Shown: piece by piece, positions 1 through 64,000 of the stretch
Layout: every line of letters starts with the position of its first letter
Position numbering within the stretch: the stretch's first letter is position 1
Virus record (IMG/VR): IMGVR_UViG_3300008114_001632
DNA from: a virus
Lineage: Duplodnaviria; Heunggongvirae; Uroviricota; Caudoviricetes
Length of the DNA: 64,000 nt
Direction: 5' to 3' (one strand)
Notes under the pieces: model-generated
The model's database searches: none
What the model saw: the letters and a program-made list of their open reading frames with translations, nothing else
Told to the model about the DNA's origin: nothing
Position numbers and translations under genes: made by a program

Positions 1-746
1 ATCGGCTCTGGTAGCATGTACACTTAATTGATTTGCTGTAGCATACCGTAAATAATAAGTTGTATCAGTTACTATTCCGGATGGATCAGTATCTTCTGCT
101 CGAAATTTGTAAGGAGTTCCGTTAATGGTATTGTCAAATCCGTGACCAGTAACTACAATATTACCATTTGAATAAGATTCAATAACCAACGTATAATCAC
201 TTGCATTAGCAGGCTCGTCTGGAATTCTAATTGGTAAGGCACCCGCAATATATCTATTATCAGCGTAACCTTTGGTAATAACTAGATCGTCAATGGTTAT
301 TTGAGGATTAGGTTGTTCTGCGTTAAACTCGTCAACTGCTTCTTGTGATATTGCTATACGAGCAATAGCTTTATTTCTTCCATCTAAAGGACCGCCTAAT
401 TGCGGTGATAAATCTTGTGATAATGCTCTGAAAGATGTTGACAGTACAATTTTATTAGGAGTATCATAGCTAATTAAAATACTATCGTCGGCAGTAGGAT
501 CAGCAGCTGAATTAGAAGCTAAGGCTCTAAATTTAATTCCGTCAGCGTTTGAATCAACAAATAATACAGTATTAGGTTCATAGCCGTCAGGAGTATCACT
601 TAGCGTAGTAAATCTAATAGTACCGCCTGCTCCAAAAATAGCATATAGTTCATTAAAGTTTTCGTTGGTCTTTCTAAACGACTCACGGATACTATCACCT
701 GTGCCGTCATTGCCTTCTACGCCAATGTTAATCTCTTTTCTTGCCA
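1..746 (-). CDS. virion structural / tail-fibre-like protein, N-terminal part (gene continues beyond window start)
   Basis: ATG at 744-746 (minus strand) preceded by GGAG RBS. N-terminus MARKEINIGVEGNDGTGDS... resembles conserved phage fibre N-termini. The ORF stays open to position 1. Confidence 0.45.
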
Positions 747-833
747 TACTTTACTCCGATATTAGATGTAGCAGGATTTCTTTCCTGCTCAATTATTTAT
801 CGTAAAATTTTATAATCTTAATGTAAATAGTAT

Positions 834-1121
834 ATGTTCATTGGCACTAGAATTGAAAAAACACAACACACTCGTAAAAGTAAACTGGGTGTTGAGCATC
901 TGTATGACAGGGAACGAACTTATGCTCTATTTCGGTGCGATAGTTGTGATACGGAATTTTCAAGAGAAAAAGGAAGTATGGATCCAAAGAGGTTGAGCAA
1001 CAACTATTTCCATGTTTGCTCAAAATGTGATGCTAAAAGATTTGCTCAGAAACGCGGAGTACAAAAAAAGCAGGTATGGGATTTACCTGCTAGCTCTAGT
1101 TTAGATATTAGTAAGTTATGA
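834..1121 (+). CDS. small zinc-ribbon protein (two CxxC pairs)
   Basis: CDSCD...CSKCD motifs; 95 aa. Confidence 0.35.
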   Translation: MFIGTRIEKTQHTRKSKLGVEHLYDRERTYALFRCDSCDTEFSREKGSMDPKRLSNNYFHVCSKCDAKRFAQKRGVQKKQVWDLPASSSLDISKL

Positions 1122-1352
1122 TTTTTTAAGTCCGTCACTAGTGACGTTAGGGGTTATTTTCATACCTTTAGGTGATTCTTGAAGTTTAGTAGTATCTTTC
1201 TTAACAGGAACGTAAGTCATGTATTGACCTTTGTCGTGTCTAATTCCTGTTACACGATCCAATTTTAAACTTCCGCTGTATAGTCCTGCCATAATTTAAT
1301 CTCCAGTTATTTGTATTTAGTTAAATAAAAGACCTTAAGGAGGTATTTTAAC

Positions 1353-1676
1353 ATGGAAATTATAATTGCAATTATAGTTGTAGTAGCTGGTACAGCGATT
1401 TGGTACGCAAATCGTAAAACTGGTATTGATGTCAATCAAGACGGAAAAGTTGATTTAGCTGATGCGAAAGCCGCAGTTGAAAAGACTGTTGAAGCTGTTG
1501 CAGAAGTTGCAGATGCTAACAAAGACGGTAAAGTTGATGTAGCTGATGTAAAAGTTGTAGCGACTAAAGCAAAAGCAGCCGTTAAGAAGACTGCAACCAA
1601 AGCAAAGGCAACCGTTAAAAAAGCAGCCACTAAGACTGCTTCAACACGTGGCCGTAAGCCGAAAACTAGTGCTTAA
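1353..1676 (+). CDS. membrane-anchored Lys/Ala-rich repeat protein (DGKVD repeats, histone-H1-like AK tail)
   Basis: Strong RBS AAGGAGG upstream. N-terminal TM helix; repeated DGKVD(L/V)AD and AKKTATKAKA motifs. Confidence 0.5.
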   Translation: MEIIIAIIVVVAGTAIWYANRKTGIDVNQDGKVDLADAKAAVEKTVEAVAEVADANKDGKVDVADVKVVATKAKAAVKKTATKAKATVKKAATKTASTRGRKPKTSA

Positions 1677-1960
1677 TTACGCGAGCGCAACAAACTTTCT
1701 ATAGTTTGAATTGCACTATCTTGGCGAGCTAGCTTTCGATCTAATACATCGATGGCTGCTCGCTGTTTTCTTATCTGCTCTTCCAGACTCTGCACATAAG
1801 CATGAGTAGGAATACGCTTTTCTATACCATCTTCTCCTAGCATAGTAAATGTGTCTACACCTTGACCACGAAGCCCGCCGGCAACTCGGTTAGGATTTTT
1901 GTCTGAAGTTTTAGGTACTACGCTTGATGTGCGACCGTACATTTTGGTTAAGTAGTTCAT
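1673..1960 (-). CDS. hypothetical protein
   Basis: 95-aa ORF; stop abuts preceding gene. Confidence 0.35.
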   Translation of the reverse strand: MNYLTKMYGRTSSVVPKTSDKNPNRVAGGLRGQGVDTFTMLGEDGIEKRIPTHAYVQSLEEQIRKQRAAIDVLDRKLARQDSAIQTIESLLRSRN

Positions 1961-2109
1961 ATTGTATTTACCGTTTCAATTCGTTGAGTAGAAATTCTTT
2001 AGGGTCACACCAATACGTTTCAAAAATAGATTCACCAGGGCCAGTTATCATACTAGTAATTACTTCACAGCGTTTAAGCCACAAAAACTTATTACTTAGA
2101 TAACAGCGC

Positions 2110-3210
2110 CTAGGCAATAAGCACAGTTTCTGCTGATGCCCTATCCTGCGCTTGTTGAACATCCAAGAATCCGTACTCATTCTTAATACTTGCATTGGTA
2201 TTGGCATAGTTATATAAGTCCAATGTTGCTAAATTCTTACATTTAGATTCAACCATAATATCTGCATATTCACGGAATGTAAGAGCCCAATCATTTACAG
2301 CGTCATTCCACATGTAATCGCTGTGTGCTCTAAGTTTAGCTTTCTTGTATCCGTTTTCTAGTAGCGTCCAAAGATCGGGGCGCTGGTGTTTGGAATGGCC
2401 AATAAGGCAGTCTTCCCGTGAAACACTATAATGTATAACAGGCCGAACACCACGCCAGCTATCAATAATCCTTTTAAAACGGTCGTCAGTAGCTTCAATA
2501 TATTCTCCAGAATTAATCCAATGATGATGTATGTCTAGCACCAAAGCGAGATGCTTTGATAGTTCGAGAGAGGCGTCGATTCCCCAAGACATTTCGTCGT
2601 TTTCGATAGTAATACAGTTTCGCGCCTCTGGTGAGAGACGCCCAAGTGCGCTGATAATACCGGCTGGACCTCTGCGACCCGCGATGTGGACATTGATTTT
2701 AAAGTCCTGAAATTGTTTGCCGAACCCCATCCAACGGGCCATATCTGCATGATATTCAAACTCCTCTATTGATCGATTAACAATGTCATCTGACTCAGAT
2801 GCCAACACAGTAAACTGGCCAGGATGCATAGACACACGCACATCAAGCCTACGAGCCGTTTCGCCCACCAAGGCAAACTCTCTTTCACAATATGCTCTAA
2901 CGTCTGGTAACTTCCAATAGTACCCCCAAGTCGGCTCAGTGTACACAGGAAGGCAATCGCTACCCAGTCTAACCATTCTAAGATCTTGCGGCAAACGTCC
3001 AACATATTCTATAAGTCTCCTATACGAAGCAATATTGTGCTCCATAATTTCCCAAAGCCGCTGTTCTGCTACAGCCTTAGTTTGTCTGTTCAACCATTGT
3101 ACAGTAGTTGACCGAGTATTTAGTGGTCTCTGAATTTCTTCCAAAAGTTTTTTCTTTTGAGTTCGATCAGGGTACATATATTTGCAAGCAAAGCCGATAC
3201 GTTTTTTCAT
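2110..3210 (-). CDS. uvdE: UV damage endonuclease (UvdE/UvsE family)
   Basis: TIM-barrel UvdE motif series: MHPGQF..L, EFEYHADM..MG, HIAG..G, ENDE, DIHHH. Confidence 0.7.
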   Translation of the reverse strand: MKKRIGFACKYMYPDRTQKKKLLEEIQRPLNTRSTTVQWLNRQTKAVAEQRLWEIMEHNIASYRRLIEYVGRLPQDLRMVRLGSDCLPVYTEPTWGYYWKLPDVRAYCEREFALVGETARRLDVRVSMHPGQFTVLASESDDIVNRSIEEFEYHADMARWMGFGKQFQDFKINVHIAGRRGPAGIISALGRLSPEARNCITIENDEMSWGIDASLELSKHLALVLDIHHHWINSGEYIEATDDRFKRIIDSWRGVRPVIHYSVSREDCLIGHSKHQRPDLWTLLENGYKKAKLRAHSDYMWNDAVNDWALTFREYADIMVESKCKNLATLDLYNYANTNASIKNEYGFLDVQQAQDRASAETVLIA

Positions 3211-3227
3211 AAGTTATTATACTAGAT

Positions 3228-4058
3228 TTAGCGCCAGTTGTCAACCACCCAAGGGTCTTCACAATTATGAGGATTTGGGTCTCCGTGAAATACTGTTACA
3301 CAACATTCAATCCTTGGTTTTACATCTTCTATCTGTTTAAATTTTCGATTTCCTTTAGTGCTGCCATAATCAAATTCTTTAGTACGTCTAACTTCCCATT
3401 TCCAACTTAGTATCCAACTGTCCGGATACAGCATTGCTTGATTTTTTTGTGTAGCTTCAAATAACCAATCTTGATCGCCATGTAGTCTTCTTTGAATATC
3501 GTGTTGATTTTCTCGGAATCCTGTCCAGACATAATCTAGCTGGCCAGTTTTAAATCGAACTACACTGCTATTATATTTTTTCCAACTTGGGCGCATAGCT
3601 CTGGTAAAATCTCTAATAGTACACCAGTGATTAGGTTGGTAGGTAAAAAGTTTATCTATATTACTTGCTATTACTACATCTAAATCCATGTAAAGTATTG
3701 TGCCATTAATAGGCAACTCTTTACTGTACATATAAGGTTTACACCACCATCCTTGTAAGTTGGCGGGCAAAGGTATTGTTTTTATTCTTGGATCTAGTCC
3801 ATTAGCGTTATCTGTTAAACAAACAAACTCGTAGTCTAAACTACAGTTTCTCTTAACCATGTTGTAGAGTTTGTTTACATATTCTGGACCGTATTTTGTG
3901 CCGTGTTTTAAACAAAGAAGATAATTTTTTAGACTATCTTCATGGGTAACTAAATTAGGCGTAATAATTTCTTGAGGCTTTTGTTTTTCTAAATGCCTCT
4001 GTTCTTTTATCTTACGCCATTCTTCTTTAGTATATTGACCTTTGTCAATCTTTGGCAA
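3228..4058 (-). CDS. putative nucleotide-sugar glycosyltransferase (DxD motif)
   Basis: YMDLDVV DxD-like motif; CLTDN; family assignment uncertain. Confidence 0.35.
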   Translation of the reverse strand: MPKIDKGQYTKEEWRKIKEQRHLEKQKPQEIITPNLVTHEDSLKNYLLCLKHGTKYGPEYVNKLYNMVKRNCSLDYEFVCLTDNANGLDPRIKTIPLPANLQGWWCKPYMYSKELPINGTILYMDLDVVIASNIDKLFTYQPNHWCTIRDFTRAMRPSWKKYNSSVVRFKTGQLDYVWTGFRENQHDIQRRLHGDQDWLFEATQKNQAMLYPDSWILSWKWEVRRTKEFDYGSTKGNRKFKQIEDVKPRIECCVTVFHGDPNPHNCEDPWVVDNWR

Positions 4059-4060
4059 TT

Positions 4061-4585
4061 TTAACCCTCATAAGTAGCAGAGTTACCAGCGTGTTCAAAC
4101 ACTTCAACTGAACGTAGACGAACACCAGCACCAACAGGATACCGTGCTTCAAATACTCTTCCGTCTGGATGAGTCCAAGCACGACCTTCTTTGTATGCTT
4201 CTAGTATTTCATTCATTGTGCGATATGCCAGTTCAGCAAATTTTTCGCATCCAACAGCTTCTACTAGACGCAAATCCAATACACCGCCTTCAGCTTGTTT
4301 ACCCAACTTAGCAAGTTCCTTAAACTTTGGGAGATGAGGATCATCTAAAGCCATAACAGTAGTGTGATCAAATTGCCATTCACTCCACTCTTTGAATGCT
4401 TTGAGTCCACCAAAGTCCATAACCCAGTTGCGATCATCTAGTGTTTTTGATTCAAAGATTAATTTGATACCAATTGAGTATCCGTGTAGTAACGAACAGT
4501 GTGAATGTGTACTACGCCATTGTCTAAAGCAACATGACAGACCTCTGTCATTGCCATAAGTTTTTGTTGAAAGATATTTTGCCAT
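4061..4585 (-). CDS. queD: 6-pyruvoyl-tetrahydropterin synthase / QueD-like
   Basis: C-x3-HG(Y) zinc/catalytic motif (HSHCSLLHGY), PTPS fold-like length. Start moved to the MAKYL ATG, which has a GGAG RBS. Confidence 0.65.
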   Translation of the reverse strand: MAKYLSTKTYGNDRGLSCCFRQWRSTHSHCSLLHGYSIGIKLIFESKTLDDRNWVMDFGGLKAFKEWSEWQFDHTTVMALDDPHLPKFKELAKLGKQAEGGVLDLRLVEAVGCEKFAELAYRTMNEILEAYKEGRAWTHPDGRVFEARYPVGAGVRLRSVEVFEHAGNSATYEG

Positions 4586-4676
4586 CTCTAGTCTCCTTTT
4601 TGTAGGTAGCAAGTTTGATGACATGCAGAGTATTTAAAGTGGGGTGAACGTCATTAAAAGACCACTGTATAGTATA

Positions 4677-5273
4677 CTATGTATTATAGTATATGTTACT
4701 TATCTTGTCAACCTCAACGTTAGATTTAATCCAGGCTTTGGGAGTCTCCCAATTAAGCGGACGATAGACTGTAAAATTTACTTTTGAAAAATGTTCAAAA
4801 ACTTTGCCTATTTGGTGTATCCAATAGCGTGGATCGACTGCGGACTTTGATGCTTCATCATAGCCCTGTGTGTCTTTGTATAAATTATTTACAAGTTTAT
4901 TGTCACTGTATAAATCAAAGCCTACTAGACTAACAGAACGTTCTTTAGATAATTTTGCCGCAAGTAACACAGCATAAGGGCCACTGCCCCATTGAAACGG
5001 CTCATCGGCTCGTATCACAGACTCGTATGGAATATCTGGAACTTCTCTAACATTTTTTAAATGTCGATAATCGCCATACCAGTCTTTTCTAGTATAAACT
5101 AATGTAGTCTCGTTTATATTATCTTTAATTGCTTCGTTGACCATACGTCTGTCAACACATACTAGATAGTCTACTTCATGGTCACGCATTATAGCGTTAC
5201 ACCCTATCTTATAACCTTTAAGACGATCTAGATCAATATGTTTACGACTTTCGCCGTTGCCAAAGACCCACAT
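4677..5273 (-). CDS. DUF115 / GT42-like (GNGxS...CN motif) protein; possible MptE-like kinase or glycosyltransferase
   Basis: VFGNGESR...GCNAI N-terminal motif shared by GT42 sialyltransferases and DUF115/MptE. Confidence 0.3.
   Translation of the reverse strand: MWVFGNGESRKHIDLDRLKGYKIGCNAIMRDHEVDYLVCVDRRMVNEAIKDNINETTLVYTRKDWYGDYRHLKNVREVPDIPYESVIRADEPFQWGSGPYAVLLAAKLSKERSVSLVGFDLYSDNKLVNNLYKDTQGYDEASKSAVDPRYWIHQIGKVFEHFSKVNFTVYRPLNWETPKAWIKSNVEVDKISNIYYNT
4683..4711 (-). promoter_or_regulatory. sigma70 consensus promoter TTGACA-17-TATAAT (minus strand)
   Basis: Exact -35 (4706-4711) and -10 (4683-4688) hexamers with a 17-nt spacer. Confidence 0.6.
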
Positions 5274-5285
5274 AAAATTGTTTGA

Positions 5286-6401
5286 TTAAACAGAAATTTG
5301 ACCAAATGGTTTCCACACACCTGGCGTGCCTTCACGTATACAGATCCAACCAGTATACCCTCCAGCTTGAGGATTTGCGTCCCATACTATATCACCTTTT
5401 TTGTAAGTACCTGCTGTAGGAATCTCTGTACCTACTTCAAACTTTTTATCTTGGAATCGCACAGGACCTGCTGTAGTGATATCAGCATCCTCAGCAAAGT
5501 TCTTAACACCTACACCTAGCTTATGCTTTAACACAACTTTTTCGTAAAAAGTTACAACACCATTGTGTGCAATATCAATCCTAGTAGAATCGTCTGTGAT
5601 AATTTCTAGTGCAGTTGTAGTCCATGTGCCTATTTTAAATTTCTTATCTTCAGTAGGATCAATTACAAATTCGTGATCCCAACTCATAATACTAATAGCA
5701 CCGTTAGGTGCATCTGTTCCTAAACCTAAACGTTGTGTGTCAGCATCCCAGAATAAAAATTCGTCCACTACCACGTTGCCTGCAACACGAAGCTCGTCTA
5801 ATGTACCTATTTGTTTTAGATTACTTTTAACAACACTAGTGCCTAGCTCAGTTTGTGTTAACACTGGTAGACCTGATATAGAGTAGTATTTGTCTTTGAA
5901 CAGGTCAATAGATTCTGAGCTAAAAAATCGATCCGGCTTTGGCTGTAGAACAAATTGTTTAGTGTAACTACCACCTGTCCAAATAAGTCCCTTACCATAT
6001 GCTAATGAACCGTCTTCGCCTTTAAATTCTAGCGGACTTGTTCTTTCATATCTTATGTCCGCTGATACTTCGTCAACGTGTAGTTTACGGGCATGTATTT
6101 CGCCCTCAACTGTTAAGTTTCCTTTAACAGTTAACGGACAAGCAACAACATTTGTATGAACTACATCAACTCGAATACCGTCATCTGCTACTCGTAAAAT
6201 TGCCTTTGTAGCAGTATCTTTAATACCGACACTTGCAAAGTTGGTAATCATACCACCGTTAATTTTGTCGCCGCTTAATTCTCTATCGAAAATTTTAGTC
6301 TTTTGGACTTCGCGTTTAGAAATCCCGTCGATAGCATCGCCGAGACTCTTTAGTATATCGTGAATGTTAGGATTGTTTGTGCTCATACATGTATTTATCA
6401 A
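5286..6401 (-). CDS. putative virion/tail-fibre-like protein
   Basis: 371 aa, beta-rich, Gly/Thr-rich, C-terminal fibre-like composition. Confidence 0.3.
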   Translation of the reverse strand: MINTCMSTNNPNIHDILKSLGDAIDGISKREVQKTKIFDRELSGDKINGGMITNFASVGIKDTATKAILRVADDGIRVDVVHTNVVACPLTVKGNLTVEGEIHARKLHVDEVSADIRYERTSPLEFKGEDGSLAYGKGLIWTGGSYTKQFVLQPKPDRFFSSESIDLFKDKYYSISGLPVLTQTELGTSVVKSNLKQIGTLDELRVAGNVVVDEFLFWDADTQRLGLGTDAPNGAISIMSWDHEFVIDPTEDKKFKIGTWTTTALEIITDDSTRIDIAHNGVVTFYEKVVLKHKLGVGVKNFAEDADITTAGPVRFQDKKFEVGTEIPTAGTYKKGDIVWDANPQAGGYTGWICIREGTPGVWKPFGQISV

Positions 6402-6420
6402 GATACATGTATGAGCGGGT

Positions 6421-7710
6421 TTATGCTACTTTAAGTAGTATAGTATCACTATTAATACGTCCGTTCATGATCGTATCTGTAGTATTGATGTCTTCTAAAA
6501 ACTTACGCAATACAACCTTACCGGCAGCTTTAAATGCTTTGATTTGTTCTTCTGGTTTACGCAAAGTTTTTTGGATACTCTTTACTGGATCAAATCCTTC
6601 AACAGTAGTACCTTTGACTGTAAGTCCACTCCCATTTCTGCCCATACCAGTTGGATCAATGCTAGACGCAATATATTTGCCCAACTTGCGAGTCTTTACA
6701 TTGAACACCCAAAGTTCATTTGCACCCACAATATCTGTAGGGTTAATGGATGCCAAACTGTACTTTTGATCCACTTTCATATATTTGAGTTTAGCAACCA
6801 ATTTATCAGCCGACTTAGGCTTTGCTGTACGAGGTTTGCGTGTAGCTTTGCTGGTGTCTACGATAAGCGTACAAGCGTCTACAAGCGTTTCTAGAGCCGC
6901 AATGTAGTTAGAGACATCCTTCTTAGCAAGGTGACTGTAGGCTTCTTTTAGTTGCTCTACATGATCTGCTTCTCTAGCATCCATTTTTTTGAGTTGTGCC
7001 GCTGTGGGTAAGTTTTGGAGCGAACGAAACTCTTCCAATTCCTTTTGATAAAAGCCAACCAATTTGCGAGCGTGTGCTTGTGTCACGCCCATTTTACTAA
7101 AGTGAGCCTTAAAATCAAAACCTTTTGGATTAAAGTTTTTGCGATCTTCAACAAATCCTTCAAGCCAATTATCGATATCTTCGGCAGCTTTTTGAGCTTG
7201 CTCTGTAATACGTTCTTGAATAGTAGGAGTATAGGTATTTGCTTTGACTTTTTCAGCCTTGGCTTCTTGGACCACAATCGATTTGCCTCCAACTATTGCT
7301 AGTTCAAGGGCAGTTTTAATATAATCAGTAACAGGTTTAATTGGACCCATAGTTCCAGAAAGGCCTTGCCAAAACTCGTCGTGTACTTTATTGTAGTCAG
7401 GCATACCATTACGAAGCAGTTTGCAGTAGATGCAAACGGTAATGTTTACACCAGCGGCTTTTACACTTTTGATTTCGTCAGCCTTGTAACCATTTTCTTT
7501 CATCCATGCTAGAACTTCTGGTAGCAAATCTGCAGGCTTGTAATTGTCGTAATAAAAGTCACGAGCAGAACGCACAGCACGGTGATACTGTTCACCTGGC
7601 CAAGTTTCCCAACCTTCAAAGCTAGGACCTTTGATTTTGGATCCTTGGCGTACAGTGGGCGCCAACCGAGCTTTCTTTTTTGGTACTTTGATTCCGACTT
7701 TGGTTGCCAT
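6421..7710 (-). CDS. hypothetical protein (429 aa)
   Basis: Long ORF with a good promoter at 7741-7769. Confidence 0.4.
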   Translation of the reverse strand: MATKVGIKVPKKKARLAPTVRQGSKIKGPSFEGWETWPGEQYHRAVRSARDFYYDNYKPADLLPEVLAWMKENGYKADEIKSVKAAGVNITVCIYCKLLRNGMPDYNKVHDEFWQGLSGTMGPIKPVTDYIKTALELAIVGGKSIVVQEAKAEKVKANTYTPTIQERITEQAQKAAEDIDNWLEGFVEDRKNFNPKGFDFKAHFSKMGVTQAHARKLVGFYQKELEEFRSLQNLPTAAQLKKMDAREADHVEQLKEAYSHLAKKDVSNYIAALETLVDACTLIVDTSKATRKPRTAKPKSADKLVAKLKYMKVDQKYSLASINPTDIVGANELWVFNVKTRKLGKYIASSIDPTGMGRNGSGLTVKGTTVEGFDPVKSIQKTLRKPEEQIKAFKAAGKVVLRKFLEDINTTDTIMNGRINSDTILLKVA

Positions 7711-7740
7711 GCTTTACTCCTAACAGTTGTGTAAGTCGTT

Positions 7741-7769
7741 AGTATATATGCTTATCCAAAAGAAGTCAA
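7741..7769 (-). promoter_or_regulatory. sigma70-like promoter TTGACT-17-TATACT (minus strand)
   Basis: Hexamers 17 nt apart, immediately upstream of the 7710 start. Confidence 0.5.
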
Positions 7770-8056
7770 CCTTTTTTGAGTAAAAAGTAGGTTAAATGTT
7801 TGCCCGAGAGAACACCTGTTATTACTACATTATAGCCCAATGAATGGTGATCTATGTTTGTGTGCCACTCTATGTCTGTGGCATTTTTCATACACCACTG
7901 ACCAATTTCAGTTTTTTGCCATTCACTTATTGGAAACGCGGCATATAGCTGTGGGTCTTCTACATCGCCCATGCTAAACTGGTATAGAAGAACTTTACGC
8001 CGTTCTTCTATGTTATTGCCAACTATATGATAAGTAGGTTGTCCTAACCAAGTCAC
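7766..8056 (-). CDS. hypothetical protein
   Basis: ORF. Confidence 0.3.
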   Translation of the reverse strand: MTWLGQPTYHIVGNNIEERRKVLLYQFSMGDVEDPQLYAAFPISEWQKTEIGQWCMKNATDIEWHTNIDHHSLGYNVVITGVLSGKHLTYFLLKKG

Positions 8057-8286
8057 GTCGATTCTTTTAATGCTTGGAAAGTCAAATCTCGAGCATAGAC
8101 ATTAGCTATGGGTTTAATCCAGCCAGCATTAATTGCTGTAATAAAAATACTTTTATATTCAGCTGGACAATTTTGACTTATTTCAAAACCTGCTCTTGGT
8201 GCGACTACAAGTCCGTCAGTGAGCATAAAGCCCGGCTCACCTTGTTTAATTGTTTTTAATTGACTGTGTGTTGTATTAATTTTCAT
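8053..8286 (-). CDS. hypothetical protein
   Basis: ORF with 4-nt overlap (ATGA) to the flanking genes. Confidence 0.3.
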   Translation of the reverse strand: MKINTTHSQLKTIKQGEPGFMLTDGLVVAPRAGFEISQNCPAEYKSIFITAINAGWIKPIANVYARDLTFQALKEST

Positions 8287-8448
8287 TTACTATTTCGCCG
8301 AAGCGTCCTACGAATGCTTCTTGGCGACAGTTATATTCTTGTAGTGTTTTAATGTTTTTATAATAGACCCATGGGTCTCCTTCTTTTTCTATTACGTCAA
8401 TAACTATAAATGTGTTGTCAACTGTCTTCCATCTGCTGCCAATTTTTA

Positions 8449-9765
8449 TCATAACTTTTCATCCTTTTCAAATCCTCTAAAAGTTTTGAACCTAGGAAAG
8501 CGAAGGCTATATGTACCGTCTTGATTTTGTGTTACGGCGTCTGCACGGACTTCCACCAAAGCACTAAGAAGATCATTACGACTAGTCCAAAAACTGGATC
8601 TTTGATCATCCGTAAAGCCACTGCCAACATTGACCCTAATATCACGCCCATCATCCGCGCCACTGCATACAAAAGCCCCAAGTCTTCCTTCATTTTTTCC
8701 GGTTCCTTCTTCTACGGCTGTAATACTTAATGTTACTTCTATAAATGGTTTAGCTTTGAGCCAACTGTGGCTCCGCTTGCACTCGTAGGGTGCATCAACA
8801 TCCTTGATCATAACACCCTCATAACCACCGTCTACAGCACGTTTATTCAGGTCTACAAAGCGTTTTTGTCCGTCGGGGGTGTCTAAGTCCACAGTTTCCC
8901 AGTCTAAGCATTGGACGTGTGGCAGAAAAGCCACATGTTTTGAAACCCAAGCCTGAACCATTTGACTGCGGACACTCTGTGGCTTTTCCCATACACCTTT
9001 TTGGAAATCCTCTAATGGACACATGTCAAACAGATGCAGTACTGCATCGCTTGCGGCAACATTGTCCTTACGGTGAACCTGCTTCATTAGGTCCTGAAAG
9101 CTGGCGCTCATTACTTCGCCGTCTAGCACTAGGTCATAAGCTGGCGGATTAAATTTTACTACTTTAGAAATTTCGTCTGCGATGTGTCCAAAGTTATGAA
9201 ACTCTTTACCATTGCGGCTAAACAGTTCGACTCTGCCGTCAACACGAACTACAGCAATGACTCGAACACCGTCTAGTTTAACTTCAATCTGTTTCTTGCC
9301 AGTCATCTTCTTTTCGTGATTAGCTGAGTCATGCGCAAGCTGACATTCAAAGATTGGAATTGTGTACTGCGGGAATTTTTTAGCAACCTTGTTTACAGTC
9401 TTTTCCGAAACACCGCAACGCAAATCCTTAATAAGGATGCGTCGATAGAATCGATTCCACTGTGATGCTGTAGCTGTGTCCATGCATAGTTTAATAGCAT
9501 CACGTGCCGCATGACCGGTTAGTTCTCTACGATTAAGTTGATCTGCAAGTGTTTTAAAATTAGCCCAAGTAAGTCCTTGCCCGTCTACAGTAGCTTCTGG
9601 TACTTGCTTAACGCCAAATGTTACAAGAGGATCCAAGGCCATACGTACACCTTCAAAGAACTCGTCTAGTCCTTCTTCCATAGCCGACTCGAGGATACCT
9701 TCTTTATTAAGACGGCTAGGGTGATCTTCTAAAGCACCAATAATGTATTCGGGTTGTGTACGCAT
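8449..9765 (-). CDS. ATP-dependent DNA ligase
   Basis: Nucleotidyltransferase motifs: KLDGVR (motif I), LDGEVM (III), EGVMIK (IV), WLKAKP (V). Confidence 0.85.
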   Translation of the reverse strand: MRTQPEYIIGALEDHPSRLNKEGILESAMEEGLDEFFEGVRMALDPLVTFGVKQVPEATVDGQGLTWANFKTLADQLNRRELTGHAARDAIKLCMDTATASQWNRFYRRILIKDLRCGVSEKTVNKVAKKFPQYTIPIFECQLAHDSANHEKKMTGKKQIEVKLDGVRVIAVVRVDGRVELFSRNGKEFHNFGHIADEISKVVKFNPPAYDLVLDGEVMSASFQDLMKQVHRKDNVAASDAVLHLFDMCPLEDFQKGVWEKPQSVRSQMVQAWVSKHVAFLPHVQCLDWETVDLDTPDGQKRFVDLNKRAVDGGYEGVMIKDVDAPYECKRSHSWLKAKPFIEVTLSITAVEEGTGKNEGRLGAFVCSGADDGRDIRVNVGSGFTDDQRSSFWTSRNDLLSALVEVRADAVTQNQDGTYSLRFPRFKTFRGFEKDEKL

Positions 9766-9771
9766 ATGTCC

Positions 9772-10161
9772 TCAGCTAAAGTTAAAATGGAATTCTTGTG
9801 CAAAGTAAAGATTGCCAGGCTGATCCTCACTGTTAACTAATTTTAACACCATTTCAGGTAAAAGTCTACCAGATCTGGTTAAGAAGTCTTCCTTGCTCAA
9901 ATTCTCTGCGAAATGAATATAGAAGTCTCCAAATCGTTCTTTGAATTCTCTAGCCGCAATAAATTTTTGACTATGCTTTAGTTTGCCTGGAACATACACC
10001 ATTTTACCTGTTTCGTCTGTAACAAAATCTGGTTGTACTTCGTAGTCATCTTTTTTTGGATATGCTCGTGTGATTAGAACGCACATGGTGCGCCCTTCTC
10101 CAGTACCTGCATAGTCGCTAAATATATATTGATATAGTTCACTCATTTTGCAGTCTTTCAA
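9772..10161 (-). CDS. hypothetical protein
   Basis: ORF. Confidence 0.35.
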   Translation of the reverse strand: MKDCKMSELYQYIFSDYAGTGEGRTMCVLITRAYPKKDDYEVQPDFVTDETGKMVYVPGKLKHSQKFIAAREFKERFGDFYIHFAENLSKEDFLTRSGRLLPEMVLKLVNSEDQPGNLYFAQEFHFNFS

Positions 10162-10342
10162 TTTCGTTAGCGGCTTCCTCTAAGAGATCCGCAATGCGAT
10201 CATTGGCACCTTCTTGCACTGATTTACGATCTTTAATTTGCCTACGTATTTCTGCTCGCTTACGCAAACGAAAAACTAGACTCTGTTCTGCTACTGGTAA
10301 ATGACTTTCGTCCTTCATTGTAATGGTACCTTGATGTTGCAC
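10139..10342 (-). CDS. hypothetical protein
   Basis: ORF. Confidence 0.3.
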   Translation of the reverse strand: MQHQGTITMKDESHLPVAEQSLVFRLRKRAEIRRQIKDRKSVQEGANDRIADLLEEAANEIERLQNE

Positions 10343-10564
10343 TCAACTACCCAATCTTCAAATCGAGTATGCTTGGTTACTTCTACTCCTAGTCCAACTG
10401 CTTCATTTACAAAATGCTGTAGTAGTGCATTATACAATTCGTCGGGCATAGTTTCTTTATCAAATTTAATTTTCATATACGTTTACCTAAAATGAATCCC
10501 CGTGAGTAGATGATGAAAGCCTTGAGAGCTCTCATCATCTCTCGCCAATAGTACTGACGATATG

Positions 10565-11074
10565 TCATTTGCTGATATTCTTTCTAGCTTCAGCTAATAA
10601 CACAGGATCGCCCTTAGTCATTACTTCTAACAACAATCTCTTTTCTTCTAAGTATGTTCTAGCAAACTTTTCATCGTGTGCCATAATACTACGAGTGTTA
10701 GAGATTAAGTCAGCTAACTTTACTGTTTGCGCCGCTGCCGGTGCCATAGCAGAGTGTGCCCTGTCAATAGCCTTGCGCACAGCTCGATTGCCTTGTTCAG
10801 GACGACTAACATCAGTTAACCATCCCACTAACTCTGCAACTTCGTCTCCGAATTCAGCACGGATCACTTCGTTAGTAACACCAGTGTCTTCTACAACATC
10901 ATGTAACCAAGCCGCCGCTAACATTGCGTCAGTGTGAGTCACTGTACTAACAATGCGAACAACTTCAGCAGGGTGAACGATGTATGGTTCACCTGTGTAC
11001 TTACGAAGTTGAGCTACAGCTGAATGTGCCGCTGTTGCAAATACCCTAGCTCTTTCTACGATTGTCATAATCAC
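10565..11074 (-). CDS. HD-domain phosphohydrolase (RelA/SpoT-type (p)ppGpp hydrolase-like)
   Basis: YxxHP...LHDVVEDT HD motif. Confidence 0.7.
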   Translation of the reverse strand: MIMTIVERARVFATAAHSAVAQLRKYTGEPYIVHPAEVVRIVSTVTHTDAMLAAAWLHDVVEDTGVTNEVIRAEFGDEVAELVGWLTDVSRPEQGNRAVRKAIDRAHSAMAPAAAQTVKLADLISNTRSIMAHDEKFARTYLEEKRLLLEVMTKGDPVLLAEARKNISK

Positions 11075-11077
11075 TCC

Positions 11078-11635
11078 TTACATAACAGTGGTGTGGTGTC
11101 CTTTAACCTTGCCAGTCATTGCATCAGCAATGGCTCGCTCCATAGTAACCGCAATCATTCCTGTTGCATCCATACCCATGTCTCTTGCACGATATTCTTC
11201 TAATCCACTCTTGCCACCGTGTAAGTGACCATGAAAGTGAACAGCACCTCTATGCATTTGATCCCATTCTGCAATAGGATAGTGAAACATTACTACACGA
11301 GTCTTTTCGTAGTTAATGCACAAATACGGATGTATTTCTACAAAACATCTACGAAACACTGGATCATTTAACAGTTTACGATCGTGATTTCCTTCAATCA
11401 AAATTTTTCTGCCATTCAATCGTTGCAAAATCTTTACAGCTTTGTCAGCTGGAAGAAATGCAACATCTCCTAGAATGTAAACGGTGTCATCTTGAGCAAT
11501 AGTTTCATTCCATTCTTCTATCATTTTTTCGTTCATGTACGTTACATCATTATGAAATCTTGCTCTTGCTTGTGAACAAAAGTTCATAATGTTTGCGTGT
11601 CCAAAATGCAGGTCACTAGTCAACCAAGTTGTCAT
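11078..11635 (-). CDS. calcineurin-like metallophosphoesterase
   Basis: SDLHFGH, GDV, GNHD, GHLH motifs. Start moved to MTTWL (ATG at 11633-11635). Confidence 0.7.
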   Translation of the reverse strand: MTTWLTSDLHFGHANIMNFCSQARARFHNDVTYMNEKMIEEWNETIAQDDTVYILGDVAFLPADKAVKILQRLNGRKILIEGNHDRKLLNDPVFRRCFVEIHPYLCINYEKTRVVMFHYPIAEWDQMHRGAVHFHGHLHGGKSGLEEYRARDMGMDATGMIAVTMERAIADAMTGKVKGHHTTVM

Positions 11636-11666
11636 TTTTTTCTCTCTTATCTTTAGTAATGCATAT

Positions 11667-11695
11667 ATTATATAGTCAAGACAAAGCCCTGTCAA
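11667..11695 (-). promoter_or_regulatory. sigma70 consensus promoter TTGACA-17-TATAAT (minus)
   Basis: Exact consensus; extended motif CTTGACTATATAAT shared with the promoter at 13780. Confidence 0.6.
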
Positions 11696-11736
11696 CCAAA
11701 TAGACTGACAGGGCATGTTGTAAAAAAAAGCCACAG

Positions 11737-12252
11737 TTAATCAGCGTACCAGATTTCTTTAAATCCTTCTGCTTCAGTCGGCATTTCAAAGTTATCAATC
11801 ATACTTTTAACAACTTCTAATGGAACGATCTTGTTAGGACGATTGCTTAGTCTACGTTCTAATTCTGTCCAGTCCGGAGTCTTAAACACTACAGCAACAT
11901 GCTCATAGTCTGGCAAGGCATTAAACTTACGTTTACGACTTGCCAAAGTTGTAGATGTTTGATCCCAAATAATGCGGCGACCTTCAGACTGCGCTTTTCG
12001 AACTCGACGCATCATTAAACGAATAGCTCTAGGCATTACCTTATCAAAAACTTCCGAATAGGTTGAACCCATTCGACGAGCAAATCGTTCTACAAAGTAA
12101 TCTGTAGAAACTATTACGTAGTCACTTTTTGGAGTCCAGTAATTAATTCCAGTTTGACCAAATGAAACAAATCCTTTGATCCAGTCTTGATTGTCTAGCC
12201 AAGTAGATTTACCTGCACCAGGAACTCCAACTAGTTGATAACACACAGACAT
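11737..12252 (-). CDS. P-loop kinase, polynucleotide-kinase (T4 Pnk kinase domain)-like
   Basis: Walker A GVPGAGKST at N-terminus; ~170 aa. Confidence 0.5.
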   Translation of the reverse strand: MSVCYQLVGVPGAGKSTWLDNQDWIKGFVSFGQTGINYWTPKSDYVIVSTDYFVERFARRMGSTYSEVFDKVMPRAIRLMMRRVRKAQSEGRRIIWDQTSTTLASRKRKFNALPDYEHVAVVFKTPDWTELERRLSNRPNKIVPLEVVKSMIDNFEMPTEAEGFKEIWYAD

Positions 12253-12265
12253 TACAATCCTCCAC

Positions 12266-12493
12266 TCATAGAATCTTCCCTAAACCCAACCAAATCAATT
12301 GATCTAAATCTTGTTGATAGTCTTTGCCCAGTCTACGTTTTTCGTAGATAGCATTAAGAATATCTTTGCCATCACCGTAGTCGGTTACACCTGCGCCGCG
12401 GCTTTCCAATTCTTCAATTAAGTCGTCTGTGTCGAAGTCGCTGAGATCAACATCAACTTCAACTTCTTTGTACATAGTTTTATACATTACCAA
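12266..12493 (-). CDS. hypothetical protein
   Basis: ORF. Confidence 0.3.
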   Translation of the reverse strand: MVMYKTMYKEVEVDVDLSDFDTDDLIEELESRGAGVTDYGDGKDILNAIYEKRRLGKDYQQDLDQLIWLGLGKIL

Positions 12494-12678
12494 TTCTCCA
12501 CGCCAGATATTTCAGTTTTAAACTCACCAGGGAGTCCGTTAATTGTGGTATGCACAATAAGCGCAGTAACACTACCAATGCCACTGTGGTTGTCTTGAAT
12601 TAACTCAAAACTAGTAGCCTCCGGAAACTTGTCTATAGTGTCCAGAATCTTTTGAACTTCTTCTCTACATAGATACAT
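12487..12678 (-). CDS. hypothetical protein
   Basis: ORF. Confidence 0.3.
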   Translation of the reverse strand: MYLCREEVQKILDTIDKFPEATSFELIQDNHSGIGSVTALIVHTTINGLPGEFKTEISGVENW

Positions 12679-13145
12679 TAATCAATACTCCTAAATGTAC
12701 GCCAATCATCAATGTTTGGTTTTTCGTCAGCATCATATGTCCAACCCAAAGCCTTCATCATACGATGCTTGACTAGCAAGTTTGGACTACGGAAACGTTC
12801 TGTGTCATTGAAGCCCATCATGACTCCGACTTCGCACACAGCACCACTACGACATACGCCTGCATAACAATGCACAACAACATTCATACGGTTCTCTAAT
12901 GCGTGTTGTAGCAGTCGAACAAGCTCTGCGGCCTGCTCGTGACTACACTTCATTGCTTCCTCTAACACTTCGTCTTTTTCTTCTACATCTAAAAATTCAA
13001 AGTTATGACGCTCTTTGAATTGGTGTTTAGCTTCAGGACGCCAGCTGGCAGGATCCACAATACTGATCAGCATACTGTTAGCGCCGGCGTCGTGATGGAA
13101 TCCTGTTGGAATATCAGCGGCTGCTACATTTTCAATCCAAGGCAT
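12678..13145 (-). CDS. protein-tyrosine / dual-specificity phosphatase
   Basis: HCYAGVCRSG = HCxAGxxRSG P-loop. Confidence 0.7.
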   Translation of the reverse strand: MPWIENVAAADIPTGFHHDAGANSMLISIVDPASWRPEAKHQFKERHNFEFLDVEEKDEVLEEAMKCSHEQAAELVRLLQHALENRMNVVVHCYAGVCRSGAVCEVGVMMGFNDTERFRSPNLLVKHRMMKALGWTYDADEKPNIDDWRTFRSID

Positions 13146-13546
13146 TATACTCGCTCCTTTAAGTATTTTATAGCAGATTCTAGTCTACTAATATCATCAT
13201 TCATATTACCTAACCCTAAATTACATTTATGACAAAGCCAACCTCTAAATTTTCCAGTAGCATGATCGTGGTCTGCACACCAAACTCCTTTTTTATTAGG
13301 ATTGTGTCCCTTTGCTTCTTCTTCGTTTCTGTTACAAATAGGGCATGTATAATCTTTAGGTCTAATAGGTGCAGTCGATTTTATCTTCTTCAATAAAGCA
13401 GATTGTTTCTTTGCACATGGTTTACATTCATATCTAAGATACTTTGCACCACCATCTGTACCAAACATTCCTAAAGGAAGATTCAATAAGCACATTCCGC
13501 AGGTTTTTGTTTTTTCATCAAGGCCTTCGAATAGTTCTTTTATCAT
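13145..13546 (-). CDS. endonuclease VII-like (T4 gp49 family) Holliday-junction resolvase
   Basis: [22 protein letters not shown] motif. Confidence 0.65.
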
Positions 13547-13773
13547 GATGAACGTTCTTTTTTCACACGACCAATTCGGCTAGCCTTGTTCCAAGTGTAA
13601 TCGTGACCACTTGGTAGTTTACCATTGCTCACTGTGTCAGCACCAAATATGCCAACGATTTCAAAATCTTTTCCAACGATAGTTACATATTCATTCATAT
13701 GCTTTGCAACATTCATTGCTTCAGCAAGTGTAAGAACTTTGAGTGTTTCTTCTTTTCCTATTACGTTATACAT
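13543..13773 (-). CDS. hypothetical protein
   Basis: ORF directly downstream of the consensus promoter. Confidence 0.35.
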
Positions 13774-13779
13774 ATTGCT

Positions 13780-13808
13780 ATTATATAGTCAAGTTGTAAT
13801 GTTGTCAA
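13780..13808 (-). promoter_or_regulatory. sigma70 consensus promoter TTGACA-17-TATAAT (minus)
   Basis: Exact hexamers with 17-nt spacer. Confidence 0.6.
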
Positions 13809-13893
13809 CTGGTGTGGTAAAATTAATCTTCTACCGATCCACATATAATTTTTAAAAAAAAACTACTACTAAATACTTTTTTAGGAGTTCAGA

Positions 13894-14736
13894 ATGAACA
13901 TAGGTGTGTATGGAGATAGTATTTCTAGATATGATCCTAACCAAGAATGGAATTTTGTAAGTTTATTAAAAAAAGAGTTTGATGCTAATATTGTCCATTC
14001 TGGAATCCCACATTGCAGTGAGGAAAGAATATTATTCAATTTAAAGAAAACTAAAAAACTAGATACAGCAATTATATTCCATGCCGCACCGTATCATATC
14101 TTTATGCCTAGCTGGAACAAAGATGTTTCGAACATAGACAAAACTACATTTGATAGAAAATACACTGCTCGAAATTGGGTAGAATCAATGTGGGGAACTG
14201 ACTTTAAAGAACATGATTTTTATATTGATTTTTTTGAAAACGTCCCTAACGGAGCATGTTTACAATTATTAGAATATTATAACATTCATTTTGAAAACTA
14301 TACTGATGCATTTATAAAATGGCAAGATGGGGATAGTAGTGAAATTAAACAAGCACTATTAGATCAGGTTCGAATAGCATCAGACGATGAAAAGTTTTAC
14401 CAAGAACTTTGGACTGCTTTTGAACTAACTAGAAAATATATGTATCATCCAGATTTACAATTAAACAGATACTATGGGGCATTAATGCAAATTGATTCGT
14501 ACTTGCATAATAAAAAAATACCCTGTGTACATTTTTTTAGTAAAGATCAATGGTACCCTTCTTGGTATACTATTACGTCTGGACCTGTAGATCTTTCTAT
14601 GCGCGAGCTATATAAAGATAACAGCCAATATAACATTGGTTATCAACAATCTGCTAATGCAATGAACGCAGAAGGAAATAAGATAATTTTTGACAAAATA
14701 AAAGAACTGTTGGCAACTAGTAGCACAATACCTTAA
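13894..14736 (+). CDS. SGNH/GDSL-like hydrolase family protein
   Basis: GVYGDSIS N-terminal GDS motif; AGGAG RBS. Confidence 0.4.
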   Translation: MNIGVYGDSISRYDPNQEWNFVSLLKKEFDANIVHSGIPHCSEERILFNLKKTKKLDTAIIFHAAPYHIFMPSWNKDVSNIDKTTFDRKYTARNWVESMWGTDFKEHDFYIDFFENVPNGACLQLLEYYNIHFENYTDAFIKWQDGDSSEIKQALLDQVRIASDDEKFYQELWTAFELTRKYMYHPDLQLNRYYGALMQIDSYLHNKKIPCVHFFSKDQWYPSWYTITSGPVDLSMRELYKDNSQYNIGYQQSANAMNAEGNKIIFDKIKELLATSSTIP

Positions 14737-14744
14737 ATCAATAT

Positions 14745-14821
14745 GCGACTCGTAGTAGAGTGGTCACTACACTTGGGACTGTAACCCAAGAAGCGGAGGT
14801 TCGAATCCCCCGGTCGCTCCA
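14745..14821 (+). tRNA. non-canonical tRNA-like gene (anticodon region xUGUx; possible Thr or pseudo-tRNA)
   Basis: GGTTCGAATCC T-loop and CCA; D-stem GTAG/CTAC. The acceptor and T stems conflict by 1 nt and position 33 is C, so this is a tentative call. Confidence 0.4.
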
Positions 14822-14845
14822 TAATATAAAATCATACACAGTTAA

Positions 14846-14921
14846 TGGTGCCGCCTCCCCGGATCGAACAGGGTTCCTCGGATTTTCAATCCGTTGCTAT
14901 GACCACATCAGCTAAAGCGGC
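14846..14921 (-). tRNA. tRNA-Phe(GAA)
   Basis: Hand-folded cloverleaf; anticodon loop TTGAAAA; CCA encoded. Confidence 0.75.
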
Positions 14922-15057
14922 AAAAATAAAATGTAGTAGGTTGAGACAAAACTCAATTAGTTTGCGTCACGATCTTTAACGACAGCGAGCTTATCTCTAT
15001 GAGACCTCTACTATCCGCAACACCTTTTACACAGCACCTAGCTGGTTACTACAAATT

Positions 15058-15131
15058 TGGGGTGAAGTCGGGAATCGAACCCTGGTCTACTGTTTCACAG
15101 ACAGTCGTGTTACCACTACACTAACAACACC
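15058..15131 (-). tRNA. tRNA-His(GUG) with G-1:C73
   Basis: Anticodon loop CTGTGAA; an extra 5' G pairs with C73; two U:U mismatches in the acceptor stem. Confidence 0.65.
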
Positions 15132-15137
15132 ATTGAT

Positions 15138-15212
15138 TGGCACCCCTGGATGGAATCGAACCACCGTCCCCACGTTCGTAGCATGGTATCCTATCCATTG
15201 AACGACAGGGGT
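15138..15212 (-). tRNA. tRNA-Arg(ACG)
   Basis: Anticodon loop CTACGAA. Confidence 0.7.
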
Positions 15213-15219
15213 ATATATT

Positions 15220-15294
15220 TGGCCGGCCCTGAGAGGATCGAACTCCCACCGTCGGTTTCGAAGACCGAAATGATATCCATTTCACCAAGGGCCG
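15220..15294 (-). tRNA. tRNA-Arg(UCG)
   Basis: Anticodon loop CTTCGAA; C1-G72. Confidence 0.65.
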
Positions 15295-15317
15295 TATTAC
15301 CATAGAAAAACACACTC

Positions 15318-15414
15318 GGCTCCCCTTACAACCTTGTTCCTGTCAATTCAGGATGAAACTGGATGAACCCAGAGGCTCCCCTTGGTTGTTTGTATCTGTC
15401 AATTCAGATTGAAA
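15318..15414. repeat. ~40-bp direct repeat, two copies (GGCTCCCCTT...CTGTCAATTCAG...GAAA)
   Basis: Copies at 15318-15357 and 15374-15414, lying between tRNA genes. Confidence 0.6.
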
Positions 15415-15427
15415 GTGTGTTTATCTA

Positions 15428-15503
15428 TGGTAGGAGCACCGGGACTCGAACCCGGAACTGGCAGATTAAAAGTCTGCTGTGATAACCATTTCACCATACT
15501 CCC
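15428..15503 (-). tRNA. tRNA-Lys(UUU)
   Basis: Anticodon loop CTTTTAA; perfect T stem. Confidence 0.75.
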
Positions 15504-15507
15504 GTAT

Positions 15508-15583
15508 TGGTCCACCCGGTGAGATTCGAACTCACACCTCATTGATTAAGAGTCAAGTGCGCTACCGTTAACGCTACAAGTGG
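15508..15583 (-). tRNA. tRNA-Lys(CUU) (tentative)
   Basis: Anticodon loop CTCTTAA; paralogous to the tRNA-Asn at 22008. Confidence 0.55.
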
Positions 15584-15757
15584 TTGGTCGTAATTAAATT
15601 GATTTAATGTGCCAACCAGGACCAATACGGGGTCAAGGTTGACACTAACGTTTACTTGAACGTTTCATGTCATTCTCCTATTTTAAATTTTTGTCAATAA
15701 AGTAAATTAAAGCTACTATCATAAGTAAAACTACGATCGCCCCATTTTGTTTTCTCC

Positions 15758-15949
15758 TTAATAAGATGCGTAATCACTAAACTTAGGAAACTCAAGACGA
15801 TCACGCTCAACTACCTTTATTTCATATTCATCTATATTGTCATCATAGAATTTAATCTTAAATGTGTCTTCGTCTATTTTTTCTAATATTTCGCAGTCGA
15901 CAAAATACGATCCGTACATACTAGTATCAAGATATCTAATCGTTGGCAT
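15758..15949 (-). CDS. hypothetical small protein
   Basis: AAGGAG RBS. Confidence 0.4.
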   Translation of the reverse strand: MPTIRYLDTSMYGSYFVDCEILEKIDEDTFKIKFYDDNIDEYEIKVVERDRLEFPKFSDYASY

Positions 15950-15967
15950 ATATTTCTCCTTTAAAGT

Positions 15968-16043
15968 TGGTAGTGATGGTCGGACTCGAACCGACGATAA
16001 ACTCCGTATGAAGGAGGTACATTAGCCGCTATGCTACATCACT
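15968..16043 (-). tRNA. tRNA-Met/Ile2(CAU)
   Basis: Anticodon loop TTCATAC. Confidence 0.7.
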
Positions 16044-16044
16044 A

Positions 16045-16118
16045 TGGCAGGGGTACTAGGGTTCGAACCTAGACTAACAGAGTCAAAGTCTGTGGTGCTA
16101 CCATTACACTATACCCCA
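16045..16118 (-). tRNA. tRNA-Gln(UUG)
   Basis: Anticodon loop CTTTGAC; U1:U72. Confidence 0.65.
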
Positions 16119-16240
16119 ATAAATTTGGCACTTCGTTAGCCACACCGCTTTGGACACGGATCTAGACCCCTGCTTCCACAGGACTTATAGGCTTCAATAC
16201 TACATTCCGCTACGAAGCCCGAGCGGATTGTTGCAGTAAC

Positions 16241-16318
16241 TGGAGCACAGGGTGAGATTCGAACTCACGGTTTTGCGGATTTGCAATCCACTGCATTGGG
16301 CCTCTCTGCCACCTGTGC
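16241..16318 (-). tRNA. tRNA-Cys(GCA)
   Basis: Anticodon loop TTGCAAA. Confidence 0.65.
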
Positions 16319-16325
16319 GTATTAC

Positions 16326-16400
16326 TGGCCTCGCCTACAGGAATCGAACCCATATTCGTAGGGTAGAAGCCTACTGTATTATCCATTATACTAAAGCGAG
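16326..16400 (-). tRNA. tRNA-Arg(UCU)
   Basis: Anticodon loop CTTCTAC. Confidence 0.7.
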
Positions 16401-16407
16401 TTATACT

Positions 16408-16481
16408 TGGCGTACCTCCAGGGACTCGAACCCCGACGAACAGTTTTGGAGACTGTGATGCTGCCATTACATTAGAGATAC
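16408..16481 (-). tRNA. tRNA-Trp(CCA)
   Basis: Anticodon loop CTCCAAA. Confidence 0.75.
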
Positions 16482-16488
16482 ATTAATT

Positions 16489-16563
16489 TGGTAGCCACGG
16501 ACAGTTTCGAAATGTCGACCTATCGCTTATCAAGCGAGTGCTCTTCCTCTGAGCTACGCGGCT
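16489..16563 (-). tRNA. tRNA-Ile(GAU)
   Basis: Anticodon loop TTGATAA; unusual T arm. Confidence 0.6.
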
Positions 16564-16568
16564 ATGTT

Positions 16569-16654
16569 TGGTGGAGATGACTGGAGTCGAACCAGTAGTG
16601 CCCGAAGGGCGGCGGATTTACAGTCCACTGGGGTTACCAATTTTCCTACATCTC
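16569..16654 (-). tRNA. tRNA-Tyr(GUA), long variable arm
   Basis: Anticodon loop CTGTAAA. Confidence 0.75.
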
Positions 16655-16714
16655 CAAACTTAGTGACACTCTCCGCTATGCTTTTAGACGCCGTCGCAGG
16701 GCGAATGAAGAGTG

Positions 16715-16794
16715 TGTAGTTAAGAACACTAATAACGCCTTTTACAAAGTTCTGGGCTATGAGTCCAGTCGTCCCTATAGTGTTCTTAACTACT
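16715..16794. repeat. 16-bp perfect inverted repeat (GTAGTTAAGAACACTA / TAGTGTTCTTAACTAC) with 46-nt loop
   Basis: Reverse-complementary arms at 16715-16731 and 16778-16794. Confidence 0.6.
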
Positions 16795-16899
16795 CTAGGA
16801 TTTTAACATCTGTGTTGTCGCCACAGACTTCATCCCCTAGGCCGCCCATTTGCTAGTTTAAAGTGATAGCAGGATCTCGTTTCCTATAGCACTAAAAGA

Positions 16900-16946
16900 A
16901 AAACCCCCGGAGTATTTTACATTCCGAGGGTCTTTTTGTTTTTTGA
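16900..16946. terminator. bidirectional rho-independent terminator
   Basis: CCCCCGGAG...TCCGAGGG hairpin flanked by an A-run and a T-run. Confidence 0.55.
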
Positions 16947-17095
16947 GCTGTTACTGGTTATGCGTAACTTGCTCCTACAGAAAGGCCCTCGCCTGGTAGT
17001 CGATACCAGCGAATGCAAAACATCTGATGTTTTCTAATTTGCTTAAACATTTTGATCATCTTTCTTTCTGTTAGTTAATTTCTTACTATGTGTAT

Positions 17096-17124
17096 AGTAT
17101 ACTGTATTTATTTATCTCTGTCAA
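17096..17124 (-). promoter_or_regulatory. sigma70-like promoter TTGACA-17-TATACT (minus)
   Basis: Hexamers with 17-nt spacer, upstream of the tRNA array. Confidence 0.55.
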
Positions 17125-17194
17125 GAGATTTTCTTTAAAAAGTGACAAAAATATTGTTGTATTTTTGCCACACTCTTGAATACGGAAACATTTC

Positions 17195-17269
17195 TGGTAC
17201 CTGGTCACGGTTTCGAACCGCGGACCTTCGCCGTGTAAAGGCGTTGCTCTACCCCTGAGCTAACCAGGC
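17195..17269 (-). tRNA. tRNA-Val(UAC)
   Basis: Anticodon loop TTTACAC. Confidence 0.7.
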
Positions 17270-17276
17270 AAATTCT

Positions 17277-17951
17277 TTAGTCCTTACGACCACCAAATAG
17301 TTGTAGTAACATTAAGAACAAGTTGATAAAGTCTAAGTACAAGCTAAGAGCGCCTGCAATTTCTGCCTTACCATCATTGTCGTAACTAACCATCTCACGA
17401 ATCTTTTGTGTGTCGTATGCTGTTAAGCCTAAGAACACAATAATTCCGATAGCACTAATGACCATTTGAAAAACTGTACTACCAATAAAAATATTGATTA
17501 TACTTGCAATAACAATCGCAATCAACCCAATGAACATAAATTGGCCAACTCCGTCCAAATTACGTTTAGTGAAGTAGCCATAGCCACTCATTGTAGCAAA
17601 TAGAACGGCAGCTCCCATGAATGCGCTTACAATGCTTCCCATGTTATATACTACAAAGATTGTAGCAAAACTTAGACCCATTAATGCGGCAAATCCATGT
17701 AAAAATAGCTGTAACGCACTCTTACTCATTTTGTCCATTGCAAAGCTAACGCCAAGAATGGCTACAAGCGGCGCAAAGATTACAAGCCATTTCATTGCGC
17801 CTGTAAAGAAAAATTCCATCAGCGTTGTATTTGATCCTACAAGATAACTTACAATCATTGATGTGATAACTGCCAGTGCCATATGTCCGTAAACACGGCC
17901 CATTGCACTATTAATCTGCGATGCAGAACGAAAAACACCTGTTGCATACAT
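17277..17951 (-). CDS. Bax-inhibitor-1 / YccA (TMBIM) family membrane protein
   Basis: 7-TM profile with BI-1 family conserved C-terminal region. Confidence 0.7.
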   Translation of the reverse strand: MYATGVFRSASQINSAMGRVYGHMALAVITSMIVSYLVGSNTTLMEFFFTGAMKWLVIFAPLVAILGVSFAMDKMSKSALQLFLHGFAALMGLSFATIFVVYNMGSIVSAFMGAAVLFATMSGYGYFTKRNLDGVGQFMFIGLIAIVIASIINIFIGSTVFQMVISAIGIIVFLGLTAYDTQKIREMVSYDNDGKAEIAGALSLYLDFINLFLMLLQLFGGRKD

Positions 17952-18597
17952 AAGTTTGTCTCCTTTGTAAGATTACTTATAAAAAAACGAAAGTTAGCAA
18001 GTAAGTAATGAACTGTGCAAGGTGCAAACGGGCTGAGGTTACTCTAGGCCCTAAGCAAATTACAATATGCAAAGCACAGTGGCTTGCGTATTTCCGAACA
18101 GCAAATCACAAGTTCGATAGATTCGGGGCATACAAACACGATCAGTTTTCAAGACTGATTGCCAGTATTGGAGTCATCGCATGAAGCGATAACGGTGTTC
18201 ATCCTCATCTCTCGCCTTCTTCCGGGTAGTTTACTGTTACCAGCATACTACCAAAACCTTATAGGTGCTCTCTGTTGGAATCGAACCAAACTGTTTAACT
18301 CCGTATCTTCCTTGCACGTTCAGCAGTTAGTCGACTTAGTACCTACTGGTGTTCTCAAGTGTAGTTAAACTTCAAAGAGCATTTATAAAGTGTCTAGCTA
18401 CTCACACCACATGAGCCCTAGACTGAGCGGTTACTCTGTCCATAACATTTATTCTTTTGGAAAGGTGCTAAACCTCACCTAATGCGTCCCCGGATTCCCT
18501 ACACGGGATCGGAAGGCCAATGCACTACACGCCTAGCACTCTTTATGGTGACTGCCCCACCCCCTGTGTATAACGGGCAAGGGAGCCCGGGTTTTCC

Positions 18598-19170
18598 TTA
18601 GATCAATTCTTCGTGCTTAAGAATGTCCACAGCCTTACCACTTAGGGCAATAGTTGTACGAACATTAAGCTCTAAGAGCTCGTCCTGCAATTTCTGCTTG
18701 GCCTTTTTGGCTTCTGCTACTTTTGCACGGAATGTATCTACATCTTTGCGAGTCAATACAGAAGTACTAACTTCATCACTGTGGCCGTACAAACTTGCAC
18801 GAGTGTCTTCTTTGCGGTTCCGAATTTTATTCAACTTGCCCTCAATGACTTGAGCAGACTCACGAACGTCATGAGCTGTTAGACCTGAAAAGAATTGGAT
18901 ATCTTTCTCAAGCTGAGCCAAGTCTGCCAACTTTTCATTGACACCTGCTTGTGCATTTGCACGGCTCACTGCCTTGCGAATTTCGTACAGCACATCTGTC
19001 AGTGCTACACGACGAAACACATTGCTGTTAAATTCCTGAGCAGCCTTAGATATTTCAGCTTCAGCCTCTTGGAACTCGTTGATGCGAATTGTTTGTGTCA
19101 ACGTGATACTTTTAACAGTATCGTTGATGCTGTTCTGAAGTGCGCTTGCTTTACGAAGTGTAAGTTCCAT
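18598..19170 (-). CDS. coiled-coil hypothetical protein
   Basis: 190-aa helical ORF; promoter-like element at 19199-19225. Confidence 0.4.
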   Translation of the reverse strand: MELTLRKASALQNSINDTVKSITLTQTIRINEFQEAEAEISKAAQEFNSNVFRRVALTDVLYEIRKAVSRANAQAGVNEKLADLAQLEKDIQFFSGLTAHDVRESAQVIEGKLNKIRNRKEDTRASLYGHSDEVSTSVLTRKDVDTFRAKVAEAKKAKQKLQDELLELNVRTTIALSGKAVDILKHEELI

Positions 19171-19240
19171 GTTTGTGTCCTTTTCTCTATGTGTTAATTG
19201 TATATGATTTGTGTCTACTTGTCAAGTATTTTTTAATGTC

Positions 19241-19330
19241 TGGCGGAAGCGGTGAGATTCGAACTCACGGACCCTTTCGAGTCTTTAGTTTTCAAGACTA
19301 ACGCAATAAGCCGGGCTCTGCCACGCTTCC
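19241..19330 (-). tRNA. tRNA-Ser(UGA), long variable arm
   Basis: Anticodon loop CTTGAAA. Confidence 0.7.
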
Positions 19331-19344
19331 TTTGAAAATAAAAC

Positions 19345-19423
19345 TGGTTGCGGAGGCAGGATTCGCACCTGCGATCTCTAGCTTATGAGACTAGCGAGGA
19401 CGACTGGACTCCTCTACTCCGCT
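19345..19423 (-). tRNA. tRNA(CAU) - Met or lysidine-Ile; atypical (A1:A72, T-loop TGCGAAT)
   Basis: Anticodon loop CTCATAA. Confidence 0.55.
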
Positions 19424-19619
19424 TCAAAATATTATACAGCTGACAACTCATTAGTACTTCCATCGTTATAAGCACCATTCACCCGAATTAACAAGCTCGA
19501 GCGGGACTCGGTACGTCACTTGGGATACTAGTCCAGTTAGCAACCAATCTGCGCCGATCTTCCGATCAGCCGGGAGTTGAACCCGTCCCCTTCTACTATA
19601 TCAGTCCTTCGAAGAAACC

Positions 19620-19648
19620 TTTATAGCGTGACATTCTCTTGCTGACAA
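19620..19648 (-). promoter_or_regulatory. sigma70-like promoter TTGTCA-17-TATAAA overlapping palindrome TGACAACGAATTGTCA
   Basis: Hexamers 17 nt apart; perfect 6-bp inverted repeat at 19643-19658. Confidence 0.4.
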
Positions 19649-19799
19649 CGAATTGTCATGTGCATAACATTTCTGCTATTCTGAAACACACTACGACATT
19701 GTTATACAACCAGCTCTAATTGCTGTTTGTGGTAATGTGTTTTAGAATAGTGTTAAGACTGAGATTACATCTTAACCATAAGCACCTCTAGCATTACCG

Positions 19800-20510
19800 T
19801 ACACCTTGCGAGTATACGTTCTCTAGACATCCACTAAGTCCATATCACTATGTAACCTAGTCTGCTTACAGTATCGCCGTTTTAAGTCAGGCAGTAGACT
19901 TGACGCCATATGCTATTCTACACCATCTATTCCGTTAACCTTGCGAGCTATTCGAGTGCGCTAACACCCTACGAAACTTCCAGTATAAACTAATGTTACC
20001 TTGCGAGCTTCATTAGACTTGATTGTGTTACCACTCAAGTATTAGATACTTTTCACATACGACCGAGGCAGTCTTTGCATTTTTGTTTAAATGATCGGAT
20101 TTGAACCGACAGCATTCTTCTTAACAGGAAGATGATCTACCATTGATCTACATTAACCTACCGCGATGAGCTGCCTCAGTTGCTTCATACTCTTTTGGAA
20201 TACAAAATACAACTCACCACATACCTTTTGCCTCGCGAGCTACTCAGTGATGTTTCACGATCGGTGTACTGTATTACTACAGCCCACTAACCATTTACAT
20301 TGTATACGAGCTCTTAGGTGCGACCCCTCGAACAAGTACACTACCCTTTCTCATACCAACTAACTGATTGGTTTTATATGGAAGTCAGCACCACCTGTTA
20401 CTTTTCACTGCCCCGTGTTCCTTGCGGCACGTCGAACAATGTTCTTTCCCATACATCAGCTTTGCTGTTACATCCACCGGTCTTATGAGTGAACGCTACC
20501 TCGCGGTAGT
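19800..20510. repeat. array of >=6 degenerate copies of motif (T)TACCTTGCGAG(C) in an ORF-free region
   Basis: Copies at 19801, 19935, 19995, 20229, 20416 and 20494, with diverged flanks. Confidence 0.55.
20086..20160 (-). pseudogene. degenerate tRNA-Asn(GUU)-like pseudogene
   Basis: D, anticodon (CTGTTAA) and T arms fold; acceptor stem 5/7; no CCA. Confidence 0.4.
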
Positions 20511-20650
20511 GAGCAGGCTTGTTTACGTGAACCATTGCTGGCGCTAGTATGTAGGCATTCTAGCTTTGGGTGTGTCGCCACACTTATTCTTTGTAAACGG
20601 CAAGCCGCCTACAGGATGATAAACCACCCTTAAATTCTTAACATGTGTCT

Positions 20651-20679
20651 ATTTTAGCAAATTTTTACTGTCTTGTCAA
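20651..20679 (-). promoter_or_regulatory. sigma70-like promoter TTGACA-17-TAAAAT reading into the ORF-free repeat region
   Basis: Hexamers with 17-nt spacer. Confidence 0.45.
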
Positions 20680-20708
20680 CATCTTTTTAAAAATATTTCT
20701 AAAACATT

Positions 20709-20782
20709 TGGAGCGGGTAGCGAGAATCGAACTCGCGAATAAACCTTGGCAAGGTTTCAGGTTACCATTACATCATACCCGC
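20709..20782 (-). tRNA. tRNA-Gly(GCC)
   Basis: Close to E. coli tRNA-Gly(GCC); anticodon loop TTGCCAA. Confidence 0.8.
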
Positions 20783-20787
20783 ATATT

Positions 20788-20862
20788 TGGTGGACCGTCG
20801 GGGGATCGAACCCCGACCTAAGCCTTGCAAAGGCCCCGTGCTCCCATTATCACTAACAGCCC
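20788..20862 (-). tRNA. tRNA-Ala(UGC)
   Basis: G3:U70 identity pair; anticodon loop TTTGCAA. Confidence 0.8.
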
Positions 20863-20868
20863 AAAAAA

Positions 20869-20946
20869 TGGTCGGAGTACAAGGATTCGAACCTTGGACC
20901 CCCTGGTCCCAAACCAGGTGCGCTAGCCAGACTGCGCCACACTCCG
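20869..20946 (-). tRNA. tRNA-Pro(UGG)
   Basis: C1-G72; loop TTTGGGA. Confidence 0.7.
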
Positions 20947-20947
20947 A

Positions 20948-21172
20948 TTATACTTTTCTTAGATACTCTCTACCAATTTTGCCTTCTTGAATTTCAAGCA
21001 GTGCAGAAACTGGCGCATTAACTTGGGTAGACATTTCGTCGTTCCTGTGTTTCCTTGCTATTTCTCTAGCTCTAACTGAAGCAATTAATACTAGATCAAA
21101 TCTACCACCAACATTTTCAACACATTTATTAGTATCAATAGTTGGACCACGACTTAAAGTTTTTGCTTTCAT
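20948..21172 (-). CDS. rpoZ: RNA polymerase omega subunit (RpoZ)-like protein
   Basis: GGRFDLVLIASVRAREI and LLEIQEG match E. coli omega GNRFDLVLVAARRARQ and ALREIEEG. Embedded in the tRNA operon. Confidence 0.6.
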   Translation of the reverse strand: MKAKTLSRGPTIDTNKCVENVGGRFDLVLIASVRAREIARKHRNDEMSTQVNAPVSALLEIQEGKIGREYLRKV

Positions 21173-21188
21173 ATCTACCTTTTAAAAT

Positions 21189-21262
21189 TGGAGCGGGATA
21201 TCAGAATCGAACTGATGACCGAAGATTGGAAATCTGCTGTTTTACCATTAAACTAATCCCGC
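21189..21262 (-). tRNA. tRNA-Gly(UCC)
   Basis: Anticodon loop TTTCCAA. Confidence 0.7.
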
Positions 21263-21273
21263 TTACTAACATT

Positions 21274-21356
21274 GGTGCCCCAGGTCGGACTCGAACCGAC
21301 ACGCCTTGCGGCACTGGCTTCTAAGACCAGCGTGGCTACCATTACACCACCGGGGC
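21274..21356 (-). tRNA. tRNA-Leu(UAG), long variable arm
   Basis: Anticodon loop CTTAGAA. Confidence 0.7.
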
Positions 21357-21370
21357 AAAAACTAACACTT

Positions 21371-21444
21371 TGGTGCCCCTACACAGAATCGAACTGCAAA
21401 CTACGGATTACAAAACCGTCGTTATACCATTTAACTATAAGGGC
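21371..21444 (-). tRNA. tRNA-Thr(UGU)
   Basis: Anticodon loop TTTGTAA. Confidence 0.7.
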
Positions 21445-21497
21445 AAAAACTTTCTATATTTTAATTGTACACTCTTTACAATCAAAGTCAACTAATA

Positions 21498-21574
21498 TGG
21501 CGCACCGTAGGGGACTCGAACCCCTGGCCTCTTGCGTGACAGGCAAGCGATCTAACCAACTGAGCTAACGGTGC
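21498..21574 (-). tRNA. tRNA-Asp(GUC)
   Basis: Anticodon loop CTGTCAC. Confidence 0.8.
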
Positions 21575-21829
21575 AAAATCTTTAATAAATTGTTTGAGGA
21601 AGTTCTTGACACGCATCACCAACTTGCGTCAAGACCTCATTACAGGCCTAGTAGTTCCGCCGCCTTCCTGGAGTTTGGAATAGTTCTTGCCCTTTGACTC
21701 GATGGTGTCTCGTCATACTCTAGAACCCTCCTGCTTCATGGGTATCAAGGCCGAGCATTTCTGCTACGCAATCACCTTTTCGTTCACCCCTAGCGGACTA
21801 GGTAACCTTAAACAACTTACTAAAAAACT

Positions 21830-21904
21830 TGGTACACGATACGAGAATCGAACTCGTCTTTCCGCCTTGAAAGGGCAGCGTCCTAACCGATAGACGAATC
21901 GTGC
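21830..21904 (-). tRNA. tRNA-Glu(UUC)
   Basis: Anticodon loop CTTTCAA. Confidence 0.7.
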
Positions 21905-21912
21905 ATTTAATT

Positions 21913-22002
21913 TGGCGGAGCGTCAGGGAGTCGAACCCTGTGACCCTTTTTACGTGATCTACGGTTTAGCAAACCGCTGCCTTACCATCCGGCCCACGCT
22001 CC
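21913..22002 (-). tRNA. tRNA-Ser(GCU), long variable arm
   Basis: Anticodon loop TTGCTAA. Confidence 0.7.
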
Positions 22003-22007
22003 TAAAT

Positions 22008-22083
22008 TGGCTCCTCAGCGTGGGATCGAACCACGGACACCTTGATTAACAGTCAAGTGCAACTACCGCTGTGCTACTGAGGA
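22008..22083 (-). tRNA. tRNA-Asn(GUU)
   Basis: Anticodon loop CTGTTAA; perfect acceptor stem. Confidence 0.8.
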
Positions 22084-22190
22084 ATAAATCTGCTTTCAAC
22101 TGTACACTTTTGTACACAGATGAAAACAGATTAATCTGTTTCCGTATTCAACTTTTTAAAGAACGTTTGTAAACTTGTTACAGTTTACGT

Positions 22191-22219
22191 AGTATAACAC
22201 CGAAAAAGTTCTGTGTCAA
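22191..22219 (-). promoter_or_regulatory. sigma70 promoter TTGACA-17-TATACT for the tRNA operon
   Basis: Hexamers with 17-nt spacer. Confidence 0.6.
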
Positions 22220-22283
22220 CTACTTTTTAAAATCTTTTTACTTGAACAACTCTGCAGCCGCTTTGTTGTTTAAGTAAGTGTCT

Positions 22284-22312
22284 ATTGTATTGCCTTATTG
22301 CTTGCCTGTCAA
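22284..22312 (-). promoter_or_regulatory. second tandem promoter TTGACA-17-TACAAT
   Basis: Hexamers with 17-nt spacer. Confidence 0.5.
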
Positions 22313-22337
22313 CTGTTTTTTTGTTGTTTTTACGCAA

Positions 22338-22371
22338 CAAAAAACCCTGGGTGTTTAGTCCAGGGTTTTTA
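22338..22371. terminator. bidirectional rho-independent terminator
   Basis: CCCTGG-GTGTTTAGT-CCAGGG hairpin between A6 and T5. Confidence 0.7.
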
Positions 22372-22566
22372 AAGTTTGTTAGTGCTTACTTACAACTTCA
22401 TAACCCTAGTCATGGTGGCGTCACTGCCTGGATTCTCTGATCCAAGTGTTGTTGACGCTACGGGGGATAGTGTTACGAATAGCATTGAAAGCATTTCCTT
22501 TTTCATATATTTTATTTATCCCAGTTCTAAAAAACTACCTTATAATAGGCTCAAAACGGAGATTTG

Positions 22567-22944
22567 TCAACCAACCTCTTGTATGTTTGAAATGTTAAGT
22601 TCAACTGCTTGAACTCGATCATATCGAAAACTACGCCAGTTGTCAGCGTCTATGTCCCAAACATTGATTGTGCCAGGCTTGCTTGGCTTTGAACTGTTGG
22701 ATGGACGTGACTTTTCTGGAATATAATTCAAACTTTTTGTACAGGTCATAATTCTTTGATCACCGTCTAGTTTGAGGAACGTCACTCTTAGGATCTGTTC
22801 TTTGAGCATCTGGGTCAGGGCTTCCTCTGTTGGGATCCCTTTTAGTGCCGCCATTGTATCTTGTACCGTAGATTCGGTCCCATCCACTGCTGTATTTTGC
22901 ATCATCTGCGCCTTTTCTTCTTGCACTGCCTTTTCCTCCGTCAC
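22567..22944 (-). CDS. hypothetical protein
   Basis: ORF upstream-adjacent to clpP in the same operon. Confidence 0.4.
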   Translation of the reverse strand: MTEEKAVQEEKAQMMQNTAVDGTESTVQDTMAALKGIPTEEALTQMLKEQILRVTFLKLDGDQRIMTCTKSLNYIPEKSRPSNSSKPSKPGTINVWDIDADNWRSFRYDRVQAVELNISNIQEVG

Positions 22945-22947
22945 TCA

Positions 22948-23565
22948 TTATCGTTTCTCTACAACTTTATCTGCTAAACCGTAATCAACCGCTTCTTGTG
23001 CATTTAAGAAAGTATCAAATTTCATTGTTTCAAAAAGCTCATCGTATTGTTTGCCTTTGGTGTTGTGTTTGACATACAGCTCGGTTAATCGCTTGTTGAG
23101 TTTTTTACTTTCTTCCATTGAACGAATAGCATCTTCAAATTGAAGTTCTTGTACATGAACTGAACCACGTGTTCCAGGAGTACCTGAACTAACTCGATGT
23201 ATCATAGTACGGCTTTCAGGCAGTACTACTCGCTTACCTGCCGTGCCTGCTTGTGCTAGGAACGAGCCCATTGAACATGCCTGACCCATGACAATAGTAC
23301 GAATATCACATTTGATGTACTGCATTGTGTCGTAGATAGCTAGTCCTGCGGTAACTGCACCGCCAGGCGAATTAATATATAGGTTAATGTCTTTGTCTGG
23401 ATTCTCTGCTTCTAAAAATAATAACTGTGCTACAATTACATTAGCCATATTATCTTCTACAGGGCCGTTGAGCATAACAATTCGATCTTTGAGCAAGCGG
23501 CTGTAAATATCATATGAACGCTCGCCGCGAGTCTCTTGTTCAACAACCATTGGGATTAGTGGCAT
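22948..23565 (-). CDS. clpP: ATP-dependent Clp protease proteolytic subunit ClpP
   Basis: Full-length ClpP with the Ser-His-Asp region (GQACSMGSF...MIHRV). Confidence 0.9.
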
Positions 23566-23807
23566 TATCTTCTTCCTTCGTAAGTAATAGTTTCTTTTGG
23601 GCCAGCAGTAGTAAACTCAAGACCTGCCATCGAGCCAACATAGTTATTGCCTCGATGATTAAATTTAAGTATCATTTTAATTTTTCTTTGTATACTTACA
23701 CTAATAAGCATGCCTGGGCGAAATTCTAGGATTTCAGCTGGCACTATTTCATTTTTATCCGTGCAGTGCAGATCAACAGTATCTGCGTATGTTTTTTTAA
23801 CTGTCAT
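23565..23807 (-). CDS. hypothetical protein
   Basis: ORF. Confidence 0.3.
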
Positions 23808-24028
23808 TATCTTAATTCCATTAGTTTGAGATTTAGTACAAAATTCTCTACTAGTAGTTTAACAATAATAGCCTTGTTTGTCAAGTTATCATTATTCATC
23901 TCAAGTACATGGGAAGCCATAAGTTCATAAGCATCATGTTCACTAATAGCTAACATGCCCCAGTCAATAGGATCTTCCATTTCAACTTCCATAGCAAGAT
24001 CTACTAGAGTTCTTACATCTCGATTCAT
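23807..24028 (-). CDS. hypothetical protein
   Basis: ORF. Confidence 0.3.
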   Translation of the reverse strand: MNRDVRTLVDLAMEVEMEDPIDWGMLAISEHDAYELMASHVLEMNNDNLTNKAIIVKLLVENFVLNLKLMELR

Positions 24029-24789
24029 AACAATTTCCAGTCACCTTCAACACTGAAGAAACTAAGATCAGTTCCTCGCACAGTCTGAACAGGATAATTT
24101 GCCTCAATGGTTACAGGTTTATCTAGAAACTTTTCAAGAATATGACTTAGTTTGTTTTTGCCGTCTACGCTCAAACGATGCAGTACATTTTGTTCATTTA
24201 CAAACCAGTACCAATTTAGATCTTGATTTTTAGTTTTGCGATGAATCTTATCTACAAATGTCAATGTCCTAGATTCCTTTTCGGGTCGAGCACGATTATG
24301 CATGGGCACTACTGTAGTTTTCTTTAGATTATCTATTATAGTATCTTCTTTATAAAAAGAAGGCAAGCGAATCATCATAGGCAAAAACTTTAATTTTAAT
24401 TTTGTTGGATCCATGCTTAACAGCTCTTGCAGATCTACTCTAAAGTTACTCATACTCTGCGACTTCAATGCTAGAATAGTAAGTTTATTCCTGTAATACT
24501 TGCGAATCTGATTTGCTCGCTGAATTTGAAAATCGTTAGGAGCAGTTACCTTTAGGCCATCGAATCCTTTCGAATACTTAAGAGATTTCCAAGCTTCTCC
24601 AATTTCCCAAAGTGGTGCGTCTGCGTCAATAGCAGAAATAATAGAGGCTAACACATCGAATGGTGCATCAAACGTCTTTTCTTGATCTTCAGTCTTAACT
24701 TCAAAATCATCTAACCAGGTGTATTGCGCTGGTTTAATTTGTGCTAGTATCTGTCCAAGCTGTGTTACTGATGTCATATTCATGTCCAA
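24025..24789 (-). CDS. hypothetical protein
   Basis: ORF. Confidence 0.4.
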   Translation of the reverse strand: MDMNMTSVTQLGQILAQIKPAQYTWLDDFEVKTEDQEKTFDAPFDVLASIISAIDADAPLWEIGEAWKSLKYSKGFDGLKVTAPNDFQIQRANQIRKYYRNKLTILALKSQSMSNFRVDLQELLSMDPTKLKLKFLPMMIRLPSFYKEDTIIDNLKKTTVVPMHNRARPEKESRTLTFVDKIHRKTKNQDLNWYWFVNEQNVLHRLSVDGKNKLSHILEKFLDKPVTIEANYPVQTVRGTDLSFFSVEGDWKLL

Positions 24790-25619
24790 AGTGATTGACG
24801 GATTTTAATTAGACGAATCATCATAGCTTCGTCTTCCTTTTCATAAGCCTTTTCGATCTTAGTAAGTAACTTGTGTGCTTTGTCGCTGGCCTTGCGATCT
24901 TCTGGGTCTTTTGAATTAAGACTTGAGAACATGCTACCAGGGTACTTTACACGCATAGCATCACAGTGAGCACTCCAGCCACTTGCTTCGTATGGGTCTG
25001 GACGAGTGCGATAGGTAACAGTCCACCAGGTGTAAAGTTCGATAATTTCTTTAGCAGCCGTAGCTTGGTATGTAGGCTCTGCTTTGTGCTTTTCACCTTC
25101 GTCTAACCATTCTTCGTTAGTTAGAGTTGATGCCCATTTTAAGTATTCCATACCAGCTTCTGGACAACGCCAAGTTCTCCAACGCAGCCATCCCTTGCGC
25201 CACCAAGGAGTTTCAAATTTAGTTTTAGCTTCGTCACTCCATATGCAGTGATGCCAGGCTTGCTCTATCTCAACAAAATCCACCAGCTCGTTAAAAAGGC
25301 AAGGAAGAAACCGATTGCCCACATCGCACCAATCCCCAGGCTTAATATCGCGAGCATGAGCAGTAAGGCTATGGCTGCGACTGACCCAACGATTATTAAT
25401 ATAATATCTAATGTCATTTAATTTCCTTTCAGGCCATGTGACAAAGTCTTGGATGTGTCCAAGTGCTTCTTCGGCTAACCAGTAGCGAAAGTTGTGTTTC
25501 ATTTGTGCTTGAGTAGTCCACTCATCCCATTCTTCGGCTGTGCCGGCGCCGAGCTTTTTGGTGCCGCGAATCCAATCTGCAAACTTTGAGCAACTCCAAT
25601 AATTACCGTGTTGAGCCAT
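24780..25619 (-). CDS. hypothetical Trp-rich protein
   Basis: ORF. Confidence 0.4.
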   Translation of the reverse strand: MAQHGNYWSCSKFADWIRGTKKLGAGTAEEWDEWTTQAQMKHNFRYWLAEEALGHIQDFVTWPERKLNDIRYYINNRWVSRSHSLTAHARDIKPGDWCDVGNRFLPCLFNELVDFVEIEQAWHHCIWSDEAKTKFETPWWRKGWLRWRTWRCPEAGMEYLKWASTLTNEEWLDEGEKHKAEPTYQATAAKEIIELYTWWTVTYRTRPDPYEASGWSAHCDAMRVKYPGSMFSSLNSKDPEDRKASDKAHKLLTKIEKAYEKEDEAMMIRLIKIRQSLWT

Positions 25620-26073
25620 TTTGTACTTCCTTTAAACTTTCATCTCTAAACAGTTTAACATCTTTGACTGCACTTGTCAATGTATGTGCATAATTGATTG
25701 CCTGCTGTTCACTCATTAAAACAGTAGTTTCTGCACGAACATAACCTTTAGTCCAAACGTCCCATGTTAAGCGCAGCCTAGTAACAACACCGTTTACTAG
25801 ATCTTTCCAAAACCAATCCCACTCTTGCAACCAAGGACTATTGATATCGTAACGCTTTTTAACTGCTTCAGTCCAGTAGTCAGTTTTAACTGTAGCATAT
25901 GTGTTCACACTAACACCCATTTCGTCTGCTTCTACTTCTACAGTTAAAGCATGATCTGGTTGTCCGCATCCGCATACTACGTGATACCATTTTGAATTTC
26001 CAAAGTCGTTAGTTTTTAAAATACCTTCTGCTGGTGCTTGTGGCTTCATATTTTCTCTCCGCAATGTGGGCAA
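25603..26073 (-). CDS. hypothetical protein
   Basis: ORF. Confidence 0.4.
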   Translation of the reverse strand: MPTLRRENMKPQAPAEGILKTNDFGNSKWYHVVCGCGQPDHALTVEVEADEMGVSVNTYATVKTDYWTEAVKKRYDINSPWLQEWDWFWKDLVNGVVTRLRLTWDVWTKGYVRAETTVLMSEQQAINYAHTLTSAVKDVKLFRDESLKEVQNGSTR

Positions 26074-26282
26074 TGCCTAGCTGTAGCATTACGCATTTCT
26101 TTTAGTGTCCGGTTGAGCTTTCTAGCATCAGCAGTAATCCTACGTATGCTTTTACGATCTCTGTCGCTTTTGGCCTTATCTAGTTCTTCTTTAAGGTGTA
26201 GCTTCATTTTAGCTAGCCTACCTTCAAAGATTTCAATGAAACCTGTTATACCAGGACTCTTGTCTGCTGGCGTGCCGCTCAT
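26046..26282 (-). CDS. hypothetical protein (C-terminal CPHCG zinc-ribbon-like)
   Basis: ORF. Confidence 0.3.
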   Translation of the reverse strand: MSGTPADKSPGITGFIEIFEGRLAKMKLHLKEELDKAKSDRDRKSIRRITADARKLNRTLKEMRNATARHCPHCGEKI

Positions 26283-26752
26283 TCTTCAAATCCTGACATT
26301 TTCATTTCTTGACTGCGTAATCGTTCTTGATGTTCATTCTCATGCAGATCACACAATGTTCTAATCCATCCGCCATTACGCTGTGTACCAGGAGCACCAC
26401 ACTCTTCGCAACTTGCATCTGCCCAGGCTTCTGCCATACGTACCATGCCTGCAATAGTGTCGTCGCCGCCTTGGTAGTAGAAGCGTAGTCCGCCAAACTT
26501 TTCTTTAATCTGTTCCACAGTTACTTGCGGAACTGCTTCGGGTATTGGATGAACATACTTGTTATTTTCTAACAGCCGTTTTCGTTGATCGTTTCGCCAA
26601 TCTGCGTGACTTTGAATGTTAGCACACAATGCTTCGATAATAGGATACCAACCCGCACCTACAGCAAAGCCACCATATCTGCCTTCGAACATTTTTGGAA
26701 AACGTTCTTCCATGCGTTTAGCAAATTCTTCATACTCGTTGGTATCTTCCAT
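26279..26752 (-). CDS. hypothetical protein
   Basis: ORF. Confidence 0.4.
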   Translation of the reverse strand: MEDTNEYEEFAKRMEERFPKMFEGRYGGFAVGAGWYPIIEALCANIQSHADWRNDQRKRLLENNKYVHPIPEAVPQVTVEQIKEKFGGLRFYYQGGDDTIAGMVRMAEAWADASCEECGAPGTQRNGGWIRTLCDLHENEHQERLRSQEMKMSGFEE

Positions 26753-27189
26753 TATATCTCCAAATATTCGTAATTAACACTTTCTGGGTTTTCTTGTAAA
26801 ACTATTGCTCCGTTGGCTAAGTGAAACTTTCTAGCCATTTCTGTCTTAGGGCTTAATGTTACATACCGACTAACTTTTCTAGTTTGTTTGATATGTCTCG
26901 CAACACCAAATACTATGTCTCGACCTGCACCTTTGGTATAACTCCATACTGTATAAAACACAACAATATCACCATCGTTGTCGCAGAAGTTCATTAACTC
27001 TTGTTCTGTGGTAGGTACAGTGTGTGTATATGCAACACAGATTACGCCATGTACACTACCGCTAAAATCATCTTCTAATAACCAAACTTGATTGGGTTTT
27101 CTAATCCTAAACTCTACGGGTATGTGCGGACGTACAGGGTCATCTTTTAAATACGCTAAGTGAGAATCATGTGTTACATTAACCAGCAT
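26752..27189 (-). CDS. hypothetical protein
   Basis: ORF. Confidence 0.4.
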   Translation of the reverse strand: MLVNVTHDSHLAYLKDDPVRPHIPVEFRIRKPNQVWLLEDDFSGSVHGVICVAYTHTVPTTEQELMNFCDNDGDIVVFYTVWSYTKGAGRDIVFGVARHIKQTRKVSRYVTLSPKTEMARKFHLANGAIVLQENPESVNYEYLEI

Positions 27190-27611
27190 CAGCTTAGACC
27201 TGCTAGAAGTTTATATTTTTCCCAAGCGAGTTGTACTGAGGGGTTAGATGCAACTTCTGTTTCAGGAGCAAACGTTTCTAACCAGTAGTAGGGCAATCGT
27301 CGAGGGTGAGACCCAAACTTGCGAGGTTGGTGCAGTTTACCAGTTTCCCAAAGTTCAATGCTTACGCTACGAAATCGATCTTCATCCTCTGCAGGATAGT
27401 CCATCCATTCTGGATTACTAAGTGGGTTACCAAAAGTTTGGCCGCCCCCGTATCCTTCCCAGATACCTTTCCATTGATCAGCATCTCTCGGATCAAAATC
27501 AGTGCGAGTGATCAACACCAACACATCGTCAATGTCTACTTTTCCGTCAACAATATCACGCACACATCGGCTGTAACTCAGTCCAATCTTCATTTCGTAC
27601 TCTCTTCGCAA
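27189..27611 (-). CDS. hypothetical protein
   Basis: ORF. Confidence 0.4.
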   Translation of the reverse strand: MRREYEMKIGLSYSRCVRDIVDGKVDIDDVLVLITRTDFDPRDADQWKGIWEGYGGGQTFGNPLSNPEWMDYPAEDEDRFRSVSIELWETGKLHQPRKFGSHPRRLPYYWLETFAPETEVASNPSVQLAWEKYKLLAGLS

Positions 27612-28191
27612 TAAGTTTATGAATGCCTGGGTTTACTTTTAATACATGCGGCATCATCTCATGTCTAATATAGTTACGAGTATAACAGATATTTGCATTA
27701 CTGTCATCCTCTATATACTCAATGTTATTTAAATTTGTCCACAGTTCGAAGTCCCTCTTTCTGGTTAAGCGAAACGGTCGTACTACATTTTGCCGAGTGT
27801 ACGGAATAATTTTTGCTGTACCATGCATACTACTCCAAATCCAAGTCTCTACACAATCATCCAAATGGTGTGCAGTTACTACAGTATGGCCTTTCCAAGC
27901 TTCACCATTGAACCAAGCATAGCGTTCATTACGCCACCATTCTTCTTTGCTCATATTTTTTGGACATTCGCCTTCAATAGTGTGTTCTCTGTATCGAACA
28001 TCAGTATACTTGGTACGGCATTGTTCTCTAAGCCAAGCACCAGCTTTTTGTCCATGCTCAGTTTTATGATTAAAGTAGGCCACAGTTACACGATGATTTC
28101 TACGCAAGAAATCTAGTGCAGCCATTGAGTCTACACCGCCTGAACAGGCCAGTACAATATCACGAGGGAGTTTGCCCTGTAGCTTAATCAT
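27556..28191 (-). CDS. PP-loop ATPase, tRNA(Ile)-lysidine synthetase (TilS) N-domain-like
   Basis: SGGVDS PP-loop plus the HHLDD motif characteristic of TilS. Confidence 0.6.
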   Translation of the reverse strand: MIKLQGKLPRDIVLACSGGVDSMAALDFLRRNHRVTVAYFNHKTEHGQKAGAWLREQCRTKYTDVRYREHTIEGECPKNMSKEEWWRNERYAWFNGEAWKGHTVVTAHHLDDCVETWIWSSMHGTAKIIPYTRQNVVRPFRLTRKRDFELWTNLNNIEYIEDDSNANICYTRNYIRHEMMPHVLKVNPGIHKLIAKRVRNEDWTELQPMCA

Positions 28192-28517
28192 GTAATAACT
28201 TGTTTCTGCGGTGTGTTACGATAAAGACTAGTACCTCGCTCGCGAATTAGGTCCACAAGATACTGCGGATTGTCTCGAGCAATATCCATTAACTCTTCTT
28301 GCCTAATTGTATCAGTAGCAGTAAACAACCAAATCTCAGGACTACGTTGTGGATTGTATCTAGCTCTCAGCATCATAGCGTTAAGATTAACCGGAGCAGT
28401 TACCGTAGTATTCTTAAGATCAGCTAGAAGCTTTTGGCGCTCGTAGGTAGTGATGTCCCAGATTCCTTCAAATCCAAGACAGTCCCAATAGGCAAGAAAT
28501 TTACGCTCTTTAATCAT
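28188..28517 (-). CDS. hypothetical protein
   Basis: ORF. Confidence 0.35.
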   Translation of the reverse strand: MIKERKFLAYWDCLGFEGIWDITTYERQKLLADLKNTTVTAPVNLNAMMLRARYNPQRSPEIWLFTATDTIRQEELMDIARDNPQYLVDLIRERGTSLYRNTPQKQVIT

Positions 28518-28923
28518 AATGGCTATCTACTAATCTTAACAATGTTTGATATTTTTCCCAAGCAATTCTTACACTTGGATTTTCATGTCGTATGCGAGTT
28601 TCTCGTTCAGCTTGTACTACTAGATTTGATACTCGACTTACGTTGTTATTGAAGAAATTGTTGTCATGTAACCCTGCTTTTGATAACCATTCGTCATGTT
28701 CTAATAGAGCACGGAATCGATCCTCAGGCAGGTGAATTTCTACGCACTTAACTTCATCGTAAGGAATAGCTTGATATATGTTAGGGTCGCTTTCACTCCA
28801 CATCTTATAATCAATACGGCGACTTCTACGATGCATGCGCTTGCTTTCTTGTACATATGCATCATACTTGTGACAGAATTCTTTTATATCATTCATTTTT
28901 ACAACCACCTTAATACGAACCAA
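28510..28923 (-). CDS. hypothetical protein
   Basis: ORF. Confidence 0.35.
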   Translation of the reverse strand: MVRIKVVVKMNDIKEFCHKYDAYVQESKRMHRRSRRIDYKMWSESDPNIYQAIPYDEVKCVEIHLPEDRFRALLEHDEWLSKAGLHDNNFFNNNVSRVSNLVVQAERETRIRHENPSVRIAWEKYQTLLRLVDSHYD

Positions 28924-29138
28924 ACCATATCTTGCTCGTCAGCAAAGCAGAACCTATATTTTTTAGGAGCATCACGGCCGGCCCAAAAGAGACACCAGCG
29001 TCCAGATCGATTACCTATAGCTTCCCATCGAGCTCCAAACTGATCAATGCACCATTTACTGGCAGGTCCGTGTTTATGAGCATCAATTAGAACTTCATGA
29101 TCAAGATGACGATATTCTATCACATCTGTCCGCCCCAT
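28899..29138 (-). CDS. small protein of the FxLRW C-terminal paralog family
   Basis: Ends ...WFVLRWL. Confidence 0.35.
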   Translation of the reverse strand: MGRTDVIEYRHLDHEVLIDAHKHGPASKWCIDQFGARWEAIGNRSGRWCLFWAGRDAPKKYRFCFADEQDMVWFVLRWL

Positions 29139-29521
29139 CGAAGCATAAAAAATGTTACATCTTTTTCATCGATAAAATAGTATGCGTGAATTTCGTCAGT
29201 GATATAACTTGCATCACTTACGTCAGTAACATCATACCAAAAGAAAGTTTTGCAGTTGGCTTGAGCCCATCTTTTAATATCAAGTCCTCGAACACCGTGA
29301 TGATCTTTGGGATCGCTAATAAGAACTCGTATAGCCTTGCTCATTAAATCCTCAGGCGGTTTAATTGAGCTTGGATCCCAAAAGAACACTAGTTCATCCT
29401 CGCTGGCTAGATAGTCTTCAACTGTGATAGGACGCTGTCTTTTCATCCCAGTGTCTTGAATCGTAGATCGTCGCTTGTATTTCATATCCGAGTAATGCGG
29501 TACTAATTCTAATACCAGCAT
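29120..29521 (-). CDS. small protein of the FxLRW C-terminal paralog family
   Basis: Ends ...FFMLRWGGQM. Confidence 0.35.
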   Translation of the reverse strand: MLVLELVPHYSDMKYKRRSTIQDTGMKRQRPITVEDYLASEDELVFFWDPSSIKPPEDLMSKAIRVLISDPKDHHGVRGLDIKRWAQANCKTFFWYDVTDVSDASYITDEIHAYYFIDEKDVTFFMLRWGGQM

Positions 29522-29679
29522 GGTCCTGTCTGTGTGTTAATGAAAATGTAAAAGCAATTAGATCTGCACTTTGTATGACTTCAACTTCCCAGTGCTTGCG
29601 ATCCCAAGGAGTATTACCATGCCAACAGCGAATGTTGCGCCATTTTTTGCTCCACGGATTCCTAATGCTAAAGTGTAAG

Positions 29680-30393
29680 TCAATCATTTTGTAGTTCGCC
29701 GCAAACTCTTTTAATAGTTTCTAAACATATATCGTCAAAGCCTGCGCCTTCCTCAACATCAGTGATAACGCCTAGCAGTTCATATGCTAGGTGTTTACGC
29801 TTTACTTTTTCTTTTTTTTTTGATTTCATCATTGCAGGTTTAGCATTATGAAACTCGCTAAAACTTTCCTTAAATGCATCTGGATCTTTTTTTGCATTAT
29901 CAACAGCATTGCGAATAACATCTTCCATCAGTTCATTAAGTGTAATGTCACGCTCATGTGCCTGCTTCATAAGATCAAACAGCATATCATCGGGCAAGTC
30001 CAACGGAACGCTTACACGAGTGTCGTAATCTTCGCCATCACGAATAGCAAGTCCTTTTTGGATAAAGTCGTCGTCAGCTTCCAAATCAATCCAATTAACA
30101 TCATCCCAGGCTTGATTGCCTAGTACACCACGATCCTCAGATTCACTGTCGTGGATGGTTTTAAACAAAGGGTTGATAATACGATATGCACGTTCGTTTT
30201 TATAATCGCATACTTCTACAGTATATACTGTTTGAGTTCTAGTGTCAAAAACAATATTAAAACTGTAGCCGTCATGATCACCATTCCAAGAACTTAAACT
30301 ATAAGCGTCTGGGCCAAAACACATCCAACCGTAATCCCCGCCTTCGGTGATACGATAATCAACTAATTCCATCCATTCTTTTACTGTAAGCAT
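29680..30393 (-). CDS. acidic hypothetical protein
   Basis: ORF. Confidence 0.4.
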   Translation of the reverse strand: MLTVKEWMELVDYRITEGGDYGWMCFGPDAYSLSSWNGDHDGYSFNIVFDTRTQTVYTVEVCDYKNERAYRIINPLFKTIHDSESEDRGVLGNQAWDDVNWIDLEADDDFIQKGLAIRDGEDYDTRVSVPLDLPDDMLFDLMKQAHERDITLNELMEDVIRNAVDNAKKDPDAFKESFSEFHNAKPAMMKSKKKEKVKRKHLAYELLGVITDVEEGAGFDDICLETIKRVCGELQND

Positions 30394-30447
30394 TTTTGTT
30401 CCTTATTGTTTACTGATGTTTCATTATAAATGATGTTATCTCTTTTG

Positions 30448-30741
30448 TCAAACATCTGTTCGTTCATTCTTTTTTACTAATTCTTGTTCGCATTGTGCAA
30501 TGGAGGCGTCAAGCATAGCAGTTGTGATTTCTTTGGGATTCATTCCAAAATGTAGTTTAATCATGTCTACTCCCTGCCCGCGACTGATCATATCACGCAA
30601 CATGGGATTCAATGCTAGACAACATTCTCGCACAATCAATTCGGCGAACTTTTCTGGGTCAAACCCTATCAACTTCATTGCGGCTTTGTTAATTTCATCG
30701 TAGCCAGCGACTTTGGCTAGGGTCTTAATTCGTTCATTCAT
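30448..30741 (-). CDS. hypothetical protein (MNERI/FAELIVREC paralog A)
   Basis: Shares the MNERI start and KFAELIVREC motif with the next ORF. Confidence 0.4.
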   Translation of the reverse strand: MNERIKTLAKVAGYDEINKAAMKLIGFDPEKFAELIVRECCLALNPMLRDMISRGQGVDMIKLHFGMNPKEITTAMLDASIAQCEQELVKKNERTDV

Positions 30742-30920
30742 TCTTCAACTCCAAAATGCTGTTTAATCTGTGCCCTAGCATCGTCATACCCATGTAGATA
30801 TAAATTAGACATACATTCCCGAACAATCAACTCGGCGAACTTTGTTGAGTTAAACCAAGCAGGTCCATACTGACGAGGCTCCCAACATTGGATTTCAAGT
30901 TCTTGAATTCGTTCGTTCAT
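30738..30920 (-). CDS. hypothetical protein (MNERI/FAELIVREC paralog B)
   Basis: Tandem paralog of the preceding ORF. Confidence 0.35.
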   Translation of the reverse strand: MNERIQELEIQCWEPRQYGPAWFNSTKFAELIVRECMSNLYLHGYDDARAQIKQHFGVEE

Positions 30921-31321
30921 TCTTCAATCGCCCTACGAAAAATAATTTCTTGCCGAGCAAATGCATCCTGTTCCCAGGGCATATCTAAATATTTTGTTTT
31001 GTTGCTATAACGCTTGCCGGCCCACGTATAACCATTTTTGACACTTTTTAGTATGCCCTTGGCCATTTGACGGACATGCACCATTTCATGTGCTAGTGTA
31101 AACCCAATTTCTTTAAGATTACGATGTGGCTTAACTACAACAATATAAGAGTCTAACACGTCAACAGGAATAGTTGATCCCATATTAGCTGTTCCGTCAT
31201 CTTCAATTTGGATTATAACAGCCTTACGACTTGAATCCAAACCAAGTTGTGTAATCAAACTAGGAAGAATAGCTTCTACAAACTTTTTATTTCGTTTACT
31301 ACCGCTGACTTTGAATTCCAT
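30917..31321 (-). CDS. putative zinc metallopeptidase (HEMVH; SprT/Wss1-like)
   Basis: LAHEMVHVRQ HExxH motif; paralog of 37026..37544. Confidence 0.4.
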   Translation of the reverse strand: MEFKVSGSKRNKKFVEAILPSLITQLGLDSSRKAVIIQIEDDGTANMGSTIPVDVLDSYIVVVKPHRNLKEIGFTLAHEMVHVRQMAKGILKSVKNGYTWAGKRYSNKTKYLDMPWEQDAFARQEIIFRRAIEE

Positions 31322-31349
31322 AGGATTCTTTCTGTGTTGCTATTTGTGT

Positions 31350-31378
31350 ATTATAGCACAAAAGAAAAGGGTCGTCAA
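31350..31378 (-). promoter_or_regulatory. promoter TTGACG-17-TATAAT partially embedded in a terminator hairpin
   Basis: Hexamers with 17-nt spacer. Confidence 0.45.
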
Positions 31379-31392
31379 GACCCTTTTCTTTA
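31361..31392. terminator. bidirectional terminator AAGGGTC-GTCA-AGACCCTT
   Basis: Hairpin flanked by A-run and T-run. Confidence 0.6.
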
Positions 31393-31400
31393 TACAGACA

Positions 31401-31595
31401 TTACGTAGTTTTATTTTCGTCTTTCTGCTGTATCATAACGCTGGGGGGATATGATTCAAATGTCCATATCTTTACTGGTTTCCAATATTTATGGATCATA
31501 TTGTTTATAGCGATGGTTCCTGCTACAACAATAACAAATCCTAACATTATTAAAATACTTCCTGCTAAAAATACAGCCGCTTGATTCATATCCAT
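31401..31595 (-). CDS. small membrane protein
   Basis: 64 aa with one TM helix, downstream of the SPFH gene. Confidence 0.35.
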   Translation of the reverse strand: MDMNQAAVFLAGSILIMLGFVIVVAGTIAINNMIHKYWKPVKIWTFESYPPSVMIQQKDENKTT

Positions 31596-31597
31596 AA

Positions 31598-32392
31598 TTA
31601 TTTGTTCATCATTAATGCATTAAAGTTACTGGGCACAACAATGGTCTGTACCTGTCCGTTCTTAATACCTTCACTGATGTTCAACATGGCCTGTGCCTGC
31701 ATGAACTGAATACTTGCACCTGAGTTGTTGGCTAGTGCTGCCATTCTACGGCTTTCGGCTTCAGCAGTCTTAACTTCAACTTCCTTCTGCTTCAATTCGT
31801 TCTTGCTTCGAACCAATGCGTTAGCACTTTCAACAACACTGTCTGCTGGCACAACGTTACGAATCAGCACTTGGCTAATCATAATACTGCCGTCCAACTT
31901 TTCGTCTGCTAGGTTTCGAACAATTTCTTCCTGGATGAACTTTTCCATTTCACCGCGGTTGTCTGCCATATCCAGTGCTTCGTACTTACGTGCGGCCTTG
32001 TAGATAGCATTACGAGCATTCTGAACAATGTAGTTGTACATCACATAGGTGTCGCCTTTGAACTCTGCGTGAAATGCTCTATTCTTTGTAGCGTACAGTT
32101 CAGACACTTGTTGTGGATTGATGTTGTAAACAACCACAGCATCCAAGTCTTTCATTGTTGAGTTGTCTTTGGCCACTGGAGTCATATTCTCTAGTGTAAC
32201 ATTAACATCCTTGATTGGAAATGTTAGCACATCACCAATCAACACTTGATTGAACGAGCCGGGCAACAGCTCACCTGGCTGTACCTGTTTGTCAAATCCA
32301 ACTCGTACACCAACTTCACCAGTTTCGATACGAGTACATCCAGTAGCAAGAACTGCGGCGGCAAGAACTGCAAGAGTAAAAATACGTTTCAT
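31598..32392 (-). CDS. SPFH/band-7 (stomatin/prohibitin-like) lipoprotein
   Basis: LATGC lipobox; SPFH-domain-like region with coiled-coil tail. Confidence 0.6.
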   Translation of the reverse strand: MKRIFTLAVLAAAVLATGCTRIETGEVGVRVGFDKQVQPGELLPGSFNQVLIGDVLTFPIKDVNVTLENMTPVAKDNSTMKDLDAVVVYNINPQQVSELYATKNRAFHAEFKGDTYVMYNYIVQNARNAIYKAARKYEALDMADNRGEMEKFIQEEIVRNLADEKLDGSIMISQVLIRNVVPADSVVESANALVRSKNELKQKEVEVKTAEAESRRMAALANNSGASIQFMQAQAMLNISEGIKNGQVQTIVVPSNFNALMMNK

Positions 32393-32577
32393 TGTGTTTC
32401 CTTAGAATAAAATTACGATTACCATCATCACTAGAACAGCTAGTAATGCGACAATTGTACTGTATGCTACAGTTTTTGTCAAGGCCCATTTCTCTTTTCC
32501 TGACATTGATCTTACAGCAGTAATGCCAAAATAGAAAATAAAAGATAAGATGATAAATGATAGAACAATTTTTGCCA

Positions 32578-33036
32578 TTAGTGATTTTCCTTTGTTAAAT
32601 TTGCAACCAATAAAAATTTTTCAAATGCCTTGCGCACAGCATGATTTGTCATTAATTTGTCTGCCTCTTCCTGCATGGCTTTGACCCCAGCTTCGGCAGC
32701 ATCTCGAGCAGAACCATGTGAAAACATGAAACGAAATTCTTCCGGCACGTCAGAAATAAATTCTTTCCATTTGCGTTGAGTGTGTTCGTCTATCTCTCTG
32801 CTCATTGGGCGTAGTTCTGTAGCTTCCTGTATCTTACGACAGATAGCATCTTCAGCAACACGCCCAGCGGCAATCATAGCCGCATAGTTTGGATCAATGT
32901 TAAAACGTCTACTGCCACCGCCTGGGTAAACGGACACTAAATGATCACCTTTGGGAAACGCATCTAATAGTTCGTTGTCGTATTCTGATACAGCTTCGTA
33001 CTTGCGTCCAATTTTTTTATAGAAAATAACTTTCAT
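32578..33036 (-). CDS. hypothetical protein
   Basis: ORF. Confidence 0.4.
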   Translation of the reverse strand: MKVIFYKKIGRKYEAVSEYDNELLDAFPKGDHLVSVYPGGGSRRFNIDPNYAAMIAAGRVAEDAICRKIQEATELRPMSREIDEHTQRKWKEFISDVPEEFRFMFSHGSARDAAEAGVKAMQEEADKLMTNHAVRKAFEKFLLVANLTKENH

Positions 33037-33300
33037 TTAAGAGACCCACCGTAAAATAAACATTGTAGCATCTTTAGAATCTTGAAACAACCACACTAAG
33101 CCCATTGTCTCAAAAGGTCCTTTGACATTTTTCTCAACCCAAGTGTCAAGAACTTGCCCTGTTTCTTGTGTCATTGGTTTGAGCACAATTTTAGTCCAAC
33201 CTAATTCAATCAACATTTCGGATAAGATATGAAAGTCTATCTCGTCGGACATTCGCTTACCAGCCCGATTAATGATATCTTGTTCTATGTTCATGTCCAC
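33037..33300 (-). CDS. small protein of the FxLRW family
   Basis: Ends FILRWVS. Confidence 0.35.
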   Translation of the reverse strand: MDMNIEQDIINRAGKRMSDEIDFHILSEMLIELGWTKIVLKPMTQETGQVLDTWVEKNVKGPFETMGLVWLFQDSKDATMFILRWVS

Positions 33301-33536
33301 TTTAATATAAAATGCGTTAGAGTTTTGTCATCTGATATTTCAACTGTCATACCCTGCGTTTGTGCTTTTGGATTATGTCTGCACCATTCTACAAGAGCAT
33401 CAGCATGTTCTATCCAGTATGCTAAATCAGTTAAAACTATTATGTGTTTTTCTGTACCGGTAAGAGAAGAATCGGCCACTATGAACCGATTCTTCTTCCA
33501 GTCAGCAAAGATATCTTCGCTCACGTTAGACTTCAA
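33291..33536 (-). CDS. small protein of the FxLRW family
   Basis: Ends FILKWT. Confidence 0.35.
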   Translation of the reverse strand: MKSNVSEDIFADWKKNRFIVADSSLTGTEKHIIVLTDLAYWIEHADALVEWCRHNPKAQTQGMTVEISDDKTLTHFILKWT

Positions 33537-34383
33537 TTATGATGTTTGGATTCCAACCTGTGTCTTCGCTGTAACCATCGTTTTCATAACCACGTGGGTT
33601 ACACACAATTCGTGTTTCGCCAATCATATAATCAAACGGATGATGAGTATGTCCGTGTGTCCACAGTTTGACTTGTGGATGATCCAAAATGAACTCACTC
33701 AAATCACTGTGATATGCACCGTTCATCAAAAACTCACTTGCATATGTAGGGTGTATGCTTTGCAAACTAGGACTATGATGTCCAACTACTACACAGCGTT
33801 TGTCTTTGTGTTCGCTAAGAATATGCTTAACATACTGAAGCGTTTCACGGTGACGAATAACTGTGTCAGCAGGTTTTAACGGAGTGAATCCTCTTTCATC
33901 GTTTTTAATGATGCGGAAATCGTTCATCATATCACGCACAGCATGCAGAGTCAACGGATCATGCTTGTTCATGTCAGTCCACAAAGTTCCGCCGACAAAC
34001 ACAACATCGTCAATAACTTTAACATCACGCTCTAAGAAGTAGACATTAGGAAACTTAGCACACTCATCTCTGAGGTACTGAATACCTTTAACCCACTTGC
34101 CATGATAGAACTCATGATTACCTGCAATATAGATTACATGTGGAAACAAGTTGCTCATCCGCTTTAAGAAATCACGGAAGGTGGCTACTCGTTGTTGCTT
34201 GCGACCAAGGTCAGCAAACGCACCATGACTATAAGGATTGAAATCAAAGTTTGGATGGTCGTGCAGATCCTCAGCAACCATAATGTCGCCTGAGAGAATC
34301 AGAACATCAGCATTGTCTGCGTTCTTAATATCGTAGCAATCAGAAAACTCTAAATGCAGATCTGATACAACTGTAATTTTCAT
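33526..34383 (-). CDS. calcineurin-like metallophosphoesterase
   Basis: VSDLHLE, GD, GNHEFY motifs. Confidence 0.7.
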   Translation of the reverse strand: MKITVVSDLHLEFSDCYDIKNADNADVLILSGDIMVAEDLHDHPNFDFNPYSHGAFADLGRKQQRVATFRDFLKRMSNLFPHVIYIAGNHEFYHGKWVKGIQYLRDECAKFPNVYFLERDVKVIDDVVFVGGTLWTDMNKHDPLTLHAVRDMMNDFRIIKNDERGFTPLKPADTVIRHRETLQYVKHILSEHKDKRCVVVGHHSPSLQSIHPTYASEFLMNGAYHSDLSEFILDHPQVKLWTHGHTHHPFDYMIGETRIVCNPRGYENDGYSEDTGWNPNIIIEV

Positions 34384-34385
34384 TG

Positions 34386-35210
34386 TTATACTTTATATAA
34401 TTTAACGTGATTAAGCCTAGTCTCAGGAACTTCAAAAGTTCTATTTTTTCCGTGTCCTTTAACTTTGGCTTTAAACTTCTTTCTTTCGTCAACTGCGTGT
34501 TCGTACTTGTTCATAAAGCTAACTAGGTTACCCATATAGTCAGCAACATAGTTATAGCTCTGCCATTGCTCTGAATAGAATCGGCTAAGAATCTTCATTA
34601 CACCTTCAATGGAATCGCCTTCTTTGCCTATGTCTTGACTAGCATGATATTCTGTACGCAACAGCTTCTTAAATTTATTTTCTTCAACTTCGCGCTTTAC
34701 CAATTCTGGAACATAGGATAAGACACCTAGTTTTCCGCCGTCCACTTCGTCCAAATTAACTGCATCAAATACATCTTTCTGGAAGCCAGTGAGTTGATTG
34801 CCAATAACACCTAGAGTATAGCGTCTAAAATGTTTAAGAGCAATGTCTACATTTTCATAGTCATCTTCTGTTACTGTTAACGGAATATGGTCTGGTGGAA
34901 TCCACTGCGAAGGTTCAGCGTAATGAAATTTTACCAGTTCTTTATTTGCAAAACGAGTCTTGTTCTCAGGTTCGTTAAAACGTTCAGTAACTTTAACATA
35001 GCCACTGTTTCTAGCCTGAGCCGCAAATGCCACAGCTAGTACTTCCTGAGTTTTGAACATTTTTTTCTTTAGGGGCTGTACTCGAGTCTTAGGCCTAGTA
35101 AGAGCTTCGTCTTCTTCGTCAGCAAGCTCGTAAGCCATTTCCATATACTTGAATTGTTTTTTGCTCATTGCGCCCCAATCAAGATCGTTTGGGTCAGGAA
35201 GTTTGCTCAT
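34386..35210 (-). CDS. hypothetical protein
   Basis: ORF. Confidence 0.4.
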   Translation of the reverse strand: MSKLPDPNDLDWGAMSKKQFKYMEMAYELADEEDEALTRPKTRVQPLKKKMFKTQEVLAVAFAAQARNSGYVKVTERFNEPENKTRFANKELVKFHYAEPSQWIPPDHIPLTVTEDDYENVDIALKHFRRYTLGVIGNQLTGFQKDVFDAVNLDEVDGGKLGVLSYVPELVKREVEENKFKKLLRTEYHASQDIGKEGDSIEGVMKILSRFYSEQWQSYNYVADYMGNLVSFMNKYEHAVDERKKFKAKVKGHGKNRTFEVPETRLNHVKLYKV

Positions 35211-35242
35211 AGTATGCCTCTCAATGCCTAAGTAATGTGTAT

Positions 35243-35271
35243 ATTATATACTCAAATATGTTAGCTGTCAA
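35243..35271 (-). promoter_or_regulatory. sigma70 consensus promoter TTGACA-17-TATAAT (minus)
   Basis: Exact hexamers. Confidence 0.6.
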
Positions 35272-35272
35272 G

Positions 35273-35767
35273 TTATTTTTTGAAAAGATTGCCCACTGTT
35301 GGACTTACTGCTTCCCACATGTTTTTGGTAAAGTTTCTTTTCATAAAATTTTGGATAGCACTAATGTACTGCAAATTATTTGGATGATTAATTTGTTCAT
35401 CAGTCCAGCCCAATTGTTTAGCTTCGTCTCGACTAACAATATGATCATGCTGAGGTTCGTGAAACAGTTTATCAATGCCATCTTCTTTAACTACTTTGTT
35501 TTCACCTTTACCAAAGTCAAACAATCTGTAAACACCAACTCCGTCCGTCCAACCGTCTAGAGTTTTAGCATACATCAGCTGAGCCTCTGCATCTGACCAA
35601 CGATACTTGAGTCTAAGATCTTGAACTTTGACCCATTTAAGATCTTTGCGTTTTGCAAATTCAGAATAAATTCTGTCGCTGATGTATGTAGCTTCACACA
35701 ACCCTTTGAAGGGATTCTGCTTGCGTTCCTCAATCAGAGCATTGACTTTTGTATAGTCATTGCACAT
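35273..35767 (-). CDS. HNH endonuclease-like protein
   Basis: EPQHDHIVS...N..N HNH-like motif. Confidence 0.4.
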   Translation of the reverse strand: MCNDYTKVNALIEERKQNPFKGLCEATYISDRIYSEFAKRKDLKWVKVQDLRLKYRWSDAEAQLMYAKTLDGWTDGVGVYRLFDFGKGENKVVKEDGIDKLFHEPQHDHIVSRDEAKQLGWTDEQINHPNNLQYISAIQNFMKRNFTKNMWEAVSPTVGNLFKK

Positions 35768-36966
35768 TAAACAAGGTCCAATTCAAACTCAAACTTTTCT
35801 TCAGTCCACTGTGGCTCATTCCAGTTCCAGGTTACAGGGCCACCGTAGGCTTCGCAGAGCTGTCGAATACCTTCAGCAATCACCATAGGCTCAAAACGGA
35901 TAGAATTGATTTCGTTATCTTCTTTGCACTTCTTTTTAATTTGATCGTGCAGTTTGTTACCATGATTGTCTTTGGGCAACCAAGTTTTAATTGCCTGCTG
36001 AATAGCATAGTCCATTAGCATAGGATTAATAGTGTTATCCTGCGCTTTAAGAAACTCCATCAGCCCCCAGCTATTAGCAGTTTGAAATGTGCTGGTAGGG
36101 AACATCACAGCATTTAGCTCAATAGCACGAGTAGAAATGCTAGGGCCGTAGTCTTTCCAGTACTTGACCATGTTACCAATACCTGTTAGCACCTTGCTGT
36201 TAATGCTTACTTCTTTGTCACCCTTTTCAACTACAATAATATCGTTGCGTTGAAACACATCATTCATGTCCATGCATAGTTGGTCTTCAGGATCAACAGA
36301 GAACTTAGCCTGTACGCTTGCTTCGCCTCGTTGCACACGAATACGAAACTTGTCAAAGTCAGAACATTGCAGACTATTAATATTGATAGCCGCATATTGT
36401 TGAACGTCCCAGTATTCGTCGTCACTTAGGATGTAGTTAAGAGGAACTTCTTCAATTCCAAAAAACATACATGCTAGTGTACGGTGTTGGGCATCATTAA
36501 CAAAGATGCGTCCTTGCGAATCTTTTCGCCCCACACCTGGAAATACTAGTCCGGGTTCAAATTGAAACACTAGATCAACAAGAATGTGTTTCAGAAAAAT
36601 ATCTCTTTGTTTTTCTGCGTTCTTGTATAGTTCTTCAACTTTAGTTAGCCCGCCAAAGTAATTTAATGGTGGAGTATTATGAATACTGCTTGCATTCAGT
36701 AGACTGTTTAATTCGGGCAAGTCAATTCCACGCAACGGATTGTTTGATCCAAGATTTGATAGCACACGGAAGCACTCCACTAACATGTCTTCAAAGCTAG
36801 GAGTTTTACCTAGTCTACGAGTACTAATATAAACGGGGATGTGTTTGATACGCTCTTCTTTTTCTTTGAAAGAGAGCGAGTTCCATTGAACGCGATCTTT
36901 TTTGGGACCAAGTAGTTTGAAAAGATCTTGTCCAAAAAGATCAGTTACTTTTTTTGGGTAAGCCAT
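35767..36966 (-). CDS. ParB/DGQHR-like nuclease-domain protein
   Basis: VNDAQHRTLA motif (DGQHR-like). Confidence 0.4.
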   Translation of the reverse strand: MAYPKKVTDLFGQDLFKLLGPKKDRVQWNSLSFKEKEERIKHIPVYISTRRLGKTPSFEDMLVECFRVLSNLGSNNPLRGIDLPELNSLLNASSIHNTPPLNYFGGLTKVEELYKNAEKQRDIFLKHILVDLVFQFEPGLVFPGVGRKDSQGRIFVNDAQHRTLACMFFGIEEVPLNYILSDDEYWDVQQYAAININSLQCSDFDKFRIRVQRGEASVQAKFSVDPEDQLCMDMNDVFQRNDIIVVEKGDKEVSINSKVLTGIGNMVKYWKDYGPSISTRAIELNAVMFPTSTFQTANSWGLMEFLKAQDNTINPMLMDYAIQQAIKTWLPKDNHGNKLHDQIKKKCKEDNEINSIRFEPMVIAEGIRQLCEAYGGPVTWNWNEPQWTEEKFEFELDLV

Positions 36967-37000
36967 GTGTTGCCTTTAGTAGTTGCCTATAACAGTACAT

Positions 37001-37029
37001 ATTATAGTATCAATCTAAACGGCAGTCAA
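37001..37029 (-). promoter_or_regulatory. promoter TTGACT-17-TATAAT (minus)
   Basis: Hexamers with 17-nt spacer. Confidence 0.5.
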
Positions 37030-37544
37030 CCTTTAATATATTCTATCTCTTCAGAAGTTATATCGTCGTCTACGTGACGTGTGTCAAAAATGATGTTTTT
37101 GGTATGACCTCTAGAATCGATCCATCTGGTATACAATCCGGGTTCACGTCCAAATGCTTCAATTTCCCACGGACTATCCCAATAGTCAAATTCGTCTGGG
37201 TAAAGTGTGCCTTGGAATTTGGTAAAACGGGCAGGACGGCTCATGTATTTCATTTCACCTGTTGCATACTGTTTTACATGTACCATTTCATGGCATATGG
37301 TTCTAAGTTTTTTGCTTAATTTTAATGAGTTGTTAACTCTAATAAGGAACTCTTTTGGGCGGGATTCTTCATCAACATACTCGCAATCGCCATCATACTG
37401 ATTGTCAAGATCTTTAATAAATTCTATACGGATCAACAAACCGTCTGCAAGGCGCTTGCTCATGAGCATTTCTGCGCAGAAGCGAGTCAAATCCTTAACG
37501 ATTTTTTGGGTTTTTCGTGTACTTCCTTTGGTGTAGATCTGCAT
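37026..37544 (-). CDS. putative zinc metallopeptidase (HEMVH) paralog
   Basis: ICHEMVHVKQ and PWEIEAFGRE match 30917..31321. Confidence 0.4.
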   Translation of the reverse strand: MQIYTKGSTRKTQKIVKDLTRFCAEMLMSKRLADGLLIRIEFIKDLDNQYDGDCEYVDEESRPKEFLIRVNNSLKLSKKLRTICHEMVHVKQYATGEMKYMSRPARFTKFQGTLYPDEFDYWDSPWEIEAFGREPGLYTRWIDSRGHTKNIIFDTRHVDDDITSEEIEYIKG

Positions 37545-37639
37545 GGTACTTCTCCAAAACAGTAGAACTATTCACTACTGTATTTACACTTTACACGAAA
37601 AAAATTAACAGTCAAGTTTATCGGAGTTAAAACCCAATA

Positions 37640-37861
37640 TTATATACGGAATGAAATACGTCCTTTGGATAGATCGTATGAGCTCATTTCTACTTTTACA
37701 CGATCTCCTGCTACTAATCGGATTTTGTTTTGACGCATACGTCCGCTGGTGTAGCAGACAATCATGCTTTTGTTCACATCTAATAGTACGTTAAATGTTT
37801 GATTTGGTAAAACCTCTACTATTTCGCCCTCAACTTCTAGTAGATCGTCATTCTTTGGCAT
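37640..37861 (-). CDS. infA: translation initiation factor IF-1
   Basis: S1-like fold; [30 protein letters not shown] closely matches bacterial InfA. Confidence 0.85.
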   Translation of the reverse strand: [73 protein letters not shown]

Positions 37862-38069
37862 CTGTTTCTTTTGCCTTTTCTATAATAATAGTGCCCTGAT
37901 CACCCCATAAAACTTTTACTCGATCGCCAGGTGCTAGCCCTATAGCATTAGATACTTCTTCAGGAATTTTCATTAGACAGTTCTCAGGATCTGTGGGAAT
38001 GTCCTCAAAAATATCCTCTGCTTTAAATACCCAGCGTTTAGCTTCTTTTTCTTCCATTTTTTTCTCCAT
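37848..38069 (-). CDS. AbrB/MazE-like swapped-hairpin small protein
   Basis: LMKIPEEVSNAIGLAPGDRVKV motif; overlaps the infA start by 14 nt. Confidence 0.35.
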   Translation of the reverse strand: MEKKMEEKEAKRWVFKAEDIFEDIPTDPENCLMKIPEEVSNAIGLAPGDRVKVLWGDQGTIIIEKAKETDAKE

Positions 38070-38084
38070 GATTAAGTACTTATA

Positions 38085-38627
38085 TTAAAACTCTAAATCA
38101 GCCGCAACAATAAAGCGATCTTCTTGACTCTGCAGAATTCCTGGACGATGCCAAGTTTTTCCGGGCCAAATGATCCAATGCCCTATTCGAGCTTCAGCGA
38201 AGTGATGTCCAGGGTTTTCTGGCCCTTGCGGAGCGAACTCGGTTCCAGCAGTTGACATATCAACACCTGATGGTAATTGAAGATAGTATACTCCGCTTAT
38301 AACTTTAGAATCTTGTCTAAGATGCTGATGCCAATAAGTATTTCTATCTTCTACGGTGTAGGACAGTGATGTCATATACCCCCAGCTTTTAATTGTTTTA
38401 ATTGGAACGTCTCTTTTTAGATAAGCAAAACAACTCCAAATAAAACTCATTTTTAGATTAGTCCATTCTTCTCCAGGTAATCCAAAAATATTTACATTTG
38501 TTTGATATCGAGGACTATTTGTCCAATATTGTCCGTCAGCTACCAACCGTCGGATGTTGGTGACATATTTTTCTCGTTGGTTTGGACCAATGAGATTATT
38601 CCAGTCGTAATATTCGTATTCAATCAT
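38085..38627 (-). CDS. putative 2OG-Fe(II) oxygenase family protein (cyanophage-type)
   Basis: HQHL...SGVYYL motif shared with 54108..54686. Confidence 0.45.
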   Translation of the reverse strand: MIEYEYYDWNNLIGPNQREKYVTNIRRLVADGQYWTNSPRYQTNVNIFGLPGEEWTNLKMSFIWSCFAYLKRDVPIKTIKSWGYMTSLSYTVEDRNTYWHQHLRQDSKVISGVYYLQLPSGVDMSTAGTEFAPQGPENPGHHFAEARIGHWIIWPGKTWHRPGILQSQEDRFIVAADLEF

Positions 38628-38667
38628 AAGATAACTATAACATTATTTAAACATTAAGTCAAAAAGA

Positions 38668-38695
38668 ACCCCACCGAAGTGGGGCAGCTTTCTAG
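38668..38695 (-). terminator. rho-independent terminator after the pqqA-like gene
   Basis: CCCCAC-CGAA-GTGGGG hairpin followed by a T-run on the minus strand. Confidence 0.55.
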
Positions 38696-38708
38696 AACAT
38701 TTTTACTA

Positions 38709-38780
38709 TTAACGATTCATCACGTACATTGTGATTTCGAAACCAAAACGCATATCAGTTGCTGTTGGTGTTGTCCACAT
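38709..38780 (-). CDS. pqqA: PqqA-like precursor peptide (23 aa)
   Basis: MWTTPTATDMRFGFEITMYVMNR fits the PqqA consensus MW.KP...D.R.G.E.T.Y...R with conserved E and Y. AAGGAG RBS; own terminator. Confidence 0.65.
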   Translation of the reverse strand: MWTTPTATDMRFGFEITMYVMNR

Positions 38781-38894
38781 AATAGTTCTCCTTGTTAATG
38801 AAATAAGTACTGTCTTGCATTAGTACTTATAAACATTATACTGACAAAACTACCTAAAGTACATAGTGAAAATCATTAATTCACTATCGTGAAA

Positions 38895-39401
38895 TTAGCT
38901 ATTCAAAACCTTAGCAACTGAGTTCATCACACTAGCAATACGACCAATGTCACGAAGCTGTTCAACAGTGTATCCTTCTGTCTTCAATGTCTCGTAATGT
39001 GCCTTAACACAGAAGTGACACTTGCCCACAATACTAGCAGCCAAACTAAATGCTTCAAAGTTTGCTTTAGTTGTTCCGCCGTGACTTGCAATAGCGTTCA
39101 TACGTAACTGAGCAGGCAATCCTTTGAGTGCAGGATCATCAGCCATCTCAACGAATGGGTACCACACGTTGTTCTGTGCCATAATGCTTGCGGCTGTCAT
39201 TGCTGACTCTGCATGTACAGGAGCATCTGCTAACAGGATGCTTAGTACCTTGCCGTTACCTGTTGCGGCTAGTGCAGCCACAGCACAACCCAAGGCTACA
39301 TCTGCGTCTAGTGTACTGCGTACTAAAACAGCATCAAGATTTAACTTGGTATCCTTTGCATAGTCTGGTAGTGCGCCTTTTATTGTTTCAATAAAACTCA
39401 T
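38895..39401 (-). CDS. ahpD: alkylhydroperoxidase AhpD-like (carboxymuconolactone decarboxylase family)
   Basis: CHFCVKAH CxxHxxxH motif. Confidence 0.7.
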   Translation of the reverse strand: MSFIETIKGALPDYAKDTKLNLDAVLVRSTLDADVALGCAVAALAATGNGKVLSILLADAPVHAESAMTAASIMAQNNVWYPFVEMADDPALKGLPAQLRMNAIASHGGTTKANFEAFSLAASIVGKCHFCVKAHYETLKTEGYTVEQLRDIGRIASVMNSVAKVLNS

Positions 39402-39811
39402 CGTGTTTGATCTCCTAAGATTTTATATCCACGTCCAGTAGGATGGATTCCGTCTGCACTCATATGGCTTTTTGGTCTAGGCAATATCACATCACCGTAT
39501 TCTTTGGCAATGCGTACAATAGCATCGTGCGGAATAGGTTTACGATCTTGTCCAGGGTCAATCCAAAATACTCGATCGCCCTTAACAGCTTCTCGCATTT
39601 TACGAAGTTCTGCTTCTGTCTTGACGCCTTTGTGATCATTGGCTCCTAGACTAATAATAATAGTTTTAGCAGGTTGTGAGGAGGCTTTAGACAAATAATC
39701 TTTGTTCCATTGCCAACTGTTCCATCCACCTTTTGAATAACTTACGCACTCTGGTCTAGCCATTGCTGTACCAACTGCAATGCTATCACCTACTATTAGG
39801 CAGTCTAACAT
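39398..39811 (-). CDS. SGNH/GDSL hydrolase
   Basis: IVGDSIA, GANDH, DGIHPT blocks. Confidence 0.6.
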   Translation of the reverse strand: MLDCLIVGDSIAVGTAMARPECVSYSKGGWNSWQWNKDYLSKASSQPAKTIIISLGANDHKGVKTEAELRKMREAVKGDRVFWIDPGQDRKPIPHDAIVRIAKEYGDVILPRPKSHMSADGIHPTGRGYKILGDQTR

Positions 39812-40350
39812 TATAGAGTCTCTCCCCCGACTGTGCGATTACAAGCGCAAAGTTCGCCAGTTTGTAGCGCATCCAATACACGAAGTGTTTCTTCTGGGCT
39901 ACGACCAACGTTTAAGTTGTTAACAGTAACGTGTTGGATTTCATTGTTTGGATCAACGATGAATGTTGCACGAAGTGCGGCACCTGCTGGTGCGTAGAAC
40001 ACGCCCAACTGTTCAATCAAGCTCAACTCGCCACGCTGTGTATCAGCAAATTGTGTATGAGTAATTTTCTTTAGATCTGCGTGAGCATTTTGCCAGCTAA
40101 CTTTGCAGAACTCATTGTCTGTGCTACCTGTGAGCAATACTGCATCGCGATCAGCAAAGTCTTGTGCCAATTTGTCGTAGGCTACAATTTCTGTAGGGCA
40201 AACAAATGTAAAATCTTTTGGATAGTAAACGATTACTTTCCATTTTCCTGCAAAACTCTCGTCTGTAATTTCAAAGAACGCATCTTCTGGTTGTCCTGGC
40301 TTAACACCTGTGACTGCAAATTTTTCTAGTTTATCACCAACTGTTTTCAT
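39811..40350 (-). CDS. ahpC: peroxiredoxin (AhpC/Tsa family)
   Basis: FTFVCPTEI peroxidatic Cys motif. Start set at MKTV (40348-40350, AAGGAG RBS). The Cys near the C-terminus is resolving-like. Confidence 0.85.
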   Translation of the reverse strand: MKTVGDKLEKFAVTGVKPGQPEDAFFEITDESFAGKWKVIVYYPKDFTFVCPTEIVAYDKLAQDFADRDAVLLTGSTDNEFCKVSWQNAHADLKKITHTQFADTQRGELSLIEQLGVFYAPAGAALRATFIVDPNNEIQHVTVNNLNVGRSPEETLRVLDALQTGELCACNRTVGGETL

Positions 40351-40544
40351 ATACTTCTCCTTAGTGTGTGTCATGAAATAATAATTATCAGTTTAAAATT
40401 ACCTCAGTGTAAATACTGAGTTTTCTACCTGAACAAGTTTATTATACATGTATTTACAATAGAAATCAACTACTATCCAGCAGTTTTTCATTGTATTTTT
40501 TAATAACGATCATTGAAGGAATCAATAAAGAAAAATAGCAGTCA

Positions 40545-40578
40545 TTAAAAAAGGCCCCTTCGGGCCTTTTTTTTGAAC
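40545..40578. terminator. bidirectional terminator GGCCCCTTCGGGCC
   Basis: Hairpin flanked by A5 and T8. Confidence 0.7.
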
Positions 40579-40586
40579 TAATAAGT

Positions 40587-41153
40587 TTACAGTTCTGGTT
40601 CTGGATCTTGTACTGGCATCGGTTTGCCTGTAGCACTCATCATAGGTGTTGAAGTTGGAATAGTCCCCCAACTTGGTACAGCACTCATTGGAGTACCACC
40701 TAATGGCTGTGCGCCAAAACTTGGGGCTGCTGGCTTATTGAAACTAGCAGTTGCTCCGCCAAAACTTGCACTAGCACTAAATCCGCTAGGTGCAGGTGTT
40801 GTTGGTGCTGGGCTTACTGTAGGTGCTTTATTAGCTGCATCTAATGCTTTGGCTCTTAGATCTTTATCACCACCTGCTAACATAATACCACTTAGTGTAC
40901 CTGTTAAGAATGTAGCAATTGGAATAATTAATTCAAAGAATTTTTGATCAATTGGACTAATTGCGTTTAAAGGCTGTGTTACAAATATTAATGAATACAG
41001 CACAACAAATACAATACCGAATAGTGTCAGTGATAGACAAATACCGATAAAGAATTTTAAGCGAGCCATTAATTGCTCTTCAGTATAGATAAAGTGTTCT
41101 CCTGTATCTTCATCTTTTTTAGTGAATTTTTTTAGTAGTTCCATTATTTGCAT
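40587..41153 (-). CDS. membrane protein with Ala/Pro/Ser/Gly-rich low-complexity C-terminus
   Basis: Two TM helices then a PAPTT/SFGG-rich tail. Confidence 0.4.
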   Translation of the reverse strand: MQIMELLKKFTKKDEDTGEHFIYTEEQLMARLKFFIGICLSLTLFGIVFVVLYSLIFVTQPLNAISPIDQKFFELIIPIATFLTGTLSGIMLAGGDKDLRAKALDAANKAPTVSPAPTTPAPSGFSASASFGGATASFNKPAAPSFGAQPLGGTPMSAVPSWGTIPTSTPMMSATGKPMPVQDPEPEL

Positions 41154-41428
41154 TCCTTAATATCAATTTTTGAAGTAGCTGGTTTACTCATTGCTGGAGT
41201 ATCCCCGTCCTTTGGTGGTCCTAGTCTAGGATCTCTACCGCCTTTGAATATATGCTCCGGGCATGTTCGTGTTACATCACATCTCGGTAGCTGACATTCT
41301 GCTTTCTCCCAATTGTCTGGGTTTTGGCATGGGTAACGGAATCTATCACCATCGCTGAAATATGCTAATCCTAACGGTAACGCTAGAAGTAGTATTATCC
41401 ATTTAAATAGTTTTAAGTCACTGTTCAT
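41144..41428 (-). CDS. small secreted Cys-rich protein
   Basis: Signal peptide with multiple Cys. Confidence 0.4.
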   Translation of the reverse strand: MNSDLKLFKWIILLLALPLGLAYFSDGDRFRYPCQNPDNWEKAECQLPRCDVTRTCPEHIFKGGRDPRLGPPKDGDTPAMSKPATSKIDIKECK

Positions 41429-41528
41429 TCCCTCTCCTTTGAACTAAAAGTGTCATTGTATTTACCAAATTCTAATTTTTGGAGTGGCTACAGCTAAATA
41501 CAATAGCAGAGCGTAGGGGGCTTTTTTT

Positions 41529-41807
41529 ATGGATTTTCTAACATTAGTAGGAGATGTTGGATTTCCGATCGCAGGGGCACTAGCGGCCGGAATCTTTGTG
41601 TTTATCTCGCTGAAGTTTATTCTAGCGGGCGTTACTGGATCAGTAAAAACACTAAAAAACATTATTGCACAGCTTGATAATCGTGTACAAACTATGAACA
41701 ACGATCTAGTAAAGATCGATGCTCTCATGAGCTATGCACTAAAAGTAAAACCTAACGTAGACCGAATTGCGGCTAACGAAGGTAAGAACGATGCAAGGAG
41801 AGACTAA
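41529..41807 (+). CDS. small N-terminal-TM coiled-coil protein (paralog 1; holin/XhlA-like?)
   Basis: GFPIAGALAAGIFVFI TM helix then a coiled coil; plus strand. Confidence 0.45.
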   Translation: MDFLTLVGDVGFPIAGALAAGIFVFISLKFILAGVTGSVKTLKNIIAQLDNRVQTMNNDLVKIDALMSYALKVKPNVDRIAANEGKNDARRD

Positions 41808-42139
41808 TGTTAGATGATATTGCAAAAGCAATTAATGAGTATGGATTTCCTATTATTGCCGCAATGGGCATGGGATATTTTATCTACTTTATATGGAAGT
41901 GGGTAACTGAGGAAATAGATCCTATCATAGGTGAAACAATGGGTACGCTGATTAAGTTAGTAGATCGTGTACGAATGTTAGACAACGACATGATTCGCAT
42001 GAACACAAAACTAGCAATGGTGCTAGAACACAAAACAATGCTTGATCAACAACTTAATAACGATGATCGAGCAGAATTAGATTTTATTATTAACAAATAT
42101 CAAAGCCAAAGTCAGAAATTTGACAGTACAGGTAAGTAA
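41807..42139 (+). CDS. small N-terminal-TM coiled-coil protein (paralog 2)
   Basis: AAGGAG RBS; GFPIIAAMGMGYFIYF TM helix; LDNDMIRMN coil parallels paralog 1. Confidence 0.45.
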   Translation: MLDDIAKAINEYGFPIIAAMGMGYFIYFIWKWVTEEIDPIIGETMGTLIKLVDRVRMLDNDMIRMNTKLAMVLEHKTMLDQQLNNDDRAELDFIINKYQSQSQKFDSTGK

Positions 42140-42140
42140 A

Positions 42141-44186
42141 TTATTTACTTGTCGCTATAAAAACGCCGTTCCAATCTTTAGGTAGAGTTTGAGTCTGCTG
42201 GAACTCACAACGCTCTATCCACATGTCGTAATACTTGTCCATTTTGCCGTCAAACTGACCTTTTAGTTGTTTACACATGCTAATAGCCGTACTAAACTTT
42301 TGTCCTCTGTATGCACCGTGCATTGATTCGTGTATTTTTTTAGCAACATGATACGTATCAGTGATATCATCTAATACTGTATAGATAGCAATTCCTACAC
42401 TCTTACCTTTTACAGCAAGATCATCAATCTTAAGGAAGAAGAAGTCATCTCCACAGCGATCAACTGTTGCGCCGCCAACTAGCAACAAGCATCCATACTC
42501 TTTACATTTACTTTCAATACGGGCAGCAGTACTAACAGCATCACCTAGTACATCGTAGCTGTGTCTTGCAGTTGATCCCATCTCTCCAATATATCCCAAC
42601 CCTGTATTAATACCAGCACCCATGCCAACGGCAGGTCTTCCTTGAGGTATAATGATTTCTTCATTAAATTTCTCCACTGCTTTAAGCATCTTCAATCCTG
42701 TGCGTACTGCTGTAGCAGGATGGTTCAAATCTTCAATAGGTGCATTATGTATATGCATACTAGCATCACCAATGTACTTAATAATCATACCGTCTGCATC
42801 TAGTACAGGTTGTGTAATGGCATCCATGTAGCCGTTCATTATTTTTGTAAGACCTGCAACGTCATCTCCAAAACTTTCACCTAAGGGTGTAAAGCCGCGT
42901 AAGTCTGAGAACAGTATACTGACTTCTTTCTTAACACCCTTCTTAATTAAGTCTGGATTTTCTTGTAACAGTCTAACTACTGTAGGGCTAGCATAGCCTG
43001 CAAATTGTTTCTTGATTGCTTGTTTCTGTAAGAACTCGCTTATAAACTTAATGCCATAAGCATGAAGCATAACCAGAACAAGCCCGACCACAATACCAGT
43101 TGAATCGAAGAGCCAACTAAACTGTGCATAAGCATAGGAGCCAGCGAATACACTAGTCCCAATAATAACAACACCTGAAATAATACCAACATAAGTCCAC
43201 CTTGTTAAGAATAATAATAGTATACCTGCTAATACTAGTGTTAAGATTTCTACACCGTTGGCATAATCTGGTCTCTGTATAACTATACCGTTAATCATTG
43301 TAGCAATAACACTAGCCTGCACAGCATGTGGGAATACAGCACCCATACTGGTTGGTACAGGATTACTGATACCAGCTGCGGTTGGACCAACAATAACAAT
43401 AGCACCATCTAGGTTTTTAGGCAACTCAAGTAAACTAACATTTTTACTTTGTTGACTCCAATCAATCCATACCCGACCTAAGTTATCTGTAGTAACAGGA
43501 CCAAACTTAGGTATACGCATTTTTTCAACACCGCCTTCAAAAAGTTTGATTTGAAAGGTTGAATCGCCAGCTGCTACTCGCAGTGTTTCCATAGCTATGC
43601 TAGGATAAAGTTTATCGCCAACTGCAACGATAAGAGGTAATCGACGATTCACTCCGTCAACTTCAGGCATAGTTGATACAATACCAATTCCTGCTGCTGA
43701 ATTTTCTAACTGCGGTACGTTAGCAATAAGGCCCGGGTATTGTACAATTTGATCTAACCACTCTGGCCCTAGTACAGCACTGCCTGGGTTGCGTGGTATA
43801 TTTTTAGTTTTATCAGCAGGCACTGATCCTAGTACTACAGGATATTGTTTAAGAGCTGAGGCAAGAGTTGAGTCGCCACCAGTGCGATCAGGCTCAGCCA
43901 TAAGCACATTGAGAACGACAAGGCCAGCACCACGATCATACAAATCTTTAATAATTTTAGCATATTCTGCCCTGGGTAATGGCCATTGGCCGTATTTGTC
44001 TAAAGCAGCTTCGTCTATGTTAACTGTATAGATGTTATTTTCTGTAGGTGCTTTAGAAGTAATTAATGTATCAAAGTAGCGTAGTCTTACACTTTCAACG
44101 AATGTAGGATCTGCTATTCGTATGCCTACTACTAACGCTAGAGTTAATAGAGCAGTCCATGGACTTAAAAGTATTTTTTTAATCAT
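42141..44186 (-). CDS. CHASE2 sensor-domain adenylate/guanylate cyclase (class III)
   Basis: N-terminal periplasmic domain plus TM helices. C-terminal cyclase block (FSDLRGFT...GDA, YDV.GD.V..A.R.E). Confidence 0.7.
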   Translation of the reverse strand: MIKKILLSPWTALLTLALVVGIRIADPTFVESVRLRYFDTLITSKAPTENNIYTVNIDEAALDKYGQWPLPRAEYAKIIKDLYDRGAGLVVLNVLMAEPDRTGGDSTLASALKQYPVVLGSVPADKTKNIPRNPGSAVLGPEWLDQIVQYPGLIANVPQLENSAAGIGIVSTMPEVDGVNRRLPLIVAVGDKLYPSIAMETLRVAAGDSTFQIKLFEGGVEKMRIPKFGPVTTDNLGRVWIDWSQQSKNVSLLELPKNLDGAIVIVGPTAAGISNPVPTSMGAVFPHAVQASVIATMINGIVIQRPDYANGVEILTLVLAGILLLFLTRWTYVGIISGVVIIGTSVFAGSYAYAQFSWLFDSTGIVVGLVLVMLHAYGIKFISEFLQKQAIKKQFAGYASPTVVRLLQENPDLIKKGVKKEVSILFSDLRGFTPLGESFGDDVAGLTKIMNGYMDAITQPVLDADGMIIKYIGDASMHIHNAPIEDLNHPATAVRTGLKMLKAVEKFNEEIIIPQGRPAVGMGAGINTGLGYIGEMGSTARHSYDVLGDAVSTAARIESKCKEYGCLLLVGGATVDRCGDDFFFLKIDDLAVKGKSVGIAIYTVLDDITDTYHVAKKIHESMHGAYRGQKFSTAISMCKQLKGQFDGKMDKYYDMWIERCEFQQTQTLPKDWNGVFIATSK

Positions 44187-44479
44187 TATATTGACGTACC
44201 TAGTTTAATTTTAGATTCTGTGCCTACTCCTAGTATGCAACTAGTTTCAGGAGTCATTTTAAGTAATGTCCAAGATCCTTCTTTTTCATTGATCCATAAA
44301 CTGTAGGCACTATTATCACTAGAATGCTTTCCGCCCCAGGTTAATATTTCTTTATAATTTTCCCCAAGGCTTTTTATGATCTTTTCAGTACTGTCACACA
44401 ACAAGGGATAATCATATCTAAATTGTGCATTGACTGTGCTAGACAAACAAACTAATAAAATTAATAATATTTTTCTCAT
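44186..44479 (-). CDS. small secreted protein
   Basis: Start moved to MRKILLILLV (GGAGGT RBS); signal peptide. Confidence 0.4.
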   Translation of the reverse strand: MRKILLILLVCLSSTVNAQFRYDYPLLCDSTEKIIKSLGENYKEILTWGGKHSSDNSAYSLWINEKEGSWTLLKMTPETSCILGVGTESKIKLGTSI

Positions 44480-44940
44480 GGTCTTTTTACCTCCACATCG
44501 TGTAGTGAGCCATCTTCTTGTGTCCAATTTGGCAACAGCTTATTAAAAATACGACCATATACTCCTGCCCTACCGCTAGACCCTTGTACATCATATTCTA
44601 TCACTTGAATCTTATCGTCGTATGTTATTAAGAAATCTTTTATTATAGCAGTGATAGCTGATATAACTTGTGCGGAGTTACCAGTTCCGGTCATGCTAGT
44701 TTTGCCGTCACCGTTAAAACTAATTTCCCAGTAACCACGGTAGTCAACTTCTTCATTTTCTTCTTCATCATCGTAGCCTACTACATCACGGTCTGCATCT
44801 ACATGATCGTATTCTGAATTCTTTGCTTTGAATTCATACAGCACATTGCCCACAGTAAATTCAGCAGTGGCCTGACGCTCACTGCGATAAGTCCATTTCC
44901 ACGGCACTGAAGTTGCCGCCATTAGTTCATTTATTTTCAT
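44476..44940 (-). CDS. hypothetical acidic protein
   Basis: ORF. Confidence 0.4.
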   Translation of the reverse strand: MKINELMAATSVPWKWTYRSERQATAEFTVGNVLYEFKAKNSEYDHVDADRDVVGYDDEEENEEVDYRGYWEISFNGDGKTSMTGTGNSAQVISAITAIIKDFLITYDDKIQVIEYDVQGSSGRAGVYGRIFNKLLPNWTQEDGSLHDVEVKRP

Positions 44941-45491
44941 TTTCTTTTGTCCGATGTTGGACCTTTAGGCATGTAATCCTTACCATAACTAATACGACTG
45001 CCTGTGATAGTTTCTAGTGCAACGTGTAATGCTGTGCCGCTTAGATGTTTACGTAACCACTTCTCTGCTAGATTATTAATAATCTTTTCATTAGCATAAA
45101 CACGCCCGCTACCTTTTGTACGATCGTGTACATAAGCATGACATGCTTCGTGAGCTGCAATCGCAACATCACGAGCAGCCTTGCTTTCTAAATTTGGAAT
45201 ATTAATACTGCCGCCAGGGCCAGATTCTTCGGTATCTTTAAACATTGGTGTTTCGTTACTGGGGTAGACATAATACATGCCGGGCTCTAAGTCATCATCG
45301 TCGTCTGTTACTCGACTTCTACCTAATATATCTTGAATAGCTTCGTATGCAGTCCATAGCGTCGGTGCCGGCGCTCCACCAACTTTAGTAGTAGGCAACA
45401 TTGGCTTATCTTCTGGATCAAAGTCACCGTACCGCTGACGCAATTCATCGTCGCTAGCTTCTGCTTCTTGGATTATTTCAAGTATTTTCAT
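44937..45491 (-). CDS. putative metallopeptidase (HEACH HExxH motif)
   Basis: IAAHEACHAYVHD. Confidence 0.35.
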   Translation of the reverse strand: MKILEIIQEAEASDDELRQRYGDFDPEDKPMLPTTKVGGAPAPTLWTAYEAIQDILGRSRVTDDDDDLEPGMYYVYPSNETPMFKDTEESGPGGSINIPNLESKAARDVAIAAHEACHAYVHDRTKGSGRVYANEKIINNLAEKWLRKHLSGTALHVALETITGSRISYGKDYMPKGPTSDKRK

Positions 45492-45504
45492 ATGAAGTAT
45501 TTAC

Positions 45505-45534
45505 CATAAAAAACCCGCCTGGCGGGTTTTTTAT
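45505..45534. terminator. bidirectional terminator CCCGCCTGGCGGG
   Basis: Hairpin between A6 and T6. Confidence 0.7.
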
Positions 45535-45549
45535 TTCTAAACCTACTAG

Positions 45550-46671
45550 TTAATTTTGTGTTACAATAAGAGTGCTGGTACTACCTTTATTCACGTTTTG
45601 AATAATAGTCTGCCCATCTTGAATTAAGGTAAATGTAATGTTCTTTGTTGTATCAAATGTTGCTGTGGTATTGTGTGTACCTGCCTTGTATAATGTAACC
45701 TTAGTTTGATCATCATTAAAATAATACAACAAGCCTAATGGTTTGTTTGCTGAGTATCCTGGTAATATTGGATTGTCTAATTCATTGCTCAACAAACTAG
45801 CATTTTGTCTATCAAGTTCATTTAATTCATTAAATGCTAATAGGTCTGCATTTAAATCATTTCTATCTAACTCATTTTTTTTATCTAAAGAATTTTCATC
45901 TAATGCACTAAACTTTAACAAATCGATATCTAGTTCGTTAAAATCTAAAATAGATTTTTCTTTCTTAGCTAGGCCAGCCTGTTCTGTATCTGCAACTTCT
46001 TTAGGTTTGCTAATGATCAACATGTTGTTAATGTTTGCTTGGTCTAATTTTACAATTGTAGGTTCTGTAGGTACTGTGTAAGCACTGTTAACTAATGTAG
46101 CTTGATATGGTACATCTAATATCACAACACCTGCTAGATTTCTAACTTCGATAGCACCAGTAACACAGCCTCCGTTTGGAGAACAACTAGGAAGTAGTAC
46201 TACAAGACTGCGTCCTAATTCATCTACTGTCATAGAAAAATCAGTGCCTCGCACAGCAATAGTAGCGGTAGGTGTTTTGATAGCAACCTGTTGCGGATTA
46301 TTTTTTGCTATTTGTCCGCTTGCATAACGAGCTGTGCCTAAGGCCATATTGATGGCTAATTTACCAGAACCTTTTTTTGGATCATAGACAAAATCATCTA
46401 TGATCATTTTACTGTGTTCTGTAAGTTTAACTGTAGTTTTATCTTCAAAGGTTAATTCAGCTTTGGCTTTAGCTGTGGAGATGGTGTCATTCATCTCCAC
46501 ACCCGTGTTTAGACTAGAAGGAATACTTTTCTTATTCCTTACAATTTCTGTAGGCCCAGTCTGTTCAGTAACTTTACCAACACCGGCAAAGCTATTAATC
46601 GGACTGAGTAACAATAACGTTATTATTAGAACCGTTGCTGGTAATAACTGCATTTTTAGCGAATACTCCAC
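45550..46671 (-). CDS. secreted FecR-domain-like protein
   Basis: Signal peptide; IAVRGTDFSM FecR-like motif. Confidence 0.4.
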   Translation of the reverse strand: MEYSLKMQLLPATVLIITLLLLSPINSFAGVGKVTEQTGPTEIVRNKKSIPSSLNTGVEMNDTISTAKAKAELTFEDKTTVKLTEHSKMIIDDFVYDPKKGSGKLAINMALGTARYASGQIAKNNPQQVAIKTPTATIAVRGTDFSMTVDELGRSLVVLLPSCSPNGGCVTGAIEVRNLAGVVILDVPYQATLVNSAYTVPTEPTIVKLDQANINNMLIISKPKEVADTEQAGLAKKEKSILDFNELDIDLLKFSALDENSLDKKNELDRNDLNADLLAFNELNELDRQNASLLSNELDNPILPGYSANKPLGLLYYFNDDQTKVTLYKAGTHNTTATFDTTKNITFTLIQDGQTIIQNVNKGSTSTLIVTQN

Positions 46672-47284
46672 TCTGTGTTAGTGTCACTGCATTGGCAAGT
46701 TGATTAGTGCCACTGCCTGAAACTGTTATTTCTCCATTATGTAAACCTACACCTGATGCTGTATGTGTTACATTGTTGTAATCGCCATTAATATTAATTT
46801 TACTCTGCACAACGCCACCACTTAACGTCTGTATAGTATTGTTGCTATTACCTGTAATTTCAGATCTAATAATACTAGCATTACAACTTGAACTTAATGC
46901 AGTACCACAACCGATAGTTTGATTGTTGTTGCTACCATCTGCTGAAACTACTATGGTAGATCCTGTTCCATTAGATTCATTGTTAACAATCATACTAAGT
47001 GTATTGCTAGCACCAATTTGACTTATAGTTACATTATTGAGATCGCCACGAATTATAGCAGCATCATCAACGTTGCCGTTGCCACCAACATTACCGTTTA
47101 CTGTGTTGCCTGCTCCTGTTTGTGTAATAGATACAGATGTATTATCACCGATCTGATCAACATAAACATCGTTGGCCCACGCCCCCGATGACAGCATTCC
47201 AGCCATCATTAGAATTGTAAGTACTTTTCTCGACAACTTACCACCGCCTGTGATTCTTTTTTTCATTTTTCGCTCCAGATGCAA
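46595..47284 (-). CDS. curlin-repeat (CsgA/CsgB-like) secreted protein
   Basis: Signal peptide; repeated S-x5-Q-x-G-x-x-N blocks such as SVSITQTGAGNTVNGNV, NVTISQIGASNT, AVTLTQSGVFAKNAV. Confidence 0.55.
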   Translation of the reverse strand: MHLERKMKKRITGGGKLSRKVLTILMMAGMLSSGAWANDVYVDQIGDNTSVSITQTGAGNTVNGNVGGNGNVDDAAIIRGDLNNVTISQIGASNTLSMIVNNESNGTGSTIVVSADGSNNNQTIGCGTALSSSCNASIIRSEITGNSNNTIQTLSGGVVQSKININGDYNNVTHTASGVGLHNGEITVSGSGTNQLANAVTLTQSGVFAKNAVITSNGSNNNVIVTQSD

Positions 47285-47345
47285 GTTATGTTTGTTAATG
47301 CATCTAATTTTAAGTTTAATAAAGACTTTCTCCTATGCTTAACTC

Positions 47346-48593
47346 TCATTTTGGTCTGTGTTCTGAAAGCACGTCAGCTCGCACATACCCCTTACGCTTC
47401 TCTGCGTCTACTACATAATGCCACCCCTCCGGACCTGGAGAAATGATATTAAATTCTGTTCCCTTTTTCAATTGCCATGTTCGTTGACTTTTTTCATTTG
47501 GTTCTTTGTATACAAACGAATCTTCTTTAAGATATCTAGAACTCCACAATTGAGCGGGTGGCTTAACTACTGGAGCAGTATTTGTATTTGTTTCTACTTT
47601 TTCTACAACTACTAAATGTTCTGGTTGTATAGGAACTATCCTTGTTATTTTTTCTGCTTTGGGCTCGACTGTTTGGCTTGCTCCATTGCTTTCTTGCTTG
47701 ACGGGCTCGATCGGTGCGGGTGGTAAGGGCTCTGGGGCTCCTTGGGGTGCTTGTGAGGTTTGTGGTTGAACCAGCTCATCTTTCTTTTCCTCCTTTACTA
47801 CAGGCACTTCTTGTGTTACAGATTTTTTAAATCTCCACATTCCTTTCTTTTCGCCTTCAATGATCATGTCATATACTGCTTGTTCTATAGCAACACGAAC
47901 AGCATATGTTGTAGGTTCATTTAGAGCCTGCCCGTTTTCTAATTCTAGTGCTTTGGTTCCAGCATCAACAAATCTTAATACGCCAACGTTATGTTGTGTG
48001 CTATAGATAGTTTTGCTCACAGCATTAGAAATTAATACTTCCCCACTGTTTACACTTACTAGTCTAAGACTAATTACAATTTCATCTACACGATATTGTT
48101 GACTTCCGCCAATACCTAAGAATCGTGCGCCGTTGCCGCCACTGCGTATGTTGCTGTCGTAGCCAATGATACCACCTTCGATCATAATTCCTGCCACAGT
48201 CATTGGCTTTAATGGTCTAGCATCTTTACCTTCATAAACCTCGCGTTGATTACGTATCAACTGTCGCTCTTTAATAAGGTTATCTAATCCCACACGCTCT
48301 ACAACTTTAAACCAATTTTTTGAGTCTTGAAGTGCTTTGATTAAAAATACTTCAGATCCTTGTGTCACTGCCTTTGAAAACACAGCTAACCTATCATTAG
48401 GTTTCATTTGTCCTGTCTTGTCTGTGAATCCGTAAACTGCAATGGTCATTGGAGGACCGTCTAACTGTGGTATTTTATTAGTAAGACTCTCTCTTGGTGT
48501 TAGAGCCACAGCATCTTCCCTAGCCGCATCCATGTGTATGGTGGCGCATCCTGAAAGAACAGTGACAAGTAACAATGATAATATTAATTTCAT
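47346..48593 (-). CDS. csgG: curli production assembly/transport lipoprotein CsgG
   Basis: LSGC lipobox; CsgG-family core. Confidence 0.75.
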   Translation of the reverse strand: MKLILSLLLVTVLSGCATIHMDAAREDAVALTPRESLTNKIPQLDGPPMTIAVYGFTDKTGQMKPNDRLAVFSKAVTQGSEVFLIKALQDSKNWFKVVERVGLDNLIKERQLIRNQREVYEGKDARPLKPMTVAGIMIEGGIIGYDSNIRSGGNGARFLGIGGSQQYRVDEIVISLRLVSVNSGEVLISNAVSKTIYSTQHNVGVLRFVDAGTKALELENGQALNEPTTYAVRVAIEQAVYDMIIEGEKKGMWRFKKSVTQEVPVVKEEKKDELVQPQTSQAPQGAPEPLPPAPIEPVKQESNGASQTVEPKAEKITRIVPIQPEHLVVVEKVETNTNTAPVVKPPAQLWSSRYLKEDSFVYKEPNEKSQRTWQLKKGTEFNIISPGPEGWHYVVDAEKRKGYVRADVLSEHRPK

Positions 48594-49039
48594 TAAAATG
48601 CAAAGCTCGCTATAGGTACAGTAATTTCTGTTCGGCTACCGTTGGCCTCAATAATAGTTAGAGTTACTTCTGTGGCCGATTTAACCCAACTGATATTAGT
48701 TCCTTGAAAGTCCATAGTTCCGCTTGTTCCTGTACCTTCAGCAAACATTTGATCTGCTAATTGTTTAGACAATTGTGCGTAGATACGTGCTTCTACGTTA
48801 ACAAGGAATTTACTTAGATTTGTTTGTTTTGCAGCAGCTTCTGCCTTAGCTATAGCAGCCAGTTCTTCGCTCTTAATTTCTTTCTTTTTAGATTCTTCTA
48901 ATTGATGGATTGACAAGACGTGCTGACTGAATCCATTGCCTGGTATAAAGGCTGGACTTTGAAAATTATGTATTAGCTCTGTAGCGAATGCACTACCTGC
49001 AAACACTAGCATTGCCCCCAATGCTGTGATGTATTTCAT
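48593..49039 (-). CDS. csgF: curli assembly protein CsgF-like
   Basis: Signal peptide with FQSPAFIPGNG N-terminal CsgF-like motif; immediately upstream of csgG. Confidence 0.55.
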   Translation of the reverse strand: MKYITALGAMLVFAGSAFATELIHNFQSPAFIPGNGFSQHVLSIHQLEESKKKEIKSEELAAIAKAEAAAKQTNLSKFLVNVEARIYAQLSKQLADQMFAEGTGTSGTMDFQGTNISWVKSATEVTLTIIEANGSRTEITVPIASFAF

Positions 49040-49154
49040 GACCCTCTCCTCGGTTACCCCTTATACTATTTAACGAGAGGTGAGGAAATATTCTATGCTT
49101 AGTTAATAATAATTAATTAACTTAGGTCAATAATAGGCTGAAAGAAATTTATTT

Positions 49155-50816
49155 TTACGACTTAGCTGCCATATAACCTGGAGTTGGAGTTTGTTGATCG
49201 TCATTCCAGTTAAATCCTGCACCCATTGTTACAGTCTTTCCTAATTTCTTAACTAGGTCATTACCGTCTTTAATAATACTATAATCTAAAGTATCTGTTC
49301 TTAAAAACATAATTGTTGTTATGCCGTCTGCTAGGTGATAGCTTTCGTATGCTATTTTAGTATAGGCTCTATTCATTTTCATCCAATCTACAGTGCCGTC
49401 TTGCTCAACAGCTGAAGCAATTAATTTATCAGCATTTTTAATAGAATCAAAGTTTAACACTAGTGATTTGATAGTAGTATGAAATAGTTCAAATGTTTTA
49501 TCAAAATTACTGTATGGCTCGAGTACTTCTTCGTTCAGTGCCTGAAACCCTTTTGGATTCCAATTGTACTTATTGCCTAATTTTGCTTTGCCGTTTGTAA
49601 TGTTGTATTGATCGCCATTAAATTTGTTAACTGCAACTTTTACCCTAGCGCCTTTTTTGTCAGTAGTAAAAATAGATGCGTTCTTAGGAGCAGTTGCTAC
49701 AATATTAGCAATACCTTTCCTCCAAAGATCCCATCCCGCAGTTGCTTTTGCAATACTCTTACTGTTTAATCTACCGCCTGTAGATGCACTGGCCTTAATT
49801 TCTACTTCAACATCGCCTACTTTTAAGTCACCTTTTTTAGCTTTCTCAGCTGGGTTTCCCATCATTGATAAGGCCATTTCTCCTGGGCCAATTGCCCCAG
49901 ATGTTTTACCTGGCGAATAACTAAAAATATTCTGTTCTACAAATATATCAAACAATTTTTTATATTTAGGATTTACATAGTTTTTAATATTTCCGCGATC
50001 GGTACCGATAACTGATAACATGTTAATTACATCGCCTTTTACGCAGGCTGCTAAGAACTGTTTAATCTCAATTGGTGATGCGTTGGCCTCTTCTTGAATA
50101 TCTACAATTTTTCCAAACAAGGCTTGTTTTAATGTTTTTGTAAATTCAGCTGCGTTTACTGCTTTTTTCTTTGCCTGTGTTTTTTCTTTAGAAGACATTT
50201 TTTCTAAATTTTCTTCTTGATAACCTTGTACTTTGTTTCCTAAAGCTACAAGGTAAACACTTACTTCTTTAACAAAACTTTCAGCTTCTTGTTGTTTTTG
50301 TACAGCATCGTCTTTTGCTAACTGGAGTTCTTCCACTTGTTTAGTTAAAGCGTCTAATTGTTGTCTAAACGGTTTAATAAAATTTTTCTTTATTTTCTCA
50401 TCAATATCTGAAGCTTCAACCGCCTTTATTTGTTGCTTTAGTGTATCGATAGTAGAAATAATTGCGCTGCTAGCACCTTCTGCTTCTAAAATACTCTCTG
50501 TAGACATTCTAGCAGGTGCAGGTGCAGGTTGTGCAGGTGCAGGTTGTGCAGGTGCAGGTTGTGCAGGTGCAGGTTGTGCAGGTGCAGGTTGTGCAGGTTG
50601 TGCAGTTTGTATCTTAGCTTTGGCTAAAAATGCACTTATTGATGATGACAAATTTTTTAATTTTGTCGCAACAGATGCTTTTACATTTTCTTTTTCTGGA
50701 GGAAGATTTCCAAGAAAAACGCCAATTGTATCTAGATCGTGTATAGCTTTTTGTGCTTCAAGATCAGATTCAACTGCTTCATGTACAATAGTTTTTCCAA
50801 AGTCGTAAAATCGCAT
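49155..50816 (-). CDS. hypothetical protein with (QPAPA)n linker
   Basis: 553 aa; internal 15-bp tandem DNA repeat encoding AQPAP x5. Confidence 0.4.
   Translation of the reverse strand: MRFYDFGKTIVHEAVESDLEAQKAIHDLDTIGVFLGNLPPEKENVKASVATKLKNLSSSISAFLAKAKIQTAQPAQPAPAQPAPAQPAPAQPAPAQPAPAPARMSTESILEAEGASSAIISTIDTLKQQIKAVEASDIDEKIKKNFIKPFRQQLDALTKQVEELQLAKDDAVQKQQEAESFVKEVSVYLVALGNKVQGYQEENLEKMSSKEKTQAKKKAVNAAEFTKTLKQALFGKIVDIQEEANASPIEIKQFLAACVKGDVINMLSVIGTDRGNIKNYVNPKYKKLFDIFVEQNIFSYSPGKTSGAIGPGEMALSMMGNPAEKAKKGDLKVGDVEVEIKASASTGGRLNSKSIAKATAGWDLWRKGIANIVATAPKNASIFTTDKKGARVKVAVNKFNGDQYNITNGKAKLGNKYNWNPKGFQALNEEVLEPYSNFDKTFELFHTTIKSLVLNFDSIKNADKLIASAVEQDGTVDWMKMNRAYTKIAYESYHLADGITTIMFLRTDTLDYSIIKDGNDLVKKLGKTVTMGAGFNWNDDQQTPTPGYMAAKS
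50515..50600. repeat. 15-bp tandem repeat (GCAGGTGCAGGTTGT)n inside a CDS
   Basis: 5-6 perfect copies. Confidence 0.7.
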
Positions 50817-50836
50817 AATAAATCCTTATTGTATAT

Positions 50837-51532
50837 TTATACGATGTTAGGGAACAGCATGTCTGTGCAAAACTTATCAACGTCTGCTTCATTTAAACCT
50901 AAACTTTTCATTACGTTAGGAGTATGGGGATTCTGTCGCTGATTGTGACAGTACCAATTCTGTGCTTTGATGGTTTCATCAACACCGCATGTATTTTGGA
51001 ATCCGCTGATTTCATCAAAATATGCATGAAGATTGTTAAGTGCTATGTTTATAATTGCAACTGCTTCTTCTTCGGTGTTTACGTTGCCGGCAGCTAACAT
51101 TTTGTCTGTAAAGATATTCTTAGCCCACTGAGGCAACTCTCTTTGTTTTTTTGGAATAAAATTTTCTACACTATCTTTGTAGCCTAATATCATAGGATGA
51201 TCTGCACCACCGCTTGACGGACTAAAATCGTGGAATGCTCCAGTCATCTTATTTTTGCCGGCAATAACATCAAAGCCGTATATAGGTCCACCGTTGGTTA
51301 GTTCTGGAAACACGCATACATGCATCATCCATAGACCTTTAGTGACTCTAGCATCAACTACATCTATGTGAGCTCTGCGTACATACTGATTAGACCATAC
51401 CCTATTAATCCATCCTGAATCGGGTTGATTAAAGTGTTCCATTCCATCTTCGTGTACTTCATTAGCCTGTTGGTCAAAAACTGCTATGATGTCGTCTTTA
51501 CACTTGATCAGATGATTCCAAATAATGCTCAA
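50837..51532 (-). CDS. ferredoxin-dependent bilin reductase family (PebS/PcyA-like)
   Basis: Length and motifs fit the HY2/FDBR family; overlaps the heme oxygenase gene as in cyanophage ho1-pebS pairs. Confidence 0.5.
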   Translation of the reverse strand: MSIIWNHLIKCKDDIIAVFDQQANEVHEDGMEHFNQPDSGWINRVWSNQYVRRAHIDVVDARVTKGLWMMHVCVFPELTNGGPIYGFDVIAGKNKMTGAFHDFSPSSGGADHPMILGYKDSVENFIPKKQRELPQWAKNIFTDKMLAAGNVNTEEEAVAIINIALNNLHAYFDEISGFQNTCGVDETIKAQNWYCHNQRQNPHTPNVMKSLGLNEADVDKFCTDMLFPNIV

Positions 51533-52070
51533 TGTCTAACTCCATTAGTTCTTGAAATAATTTAGTGCTTGACTCAAATACATACTTTGCTTCTTCGGCC
51601 ATGCTGTCTTTTGTCTTAGCTCTAATTAGTTCTTTGAGCTTATCTTTGTCTGTATTGAACTGATACATTCGACCTTGACCAGGAACCATCTTTGCAATCA
51701 TTTGGCCGCCGCTTAAATCTCCCATGTGTAGTACATAGATATGTGCCATAAGTGCGTCAGCATCAATCATTATGTTTCGCATGTGATTGATGTATTCTAT
51801 AGTACTAGGTACTATAACTGGCTGAACATCTTTTGTCCAAAGTTCTGCAAAATCTTCTTCAATTTTCAGTTTACGTCTGATATCTGGTAAATCACTGAGT
51901 AGGCCTTGTGCGCCTGCAAGTGCTTCTAATAGATCATATTTTTTATGTTGATTCCACAAGTATGTGGCATATAGTTCGGGATTAATTTTACCGCTTACGA
52001 TAACTTTTACAAATGCTTGGCGTTCAGCATTTGTATGTTGTTCTTTTGTAAGTTCTTTTAAATTGCTCAT
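51498..52070 (-). CDS. ho1: heme oxygenase
   Basis: HMGDLSGGQ matches the HO-1 YLGDLSGGQ motif; helical HO fold length. Confidence 0.75.
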   Translation of the reverse strand: MSNLKELTKEQHTNAERQAFVKVIVSGKINPELYATYLWNQHKKYDLLEALAGAQGLLSDLPDIRRKLKIEEDFAELWTKDVQPVIVPSTIEYINHMRNIMIDADALMAHIYVLHMGDLSGGQMIAKMVPGQGRMYQFNTDKDKLKELIRAKTKDSMAEEAKYVFESSTKLFQELMELDIEHYLESSDQV

Positions 52071-52372
52071 TCTTTTTCTAACCTAATCTGCAAGGGAAAT
52101 CCCTTGTCTCTTGAAGCTACAGTAGTTTCTACACTTTTTTGTTCTGCAATTTCGTATGAGTATATACCAACTACTGCACTACCTTCGCTGTGAATTTGAA
52201 GTGTAAGTGCTTCTGCACTAGTTTGGCTATGTTTAAAAGTTTTCACTAAAACTTCTATTACCCATTCAATTGGGGTAACATCATCGTTAATAAAAATAAC
52301 TTTGTATTTGGCCGGCTCTTGAGTGATCTGTTTAATTTTTTCGTCAATTTGGATATCTGCTAAAGTACTCAT
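52067..52372 (-). CDS. clpS: ClpS adaptor protein
   Basis: YKVIFINDDVTPIEWVIEVL matches the E. coli ClpS core. Confidence 0.85.
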   Translation of the reverse strand: MSTLADIQIDEKIKQITQEPAKYKVIFINDDVTPIEWVIEVLVKTFKHSQTSAEALTLQIHSEGSAVVGIYSYEIAEQKSVETTVASRDKGFPLQIRLEKE

Positions 52373-52421
52373 TTATGTCTCCTAGGTTAAAATAGGGGGA
52401 GGGTTAACTCCCCCTAGACTG

Positions 52422-52886
52422 TTACTCGCTGTCTATAGTTAGTGCTTCAACTTTAGAAGGTGCTTGAATAGCAATCTTCTTAGGTTGTAGTGCTTCTGGA
52501 ACTTCACGCTTCAAACTAATGTTGAGCATGCCTAGTTCTAGTGTAGCACCTTCTACTTCAACATGGTCAGCAAGAGTAAATTCTCTACGGAAATTGCGAG
52601 CACCAATTCCTTTGTGTAGATAATTTACTGTGTCATCTCCCTTCGGAGAGGTCCCCTCAATGCGTAGGATATTTTTGTCCTTGGTAATTTCCAAGTCATC
52701 CATACTGAACCCAGCGACTGCGATACTAATTGTATAGTCGTCTTCGCTTAGTTGTGCAATGTTGTATGGAGGATATCCCTGCGATGCTGAGTTAGCAAAT
52801 TGTCTTTCTAACTCATTGAACATTCTATCGAATCCGATAGTAGCTCTGTGAAATGAGGGTAAGTCTAGAGTTGTAAGTCTTGTCAT
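52422..52886 (-). CDS. small heat-shock protein (Hsp20/IbpA family)
   Basis: Alpha-crystallin domain profile. Confidence 0.8.
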   Translation of the reverse strand: MTRLTTLDLPSFHRATIGFDRMFNELERQFANSASQGYPPYNIAQLSEDDYTISIAVAGFSMDDLEITKDKNILRIEGTSPKGDDTVNYLHKGIGARNFRREFTLADHVEVEGATLELGMLNISLKREVPEALQPKKIAIQAPSKVEALTIDSE

Positions 52887-52944
52887 AATTTTCTCCTTAT
52901 AATAAGCAAGATTTAATATTGAGCCCGATTATCGGCGCTCAAGT

Positions 52945-54111
52945 TTATTTACCATTGCTTGCATAAACAGCATTAAATTGCTGAGTTACACGAACAAAGG
53001 TTGTGCATTTGCTAAGTTGCTTTAGCGTCTTAGCGCCTGCATACGTACAGGTACTACGCAAACCGCCTAGTATGTCCTGTACAGTATTTAGTACCTTACC
53101 TTTATAAGGTACTAAAACTTCTCGCCCTTCGGCGCTACGGTATTCTTTTAAACCACCAAAATGTTTTAGGTTGGCTGCTTCAGAACTCATACCATAAAAT
53201 TCTACAAATTTCTTTTCTTCTATTTTGCAGCCAGTCCATGTCCACTCTGACTGCCCGTCTTCTAGGATACGCTGTCGGGCCTGTAACTCGTTAGTTTCGT
53301 AGAGTCTTGTAATGACTTCTCCGCCGCCTTCATCGTGTCCAGCCAGCATCCCTCCGAGCATAACAAAATCCGCTCCTGCGGCAAATGCCTTGGCGACATC
53401 TCCTGGACAGGTACAACCCCCGTCTGCAATAATATGTCCCCCCAAACCATGAGCAGCATCAGCACACTCCATAACAGCACTAAGCTGAGGATAGCCAACG
53501 CCAGTTTGAATACGAGTTGTGCAAACGCTCCCAGGACCAATGCCCACTTTAATAATATCTGCTCCACTTAAAATTAACTCCTCAGTCATTTCGCCTGTCA
53601 CTACATTGCCAGCAATGATTACGATTTCTGGATATGCTTCACGAAGCTTTCTAATAAAAGTTGCAAACCGCTCGGAATAGCCGTTAGCAACATCCACACA
53701 AACGTATTTAATGTTTGTTAGTGTTTCGCTGTACACATTAGCAAACTTATCGTAGTCAGCTTGTGTAATTCCCATTGAGTATGCTACTCGATGAGTTCTA
53801 TAATATTCATCTGCATTAAAGAAGTCAATTAATTCTTCTGCACTATATGTCTTAACTAGACATGTAAACATGCCTTCATGTGCAAGAATGTCTGCCATAG
53901 CAAACGTACCAACTCCGTCCATATTAGCAGCCATGATTGGAACACCAGTGTATTGATATTCTTCCCAATTTTCGTGCTCAAAAGCAGGACTGTAATTTCT
54001 AAATTTAAACTTACGGAATAAGTCTACTTCCTGCCGAGAGCCTAATGTACTACGCTTAGGACGAATTAACACATCTTTGTAGTCTAACTTTATATCTTGT
54101 TCAATTCTCAT
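52945..54111 (-). CDS. guaC: GMP reductase (GuaC; IMPDH/GMPR family)
   Basis: Matches E. coli GuaC end to end ([40 protein letters not shown]). Confidence 0.9.
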
Positions 54112-54686
54112 TGTTTTTCGCCGTAGTTAAATGATATACTGATTCTATCTGAGTTTGATTTATTACTCTGTACGCTGTGTTTGAGCCAACCTGGAAATAT
54201 ATACAGAGCACCTGATTTAGAGGCATAGGTAGCCCTAGTACTTGTGTAATAGGTTCCTTTTTCTACTTGAGTAGGAATATGGTATTCGCCGTTGTCTGAT
54301 CGTTCAAACTGAATATTACCTTGTCCCTCTTGAGCATCAACATAGTAAACTCCACTTAATACGCTATTAGTATGATTGTGGAGATGATTGTAGGCATTTG
54401 GTGGATTAATATTAATCCATATATTATATAATTCTAATTGCGGCAGACCAACTTGTCTTGCACATCCTGAAATTTCTAATCCAATAGCTTCTACTAGCGC
54501 ATCAACATCAGCGTTATCACCTGATTTAATATCGCTACTTTGATAACCCCCAAAGTTGCTAATAACTCTACCTGGATCAGTTTTTTGTCTTTCATACGCA
54601 AACCGTTTTAATTCAGCGTTGTTACCAAAGTGTGTCATAGACGACCATATGACACTAGGAAACCACAATTCTGTGTGCATTGCCAT
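54108..54686 (-). CDS. putative 2OG-Fe(II) oxygenase family protein
   Basis: HNHT...SGVYYV motif; paralog of 38085..38627. Confidence 0.45.
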
Positions 54687-54689
54687 ATG

Positions 54690-54929
54690 TTACTTTCTTG
54701 GCTTTATATTAAAAGGATCTTGTGATAGTTTTTTAAGCCAGCGCGATCTTGCCGCCGCTTTTGCTTTTTTTCTAGCTGTAGTTGGTTTTTCGTAGAACTC
54801 TTTATCTCTAAGATCTTGCAAGAGACCGCTGTCTTCTACTTTCCTTTTGAACCTTCGTAGAGCTCCGTTAACATCATCATTACGAACTTCAACTCGAAGT
54901 CCTTTAAGTTCTGATTTTTGATACCTCAA
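54690..54929 (-). CDS. rpsU: 30S ribosomal protein S21
   Basis: ALRRFKRK...EFYEKPTTARKKAKAAA closely matches bacterial bS21. Confidence 0.85.
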   Translation of the reverse strand: MRYQKSELKGLRVEVRNDDVNGALRRFKRKVEDSGLLQDLRDKEFYEKPTTARKKAKAAARSRWLKKLSQDPFNIKPRK

Positions 54930-54930
54930 A

Positions 54931-55308
54931 CTAATCTCCTAATTTACCAGATAAAAAGTCTAGATTAAAAATTCTATTCTTACTGATTATATTATATAAG
55001 TTATCGCTACCATTTGTCAACCAATAGGTTTTATCTTTGGCTATAAAGTAAGCTACTAGATCTCTAATCTTTGTATCGCAATTGTCAATGTCTAATATGA
55101 CACAGTCTGCTTTGTAAAAACAATCAAATAACCATTCAGGTTCGTGATCGTCTTCTTTTTCGTAAAGGTAAACTATAACGGGTTTATCAAAACTTTCTAT
55201 TAGGTCTTGGAACTGAGATTTGATTACTGCACTAGGGTATACTAGCAAAAAACTATATTCCTGGCTGTAGTATTTGTCTGGTGGTGTAACTAAAGTAATA
55301 TCACTCAT
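54931..55308 (-). CDS. hypothetical protein
   Basis: ORF. Confidence 0.4.
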   Translation of the reverse strand: MSDITLVTPPDKYYSQEYSFLLVYPSAVIKSQFQDLIESFDKPVIVYLYEKEDDHEPEWLFDCFYKADCVILDIDNCDTKIRDLVAYFIAKDKTYWLTNGSDNLYNIISKNRIFNLDFLSGKLGD

Positions 55309-56719
55309 CTTTGGATCTTATGCTTTTCCAGATTGCTGTTTGTTTTTTTTGTTCTTCATTCTGTATGTATCCCACAGTAGGATTTTGCTCAACATCGTTT
55401 GATTCAACTGTTTCCAAAGTCACTTGCTGATCTTTATCCTTCATCATATAGGTTTTTTTAGCTTGTGCTCTACCTACATAATCTTCCCAGGGAAGTTTGT
55501 TTATCTTGCCATCGAGATAAAGTTGTTTAAAAAATTTAAGACTTAGATTTGGATTATCTTCTTTCCAATCATGCTTGGCTTGATTCCATTCTTCTAAATT
55601 ATCTAAAGCATCTAACTGCTCTTTAGTTAGGCGAAATTCTTCCGATGATTCTATAAGTTTTTTTTTAGACAGATCTTCAGGCTGATCTACATTGGTAGCT
55701 TCAACCTTAGGTTGAGGATCTTCTTTAGTTTCTTCTTGTTCTATCTTAGTTATTGTTTCTACTTTTGGTTCAGATTCTTGCTTGTCAAAATCAATAAATT
55801 CTAGTTCTTCTTTTTCAATCTCTGCTATTAATCGATTGCCTTCTTCTATGTCAGGCTGAGAAACTATAGGTTCTGTAACAGTAGGAAGCTCTTCATCTTC
55901 TTTTAGTATCGGCCCTCTGATACCGTCTGAGAAATCATATTCATCTCTTAACTTATCTTTATTTTCTCTATACCACTGCCAAGTCATCTGTGCGCCTAAT
56001 AACATTAATATTGCCAGTGGGTCAAACACAAATACAATTATTATAATAACCCATGTTACTGCACGTTCTAGCAAATTAGCATCAGGATTATCTCCGTACA
56101 GTAGGGCCGCTATGTATTTGATTGGGCCTACTTCTGCTTCAACTTTGCGTACCTCGGCAGCAATAGGCGCTCTTTCTTCGCTAAGGGCGGCAATAGTTTT
56201 CTGTTCGGCCGCAATCTCAGATTGAAGGCGGACACGTTCTTTTTGTTGTGCTCTTCGGATTGCAACAGCTTTGTCGGCACCTTTTTCATCATTGCTTCGA
56301 CCCATAACTTGGTCCACAGCTTCATCCATCTGTCTAAGCGCCTTCCGGTTCGCATCTATATTGTCCTTTGCCGTTTTGATTTTTTCATCGTAAATAGCTA
56401 TCTTGCTTTGGACATCGCCACTTACAATATTTTGATCCAAATGTGCTTTGCTTAAGAAACCAAATATTCCCATGCTAGTAATGACCATGAGTACTATTAC
56501 TGCGGCACTCATGTACACTTTCATTCCTAAAGGTATCTTAGTCCAATATGCTTTGAGCCAACTTGCGGCAACTAACTTAGATATTTCTAATGTAGTGCCC
56601 ATAACAACAATGGGCCAAAATGCCGCGGCAAATACTGCGGTAAGACCTATAACGCTGTAGTATATGGCCACTGCTGATAGAGTTAGGCCGGATAGTGCAA
56701 GTAAGATAGCAAATATCAT
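55301..56719 (-). CDS. membrane protein with long coiled-coil and acidic tail
   Basis: Multiple TM helices at the N-terminus and middle. Confidence 0.4.
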   Translation of the reverse strand: MIFAILLALSGLTLSAVAIYYSVIGLTAVFAAAFWPIVVMGTTLEISKLVAASWLKAYWTKIPLGMKVYMSAAVIVLMVITSMGIFGFLSKAHLDQNIVSGDVQSKIAIYDEKIKTAKDNIDANRKALRQMDEAVDQVMGRSNDEKGADKAVAIRRAQQKERVRLQSEIAAEQKTIAALSEERAPIAAEVRKVEAEVGPIKYIAALLYGDNPDANLLERAVTWVIIIIVFVFDPLAILMLLGAQMTWQWYRENKDKLRDEYDFSDGIRGPILKEDEELPTVTEPIVSQPDIEEGNRLIAEIEKEELEFIDFDKQESEPKVETITKIEQEETKEDPQPKVEATNVDQPEDLSKKKLIESSEEFRLTKEQLDALDNLEEWNQAKHDWKEDNPNLSLKFFKQLYLDGKINKLPWEDYVGRAQAKKTYMMKDKDQQVTLETVESNDVEQNPTVGYIQNEEQKKQTAIWKSIRSKDE

Positions 56720-56735
56720 AAGTAGTATTTATCGC

Positions 56736-57158
56736 TTATCCATGCACGAATTTCCAAGTCTTACCTTGTAGGCAGGCCTCTTCTCTAAAACTTTTTGGAT
56801 TGCCTTTGTACCAGATAGTAGAATGTAATACTGTACATGTGTTTGGTTTTATAATGGATACTCGAACTTCACCTCTTGCCGAACTAGTCTTGCTAAACCA
56901 TTTGCAAGATTCGCCCACAGAAATTTCATCAAGTGCGAAATATACGCAACGTTCATGTTCTGCTCGATCTTCTGTTGGGACAGAATAAGCTGTGTACTTG
57001 CCCCAGTTATAAAGAATGTTAATAGAGCTTCCTGGATTTGAATAAGTCCGAGCTGTACTAACATCTCCGTAATACGGAGTTGATGAACAGGCTGTTAAAC
57101 TAATTAAACTCAGGATGCCAAGAACCATCCGGATGTTGGCAAAGGATGCCTTGAACAT
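56736..57158 (-). CDS. lipoprotein
   Basis: LTAC lipobox. Confidence 0.45.
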   Translation of the reverse strand: MFKASFANIRMVLGILSLISLTACSSTPYYGDVSTARTYSNPGSSINILYNWGKYTAYSVPTEDRAEHERCVYFALDEISVGESCKWFSKTSSARGEVRVSIIKPNTCTVLHSTIWYKGNPKSFREEACLQGKTWKFVHG

Positions 57159-57408
57159 TTTTATCTCGTCCTTTAATGTTAACTACAGTTTGGTAAGGGC
57201 GGCATTGTTTTGCAACACCTGCTTGTTTACGCCAATGCCCTGGCTTGTCAGAACATTCGACCTGTGTCTGGCTTTCTACTCGCTCACCATTCTTTGTTTG
57301 AATGTTCTGAGTAGTATAACAGTACTGAGGTCCTTGATCAGCAACTTTGGTTGCTGAGGAGCAGCCAGATAGTATTACAATTGCTCCTAGTAGGACTAGA
57401 GTTTTCAT
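57100..57408 (-). CDS. lipoprotein
   Basis: LSGC lipobox. Confidence 0.45.
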   Translation of the reverse strand: MKTLVLLGAIVILSGCSSATKVADQGPQYCYTTQNIQTKNGERVESQTQVECSDKPGHWRKQAGVAKQCRPYQTVVNIKGRDKNVQGILCQHPDGSWHPEFN

Positions 57409-57884
57409 TACTGCTTCCTAGCACTAGCTTCAGCTATGAGTTGATCGAATACGTTCTTTTTCATTTCAAGTCGAACAAATGTATAGTGACGACCGTTCAT
57501 TGTAAAATGACCTTTTTCGCTTTTTACATGCCTGCGAATTGCTGTGTCAGTAACCTTGTAAGAAATCATAGTACGAGTAGTCTTTACATCGTCTTTGATA
57601 TCAATCACAGTTTCTGAATTAACAGAACCATTGATACGTTTGGCAAAGTTATTCATAGCGATTGCATCCATTTGTTCTTCAGATGCTTGAGAGTATTTTG
57701 ACTCGCCTGCACCGCAAGCATAAACATAATCCTCTTTCCACCAGAACCAACCCTTAACACCTTCTTGCACACATTCCTGATACCAGGTTGGTTGTGCGTA
57801 AGTCTTGCGTTCTGGAACGTCCTTCATTGAAGAACAAGCAGAAAGAACTGCAATAATTGGTAAAACTAAAAATGCCTTTTTCAT
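57408..57884 (-). CDS. lipoprotein
   Basis: LSAC lipobox. Confidence 0.45.
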   Translation of the reverse strand: MKKAFLVLPIIAVLSACSSMKDVPERKTYAQPTWYQECVQEGVKGWFWWKEDYVYACGAGESKYSQASEEQMDAIAMNNFAKRINGSVNSETVIDIKDDVKTTRTMISYKVTDTAIRRHVKSEKGHFTMNGRHYTFVRLEMKKNVFDQLIAEASARKQ

Positions 57885-57962
57885 GTGTGCCTCTGTGGGT
57901 TGTTAATACAGTCTATAGTATAACAGGACCCGTAGGTCCTGTCAAGATTGAATTTTACCAAA

Positions 57963-58328
57963 TTACTTAAAGAATATTAAAGCCATCATCATAGCTTGGA
58001 CAATAAATCCAATACCAATAGTGACTAAATTTAACATGTCTTTCTGTACTGCGGCTTTAATAAACATCAGTACCAATCCAGTCCAAACTAACAGTACTAG
58101 ATCCACAGGTGGTAAACTGTCTGTTAATCCACTCATCACAGCCAGTAAACTAGGAATAGTTGAAGCATGTAATATTACAATACCTAGCCACCCAAAAGTT
58201 TCTGCTGATACTTTAGAGATTGAAGCAGAGATTGTTTCTTTAAATTGTTCAATATTAAAATTTTGCATATATTCTTTCAATCGTTCTAGGTTTTTCGTTA
58301 TAAAAGATGTGAGTTCCAATTTTTCCAA
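57963..58328 (-). CDS. small multi-TM membrane protein
   Basis: Three predicted TM helices. Confidence 0.4.
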   Translation of the reverse strand: MEKLELTSFITKNLERLKEYMQNFNIEQFKETISASISKVSAETFGWLGIVILHASTIPSLLAVMSGLTDSLPPVDLVLLVWTGLVLMFIKAAVQKDMLNLVTIGIGFIVQAMMMALIFFK

Positions 58329-58863
58329 TTTTTTCTAACTTCCATTGTGGGTTAACATAATCTGCATGATAATACAGGGCTGTTTTTAATACGTCAAGTT
58401 TAAAATTTTCCAATAATACTTTTTTGGCTACAGCATAGCTTTCTTTGTAAGCTTCTGAGTTTATTGGTCTGTTACGATGTGTTGAATCACAATACCATGA
58501 GAACTGGCATATGGTTCTTATTGTTGTAGTCTTTTGATAAACTACACCGCAAACGTCTTTTGGAAACGCTGGGTGCGCAACACGGTTTAGGGTAACTTGT
58601 GCTACGGCTACCTTTCCTTCAAAAGGCTCATAACCTGCTTCTCGATAAATGTTAAGTGCTAAACATTCGAGTTCTTTTTCTCTAGTCTTAATTGTTACAA
58701 CATCTGGGAAACTTACTCCCGCTGACATTTTGAGAGCTTGAAACTTATTGCTTGTGATGTGTTGCAGAATAACTACTGCAAACAACAAACCTACTGCAAG
58801 GGCTAATGCCCTGATTGTCTTTTCCATAAGTCCTCCTTTGACTTGGTGTGATACAAAATTCAT
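58255..58863 (-). CDS. SleB/CwlJ-type cell-wall hydrolase (possible endolysin)
   Basis: Hydrolase_2 motifs (AVAQVTLNRV, VVYQ, QFSWYCD); N-terminal TM/signal anchor. Confidence 0.6.
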   Translation of the reverse strand: MNFVSHQVKGGLMEKTIRALALAVGLLFAVVILQHITSNKFQALKMSAGVSFPDVVTIKTREKELECLALNIYREAGYEPFEGKVAVAQVTLNRVAHPAFPKDVCGVVYQKTTTIRTICQFSWYCDSTHRNRPINSEAYKESYAVAKKVLLENFKLDVLKTALYYHADYVNPQWKLEKIGKIGTHIFYNEKPRTIERIYAKF

Positions 58864-59155
58864 ATCACATTACATAAAGGGAGTTAACTTCACGAGGCTC
58901 TGAAAGAACCCTACTTTCGTGTAGTTGTCTCCATTGGACGCACAATCTCATAACTTGTGTGCCTTTGGCGACCCTTGGCGTCCCGAAAATACGGGTTTCT
59001 CATTGGCCAAGACCCGCGGAACCATTTCAGCTTGTGACATACTTTGGTTCTACTATCTCAGTTTCTGTGCGAAACGTTTAATATATATCCTATTGTACGA
59101 CATTCCATAAAGAAATGCAAGGTTTTTGACATCTTTTGACAAAATTACTTGTTAA

Positions 59156-61093
59156 TCAAACAATTTGGGTTATGTTAGCCTGTCCAAATCGGAGGCGGCG
59201 TCTCCAAAATACTCTCTCAACAAATTGAGCATCGCTCATAGTAGATTCGTTAAAGTCAAACTTTAGCGTAGTAGGTACTTTGTGTAACTCACTGGAGTGA
59301 TCGTTTAAATATTGCCAAACATTGTGTTGGTATTGTTGAGTTCGTGGATAAGAATTGCGTTCTTTGAGTGGCACGGTAAGATGTCGTTGTAGATCCATAA
59401 GGTCCTGATGCAACTCTTGCCCAAGTTCAAATTCTTTTACAAATTCATCTAACAAGTCATACCATTTGGCAACAACCTCAGGTTGAAGTGTTAGTATCAT
59501 GCGAGTATGAAATATAATACTGTTGCCATAAAGTTTGATTCCAGGTATTCCGCTGTCAAGTGTGCAACGCCCGTGTTTGAACCAATCACATAGTACATCA
59601 ATCTGTTGTTGTTTCAGTATACGATACCATTCATGCTGTTGTGCCTGTTTAAATAATTTGGTATACATTTCCTCATAGGAAACATTTTTGTAACGATTTA
59701 AGAATCTAGTAACTAAGTTGCTGTAACCGCCCACGTGCCAAGTAAACAAATTCCAGTTGAATATACTAGCTTCAATGATGTCATCAAAAGACATATGGGC
59801 AGTACTAATTACAACATCTATGCTCTCAGCTGTAACCCCAGTATTTTCATGAGCCGACGGACTAAAATAATCATAAATTTTTGTAGTCTTGATGTCGTAG
59901 ACTTCTTTTTGGACTCGATTTAATTCTGCATTTTCTAGTACTTGGCAGTAGTAGATATCGATATCGTTGTGCATACCTAGGTCTAACAGTTTCCAAAGAT
60001 TGTTTTGCCAAGACTCAAGTGTTTCTCGCGGCAACCCCATGATCAATTCGGTACCAATGGGTACACCTTTTGCTCGTCCAATTTCTAGTATTTCAGCAAT
60101 GTTGTTGCTTTTAAGATTTTTGCGTTTGATAGCATCAAGAGTATTATCGTCAAAAGTTTGTAAGCTAATCTTAAGACCTGTTGTAGGTCGTAGAGTTTTT
60201 TTGACCAGCAGTTCTACAATGTCAATTACTTCTTGATTTTGATTTTTAGCAAACGATTGAGAGATACCAGTTGGAGCACCATACTGACGCTGTAGTTCAA
60301 TAAATCGCTCTACAATTGATCGATCTCGCTCAGGAAAAATACCAAAATTAGCATCAGCAACGTGTACAAAATCTATGCGGTTACGACTCATCCATTCAAG
60401 TTCAGCATATACACGCTCTATAGTAAACTTTTTAATTTTGCTTAGTGTTAAACTACCCCAGTCACAAAATGTACACTGATACGGACAACCACGATTGGTT
60501 TCCAGTGTAGCTGACCAGTTAACCTTGGGATTATCTATTAACAGTTGATCAAAGGTGCCTGTTAGATAAGGACTGGATAAAATTGATAAATCATCAACTC
60601 GTGCTGCCTGACCAGTATCTAGTACGCTACCATTTTGATTTATTAGCACACCTGGCACATGATCAAAGTTCTCAATGTTACGCAGGATTTCAGTAAAAGT
60701 AATTTCACCTTCGTTTTTAATAATAGCATCAATCCAAGGATACTTAGAAAATATTGCAGGGTCTGACACAGCCGGCTCTGGTCCTCCAAAAATAATTAAA
60801 CAATTAGGATTGCGTAATTTAAGAGCCTCAGCTAAGTGTAAATTATATTGTAGATTCCAAACGTAGGTACTAAAGCCAACTACTGAATCGTTTTTTAATT
60901 GTTCAACTACTTGCTCTATTGGGTCACGTCGCCAGATTAATTGATTTAATTCAAACTGCGAATCAATGTCTGGTTGAGATTGAGCGTGTGCCCAAAGACA
61001 TCCAACTGTGTATGGTAAATGAAACGAATTGAGTTCTTCTGGACCTACTTGGAAATTTACTTGTACAAAACTAACTTTATGTTTTTCATTCAT
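59156..61093 (-). CDS. B12-binding-domain radical SAM protein
   Basis: CPYQCTFCDW CxxxCxxC motif with an N-terminal B12-binding-like region. Confidence 0.7.
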   Translation of the reverse strand: MNEKHKVSFVQVNFQVGPEELNSFHLPYTVGCLWAHAQSQPDIDSQFELNQLIWRRDPIEQVVEQLKNDSVVGFSTYVWNLQYNLHLAEALKLRNPNCLIIFGGPEPAVSDPAIFSKYPWIDAIIKNEGEITFTEILRNIENFDHVPGVLINQNGSVLDTGQAARVDDLSILSSPYLTGTFDQLLIDNPKVNWSATLETNRGCPYQCTFCDWGSLTLSKIKKFTIERVYAELEWMSRNRIDFVHVADANFGIFPERDRSIVERFIELQRQYGAPTGISQSFAKNQNQEVIDIVELLVKKTLRPTTGLKISLQTFDDNTLDAIKRKNLKSNNIAEILEIGRAKGVPIGTELIMGLPRETLESWQNNLWKLLDLGMHNDIDIYYCQVLENAELNRVQKEVYDIKTTKIYDYFSPSAHENTGVTAESIDVVISTAHMSFDDIIEASIFNWNLFTWHVGGYSNLVTRFLNRYKNVSYEEMYTKLFKQAQQHEWYRILKQQQIDVLCDWFKHGRCTLDSGIPGIKLYGNSIIFHTRMILTLQPEVVAKWYDLLDEFVKEFELGQELHQDLMDLQRHLTVPLKERNSYPRTQQYQHNVWQYLNDHSSELHKVPTTLKFDFNESTMSDAQFVERVFWRRRLRFGQANITQIV

Positions 61094-61102
61094 AGAGAGT
61101 AT

Positions 61103-61567
61103 TTACCTACGCATACTAGAGATGTCCACTGCTTCTTGATCACTGAAGACAGGAACCGCATTACTCTTGTGCATAGTGGCAATACCTTTTACCATAGTGC
61201 CAGTATACACTTTGGCTGGCTTAAGAGTAGCAGTGCCCAATCCGCTGTTCAAACTTTTGATATGTGCAGTTGTATTGCGACCTTCTGGAATTTTTAAACT
61301 GTATGTCGAGCTTAGGCTAGACGCCTTTGGTAAAGGCTTGCTGGGAGATTGGATTTCCCATTTCTTTTGAAAAGCCTTCCAACTTTCTTCTTGCTCACGT
61401 GCTTTTCTAGCATGTTCTGCCGAAGCGAATTTCTTCTTACCTTTTTTCTTACCGGTGGTACTGAGCCACGGGCCTTCCAAATGCATAGACATAATAACCC
61501 TTGCAAAGTTGAATACAAATATAACTATAACAGATATCAAAAAATAAATCAAATAAAATGGTAACAC
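61103..61567 (-). CDS. hypothetical basic protein
   Basis: ORF. Confidence 0.35.
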   Translation of the reverse strand: MLPFYLIYFLISVIVIFVFNFARVIMSMHLEGPWLSTTGKKKGKKKFASAEHARKAREQEESWKAFQKKWEIQSPSKPLPKASSLSSTYSLKIPEGRNTTAHIKSLNSGLGTATLKPAKVYTGTMVKGIATMHKSNAVPVFSDQEAVDISSMRR

Positions 61568-61569
61568 TC

Positions 61570-61600
61570 AAATAAAAAGCACCCAAAGGTGCTTTCTATC
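61570..61600. terminator. terminator AAAGCACCCAAAGGTGCTTTCT
   Basis: Hairpin plus T-run on both strands; same element recurs at 62738. Confidence 0.6.
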
Positions 61601-61615
61601 TGTGATTGTCTAAGT

Positions 61616-62065
61616 TTAGAACTTGTAACGAACACCGGCAGTAACACGATTACCGTCGAATGTATTAACACGGTCTTGACCATATTGACGTGCAAGATCG
61701 AGACCAACACTAACTTGTTTAGTAACTGGCAAACTTGCGCCAATACCAACAGTCATTGCATAACCGTCAGACCCAGTCTGGTTGTCCAAATATGCGACAC
61801 CAACTTTAGGAGTTACAGTTACAACACCTAGGTTAGCAACATCGTAGCCAGTAACAATGCTGTAACGATTTTGATCGTTAGTACCAGAAGTGAAACGATC
61901 AAACCCGGCTGTGACACCAACCTTGCCAAAAGATTGACCAACAGTCAAACCATAACCATCACGGTCAGTACCTGCATAATCACGAGTACCTGTTACACCT
62001 ACTTCTAAAGCAGATACCGACATTGCGGTTACTGCTAAGATTGTTGCTATTGCAATTTTCTTCAT
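61616..62065 (-). CDS. outer-membrane beta-barrel protein (OmpA-like/OmpW-like small porin)
   Basis: Signal peptide; alternating beta-strands; C-terminal ...VRYKF. Start set at MKKIAIA (AAAGGAA RBS). Confidence 0.6.
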   Translation of the reverse strand: MKKIAIATILAVTAMSVSALEVGVTGTRDYAGTDRDGYGLTVGQSFGKVGVTAGFDRFTSGTNDQNRYSIVTGYDVANLGVVTVTPKVGVAYLDNQTGSDGYAMTVGIGASLPVTKQVSVGLDLARQYGQDRVNTFDGNRVTAGVRYKF

Positions 62066-62270
62066 TTTTAATTCCTTTAAATGTATGACTAATCTAGTCA
62101 TGTGCAATTATATAGTATCTTTACTTAGAAGTCAAGCACAAAAAAGGCATAAATATATTTGAGACTTCTTAAAGCAATTCTTTCGCTGTTAAGCCTTATA
62201 TGCCAATATTATATTGGGAGTAAGTTGATCTAAGTAGTTTCCAAATAAAATCATTTATAAGGAAACTATT

Positions 62271-62735
62271 ATGAGAAAAACTATTCTCGCAGGCGCCATC
62301 GGTGTCTTATTACTAACTGGCTGTGCATCTGACAACTATCAACAATACGCCCGAACTCAAGAAAACATTGCTCTTGCAAGGGCAGAAGCAGAAATTGCTC
62401 GATACAAAGCATTAGAAGCTATTGCCAATTCAGGTGATACTACAGCTCGAGTAGCCGCGGTAATTGCACTACAACAAGGTTCTCCACAAAACAACAGTCC
62501 TAGAGTTGAACAACCCACTAGCACCGGTGACACGGCTTTACGTTGGGCTAGTGTAATTGTGCCCAGCCTTACTCAAATTTACGGTATTGGAAAAAGCACT
62601 GATCTTGCCATAGTCAACAGTAACAATAATAAAGACATTTCTATTAACACTAACCAAACTATGTTAGGGTTTGGTAAACTTATTGTTGATCCAATTGTTG
62701 GCACAGGCGACGACGTCCTTCTGTACCCACAATAA
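62271..62735 (+). CDS. lipoprotein
   Basis: LLTGC lipobox; plus strand. Confidence 0.5.
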   Translation: MRKTILAGAIGVLLLTGCASDNYQQYARTQENIALARAEAEIARYKALEAIANSGDTTARVAAVIALQQGSPQNNSPRVEQPTSTGDTALRWASVIVPSLTQIYGIGKSTDLAIVNSNNNKDISINTNQTMLGFGKLIVDPIVGTGDDVLLYPQ

Positions 62736-62737
62736 AG

Positions 62738-62764
62738 AAAAGCACCCGAGGGTGCTTTCTGGTA
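62738..62764. terminator. bidirectional terminator AAAGCACCCGAGGGTGCTTTCT
   Basis: Hairpin plus T-runs on both strands. Confidence 0.65.
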
Positions 62765-63120
62765 ATTTCTGTTACGAGGTATTTCCTACCCTAAGCAGTG
62801 TTTAGGCTGCTAATGCGTATTCGCTTGAATTTGCGTTTACTTGATTTGCTTGATTTACGGTCATCGCCTACCGTGTTGCCGTCTCCATTATCTCACCCTG
62901 TCGAAACCATGTCAGGCCCATCATAAGAATACTATTTTTCAATTTTGTGATAAACACGAACATTATTATTGTACATATAAACAACCCAGCATACGCTTAC
63001 AATTATCGTTATAGTAGCAAAAATTAATCCTTTAATCATTTTAATTTCCTTATGGTGGACCTGGCGGGAGTCGAACCCGCGTCCAGAATGCCTTCACTTT
63101 GAAGGGATTACAACAATTCC
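62763..63120 (-). ncRNA. ssrA: circularly permuted (two-piece) tmRNA (ssrA)
   Basis: Acceptor piece ends GCGGG-TTCGACT-CCCGC-CAGGTCC-A-CCA at 63053-63085. Coding piece begins GGGCCTGACATGGTTTCGACAGGG at 62902, pairing with G3:U70. Tag ORF GCAAACGCAAATTCAAGCGAATACGCATTAGCAGCCTAA = ANANSSEYALAA* at 62802-62840. Terminator at 62738. Confidence 0.6.
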
Positions 63121-63324
63121 TTAAGCAGGCTGAATATTGCTAGCCTGTTGTCCTTTCATACCCATTGTGACTTCAAATCTTACGCTCTGACCTTCTTGTA
63201 GACTTTTGAAGCCACCTGAATTAATCTGAGAGAAATGAGCAAAAAGGTCTGCTCCGCCGCTATCCGGTGTAATGAATCCAAAACCTTTGGCGTCGTTAAA
63301 CCATTTTACTTTTCCTGTTACCAT
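63121..63324 (-). CDS. cspA: cold-shock protein CspA family
   Basis: [15 protein letters not shown]1 and VFAHFS RNP2 motifs; long 5' UTR. Confidence 0.85.
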
Positions 63325-63462
63325 TGTTACTTTTTCCTAATTTAAAATACCTCATTTACGTTGAGGTGTTAACGGGTTGAATACAACCATTTACATAAGA
63401 AAGTGTATAGCTAAAAGAATAGTAACAAGAATTACTACAATTACGTCACACACTTTCATTAA

Positions 63463-63567
63463 TTATTTCTTACGTGTTGAAGCCCGTTTAGCCATAGCTT
63501 TAACTGTCTTTGGCTTTGGTGGCTTTTTGCCTTTTAAGATTTGACTAACTCGTCTAGGGCTTGGCAT
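63463..63567 (-). CDS. tiny basic peptide (34 aa) MPSPRRVSQILKGKKPPKPKTVKAMAKRASTRKK
   Basis: Third of three translationally coupled K/R-rich mini-ORFs. Confidence 0.3.
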   Translation of the reverse strand: MPSPRRVSQILKGKKPPKPKTVKAMAKRASTRKK

Positions 63568-63570
63568 ATC

Positions 63571-63645
63571 TTACTTGCGCTTTTTAATAATTCTACGTGC
63601 AGTAGCTTTGATACTGCGTGGATGATGAGCTCTAAATTTAGCCAT
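63571..63645 (-). CDS. tiny basic peptide (24 aa) MAKFRAHHPRSIKATARRIIKKRK
   Basis: Start overlaps the upstream stop (TAATG). Confidence 0.3.
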   Translation of the reverse strand: MAKFRAHHPRSIKATARRIIKKRK

Positions 63646-63716
63646 TATTTGCTCCTTTTAAGGGCACGTTTTGCCGCACGAACTGCACGGACTTTTTGAG
63701 AGTATTGTCTTGCCAT
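63645..63716 (-). CDS. tiny basic peptide (23 aa) MARQYSQKVRAVRAAKRALKRSK
   Basis: AAAGGAA RBS; the promoter at 63754-63782 lies immediately upstream. Confidence 0.3.
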   Translation of the reverse strand: MARQYSQKVRAVRAAKRALKRSK

Positions 63717-63753
63717 TTTAATTCCTTTATTAAAAGTTGCTTACATATCTATA

Positions 63754-63782
63754 TTTATAACAGATCTAAGCAAAGATGTCAA
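63754..63782 (-). promoter_or_regulatory. sigma70 promoter TTGACA-17-TATAAA (minus)
   Basis: Hexamers with 17-nt spacer. Confidence 0.55.
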
Positions 63783-64000
63783 CCTCTGATTTGCTTGTTT
63801 CTTTGGTTTTTTCTGGGCGAATTGGTTCTAACCAAGTATCGGGTATGTAGGCCTGCGGAGATACACCAAGCAATGTAGATAAGTCTTCTGCTTCTATCCA
63901 CCAATAATGATCTGTTACTGCACACTTACAGGGCATAGTTCTAAATTCAAACAGTTCACCTTGCTCAAACTTTCCAATATATTCTTTTACCTTAACAACA
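63772..64000 (-). CDS. hypothetical protein, C-terminal part (gene starts beyond window end)
   Basis: Open frame to the window end; stop at 63772-63774. Confidence 0.35.

Follow-up and report, generated by a model that had tools for sequence, protein, structure and literature searches.

The pqqA gene of the window

The window, i.e. the complete 64-kb stretch of DNA analysed here, carries on its minus strand a short ORF of 72 bp, whose stop codon TAA is followed in frame by TAG and a further TAA to give three consecutive stops (Table 1). Its product, the 23-aa peptide MWTTPTATDMRFGFEITMYVMNR, recovered significant matches to both curated models of the PqqA family. The Pfam model PF08042 was matched with 38.7 bits (E = 9e-10; gathering cutoff 21.1) over its entire 19 positions, and the NCBIfam equivalog TIGR02107 with 37.7 bits (E = 1.3e-9; cutoff 20) over model positions 1-21 of 21. 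PQQ is made from PqqA, a ribosomally synthesised peptide of which one copy is consumed per PQQ molecule; PqqE, assisted by the chaperone PqqD, joins Glu15 and Tyr19 of the peptide in a cross-link, after which PqqF, PqqB and PqqC trim and oxidise it. This pair of residues is present in MWTTPTATDMRFGFEITMYVMNR in the arrangement E-x-x-x-Y, the conserved positions of the family (W2, P5, R11, G13, E15, T17 and Y19) are likewise retained, and the length of 23 aa falls within the ~20-40 aa of PqqA peptides. With both HMM cutoffs exceeded and E15 and Y19 in place, the ORF is a genuine pqqA, and the window has no second PqqA-like ORF. An initial annotation had proposed this identity without giving a strand, had pointed out the two cross-link residues, and had let its proposal depend on a match to the PqqA HMM and on conservation in related phages. 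The residues and the identity are borne out, and the ORF is kept in both related and unrelated phages (see below). A chance ORF was ruled out by the HMM scores and by the finding that all 119 re-found IMG/VR matches are clean short ORFs. An explanation in terms of a known RNA family was also rejected, the best Rfam match being only isrB (17 bits, E = 0.88).

Table 1. Positions of the elements of the pqqA cassette, of the upstream genes and of the radical SAM gene in the window
Feature	Position	Strand	Description
Upstream dyad element	38861..38879	minus	TTAATGATTTTCACTATGT; 19 nt; core TAATGA-N3-TCAYTA; ends 20 nt before the -10 box
-10 box	38835..38840	minus	TATAAT; 60 nt upstream of ATG; weak -35 TGTACT with 17-nt spacer
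5'-UTR stem-loop	38803..38830	minus	AUAAGUACU-(10 nt)-AGUACUUAU; 9-bp stem; in MFE and centroid structures
Shine-Dalgarno sequence	38788..38793	minus	AAGGAG; 7 nt upstream of ATG
pqqA ORF	38709..38780	minus	ATG at 38780, stop ends at 38709; 23 codons and TAA
Intrinsic terminator	38660..38685	minus	GCCCCAC-TTCG-GTGGGGT, then TCTTTTT; GC hairpin and T-run
AhpD-like gene	39401..38895	minus	domain search; upstream of and co-directional with pqqA
GDSL/SGNH hydrolase gene	39811..39398	minus	domain search; upstream of and co-directional with pqqA
ahpC-like peroxiredoxin gene	40374..39811	minus	domain search; upstream of and co-directional with pqqA
B12-binding radical SAM gene	59156..61093		Pfam: B12-binding and Radical_SAM domains only; 20.4 kb from pqqA

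Structure of the cassette and its expression signals

The ribosome-binding site and the hairpin terminator that the initial annotation had seen on either side of the ORF were both recovered, and comparable signals typify the viral pqqA loci in general. An SD-like core precedes the gene in 154 of 160 such loci, as against 6% of random positions, and a terminator-like hairpin lies at most 90 nt downstream in 76 of the 160 (47.5%), as against 3.3% of random positions. When the window is compared with unrelated viral contigs, nucleotide similarity typically begins at the Shine-Dalgarno sequence (position 38793) and stops with the ORF, so that with most viral contigs it is limited to the ~78 nt of the SD region and ORF (38716..38793). 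A few contigs (L017, L033, L074, L094, L111 and the 356-kb contig L043) also have the upstream 100 nt in common with the window. Both flanking ORFs are antisense in 55 of 139 viral loci, and there the cassette must therefore be transcribed alone.

The TATAAT box and the weak -35 element probably constitute the cassette's own promoter, an assignment based on the box itself and on comparison with other cassettes. An exact TATAAT is found between -90 and -26 in 50 of 147 viral cassettes (34%) compared with 4.6% of controls, at a median distance of 53 nt upstream of the ATG. A scan with a strict sigma-70 consensus returned no promoter directly upstream of pqqA, because the -35 element matches at just 3 of 6 positions. 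The transcript is predicted to begin at or close to the stem-loop in the 5' UTR, which might act as an mRNA stabiliser. At the same position L043 and L017 have ACATACT/AGTATGT, i.e. compensatory changes with respect to the window. Across 147 viral cassettes the 5'-UTR segments fold more stably than their shuffled versions with a mean z of -1.45, compared with -0.30 for control segments (Mann-Whitney p = 2e-12). The cassette as a whole, with the order dyad element, -10 box, 5' hairpin, strong SD, 23-codon ORF and terminator, appears to be self-contained, and pqqA behaves like a unit with transcription of its own which has spread between unrelated phages.

Gene neighborhood and the absence of PQQ enzymes

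AhpC, GDSL hydrolase and AhpD homologs are encoded in a co-directional block that has pqqA as its 3'-most gene. Beyond the pqqA terminator a new promoter-like site is followed by a 2OG-Fe(II) oxygenase-like gene (38627) and an IF-1 homolog. Two further promoter-like sites are situated near 40.4 kb (40469..40441 and 40413..40384). On the minus strand, the stretch from ahpC (40374) to the 2OG gene (38627) was found to contain just two terminator-like hairpins, which overlap and directly follow pqqA; since none was found ahead of pqqA, read-through from the promoter or promoters at ~40.4 kb may reach pqqA. GDSL and AhpC homologs recur beside pqqA in other viral contigs.

The usual pqqBCDE operon context is absent at this locus. 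Searches of the 64-kb window by tblastn with PqqB, PqqC, PqqD and PqqE of Acinetobacter reached E = 0.015 at best, over 37 aa, and profile HMMs of the same proteins, constructed from 47-67 bacterial sequences each, gave a best E of 0.06 against its 753 six-frame segments. No PqqD-like or RRE segment was detected in the window either. The claim that no pqqBCDE genes lie near the ORF thus not only stands, but extends to the whole 64 kb by both kinds of search, and the search for these genes or a PqqD-like RRE that had been proposed along with it found none in the window. The genome extends to at least 316 kb, of which the window covers 64 kb, and its remainder could encode a PQQ-dependent dehydrogenase or enzymes of the pqq pathway. 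The orphan state does not disqualify the ORF as a PqqA, because orphan copies are normal in Methylophilaceae and common among the loci of Caballeronia and Paraburkholderia.

The B12-binding radical SAM enzyme that had been placed about 20 kb from the ORF is indeed encoded there (Table 1). Its best NCBIfam match is to the KedN5-family B12 C-methyltransferase (243 bits, below the cutoff of 700), and it resembles the KedN5-type class-B methyltransferases. PqqE models were absent among the best 25 of the 30 NCBIfam families matching this protein, a local PqqE profile gave no match to it at E up to 10, and searches for SPASM, PqqD and RRE domains in it found none. Lacking a SPASM domain and a PqqE match, and with no PqqD-like segment in the window, the protein was ruled out as a PqqE. 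A RiPP gene cluster at pqqA was rejected as well, given that the neighbors encode AhpC, a GDSL hydrolase, AhpD, a 2OG-Fe(II) oxygenase-like protein and IF-1, and that the window has no RRE or PqqD. The second suggestion of the initial annotation, namely that the peptide is a repurposed RiPP precursor linked to this enzyme, in which a SPASM or RRE domain was to be looked for, consequently found no support.

The phage and its likely host

Almost all genes of the window are on one strand, and its GC content is ~0.39. It encodes 28 tRNAs, a GOLLD RNA and a two-piece betaproteobacterial-type tmRNA (167 bits against the Rfam model beta_tmRNA). Comparisons with PHROGs recovered structural, glycosyltransferase and phosphoesterase families, and left several large ORFs of the window without a match. 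The same 6-kb region is present at 99.98-100% identity on metagenome contigs of up to 316,657 bp, and 47 blocks of the contig collection list the neighboring AhpD protein. Given the size of these contigs, the window is DNA of an uncultured jumbo phage. This phage has no close cultured relative: a megablast search with the region 36-42 kb against 50,697 phage records gave no match, the DNA ligases of cultured phages reach no more than 36% identity to its own, and the CsgG of the OM43 phage Melnitz shares 54% identity with the one in its CsgG/CsgF pair.

The core D-M-R-F-G-F-E-I-T-M-Y of MWTTPTATDMRFGFEITMYVMNR is shared by many genomes of Burkholderiales (Comamonadaceae, Burkholderiaceae including Limnobacter, and Rhodocyclaceae), where it usually occurs beside pqqBCDE. 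The peptide is identical at up to 19 of 23 positions to PqqA of Burkholderiales, which equals its identity to the copy of the Methylophilaceae phage P19250A. Its ends, which follow the pattern 'MW...YVMN[KR]', are those seen in phages of Methylophilaceae. The type of the tmRNA and the sequence type of PqqA suggest that the host is a betaproteobacterium and that it is likely to possess pqqBCDE; possibly it is a low-GC freshwater methylotroph.

Orphan pqqA genes in other phages

A tblastn search with MWTTPTATDMRFGFEITMYVMNR against the 50,697 phage records matched 12 records. Nine of these are isolates on Methylophilales, namely P19250A, which infects freshwater LD28, and the phages of marine OM43 Venkman, MEP301, MEP401, MEP402 and four Melnitz strains, with pqqA copies of 65-83% identity in tblastn; one is a spring-water podovirus. 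Among the two records named 'Acinetobacter phage MD-2021a', the one inspected proved to be a bacterial pqqABCDE operon labelled as phage; it was rejected as a phage pqqA and served only as the source of the PqqB-E queries. The cassette is present in several unrelated lineages of cultured phages. In the five Methylophilales phage records inspected, which do not include MEP401, pqqA is unannotated, being situated in an intergenic gap or, in Melnitz, beneath a 'hypothetical protein' on the opposite strand. The papers on Melnitz and on MEP401/402 do not mention it. On every one of the metagenome contigs examined it had been missed by the gene caller, on account of its mere 72 bp.

The distribution of the gene in IMG/VR was surveyed with two degenerate DNA patterns. 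The first, W..P...[ED].R.G.E[VI]T.Y, matched at least 120 contigs; on a re-scan of 120 loci, 119 of the 119 matches re-found were clean ORFs of 23-25 codons, which start 1-3 codons before the Trp and stop 22-23 codons after it (22 in all but one). The second pattern specified residues 1-14 only and likewise had at least 120 matches. All 120 of the matches listed nevertheless retain E15, T17, Y19 and N22 and have their stop codon directly behind residue 23, and W2, P5, R11, G13, E15, T17 and Y19 are invariant in these 120 copies, albeit with residues 1-14 specified by the pattern. Both patterns together define at least 161 loci, among which 147 versions can be distinguished at the nucleotide level and 67 at the peptide level. 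Relative to the window copy, codon positions 1, 2 and 3 show 581, 325 and 1571 differences respectively, the third position being dominant. The median dN/dS of the viral copies is 0.13, a value biased low in that the pattern fixed several residues, which the second pattern corrects in part. Taken together, these codon and residue patterns show that the phage copies are under purifying selection.

No pqqB-E genes were found in the first 120 IMG/VR loci listed (991 kb). A PqqC profile scan of IMG/VR returned two contigs only, one a fragment of a giant-virus MAG and the other a 3.4-kb fragment resembling a cellular pqqABC operon. Most of the pqqA-bearing phages have genomes of 35-45 kb. Orphan pqqA genes are accordingly frequent in phages and are usually left unannotated.

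Proposed function and alternative explanations

The above observations provide considerable clues regarding the potential role of the gene. It resides in a phage genome, has a host-derived metabolic function and its own expression signals, and is conserved across phages, in the manner of an auxiliary metabolic gene (AMG) or moron. We consider it likely that this pqqA is a cassette of an uncultured jumbo phage which acts as a substrate-level AMG feeding the PqqBCDE enzymes of the host. Under this proposal, the phage would keep making the consumable PqqA peptide during infection, and the pre-existing PqqBCDE of the host would convert it to PQQ. The cofactor might then keep periplasmic dehydrogenases for methanol or other alcohols loaded while host transcription fails, and the sustained dehydrogenases would provide energy for phage replication. 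Expression in infected cells, processing by the host enzymes and a benefit to the phage are accordingly presumed steps of this scheme. Supply of precursor to the host pathway was the first of the two roles envisaged by the initial annotation, and it is the reading that the comparative evidence supports best, because the phage copies are orphans that keep the Glu and Tyr under purifying selection, and they occur in phages of PQQ-dependent methylotrophs, which have multiple pqqA genes of their own.

Conservation of the peptide could alternatively reflect a decoy or inhibitor, which would bind host PqqD or PqqE unproductively and stop PQQ synthesis, for instance in order to divert SAM or reducing power, or in the course of taking over the cell. 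PqqD recognises the N-terminal half of bacterial PqqA, and this half is conserved in the phage copies. Yet a decoy would need the recognition region only, whereas the 120 copies listed for the second pattern without exception also keep E15, T17 and Y19, and the phage peptides are as close to functional bacterial PqqAs (19/23, Thauera type) as those are to each other. Moreover, the hosts naturally use many orphan pqqA copies as substrates, and a shutdown of the main energy enzyme of the host would hurt the phage; such a role therefore seems quite improbable. Selection might also act on a function independent of PQQ, for example if the small peptide served in regulation or signalling, or if the locus worked mainly through its RNA. 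A subset of the cassettes indeed conserves the 5' UTR together with the upstream dyad, but the codon-position pattern is that of selection on protein sequence, the peptide has the canonical PqqA sequence, and the isrB match cited above does not place an Rfam family here, all of which renders this explanation very improbable.

The retention of a canonical PqqA sequence with no divergence speaks equally against the possibility of a repurposed RiPP precursor, from which phage enzymes such as the radical SAM protein would make a product other than PQQ. In favor of this possibility, the window does contain a gene for a B12-binding radical SAM enzyme, this enzyme has weak NCBIfam matches to RiPP C-methyltransferases (ApyD, 77.8 bits; TIGR03975, 65.6 bits; both far below the cutoffs), and radical SAM genes occur in a pqqA-associated phage population (Coutinho et al. 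2020, PMC7678222). However, the gene of the enzyme belongs to another block 20.4 kb from pqqA, the enzyme's domain composition and closest relatives are those described above, the window offers no recognition segment, and the cassette is also found in 35-45 kb phages, the examined flanks of which show no radical SAM gene. We regard this possibility as highly improbable. Least probable of all is that the gene is passenger DNA, i.e. either host DNA captured recently or an orphan copy of host type that has no selected role for the phage. Scattered orphan pqqA copies in Methylophilaceae, Caballeronia and Paraburkholderia would be available for pick-up, but the 147 nucleotide versions from at least 161 viral contigs differ mostly at third positions while length and key residues are invariant, the cassette recurs in unrelated cultured lineages, and the expression signals are retained where a neutral passenger would decay. 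The conservation data largely refute this explanation, and the supply of precursor to the host remains the preferred reading.

Relationship to known systems

A viral PqqA has previously been described from Lake Baikal in the viral population VP_266, where it was proposed as an AMG boosting PQQ for methanol oxidation (Coutinho et al. 2020, Microbiome 8:163, PMC7678222). That phage is T4-like with 35% GC, also carries a methanol dehydrogenase gene, and has Methylophilaceae as predicted hosts (PMC7678222). Hence both the viral PqqA and the idea of precursor supply are already published (PMC7678222), and the gene of the window adds another case. The two are alike in that a PqqA gene is found on an uncultured freshwater phage, with radical SAM genes in the associated population. 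They differ in that no methanol dehydrogenase gene is present in the 64 kb of the window, and in that contigs of the window phage reach 316 kb. The anatomy of the cassette, its orphan status across phages and its occurrence in cultured phages are not part of the VP_266 paper (PMC7678222). In the literature searched we found no account of the prevalence of pqqA in phages together with its strict orphan state, nor of unannotated pqqA in cultured methylophages, the anatomy of the cassette or the upstream dyad.

Orphan copies have a close parallel in the hosts themselves. Genomes of Methylophilaceae contain 3-12 pqqA copies per single pqqBCDEFG set (PMC4109929), and a methylotrophic PQQ-producing strain has five copies, three of them orphan, with one orphan being among the two most highly expressed (PMC9851590). 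Like the gene of the window, these orphans are stand-alone genes of 23-24 codons with their own expression signals, which provide an extra supply of substrate in bacteria. Bacterial PqqAs from the Burkholderiales genomes sampled, Methylophilaceae left out, differ in having 'M[KQ]W...YIA[NT]R' ends in place of the 'MW...YVMN[KR]' ends of the phage-borne window copy. The canonical pqqABCDE(F) operon, e.g. that of Acinetobacter (L007), encodes a peptide of the same family with the same E-x-x-x-Y motif; there pqqA is followed by pqqB, whereas in the window a terminator comes directly after pqqA and pqqB-E are absent.

The proposed arrangement is also reminiscent of cyanophage psbA, which encodes the high-turnover D1 protein. 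In both cases the phage would supply a consumable part and rely on long-lived machinery of the host; however, the psbA product is a structural subunit, while that of the phage pqqA is the single-use substrate of a cofactor. Phage pqqA would thus represent a rare type of phage metabolic gene, which supplies the single-use peptide substrate of a redox cofactor and no enzyme. This points to the supply of precursor, not enzyme capacity, as the lever on PQQ in infected methylotrophs, in agreement with the 3-12 copies in their hosts. Since gene callers and sequence records miss a 72-bp gene, surveys of viral AMGs systematically undercount pqqA. Culturable hosts of pqqA phages include the OM43 strains H5P1, FZCC2181 and FZCC0133 and the LD28 strain IMCC19250; with such cultured phage-host pairs available, the supply hypothesis is directly testable, and it bears on the turnover of methanol in lakes and coastal seas.

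The upstream dyad as a candidate operator

The dyad TTAATGATTTTCACTATGT occurs once in the window. Among the viral pqqA loci, 35 of 156 have a corresponding dyad with at most four substitutions ~80-185 nt (mostly 80-110 nt) upstream, compared with 1 of 116 bacterial loci. Matches to the Fur consensus at 14 or more of 19 positions amount to 8.2%, compared with 0.6% of controls; the window dyad itself matches the Fur box at 13 of 19 positions, which is unremarkable taken alone. It could, speculatively, be a candidate operator similar to a Fur box. A more far-reaching possibility is that the pqqA cassette is a horizontally mobile hallmark gene of phages infecting PQQ-dependent Betaproteobacteria, which is tied to a host transcription factor through the dyad; we put this forward very tentatively and think it rather doubtful. 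Were it true, the supply of precursor by the phage would respond to the metal or iron status of the host, making pqqA a condition-sensing substrate-level AMG, and this control would be comparable to that of cyanophage pstS by a Pho box. In terms of its position, the dyad sits approximately where a -35 element would lie.

Conserved dyad and recurrent neighbors of viral pqqA genes

An inverted repeat of the form TAATGA-N3-TCAYTA, a candidate operator in the window, is conserved upstream of many viral pqqA genes, including those of the loci L110, L048, L058, L041, L033, L043 and others, where it is situated about 80-185 nt (mostly 80-110 nt) upstream of the gene. The dyad resembles the Fur-box consensus GATAATGATAATCATTATC, with the version in the locus L110 matching it at 16 of 19 positions. 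It is more common upstream of viral pqqA than at control positions, and among 116 sampled bacterial pqqA loci it was recovered upstream of a single one.

Homologs of the GDSL hydrolase, AhpC and CHASE2 cyclase of the window, with 31-53% identity to the window proteins, also turn up repeatedly near pqqA, no more than a few kb away, on viral contigs that are otherwise unrelated. The GDSL hydrolase is found in L113, L129, L063 and L278 (in L113 and L129 directly 5' of pqqA), AhpC in L041 and L273, and the CHASE2 cyclase in L062 and L258.

pqqA genes overlooked by annotation

Inspection of five GenBank records, all of cultured Methylophilales phages with pqqA, showed that the gene is unannotated in KX815270.1 (L002), MT375522.1 (L003), MW452941.1 (L004), OP830907.1 (L006) and MZ577097.1 (L001). 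In the OM43 phage Melnitz a 'hypothetical protein', gp152, has been called on the opposite strand over pqqA. Similarly, gene callers passed over the pqqA of the window phage on all its metagenome contigs.

pqq genes in bacterial and other contigs

Many Caballeronia and Paraburkholderia loci (in L133-L252, e.g. L136, L145, L150 and L152) possess a pqqA (…DMRFGFEITMYIATR) with no pqqB-E within the 8-kb locus retrieved; orphan pqqA copies occur in non-methylotroph Burkholderiaceae too. The phage-labelled 144-kb record CAKLQF020000010.1 ('Acinetobacter phage MD-2021a', L007) contains entB, fur, ppk, pqqABCDE and an M19 dipeptidase gene in a stretch that is chromosomal in appearance; bacterial sequence, or else a prophage plus a large host flank, is its probable nature. 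In IMG/VR, PQQ enzyme genes were found in two contigs only: L295 (GVMAG-S-1026894-104), which is part of a giant-virus MAG and carries pqqC, pqqD and pqqE, and L296 (3300019280_001311), a 3.4-kb contig with the gene order pqqA-pqqB-pqqC, either of which may represent cellular contamination.

Other genes of the window

Envelope and signalling genes of host-like type are grouped in the window (see table), and the CsgG among them shows 54% identity to its counterpart from Melnitz and 51% to that from Pelagibacter phage HTVC008M. The B12-binding radical SAM protein had no match in a PHROG comparison. The GOLLD RNA lies within an array of 28 tRNAs. The tmRNA, whose tag peptide reads ANSSEYALAA in ARAGORN, is of a betaproteobacterial type, which may hint at the phage host.

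Features of the window
Feature	Position	Strand	Remarks
GOLLD RNA, full-length	19756-20220	-	Rfam RF02032, 201 bits vs gathering score 150, E 3e-55
tRNA-Asn	20086-20157		nested in GOLLD RNA
IF-1 homolog (translation initiation factor)	37640-37861	-	eIF-1a domain, 71.6 bits
Dyad	38861-38879	-	
Envelope and signalling gene group	42141-49039	-	
CHASE2-adenylate/guanylate cyclase	42141-44186	-	
FecR-like	45550-46671	-	
CsgG	47346-48593	-	C-terminal SH3 domain
CsgF	48593-49039	-	
IMPDH/GMP-reductase family protein	52945-54111	-	238 bits
B12-binding radical SAM protein	59156-61093	-	645 aa; closest to KedN5-type C-methyltransferases, 243 bits vs cutoff 700
tmRNA, two-piece (permuted)	62736-63172	-	Betaproteobacteria tmRNA family RF01850, 167 bits

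Follow-up and report, generated by a model that had tools for sequence, protein, structure and literature searches.

What is a set of curli-like secretion genes doing in a phage? The question is raised by a 64 000-nucleotide stretch of DNA (the window) from IMG/VR record IMGVR_UViG_3300008114_001632, in which a first-pass annotation had seen a CsgG lipoprotein, a CsgF-like protein, a curlin-repeat protein, a FecR-domain secreted protein and an upstream 553-aa protein at positions 45550-50816, and had suggested a phage-borne amyloid-secretion system. The reading frames that it listed are present on the minus strand at the positions it gave. With a probability of about 0.62, we infer a virus-encoded type VIII secretion system (T8SS; curli-like) of the alphaproteobacterial kind, without CsgE, CsgC or CsgD, joined to a sensor pair made of a FecR-fold protein and a CHASE2 adenylate cyclase, and carried by a jumbo phage. 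The earlier assignments stand for CsgG, CsgF and FecR; the curlin repeat is borderline, the 553-aa protein is a bystander, and the cyclase had been missed. The features are collected in Table 1.

Table 1. Features of the module and its surroundings in the window
Feature	Coordinates	Strand	Basis or remark
110-aa protein, N-terminal hydrophobic segment and coiled-coil-like tail	41807-42139	+	phrog_18771
CHASE2 receptor class III adenylate cyclase, 681 aa	42141-44186	-	Pfam CHASE2, Guanylate_cyc
97-aa small secreted protein, signal peptide MRKILLILLVCLSSTVNA	44186-44479	-	ORF and sequence
154-aa acidic protein, without signal peptide	44476-44940	-	Variable slot
184-aa acidic protein, without signal peptide	44937-45491	-	Variable slot between FecR and cyclase genes
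Secreted/periplasmic FecR-fold protein, 367 aa	45550-46653	-	Pfam PF04773
Secreted curlin-like repeat protein, 223 aa	46595-47266	-	Pfam Curlin_rpt, borderline
CsgG outer-membrane lipoprotein, 415 aa	47346-48593	-	Pfam PF03783
CsgF homologue, 148 aa, signal peptide	48593-49039	-	Pfam PF10614
Endolysin-like gene	58255-58863		Away from the module, in the window
Phage context of the window			28 tRNAs, tmRNA, GOLLD RNA, endolysin

The core genes encode, in order on the minus strand, CsgF, CsgG, the curlin-like protein, the FecR-fold protein and the cyclase. The unit exceeds the bounds first noted, running on through three small genes to the cyclase, and is accompanied by a small phage-specific gene for a 110-aa protein. 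Its genes are co-directional, with stop/start overlaps at four gene junctions. Among 65 related viral loci, all 47 that have enough sequence (contigs up to 364 kb) show the same order from CsgF to cyclase; the 17 loci without a cyclase match stop within 2.4 kb beyond the last module gene found. The FecR and cyclase genes are kept with the module in these loci as strictly as those for CsgG and CsgF, and the order recurs in further phage contexts and in the cultured phages HTVC008M and Melnitz. All five core genes are under purifying selection (dN/dS 0.07-0.17). Profile searches detected no CsgE, CsgC or CsgD among the module ORFs.

CsgG and CsgF pass their Pfam thresholds easily, whereas failure to do so is what the first-pass annotation had named as a refutation. 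For CsgG, PF03783 scores 183.4 bits (gathering threshold 20.8, E 4.5e-54) and residues 4-266 match the solved E. coli CsgG in the PDB (E 2.5e-50); the protein falls below the NCBI CsgG equivalog cut-off (186 bits vs 505). It consists of a lipobox (LSG|C), the CsgG domain (48-254), a Pro/Gln/Glu-rich linker (~262-355) and a C-terminal bacterial SH3 (SH3b) domain (~360-410). SH3_3 and SH3_4 are sub-threshold in the window protein itself and match the C-termini of 15/19 and 14/19 related CsgG proteins (best E 1.4e-9). In the constriction loop F56 of the E. coli protein is kept, while Y51 is replaced by N and N55 by V. CsgF matches PF10614 over its full length (60.2 bits, gathering threshold 25.8, E 3e-16) and phrog_35372 (E 1e-41). 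Its mature N-terminus has the F-x-x-P-x-F motif of E. coli CsgF, and F26, P29 and F31 are invariant in an alignment of phage, bacterial and E. coli CsgF. The csgF stop overlaps the csgG start (TAATG). The CsgG lipobox and the Sec-type signal peptides of CsgF, the curlin-like protein and FecR were called by eye.

The curlin assignment is borderline: a secreted repeat protein is indeed encoded, but PF07012 (Curlin_rpt) scores 20.4 bits against a gathering threshold of 20.7, 0.3 bit short. The ORF can be extended to TTG 47284; the likeliest start is ATG 47266 (MKKRITGGG..., with which homologues agree). The mature protein has a high content of N, G, S, T and V and contains Q-x-G-x-G-N-type units, and a precomputed PF07012 match exists for roughly half of the 120 nearest homologues. 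An AF2 model is all-beta with strand-turn-strand units, at moderate confidence (pLDDT 63, pTM 0.61), and a fold search with it returned no significant match (best E 0.17; CsgA fibril, E 2.5). With hhalign, just one 22-aa unit aligns with E. coli CsgA. The gene lies directly after csgG in 59 of the 65 viral loci and evolves at a dN/dS of 0.11; its product is presumed to be the T8SS substrate.

The FecR assignment holds (PF04773, 46 bits vs gathering 24). Here too the ORF can be extended, to GTG 46671, and homologues favour ATG 46653 as the start. The FecR domain, which contains two invariant Cys residues, begins immediately after the signal peptide; an acidic linker rich in Leu and Asp and a small beta domain at the C-terminus complete the protein, which has neither an anti-sigma domain nor a transmembrane anchor. 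Its N-terminal domain (AF2 pLDDT ~85) matches 4m0n (E 1.5e-5) and the C-terminal cell-surface signalling domain (CCSSD) of PupR (6ovk, E 1e-4) in Foldseek. The cyclase matches Pfam CHASE2 (136 bits) and Guanylate_cyc (56.2 bits), and phrog_35576 over its full length (E 2e-192). An N-terminal TM segment, a periplasmic CHASE2 domain (15-322) and a TM block (~307-383) precede the cytoplasmic cyclase domain (419-596). The latter keeps both metal-binding Asp residues, Lys470, the adenine-type Asp and the Arg; the transition-state Asn is Ser (VSTAAR), a change seen in the window lineage that could lower or alter cyclase activity and that is new relative to published phage modules.

Between the FecR and cyclase genes lie two acidic proteins with no Pfam or PHROG match, the 184-aa one (gene with an ATGA overlap with the next) in just 2/65 related loci and the 154-aa one in 1/65. 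The 97-aa gene, extendable to TTG 44527, is translationally coupled to the cyclase gene (junctions ATGA and TAATG) and lies beside it in 6/65 loci. More constant is the 110-aa gene, a phage-specific companion that is convergent with the cyclase gene and present in 46/65 related viral loci. Its product matches phrog_18771 (E 3.5e-29) and nothing in Pfam; a search of 50,697 phage records finds it in those of Melnitz and HTVC008M only, where it adjoins the module, and it is not in the bacterial five-gene operons described below. The 553-aa protein, once counted as the upstream member, does have a (QPAPA)n linker; 5.5 perfect tandem copies of a 15-nt unit (50516-50598) encode it. It has no signal peptide and occurs in 4/65 related loci, and we reject it as part of the module.

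We propose that lipidated CsgG would form an outer-membrane channel, tethered to peptidoglycan by its periplasmic SH3b tail and capped by CsgF through the conserved N-terminal peptide. The Sec-exported curlin-like protein would pass through this channel and form a surface polymer, either a beta-solenoid or an amyloid-like fibre. The soluble periplasmic FecR-fold protein may partner the CHASE2 domain as a ligand binder or adaptor, as gene neighbourhood suggests, so that an envelope or secretion-related cue would be turned into cytoplasmic cAMP, which would reprogram the infected cell. The probable benefit is an altered cell surface, leading to exclusion of other phages or to host-cell aggregation. 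Counting against this model, Melnitz-infected cultures showed no clumping (Buchholz 2022, PMC9004378), the curlin match is borderline, the cyclase carries Ser for Asn, and CsgG Y51 and N55 are not conserved.

The module might instead be mainly a signalling device, with the curlin-like and FecR proteins as its antenna. The cue, coming from outside or from the envelope, could be for example cell density, contact with a surface or other phages; the cyclase would report it as cAMP to steer the infection, and secretion would serve only to place the antenna. The strict retention of FecR and cyclase fits this, as do the dN/dS of FecR (0.07, the lowest of the five), the sensing of an external protein signal by S. 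meliloti CHASE2 cyclases via the outer-membrane protein NsrA (PMC13001267) and the role of FecR-CHASE2 pairs as signalling units elsewhere (PMC5498481, PMC5192318). We consider it unlikely, given that HTVC023P-type podophages often have no cyclase (2022 mSystems study, PMC9599517) and that the catalytic-site Asn is Ser in the window lineage; it overlaps with the secretion-plus-sensor model rather than excluding it.

Rather improbable is a CsgG/CsgF pore repurposed without any fibre, as a gated outer-membrane pore that times or executes lysis. This 'pinholin/secretin' idea was put forward for Melnitz from structure models and synteny (PMC9004378), and the unclumped cultures, the altered constriction residues and the weak similarity to CsgA agree with it. 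It does not account for the position and selective constraint of the secreted curlin-like gene, for the same gene set being a chromosomal operon in non-lysing bacteria, or for the separate endolysin-like gene in the window. Moreover, holin-type lysis is triggered by depolarisation of the inner membrane, which an outer-membrane lipoprotein such as CsgG cannot cause.

It is very improbable that the channel, ungated for want of CsgE, serves to import, or to make the outer membrane permeable to, nutrients or cofactors that infection requires (suggested by Zaragoza-Solas 2020, PMC7029224, and in PMC9599517). We found no CsgE homologue among the module ORFs, but import leaves the conserved CsgF, curlin-like, FecR and cyclase genes unexplained, and alphaproteobacterial T8SS operons likewise have no CsgE (PMC9599517), as do the bacterial operons found here, so its absence is an ancestral trait rather than an adaptation of the phages.

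That the module region is bacterial DNA, whether inserted recently from a host (as the first-pass annotation had allowed), joined on by chimeric assembly or decaying as a passenger of no use to the phage, is effectively refuted, even though its nearest cellular homologues are alphaproteobacterial operons and several related contigs were deposited within bacterial MAG bins: GC is 0.36-0.40 as in the remainder of the window, the surrounding genes are phage-typical, synteny of the module with its upstream neighbours (Hsp20, ClpS, heme oxygenase, bilin reductase) is kept in >20 viral contigs of 160-364 kb, cultured phages have the module, all frames are intact and under selection, bacterial versions share just 34-48% identity, and the low-GC 'MAG' contigs contain the 110-aa gene typical of the phage modules and most probably come from phages that were binned wrongly. 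The carrier is an uncultured large phage with a beta-type tmRNA and a DNA ligase of at most 36% identity to that of any cultured phage, and belongs to a separate, uncultured lineage with jumbo-sized relatives.

The sensor half of the module has relatives outside secretion systems. S. meliloti CyaD1, a CHASE2 cyclase, adjoins the FecR-domain gene smc02177 (PMC5498481), and a Burkholderia operon of LysM-FecR and CHASE2 histidine kinase ('BiofilmReg') controls biofilm (PMC5192318). As in the window, a secreted FecR-domain protein is encoded beside a CHASE2 transmembrane sensor, and by analogy these pairs, together with the response of CHASE2 cyclases through NsrA (PMC13001267), support the sensor part of the proposed model. 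The output domain in S. meliloti is a class III cyclase, as here, whereas the Burkholderia output is a histidine kinase and its FecR partner has a LysM domain; neither pair is linked to CsgG/CsgF or phage-borne.

Enterobacterial curli (csgBAC/csgDEFG) have in common with the window the CsgG channel lipoprotein, the CsgF motif and a Sec-secreted Gln/Asn/Gly-rich repeat protein. They differ in having CsgE, CsgC and CsgD (none detected here), a CsgA/CsgB pair instead of one curlin-like gene, Y51 and N55 in CsgG, and operons without FecR or CHASE2 cyclase.

Closer are operons in which all five core genes stand in the order of the window, their frames overlapping or close together, on chromosomal contigs of alphaproteobacterial MAGs: Hyphomonadaceae (Henriciella/Hyphomonas; contigs up to 705 kb, flanked by TonB-dependent receptors and FAA hydrolase) and Caulobacteraceae (54-57% GC, with methylmalonyl-CoA mutase and acyl-CoA dehydrogenase as flanks). 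Their cyclase agrees with that of the window in domain architecture and has the canonical VNLASR motif instead of VSTAAR. The bacterial versions have 52-57% GC and housekeeping flanks, a curlin-like protein that is longer (500-504 aa) or split in two genes, and a CsgG of 273-291 aa without the SH3b tail. The literature describes FecR and cyclase genes as absent from bacterial T8SS operons; contrary to that view, these chromosomal operons include both, which is new.

Closest are the phage modules of CsgGF, curlin, FecR and cyclase published in 2020-2022 from marine SAR11 and OM43 phages, namely pelagiphage HTVC008M, methylophage Melnitz and HTVC023P-type podophages (PMC7029224, PMC9004378, PMC9599517), whose pelagiphage versions are expressed in metatranscriptomes (PMC9599517). 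They likewise comprise the small hydrophobic protein, CsgF, CsgG, curlin-like protein, FecR, variable slot and CHASE2 cyclase, in an order common to the window. The Melnitz proteins are 42-59% identical to those of the window in amino acid sequence and the HTVC008M proteins 36-51%, except for the curlin-like protein (28-30%). Their CsgG has ~280 aa, as against 415 aa with linker and SH3b tail in the window, a tail that is new relative to published phage modules; their slot holds a second curlin gene instead of three small genes; and their 110-aa gene lies before csgF, whereas in the window it follows the cyclase gene and is on the other strand. The module type is therefore already known in phages, and the jumbo-phage lineage as its carrier is new.

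The first-pass annotation described a phage-borne curli-like secretion module, and its CsgG and CsgF assignments hold at Pfam thresholds (see the table). The genes are real and the secretion reading is supported; such a module is already published for the cultured pelagiphage HTVC008M and the cultured methylophage Melnitz, where it is annotated as such. A pelagimyophage 'curli operon' was described and 'sibling capture' proposed as its role (Zaragoza-Solas et al. 2020, PMC7029224), Melnitz CsgGF was modelled and given a proposed role in lysis timing (Buchholz et al. 2022, PMC9004378), and CsgA/B-like, FecR, adenylate cyclase and short 'histidine kinase' genes were identified in myo- and podo-pelagiphages, together with the global distribution, expression and alphaproteobacterial affinity of the pelagiphage module (PMC9599517, 2022). 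What is new here is limited to the carrier lineage, variant features, and a correction on where, among bacteria, the FecR and cyclase genes come from.

Features of the module and its surroundings, in window coordinates
Feature	Position	Strand	Evidence and remarks
110-aa gene	41807-42139	+	N-terminal hydrophobic segment; abuts cyclase gene end; phrog_18771
CHASE2 cyclase, 681 aa	42141-44186	-	CHASE2 PF05226, 136 bits; class III cyclase PF00211, 56.2 bits
FecR-domain protein	45550-46671	-	PF04773, 46 bits
Curlin-like ORF	46595-47284	-	single Curlin_rpt PF07012 match, 20.4 bits vs gathering score 20.7 (0.3 bit under)
CsgG	47346-48593	-	PF03783, 183.4 bits vs gathering score 20.8, E 4.5e-54
CsgF	48593-49039	-	PF10614, 60.2 bits vs 25.8, full-length match
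553-aa protein	49155-50816	-	upstream of module; cytoplasmic, uncharacterised family
Bilin reductase, ferredoxin-dependent	50837-51532	-	overlaps heme oxygenase gene
Heme oxygenase	51498-52070	-	overlaps bilin reductase gene
ClpS adaptor	52067-52372	-	
B12-binding radical SAM protein, 645 aa	59156-61093	-	PF02310 and PF04055
tmRNA, permuted, two-piece	62736-63172	-	tag ANSSEYALAA; best fit RF01850, 166.9 bits
QueD-like	4061-4624		
tRNA array	14745-22083		28 genes
GOLLD RNA, full-length	19756-20220	-	RF02032, 201 bits vs gathering score 150
tRNA-Asn	20085-20157		embedded in GOLLD
ClpP-like protease	22948-23565	-	phrog_94 'head maturation protease', E 6.5e-47
SPFH	31598-32392		
CMD-family	38895-39401		
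AhpC-like	39811-40374		

The solved E. coli CsgG aligns with the window protein over residues 4-266 (E 2.5e-50). The constriction of the window protein is partly altered: of three residues F56 is kept, Y51 is replaced by Asn and N55 by Val. A lipobox (LSGC) is apparent by inspection. With 186 bits the protein falls under the NCBI CsgG equivalog cut-off of 505, and we therefore class it as a family member with no ortholog-grade match to enterobacterial CsgG. Identity with HfaB, the CsgG-like holdfast anchor, was rejected (NF037935, 45.5 bits where 300 are required). The 415-aa protein continues from the CsgG domain through a Pro/Gln/Glu-rich linker into a C-terminal domain whose SH3_3 and SH3_4 scores are slightly under threshold; among 19 related CsgG C-termini, SH3_4 matched 15 and SH3_3 matched 14 (best E 1.4e-9). 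Since the C-terminus lies on the periplasmic side in solved CsgG structures, and peptidoglycan is a common ligand of SH3b domains, we infer that this tail tethers CsgG to peptidoglycan.

CsgF has a Sec-type signal peptide by inspection; phmmer found nothing for it in the PDB. At its mature N-terminus F26, P29 and F31 (F-x-x-P-x-F) are invariant across phage, bacterial and E. coli CsgF, and we take this stretch to be the N-terminal CsgG-binding peptide. The first-pass annotation had also proposed an HMM check for CsgE. Neither this periplasmic gate nor the chaperone CsgC/CsgH nor the regulator CsgD gave a Pfam or NCBIfam match in any ORF at 41.8-50.8 kb. They are not required for the core definition, namely CsgG, CsgF and a subunit, and alphaproteobacterial T8SS typically come without these accessory genes (PMC9599517).

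The candidate subunit gene probably starts at ATG 47266, judging from homologues, about half of which (among the close ones) carry PF07012. Its product has a Sec-type signal peptide by inspection; the mature 192 aa are 17% Asn, 13% Gly and 12.5% Ser, with repeat units such as VDQIGDNTSVSITQTGAGN. An AF2 model of moderate confidence (pLDDT 63, pTM 0.61) is all-beta with stacked strand-turn-strand repeats. Foldseek gave this model no significant match in the PDB (best E 0.17, CsgA fibril E 2.5), and the list consists solely of beta-helix proteins, which is not usable as confirmation; hhalign against an E. coli CsgA profile aligned one 22-residue unit with a probability of 9%. Because the gene lies immediately after csgG in 59 of 65 viral loci, encodes a signal peptide, and has a dN/dS of 0.11, its product is the most plausible substrate of the CsgG channel, and a putative amyloid.

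The FecR-domain protein was rightly called secreted. Comparison with homologues places its likely start at ATG 46653, and the FecR domain stands right behind a Sec-type signal peptide recognized by inspection. From an alignment of 42 sequences AF2 gave a model in which residues ~24-200 are confident (pLDDT ~85) and the C-terminal half is of low confidence. Foldseek matched the model to 4m0n (E 1.5e-5) and to the PupR CCSSD, 6ovk (E 1e-4), at an rmsd of ~3 A over ~145 columns; both are periplasmic domains of FecR-type anti-sigma factors, and the window protein is modelled with the same periplasmic fold. It has no N-terminal anti-sigma domain and no membrane anchor, and Pfam and PHROG found no ECF sigma factor and no TonB-dependent transducer or receptor within the module. 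An iron-citrate-type anti-sigma regulator is therefore rejected, and nothing found for this protein supports the 'iron regulator' label used in the literature.

Secreted FecR-domain genes adjoin CHASE2 sensors in unrelated systems. In S. meliloti the FecR-domain gene SMc02177 adjoins the CHASE2 cyclase CyaD1 (PMC5498481), and in Burkholderia an operon of a LysM-FecR protein and a CHASE2 histidine kinase controls biofilm (PMC5192318). The CHASE2 cyclases of S. meliloti answer an external protein signal via an outer-membrane protein (PMC13001267). By analogy with these gene neighbourhoods, the FecR-fold protein may be the periplasmic partner of the CHASE2 domain encoded by the module.

Hydrophobic segments at residues 2-30 and 307-383 of the cyclase place its CHASE2 domain in the periplasm and its cyclase domain in the cytoplasm. 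Of the catalytic set, both metal-binding aspartates, the adenine-specifying Lys/Asp pair and the arginine are kept (Asp in FSDLRGFT, Lys and Asp in KYIGDA, the adenine-type Asp in YDVLGD, and Arg). The transition-state Asn is replaced by Ser (VSTAAR against VNxAxR, residues ~547-559), a change found also in Melnitz and many phage loci. Phage cyclases form two clades, YD(V/I)LGD..VS and the canonical Y(T/S)(C/V)LGD..VN; cyclases of the bacterial operons described below all have the canonical motif, VN(L)A(S)R.

A variable slot separates the FecR gene from the cyclase gene. It is filled here by three small genes (184, 154 and 97 aa, the last product with a signal peptide), in Melnitz by a second curlin gene, and in locus L068 by a 708-aa protein and further genes. 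A 191-kb relative, L005, has in this slot a 1,164-aa secreted protein (13104-16598 of that contig, plus strand). Behind its signal peptide this protein combines an F5/8-type-C domain with long Thr/Asn/Gly-rich repeats, and its C-terminal region resembles an autotransporter beta-barrel by eye. The slot seems to gather surface proteins.

Stop and start codons overlap at four of the gene junctions (TAATG or ATGA), and 49039-42141 can therefore be read as a single operon. The span of 45550-50816 proposed at first pass contains core genes of the module; the unit reaches further, through the cyclase gene, and leaves out the 553-aa protein. The (QPAPA)n linker noted in that protein is real; its coding sequence consists of 5.5 perfect tandem copies of a 15-nt unit (50516-50598). 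Found in just 4 of 65 related loci and with no signal peptide, the protein was rejected as a module member and is a bystander. It had no Pfam or PHROG match; its relatives form ~200 uncharacterised clusters at 50% identity, ten of which were run against Pfam with no informative result. In L005 and L068 this position is taken by a very distant analogue, and the one in L005 shares a weak PD-(D/E)XK-like motif with the 553-aa protein (GPGE...GD..VEIKAS, E 0.11). A sigma-70 promoter and terminator scan stayed at background (37 sites against 35 expected), the T4 late-promoter motif TATAAATA was under-represented, and a nucleotide search of the region against phage genomes matched only a 200-nt stretch of HTVC008M csgG.

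The 110-aa gene stands with the module in 46 of the 65 viral loci, and of 50,697 phage records just those of Melnitz and HTVC008M, the cultured module carriers, contain it; it was not found in the bacterial operons. The protein is probably the short 'HK' of PMC9599517, which is sometimes duplicated and lies before csgF. Identity as a histidine kinase is unsupported, there being no Pfam match, to a kinase family or any other, at E<=0.01.

The 65 viral loci were collected by a CsgG scan of IMG/VR (contigs up to 364 kb) and their genes surveyed by tblastn. The order CsgF, CsgG, curlin-like, FecR, cyclase is kept in all 47 that have the five genes, and in the 17 without a cyclase match no more than 2.4 kb of sequence follows the last of the module genes detected. 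Upstream of the module, ClpS and Hsp20 genes are present in ~29 loci, 23 of which have heme oxygenase and bilin reductase too. Since contigs with this common flank reach 160-364 kb, the window belongs to a jumbo-phage lineage. The lineage is very abundant in metagenomes, where FecR homologues form more than 6,000 clusters, the best 120 all 83-91% identical to the window protein.

Phage genes surround the module. PHROG matches in the window include a DNA ligase (identity to the ligases of cultured phages does not exceed 36%), an endonuclease, a virion/tail-fibre-like protein, a ClpP-type head maturation protease and an endolysin. Auxiliary genes beside the module encode bilin reductase, heme oxygenase, ClpS, Hsp20 and a GMP-reductase/IMPDH-like protein, a block syntenic in ~23-29 related viral contigs. 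The carrier of these bilin genes does not resemble a cyanophage; related contigs additionally encode DnaK/Hsp70 and ribosomal protein S21. The window also carries 28 tRNA genes, with a GOLLD RNA inside their array, and a two-piece tmRNA whose best fit is a betaproteobacterial model; the tmRNA type is a hint that the host, like that of Melnitz, may be betaproteobacterial. Single genes of other kinds are listed in the table.

In pairwise comparison with relatives, all five genes have a dN/dS of 0.07-0.17, values that are approximate because dS is 1-2, near saturation. A recent insertion of host DNA, which the first-pass annotation had named as one outcome that would overturn its reading, is rejected on this selection and on the synteny across viral contigs, together with uniform GC across the module region and the phage neighbours.

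We scanned one genome per species with the phage FecR alignment and obtained 11 loci. Seven are contigs of 34-40% GC from MAG bins whose taxonomic labels disagree (Flavobacteriaceae, Pelagibacter, Rhodobacteraceae, Legionellales, Pirellulales, Bacteroidetes and Parvibaculum). The phage-specific 110-aa gene is present in five of these (L069, L071, L072, L074 and L075) and absent from the short L076 and L077. We take all seven as probably mis-binned phage and do not count them as bacterial operons.

The other four loci are on two Henriciella MAG contigs (52-53% GC, one of 397 kb) and two Caulobacteraceae MAG contigs (54-57% GC). CsgG, FecR and CHASE2 cyclase genes stand in phage order on three of them; the fourth, the short Henriciella contig L078, has only curlin-like, FecR and cyclase genes. 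CsgF was found by tblastn in both Caulobacteraceae loci. In L079, from Henriciella, ORF translations and Pfam on a near-identical TARA scaffold show CsgF together with a curlin-like protein of 504 aa. The operons are flanked by housekeeping genes (TonB-dependent receptors, alanine-racemase-like, FAA hydrolase, methylmalonyl-CoA mutase, acyl-CoA dehydrogenase, amidohydrolase). An identical Henriciella/Hyphomonas FecR protein recurs in many marine samples; its contigs reach 705 kb, and Pfam annotates the same neighbours around it. From the shared gene order, the housekeeping flanks and the long contigs, FecR and cyclase belong to a chromosomal T8SS operon in these Alphaproteobacteria, as seen in MAGs and metagenome scaffolds.

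The best-supported reading, which we put at roughly 60%, is a working T8SS that would display a curlin-like fibre at the surface of the infected cell and would be coupled to a FecR-fold/CHASE2 sensor producing cAMP. As for every phage version, we infer function here. The module might instead be chiefly a signalling device; this we consider unlikely, and present data do not separate it from the fibre-and-sensor reading. Slightly less likely still is a CsgG/CsgF pore that serves lysis and exports no fibre. Such a pore leaves unexplained the conserved substrate, FecR and cyclase genes and the same operon in free-living bacteria, and an outer-membrane pore is unable to depolarise the inner membrane. 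An import channel is very improbable, as it fails on the same genes and the same free-living operon, and the missing CsgE is an ancestral trait of alphaproteobacterial T8SS, no phage adaptation.

On a further reading, phages did not bring the T8SS genes and the FecR-fold/CHASE2 cyclase together; these would be a single 'sensory secretion' operon, ancestral in Hyphomonadales and Caulobacterales, in which the periplasmic FecR-fold protein would couple the state of the CsgG channel or of the surface fibre to cAMP synthesis. Phages might have captured it whole, among them the previously unrecognised, very abundant jumbo lineage, which would have added the peptidoglycan-binding SH3b tail to CsgG, and the infected cell could thereby gain a new surface structure and a cAMP read-out; we hold this history possible and somewhat doubtful.

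Phage curli-like secretion is one of a handful of instances where a virus may equip the host with a wholly new envelope machine, and the roles proposed for it in the most abundant marine bacteria are aggregation ('sibling capture'), superinfection exclusion and lysis timing. The module is not limited to pelagiphages, its synteny being conserved in an abundant lineage of large uncultured phages. FecR and cyclase, hitherto described as absent from bacterial T8SS operons, are present on contigs of MAGs assigned to Hyphomonadaceae and Caulobacteraceae, which shifts functional thinking from iron regulation to a FecR-fold/CHASE2 envelope sensor. Henriciella/Hyphomonas is a lineage with named, described species where the function of the system might be tested genetically. 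The basic published picture is unchanged; the finding is useful and unsurprising.

Compared with known systems, the window module has the same gene content and order as the published T8SS modules of HTVC008M- and Melnitz-type phages. It differs in the SH3b tail of its CsgG, which the CsgGs of HTVC008M, Melnitz and the bacterial operons lack. Its cyclase shares with CyaD1-type receptor cyclases a CHASE2 domain between TM segments and a cytoplasmic class III cyclase domain. With the FecR/PupR anti-sigma regulators its FecR protein shares the periplasmic fold, whereas the anti-sigma domain, the TM helix and the sigma factor are theirs alone.

Follow-up and report, generated by a model that had tools for sequence, protein, structure and literature searches.

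At 62738–63120 on the minus strand of the window (that is, the whole 64,000-nt stretch of DNA from a large aquatic phage analysed here), ARAGORN and the Rfam covariance models place a circularly permuted two-piece tmRNA gene (Table 1). ARAGORN reported a permuted tmRNA (tmRNA*) at 62711–63145(−), and two Rfam families matched from end to end, namely RF01850 (beta_tmRNA; 166.9 bits, gathering score 84, E 9e-52, model positions 1–331 covered) and RF04321 (tmRNA_permuted; 144.1 bits, gathering score 47), scores that lie far beyond chance expectation. Along the transcribed strand, an acceptor piece ending in an encoded CCA is followed by a 133-nt intervening sequence (IVS) and then by a coding piece that begins with G1. 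Gene order and model matches together support a circularly permuted two-piece tmRNA gene within a phage genome, as had been proposed in the original prediction; the covariance models indeed detect it, the acceptor strands do form the P1 helix, and each structural element listed there was found at its claimed place on the minus strand. The limits proposed at the time (62763–63120) capture the unit, except that the end at 62763 cuts off the terminator hairpin, and the gap between the two pieces exists as described, with 133 instead of about 150 nt.

Table 1. Positions of the features at the tmRNA locus within the window.
Feature	Position	Strand	Evidence
cspA-like cold-shock gene, 67 aa	63324–63121	−	PF00313 CSD 100 bits; ORF list
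Acceptor piece (modelled 5' end)	63115–63053	−	RF04321/RF01850 alignments, ARAGORN, P2 covariation
P2 5' strand	63115–63084	−	Rfam alignment, covariation
T arm GCGGG-UUCGACU-CCCGC	63080–63064	−	Rfam, ARAGORN, sequence
Acceptor 3' strand CAGGUCC, then discriminator A and encoded CCA	63063–63057; CCA end 63053	−	Sequence, Rfam
Trailer strand (positions 75–87), with SD-like AAGGA at 63051–63047	63054–63042	−	Fold and covariation
IVS, 133 nt, expected to be missing in mature tmRNA	63052–62920	−	Between encoded CCA and G1
IVS ORF MIKGLIFATITIIVSVCWVVYMYNNNVRVYHKIEK, 35 aa, ATG to UAG (62934–62932)	63039–62932	−	ORF list
Leader strand (−15 to −3 relative to G1), with the ORF's UAG and conserved UAUGAU	62934–62922	−	Fold and covariation
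Coding piece	62919–62738	−	RF01850 alignment end to end, ARAGORN, covariation
Acceptor 5' strand GGGCCUG	62919–62913	−	Pairs with CAGGUCC
D-loop analogue GGUUUCGAC	62908–62900	−	RF01850 alignment
P2 3' strand	62900–62874	−	Rfam alignment, covariation
Hairpin in PK1 position	62873–62858	−	RF01850 alignment
Tag frame, GCA 62834–62832 to UAA 62804–62802	62834–62802	−	ARAGORN, Rfam, translation
Intrinsic terminator: 9-bp stem, 4-nt loop, U tract	62759–62738	−	Terminator scan; matches RF01850 terminal hairpin

Architecture of the two pieces and their surroundings

The tRNA-like domain is complete, comprising a 7-bp acceptor stem, a discriminator A, the CCA end, a T loop of the GUUCGAnUC type, and the G3:U70 alanine identity pair, which is formed by GGGCCUG and CAGGUCC just as predicted. 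T arm, acceptor 3' strand, and CCA come first on this strand, and the D analogue GGUUUCGAC, correctly placed after the 5' acceptor strand, aligns to the RF01850 consensus UGGUUUCGACAGGG with high posterior probability. The hairpin in PK1 position fits the model as well, with a stem that varies in a compensatory manner between subclades (CGGU/ACCG versus CAUC/GAUG); it would form one part of a putative PK1 pseudoknot, for which Rfam models no second helix.

The encoded tag is ANSSEYALAA, that is, ten codons with an in-frame UAA stop. At the RNA level, UAAAC is followed by GCA AAU UCA AGC GAA UAC GCA UUA GCA GCC UAA, which aligns to the Rfam consensus UAAAuGCc...GCcUAA and corresponds to the coding part called by ARAGORN (gene positions 312–344). 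The resume codon can be assigned to GCA since ARAGORN and the Rfam alignment agree on its placement, and translation of the frame gives ...Q-V-N ahead of this point and A-N-S-S-E-Y-A-L-A-A-stop from there on. The tag originally read as ANANSSEYALAA is therefore wrong, because the preceding in-frame codons encode V-N and not A-N. The strong terminator announced for 62738, in turn, is indeed present and is the sole strong terminator of the region.

How the two pieces are held together was evaluated with related sequences. The pattern used to search for relatives fixed P1 and the T arm; the covariation counts concern P2 and the helix between the IVS ends discussed below. In 81 unique relatives, P2 shows 100 % canonical pairing over its proximal 7 bp, with up to six pair types; its distal 5 bp are 80–100 % canonical with compensatory UA to CG exchanges (40 versus 35 sequences), and the middle section is ambiguous in its pairing. 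Overall, 85 % of P2 is paired, compared to 36–48 % in slid registers, supporting an intermolecular P2 helix that would hold both pieces together. The thermodynamic fold of the precursor, by contrast, lacks the P2 of Rfam and reaches a z-score of only −1.7; P2 is preferred over this alternative because of its covariation. Pairing of the acceptor-piece 5' end with the 3' region of the coding piece, as proposed by the fold and co-fold calculations, was not adopted for the same reason. The helix that defines the beta type is P2, formed by the 5' region of the acceptor piece and the coding region past the D-loop analogue, and not the pairing of coding 3' and acceptor 5' ends that the original prediction had put forward as a test.

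Immediately upstream lies the cspA-like gene (PF00313, 100 bits), whose position next to the tmRNA had been recognized from the outset. Its stop codon (63123–63121) precedes the modelled start of the acceptor piece by only ~5 nt, and for this reason csp and the tmRNA precursor probably share one transcript. The sole promoter-like site (63372–63344) lies upstream of csp, and in 30 of 100 related loci, a csp homologue likewise precedes the acceptor piece in the same orientation and at a distance of no more than 400 nt. A match of the RF01850 5' leader over the 3' end of csp (63172–63121) was considered as a tmRNA promoter and rejected, as this part of the alignment is weak, lacks structure, and coincides with no promoter-like site in the scan.

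Viral relatives and host factors

The list of homes of permuted ssrA genes given in the original prediction (alphaproteobacteria and cyanobacteria) was incomplete, as the window copy best fits the betaproteobacterial type (RF01850), a third home. Two-piece tmRNAs of this type were described by Sharkady & Williams 2004 (as cited in PMC3985003 and PMC9004378). The window copy shares with RF01850 the gene order, T arm, D-loop analogue, and P2 layout as well as the UAAA-GCx resume context and its position, the ...ALAA tag end, and the 3' hairpins with terminator. It differs by a swap at acceptor pairs 4 and 5 (GGGCCUG/CAGGUCC versus the consensus GGGggUG/CAccUCC) and by an IVS that accounts for 116 nt where the model has 12. 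Moreover, this copy is viral instead of residing on a betaproteobacterial chromosome, and its IVS holds an ORF.

Its acceptor arm is common to at least 119 IMG/VR viral contigs, nearly all of which were called as permuted tmRNA, and a survey of 185,579 bacterial species genomes turned up no permuted copy that carries it. The exact arm does occur in 49 bacterial genomes; there, ARAGORN calls a standard one-piece tmRNA at 36 of the 49 loci (in Lachnospiraceae, Saprospiraceae, and others) and makes no call at the remaining 13. Judged from these sequences, the tmRNA of the window is part of a large, beta-like, virus-borne lineage. One relative (L074), which is 70–86 % identical, encodes the identical tag (ANSSEYALAA), and the phage genome itself is T4-like and related to the Methylophilales phage Melnitz (53 % amino acid identity over a 681-aa protein).

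It had also been suggested that the locus might be an integration-site relic, either a piece of host ssrA picked up during imprecise excision or a duplicate of an attachment site, devoid of function in the phage. tmRNA genes are indeed common integration sites, phages can carry ssrA fragments (PMC9004378, PMC4383910), and two related loci look partial, with L013 consisting of the acceptor piece only and L027 having a degenerate coding piece. In the window, however, the two pieces are intact, as are tag and terminator, and the models are matched over their full length. The gene has been kept with compensatory changes in more than 80 unique viral sequences and in over 100 viral contigs, the bacterial genomes surveyed are free of permuted copies of this arm, and the phage is related to a lytic T4-like myovirus. 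Completeness, compensatory conservation, and the T4-like genome leave the relic without support, and we regard it as extremely unlikely.

With respect to host factors, no SmpB-like ORF was found, either within the 64 kb of the window or among 2 Mb of sequence around 240 viral tmRNA loci, while the same query, used as a control, detected SmpB at 8 of the 49 loci from bacteria. The phage tmRNA would hence depend on SmpB of the host. Competition for host SmpB might even be the very purpose, with a phage tmRNA that interferes with host trans-translation by SmpB titration or retargets it by tagging host proteins for recycling. Such a scenario has precedents, as a phage tmRNA reduced to the tRNA-like domain is reported to inhibit host tmRNA (PMC4131195, PMC11915505) and selective tagging of host proteins was suggested by the authors of the Melnitz study (PMC9004378); unusually long tags of 28–32 aa in sister phages could be read in the same way. 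The elements that full trans-translation requires are nevertheless kept here (G3:U70, UAAAC-GCA, a 10-codon ...YALAA tag, and an in-frame stop), and a conserved tag frame would be superfluous for a decoy, rendering interference or retargeting improbable in comparison to ordinary ribosome rescue.

The intervening sequence, its helix, and its reading frame

The two ends of the IVS pair with each other (63054–63042 with 62934–62922) in a ~13-bp trailer–leader helix that prolongs the acceptor stem and is predicted in the MFE fold of the precursor as well as in its centroid fold. Across 82 distinct arm pairs, this helix is 93 % canonical, compared to 42–52 % in slid registers and 67 % for shuffled partners, with double compensatory changes at 11 of 13 positions, and the A(−2)xC74 mismatch is kept without exception in the 89 unique loci. 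The IVS ORF and the trailer–leader helix were absent from the original prediction.

IVS length among relatives ranges from 4 to 273 nt, and the IVS cargo is unrelated from locus to locus. Both would suit a situation in which the two halves are independent genes with an ordinary small phage gene in between that uses its own signals, and in which a single precursor never exists. This is very improbable, as a covarying helix joins post-CCA to pre-G1 sequence across the ORF in both phage lineages (see the comparison with Melnitz below), which only makes sense if both IVS ends reside in one RNA. Furthermore, the signal scan revealed no promoter-like or terminator-like site inside the IVS of the window.

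Most long IVSs are filled with reading frames. Among the unique IVSs of at least 120 nt, 20 of 23 are filled to at least 80 % by a single sense-strand ORF, while none of those shorter than 80 nt contains an ORF of at least 20 aa. The ORF of locus L059 encodes a thioredoxin (PF00085, 75 bits), and that of L096 matches phrog_13558 at 1e-12. SD motifs co-occur with ORFs at a spacing of 4–8 nt (odds ratios of 7.5 and 10.5; p = 3e-5 and 2e-6), values for which the Fisher tests overstate independence because the loci are phylogenetically related. Recurring families of IVS peptides retain frame and length despite heavy nucleotide divergence, with a codon-position bias that is moderate only. Taken together, the IVS appears to hold, repeatedly and at dozens of distinct viral loci, protein genes that are built into the helix.

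In the window, the ORF starts 13 nt past the CCA, which is the offset typical of the class, and 7 nt past AAGGA. Its SD motif and its stop codon lie on opposite strands of the trailer–leader helix, so that translation of the peptide would be coupled to tmRNA maturation. The 35-aa product is a predicted single-pass membrane peptide, with a transmembrane-like hydropathy of 2.48 in the best 17-aa window. Degenerate DNA-pattern scans of IMG/VR retrieved no diverged homologue and returned only L032, which is the same phage and 100 % identical to the window. A blastp-short comparison with 134 IVS peptides yielded nothing significant, and searches against Pfam and PHROGs gave no match; the window peptide is thus an orphan whose translation we infer. 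The possibility that one and the same cassette moves between lineages was rejected, as L241 has the IVS arms of the window with unrelated cargo.

It is therefore worth asking if this particular ORF could be a chance frame in an A+T-rich spacer of an otherwise functional tmRNA, with AAGGA and the stop codon being mere parts of the helix. In dinucleotide-shuffled IVS interiors, an ORF of at least 35 aa arises with P = 0.016, or 0.006 if the class-typical start position is also required, which is modest either way, and the peptide has no homologue outside the same phage. In addition, U-rich sequence readily yields hydrophobic "peptides", an alternative 38-aa TTG ORF overlaps in another frame, and the helix is also found in relatives that lack an IVS ORF. 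On the other hand, the start codon sits at the class-typical distance from the CCA with an SD 7 nt upstream, SD motifs are found in ORF-bearing arms and mostly missing from ORF-less ones, and the great majority of long IVSs are ORF-filled, one of them with a thioredoxin. Moreover, compared with the IVS of the ORF-less relative L074, that of the window has ~70 additional nt, for which the ORF accounts. Weighing these points, we consider a chance frame rather unlikely, and a genuine small gene in the IVS is the reading carried forward here.

Proposed maturation model, precedents, and implications

Overall, the locus can probably be understood as a functional phage two-piece tmRNA of a virus-borne, betaproteobacterial-type lineage in which the IVS doubles as a small gene slot. 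Transcription would start ahead of csp and yield a single RNA that spans csp as well as the tmRNA precursor and stops at the 62738 terminator. In this precursor, as the covariation shows, P1 is prolonged by the trailer–leader helix of ~13 bp, which shuts off the 133-nt IVS. Following the accepted model for permuted tmRNAs, cleavage by host RNase P would fall directly 5' of G1 (62920/62919), and the enzymes that process tRNA 3' ends would trim to the encoded CCA at 63053 (PMC3985003). The encoded CCA, the RNase P-type junction, and the covarying trailer–leader helix lend indirect support to such a cleavage into two RNAs. The expected products are an acceptor piece of ~65 nt and a coding piece of ~180 nt, joined by P1 and the covarying P2. 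Host AlaRS could then charge the tmRNA via G3:U70, and host SmpB together with EF-Tu would bring it to stalled ribosomes, where translation would restart at GCA and append (A)ANSSEYALAA, the ...YALAA end of which is typical of degradation tags. Ribosomes may in this way be kept free during infection through tmRNA rescue.

What happens to the IVS can be answered with graded confidence. For the class as a whole, it is very likely that the excised or opened IVS serves as a mini-mRNA; for the window and its 35-aa membrane peptide, we lean towards the same function. The commonest class of IVS ORFs ends 1 nt before the RNase P site (12 nt before G1 in the window), and a released mRNA would therefore terminate translation at its very 3' edge, so that the cargo could be a built-in substrate of the tmRNA from the same transcript. 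We tentatively propose, as a possibility that goes well beyond the mini-mRNA itself, that the IVS of phage permuted tmRNAs is a dedicated and exchangeable expression slot in which the maturation enzymes release a mini-mRNA and thus license translation of the cargo, with the released mRNA potentially turning the cargo protein into a tmRNA substrate. The cargo of such slots comprises the 35-aa membrane peptide in the window and a thioredoxin and other small proteins elsewhere.

Phage-borne two-piece tmRNAs as such have already been published for Methylophilales phage Melnitz and pelagimyophage contigs (PMC9004378). Melnitz is a related phage with a permuted ssrA, and it shares with the window the trailer–leader helix, including the UAUGAU leader and the AxC74 mismatch, as well as a long IVS with an SD-preceded ORF. 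Its tmRNA is, however, of the alpha type (106.7 bits with RF01849), differs in T arm and acceptor stem, encodes the tag ANDNYVPVDYALAA instead of ANSSEYALAA, is followed by a glutamine riboswitch that the window lacks, and has an upstream gene other than csp. On the evidence of its sequence, Melnitz and the alpha-like phage lineage have the same ORF–helix design of the IVS; neither ORF nor helix is described in the Melnitz paper (PMC9004378), and no IVS ORF is annotated in the GenBank record.

Experimental validation of permuted tmRNAs comes from Caulobacter crescentus, where the precursor is cut into two RNAs that pair to give a tRNA-like domain and are active in trans-translation (Keiler, Shapiro & Williams 2000, as cited in PMC3985003). 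That tmRNA is of the alphaproteobacterial lineage and is encoded on the chromosome, with an IVS that is short, whereas the one in the window is beta-type and viral with an IVS of 133 nt. To our knowledge, there is no protein-coding cargo in the C. crescentus IVS. Mitochondrial "tRNA punctuation" and tRNA–mRNA co-transcripts illustrate how the ends of mRNAs can be set by tRNA-processing enzymes, and in hok-type type I toxin mRNAs, 5'–3' pairing masks the SD of a small hydrophobic peptide until processing. These cases are analogous in mechanism only, as no homology, toxicity, or antisense RNA is in evidence here.

Inserted functional sequences in an IVS have precedents in one case of a tRNA-Ala gene, termed "a unique feature", and one case of a repetitive element (PMC11915505), which likewise demonstrate that the IVS tolerates them. 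Those are single instances of an RNA gene or a repeat, while the cargo described here is protein-coding, recurs at dozens of loci, and sits within a processing helix. In the literature searched, no account was found of an ORF in a permuted-tmRNA spacer that is framed by a conserved helix, and the 133-nt IVS with its arrangement of covarying helix and ORF thus appears to be the novel element of the locus. The tmRNA gene itself adds little beyond extending the published phage two-piece tmRNAs to a beta-like lineage, which occurs very commonly among contigs from uncultivated aquatic viruses.

The occurrence of the trailer–leader helix in two independent-looking phage tmRNA lineages provides a concrete and testable maturation model. 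IVS genes escape annotation pipelines, and the relatives represent dozens of natural constructs in which processing by RNase P and 3'-end enzymes is set against translation initiation and termination at RNA ends, a question that is central to trans-translation. If the proposed function holds true, phages would possess a compact way to hide and co-regulate small genes within a "non-coding" gene.

The permuted tmRNA and its viral lineage

The region holds a permuted tmRNA on the minus strand, which is called by ARAGORN (62711-63145) and matches two Rfam models from end to end, namely RF01850 (beta_tmRNA; 166.9 bits, E 9e-52, 62736-63172) and RF04321 (tmRNA_permuted; 144.1 bits), in both cases above the curated gathering score (84 and 47, respectively). 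The original prediction had described such a two-piece gene beside csp, and its T arm, acceptor 3' strand, CCA, acceptor 5' strand with the resulting G3:U70 pair, D-loop analogue, and terminator were all located as described, as was csp itself. Only the tag had to be revised: since the in-frame codons preceding the resume codon are GUA AAC (V-N) and not A-N, the frame encodes ANSSEYALAA, the tag also given by ARAGORN. Within the window region scanned, a promoter-like site was found upstream of csp only.

Features of the permuted tmRNA locus and of the remaining window
Feature	Position	Strand	Remarks
csp	ends 63121	-	PF00313, 100 bits; ~5 nt ahead of modelled acceptor-piece start
T arm	63080-63064	-	sequence reading
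Acceptor 3' strand CAGGUCC	63063-63057	-	sequence reading
A73 + CCA	CCA ends 63053	-	sequence reading
Intervening sequence (IVS), CCA to acceptor 5' strand	133 nt	-	sequence reading
Trailer-leader helix	63054-63042 with 62934-62922	-	in MFE and centroid fold
IVS ORF, 35 aa	63039-62932	-	ATG 13 nt past CCA, 7 nt past AAGGA
Acceptor 5' strand GGGCCUG	62919-62913	-	gives G3:U70
D-loop analogue GGUUUCGAC	62908-62900	-	sequence reading
Tag frame	62834-62802	-	sequence reading
Terminator	62759-62738	-	single, after tmRNA
Convergent ORF	62271-62735	+	tmRNA neighbour; lipoprotein-type signal MRKTILAGAIGVLLLTGC...
Porin-like outer-membrane beta-barrel	61616-62107	-	tmRNA neighbour; PF13609 slightly under threshold; C-terminus ...RYKF
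B12-binding radical SAM protein, 645 aa	59156-61093	-	tmRNA neighbour
681-aa protein	42141-44186	-	phrog_35576 end to end; in Melnitz and HTVC008M annotated as adenylate/guanylate cyclase domain protein
tRNA array	14745-22083		28 tRNA genes
GOLLD RNA	19756-20220	-	RF02032, 201 bits, full length; inside tRNA array
tRNA-Asn	20085-20157		embedded within GOLLD RNA

A 25-mer across the T arm and acceptor 3' strand recurs in at least 119 IMG/VR contigs, almost all of which carry a permuted tmRNA according to ARAGORN. The same 25-mer occurs in 49 of 185,579 bacterial species genomes, where ARAGORN called a tmRNA at 36 of the 49 loci (Lachnospiraceae, Saprospiraceae, and others), every one of the ordinary one-piece type, no permuted form at any of them, and nothing at the remaining 13. 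As, furthermore, acceptor pairs 4 and 5 of the window are swapped compensatorily relative to the RF01850 consensus, its tmRNA belongs to a virus-borne beta-like (i.e., RF01850-resembling) sublineage within the collections scanned. That the locus is a relic of an att site or a captured fragment is nearly excluded. The csp gene lies directly upstream of the tmRNA in 30 of 100 loci and marks a csp-linked subclade to which the window belongs.

Several csp-linked sisters (the IMG/VR loci L010, L022, L063, L012, L043, L039, L104, and others; L-numbers denote viral tmRNA loci) encode tags of unusual length (28-32 aa, such as ANADTFDFSAMSFTGNTVSGKSKVALAA and ANADTFDFSAMSFTGNTVRGAANESRFALAA), in all of which a conserved internal block precedes the usual ...ALAA end, as compared to the short 10-aa form of the window. 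At L036, L081, and L082, ARAGORN adds spurious one-piece calls over the upstream csp besides the true permuted call, a warning for automated annotation of this region. At L013, no coding piece is recognisable within 1.5 kb of the acceptor piece, and at L027 the acceptor 5' strand is degenerate; both loci may be decayed copies or variants consisting of the tRNA-like domain only. Among isolate phages, INPHARED matches H12-H22 cover 47-71 nt at 80-90% identity to the window acceptor piece (Pseudomonas phages UF_RH6, PA_L9, PaMx31, and SM1, Xanthomonas phages XacN1 and JGB6, Acinetobacter phage BUCT628, Alcaligenes phage QDWS595); these stretches, mostly unannotated or under 'hypothetical protein', may represent overlooked tmRNA pieces or tRNA-like elements.

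Pairing between the two pieces and across the IVS

The two pieces would be joined by the helix P2, the assignment of which rests on covariation among 81 unique acceptor-plus-coding sequences, aligned after removal of the IVS. Its proximal 7 bp are canonical throughout (100%, up to 6 pair types per position) and its distal 5 bp in 80-100% of cases, with a UA/CG exchange dividing 40 from 35 sequences, while the middle section is ambiguous; total pairing amounts to 85% as compared to 36-48% with slid partners. Thermodynamic folds of the window RNA recovered the T arm and the acceptor stem P1, but not P2. Because the search pattern fixed both P1 and the T arm, these are neutral in the covariation test.

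A further helix is formed by the ends of the IVS, in which leader positions -3 to -15 (before G1) pair with positions 75 to 87 (after CCA), next to an invariant A(-2) x C74 mismatch. Of the cells in 82 distinct arm pairs, 92.9% hold a canonical pair, as opposed to 42-52% in slid registers and 67% with shuffled partners (maximum 71.5% in 500 shuffles), and both-sided changes occur at 11 of the 13 positions. The alpha-type tmRNA of Methylophilales phage Melnitz and 81 more alpha-like (RF01849-resembling) viral loci share this helix (90% paired) and the same UAUGAU leader. Such covariation provides direct comparative evidence that both halves would reside on one precursor RNA, and evidence that the IVS would form a closed domain that stacks onto the acceptor stem. 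Two separately transcribed genes flanking an ordinary gene are very improbable, as this reading conflicts with a helix that spans the ORF.

Open reading frames within the IVS

Among 91 unique beta-like IVSs, none shorter than 80 nt contains an ORF of at least 20 aa, within the 82-93 nt range about one in three has an ORF for a hydrophobic peptide (22-26 aa), and in 20 of the 23 with at least 120 nt a single sense-strand ORF fills at least 80% (shuffle p <=0.025). The ORFs start 9-14 nt past CCA and mostly stop 1 nt ahead of G1; their recurrent C-terminus ...VSL results from reading through the conserved leader ...UCUUUAUGAU. An SD-like motif in the trailer arm co-occurs with an ORF in the beta-like set (odds ratio 7.5, p 3e-5) as well as in the alpha-like set (odds ratio 10.5, p 2e-6), with SD-to-start spacings clustering at 4-8 nt. 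Two ORFs have recognisable products, a thioredoxin at L059 (PF00085, 75 bits, CGPC motif present) and a phrog_13558 match at L096 (1e-12). In addition, the same peptide families appear in separate contigs, where frame and length are preserved and the second codon position is the one that varies least. Taken as a class, the IVS ORFs are thus very likely real genes, as judged from sequence comparison.

In the window, the AAGGA SD lies on one strand of the trailer-leader helix and the UAG stop codon on the other, inside the leader strand, and the peptide has a transmembrane-like segment. When only the interior was dinucleotide-shuffled and the helix arms were left unchanged, 1.6% of trials produced an ORF of at least 35 aa by chance, and 0.64% one whose start position was class-typical as well. 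Neither degenerate DNA-pattern scans of IMG/VR nor blastp-short against 134 IVS peptides yielded a diverged homologue. The evidence here is weaker than that for the class; this ORF may well be translated, and a chance ORF is a conceivable but rather doubtful explanation.

Near-identical arms (UAAGGAAGUUU ... AAGUUUCUUUAUGAU) occur in L001, L046, L078, L101, L092, L005, L011, L114, and L059, enclosing completely unrelated ORFs, including the thioredoxin, a pattern that resembles cassette-style exchange of cargo at a fixed site between shared arms. Melnitz (L169, MZ577097.1) has an unannotated IVS ORF after GGAG (26077-26220, ...FKWLSKTRLVVITRDYFRERNRKADAKIPKYLSG...) that overlaps the coding piece of the tmRNA by ~45 nt and has clear homologues in the IVSs of L199, L242, and L280. 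The alpha-like L241, whose IVS arms match those of the window (TAAGGAAATTAA...), continues from its coding piece immediately into a tRNA-like sequence (GGTTCCTTAGCTCAGCTGGATAGAGC...), and tmRNA and tRNA genes are therefore packed head to tail.

Permuted tmRNAs in phages are not new in kind, given the 53 two-piece ARAGORN calls among mostly marine isolate phages in the Melnitz paper, which describes the copy of Melnitz itself as alpha-type with a glutamine riboswitch,(PMC9004378) and the 79 phage tmRNAs of the 2025 database from which RF04321 originates.(PMC11915505) The latter notes a tRNA gene within one IVS as 'a unique feature' and a repeat element in another, with no mention of protein-coding IVS ORFs,(PMC11915505) and neither the Melnitz paper(PMC9004378) nor its GenBank record annotates one. 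The novelty would lie in the trailer-leader helix with its ORF-bearing IVS, of which no description was found in the full-text literature searched, where coverage was partial and an earlier mention is possible.

The phage and a proposed maturation pathway

The 681-aa protein shares 53% identity with a protein of Melnitz, a myophage of Methylophilales (OM43), and 35% with one of Pelagibacter phage HTVC008M; together with the tRNA genes, GOLLD RNA, a DNA ligase, a cell-wall hydrolase, and the porin-like protein, this identifies the virus as a large aquatic phage of the T4-like type with a Gram-negative host. The contig of L032 is 100% identical to the final 2.2 kb of the window, and the relative L074 reaches 70-86% identity. 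With its tRNA array, GOLLD RNA, and tmRNA, the window has a substantial translation-related RNA complement.

According to established tmRNA biology, csp and the tmRNA would be co-transcribed, RNase P would cut ahead of G1, and 3' trimming would proceed down to the encoded CCA; the pieces, held together via P1 and P2, would be alanylated via G3:U70 and delivered by EF-Tu and SmpB of the host, and stalled nascent chains would receive (A)ANSSEYALAA prior to proteolysis.(PMC3985003) SmpB is absent from the window and from 2 Mb of viral flanks (positive control valid). A decoy or retargeting function is improbable, as it leaves the fully conserved tag frame unexplained. In the precursor, the SD would be locked within a long helix that stacks onto the acceptor stem, itself rich in G+C, whereas the same pairing would be only a weak terminal helix after processing (predicted fold energies of -33 kcal/mol for the IVS joined to the acceptor stem vs. 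-14 kcal/mol for the IVS alone), and translation of the IVS ORF would for this reason be favoured after tmRNA maturation.
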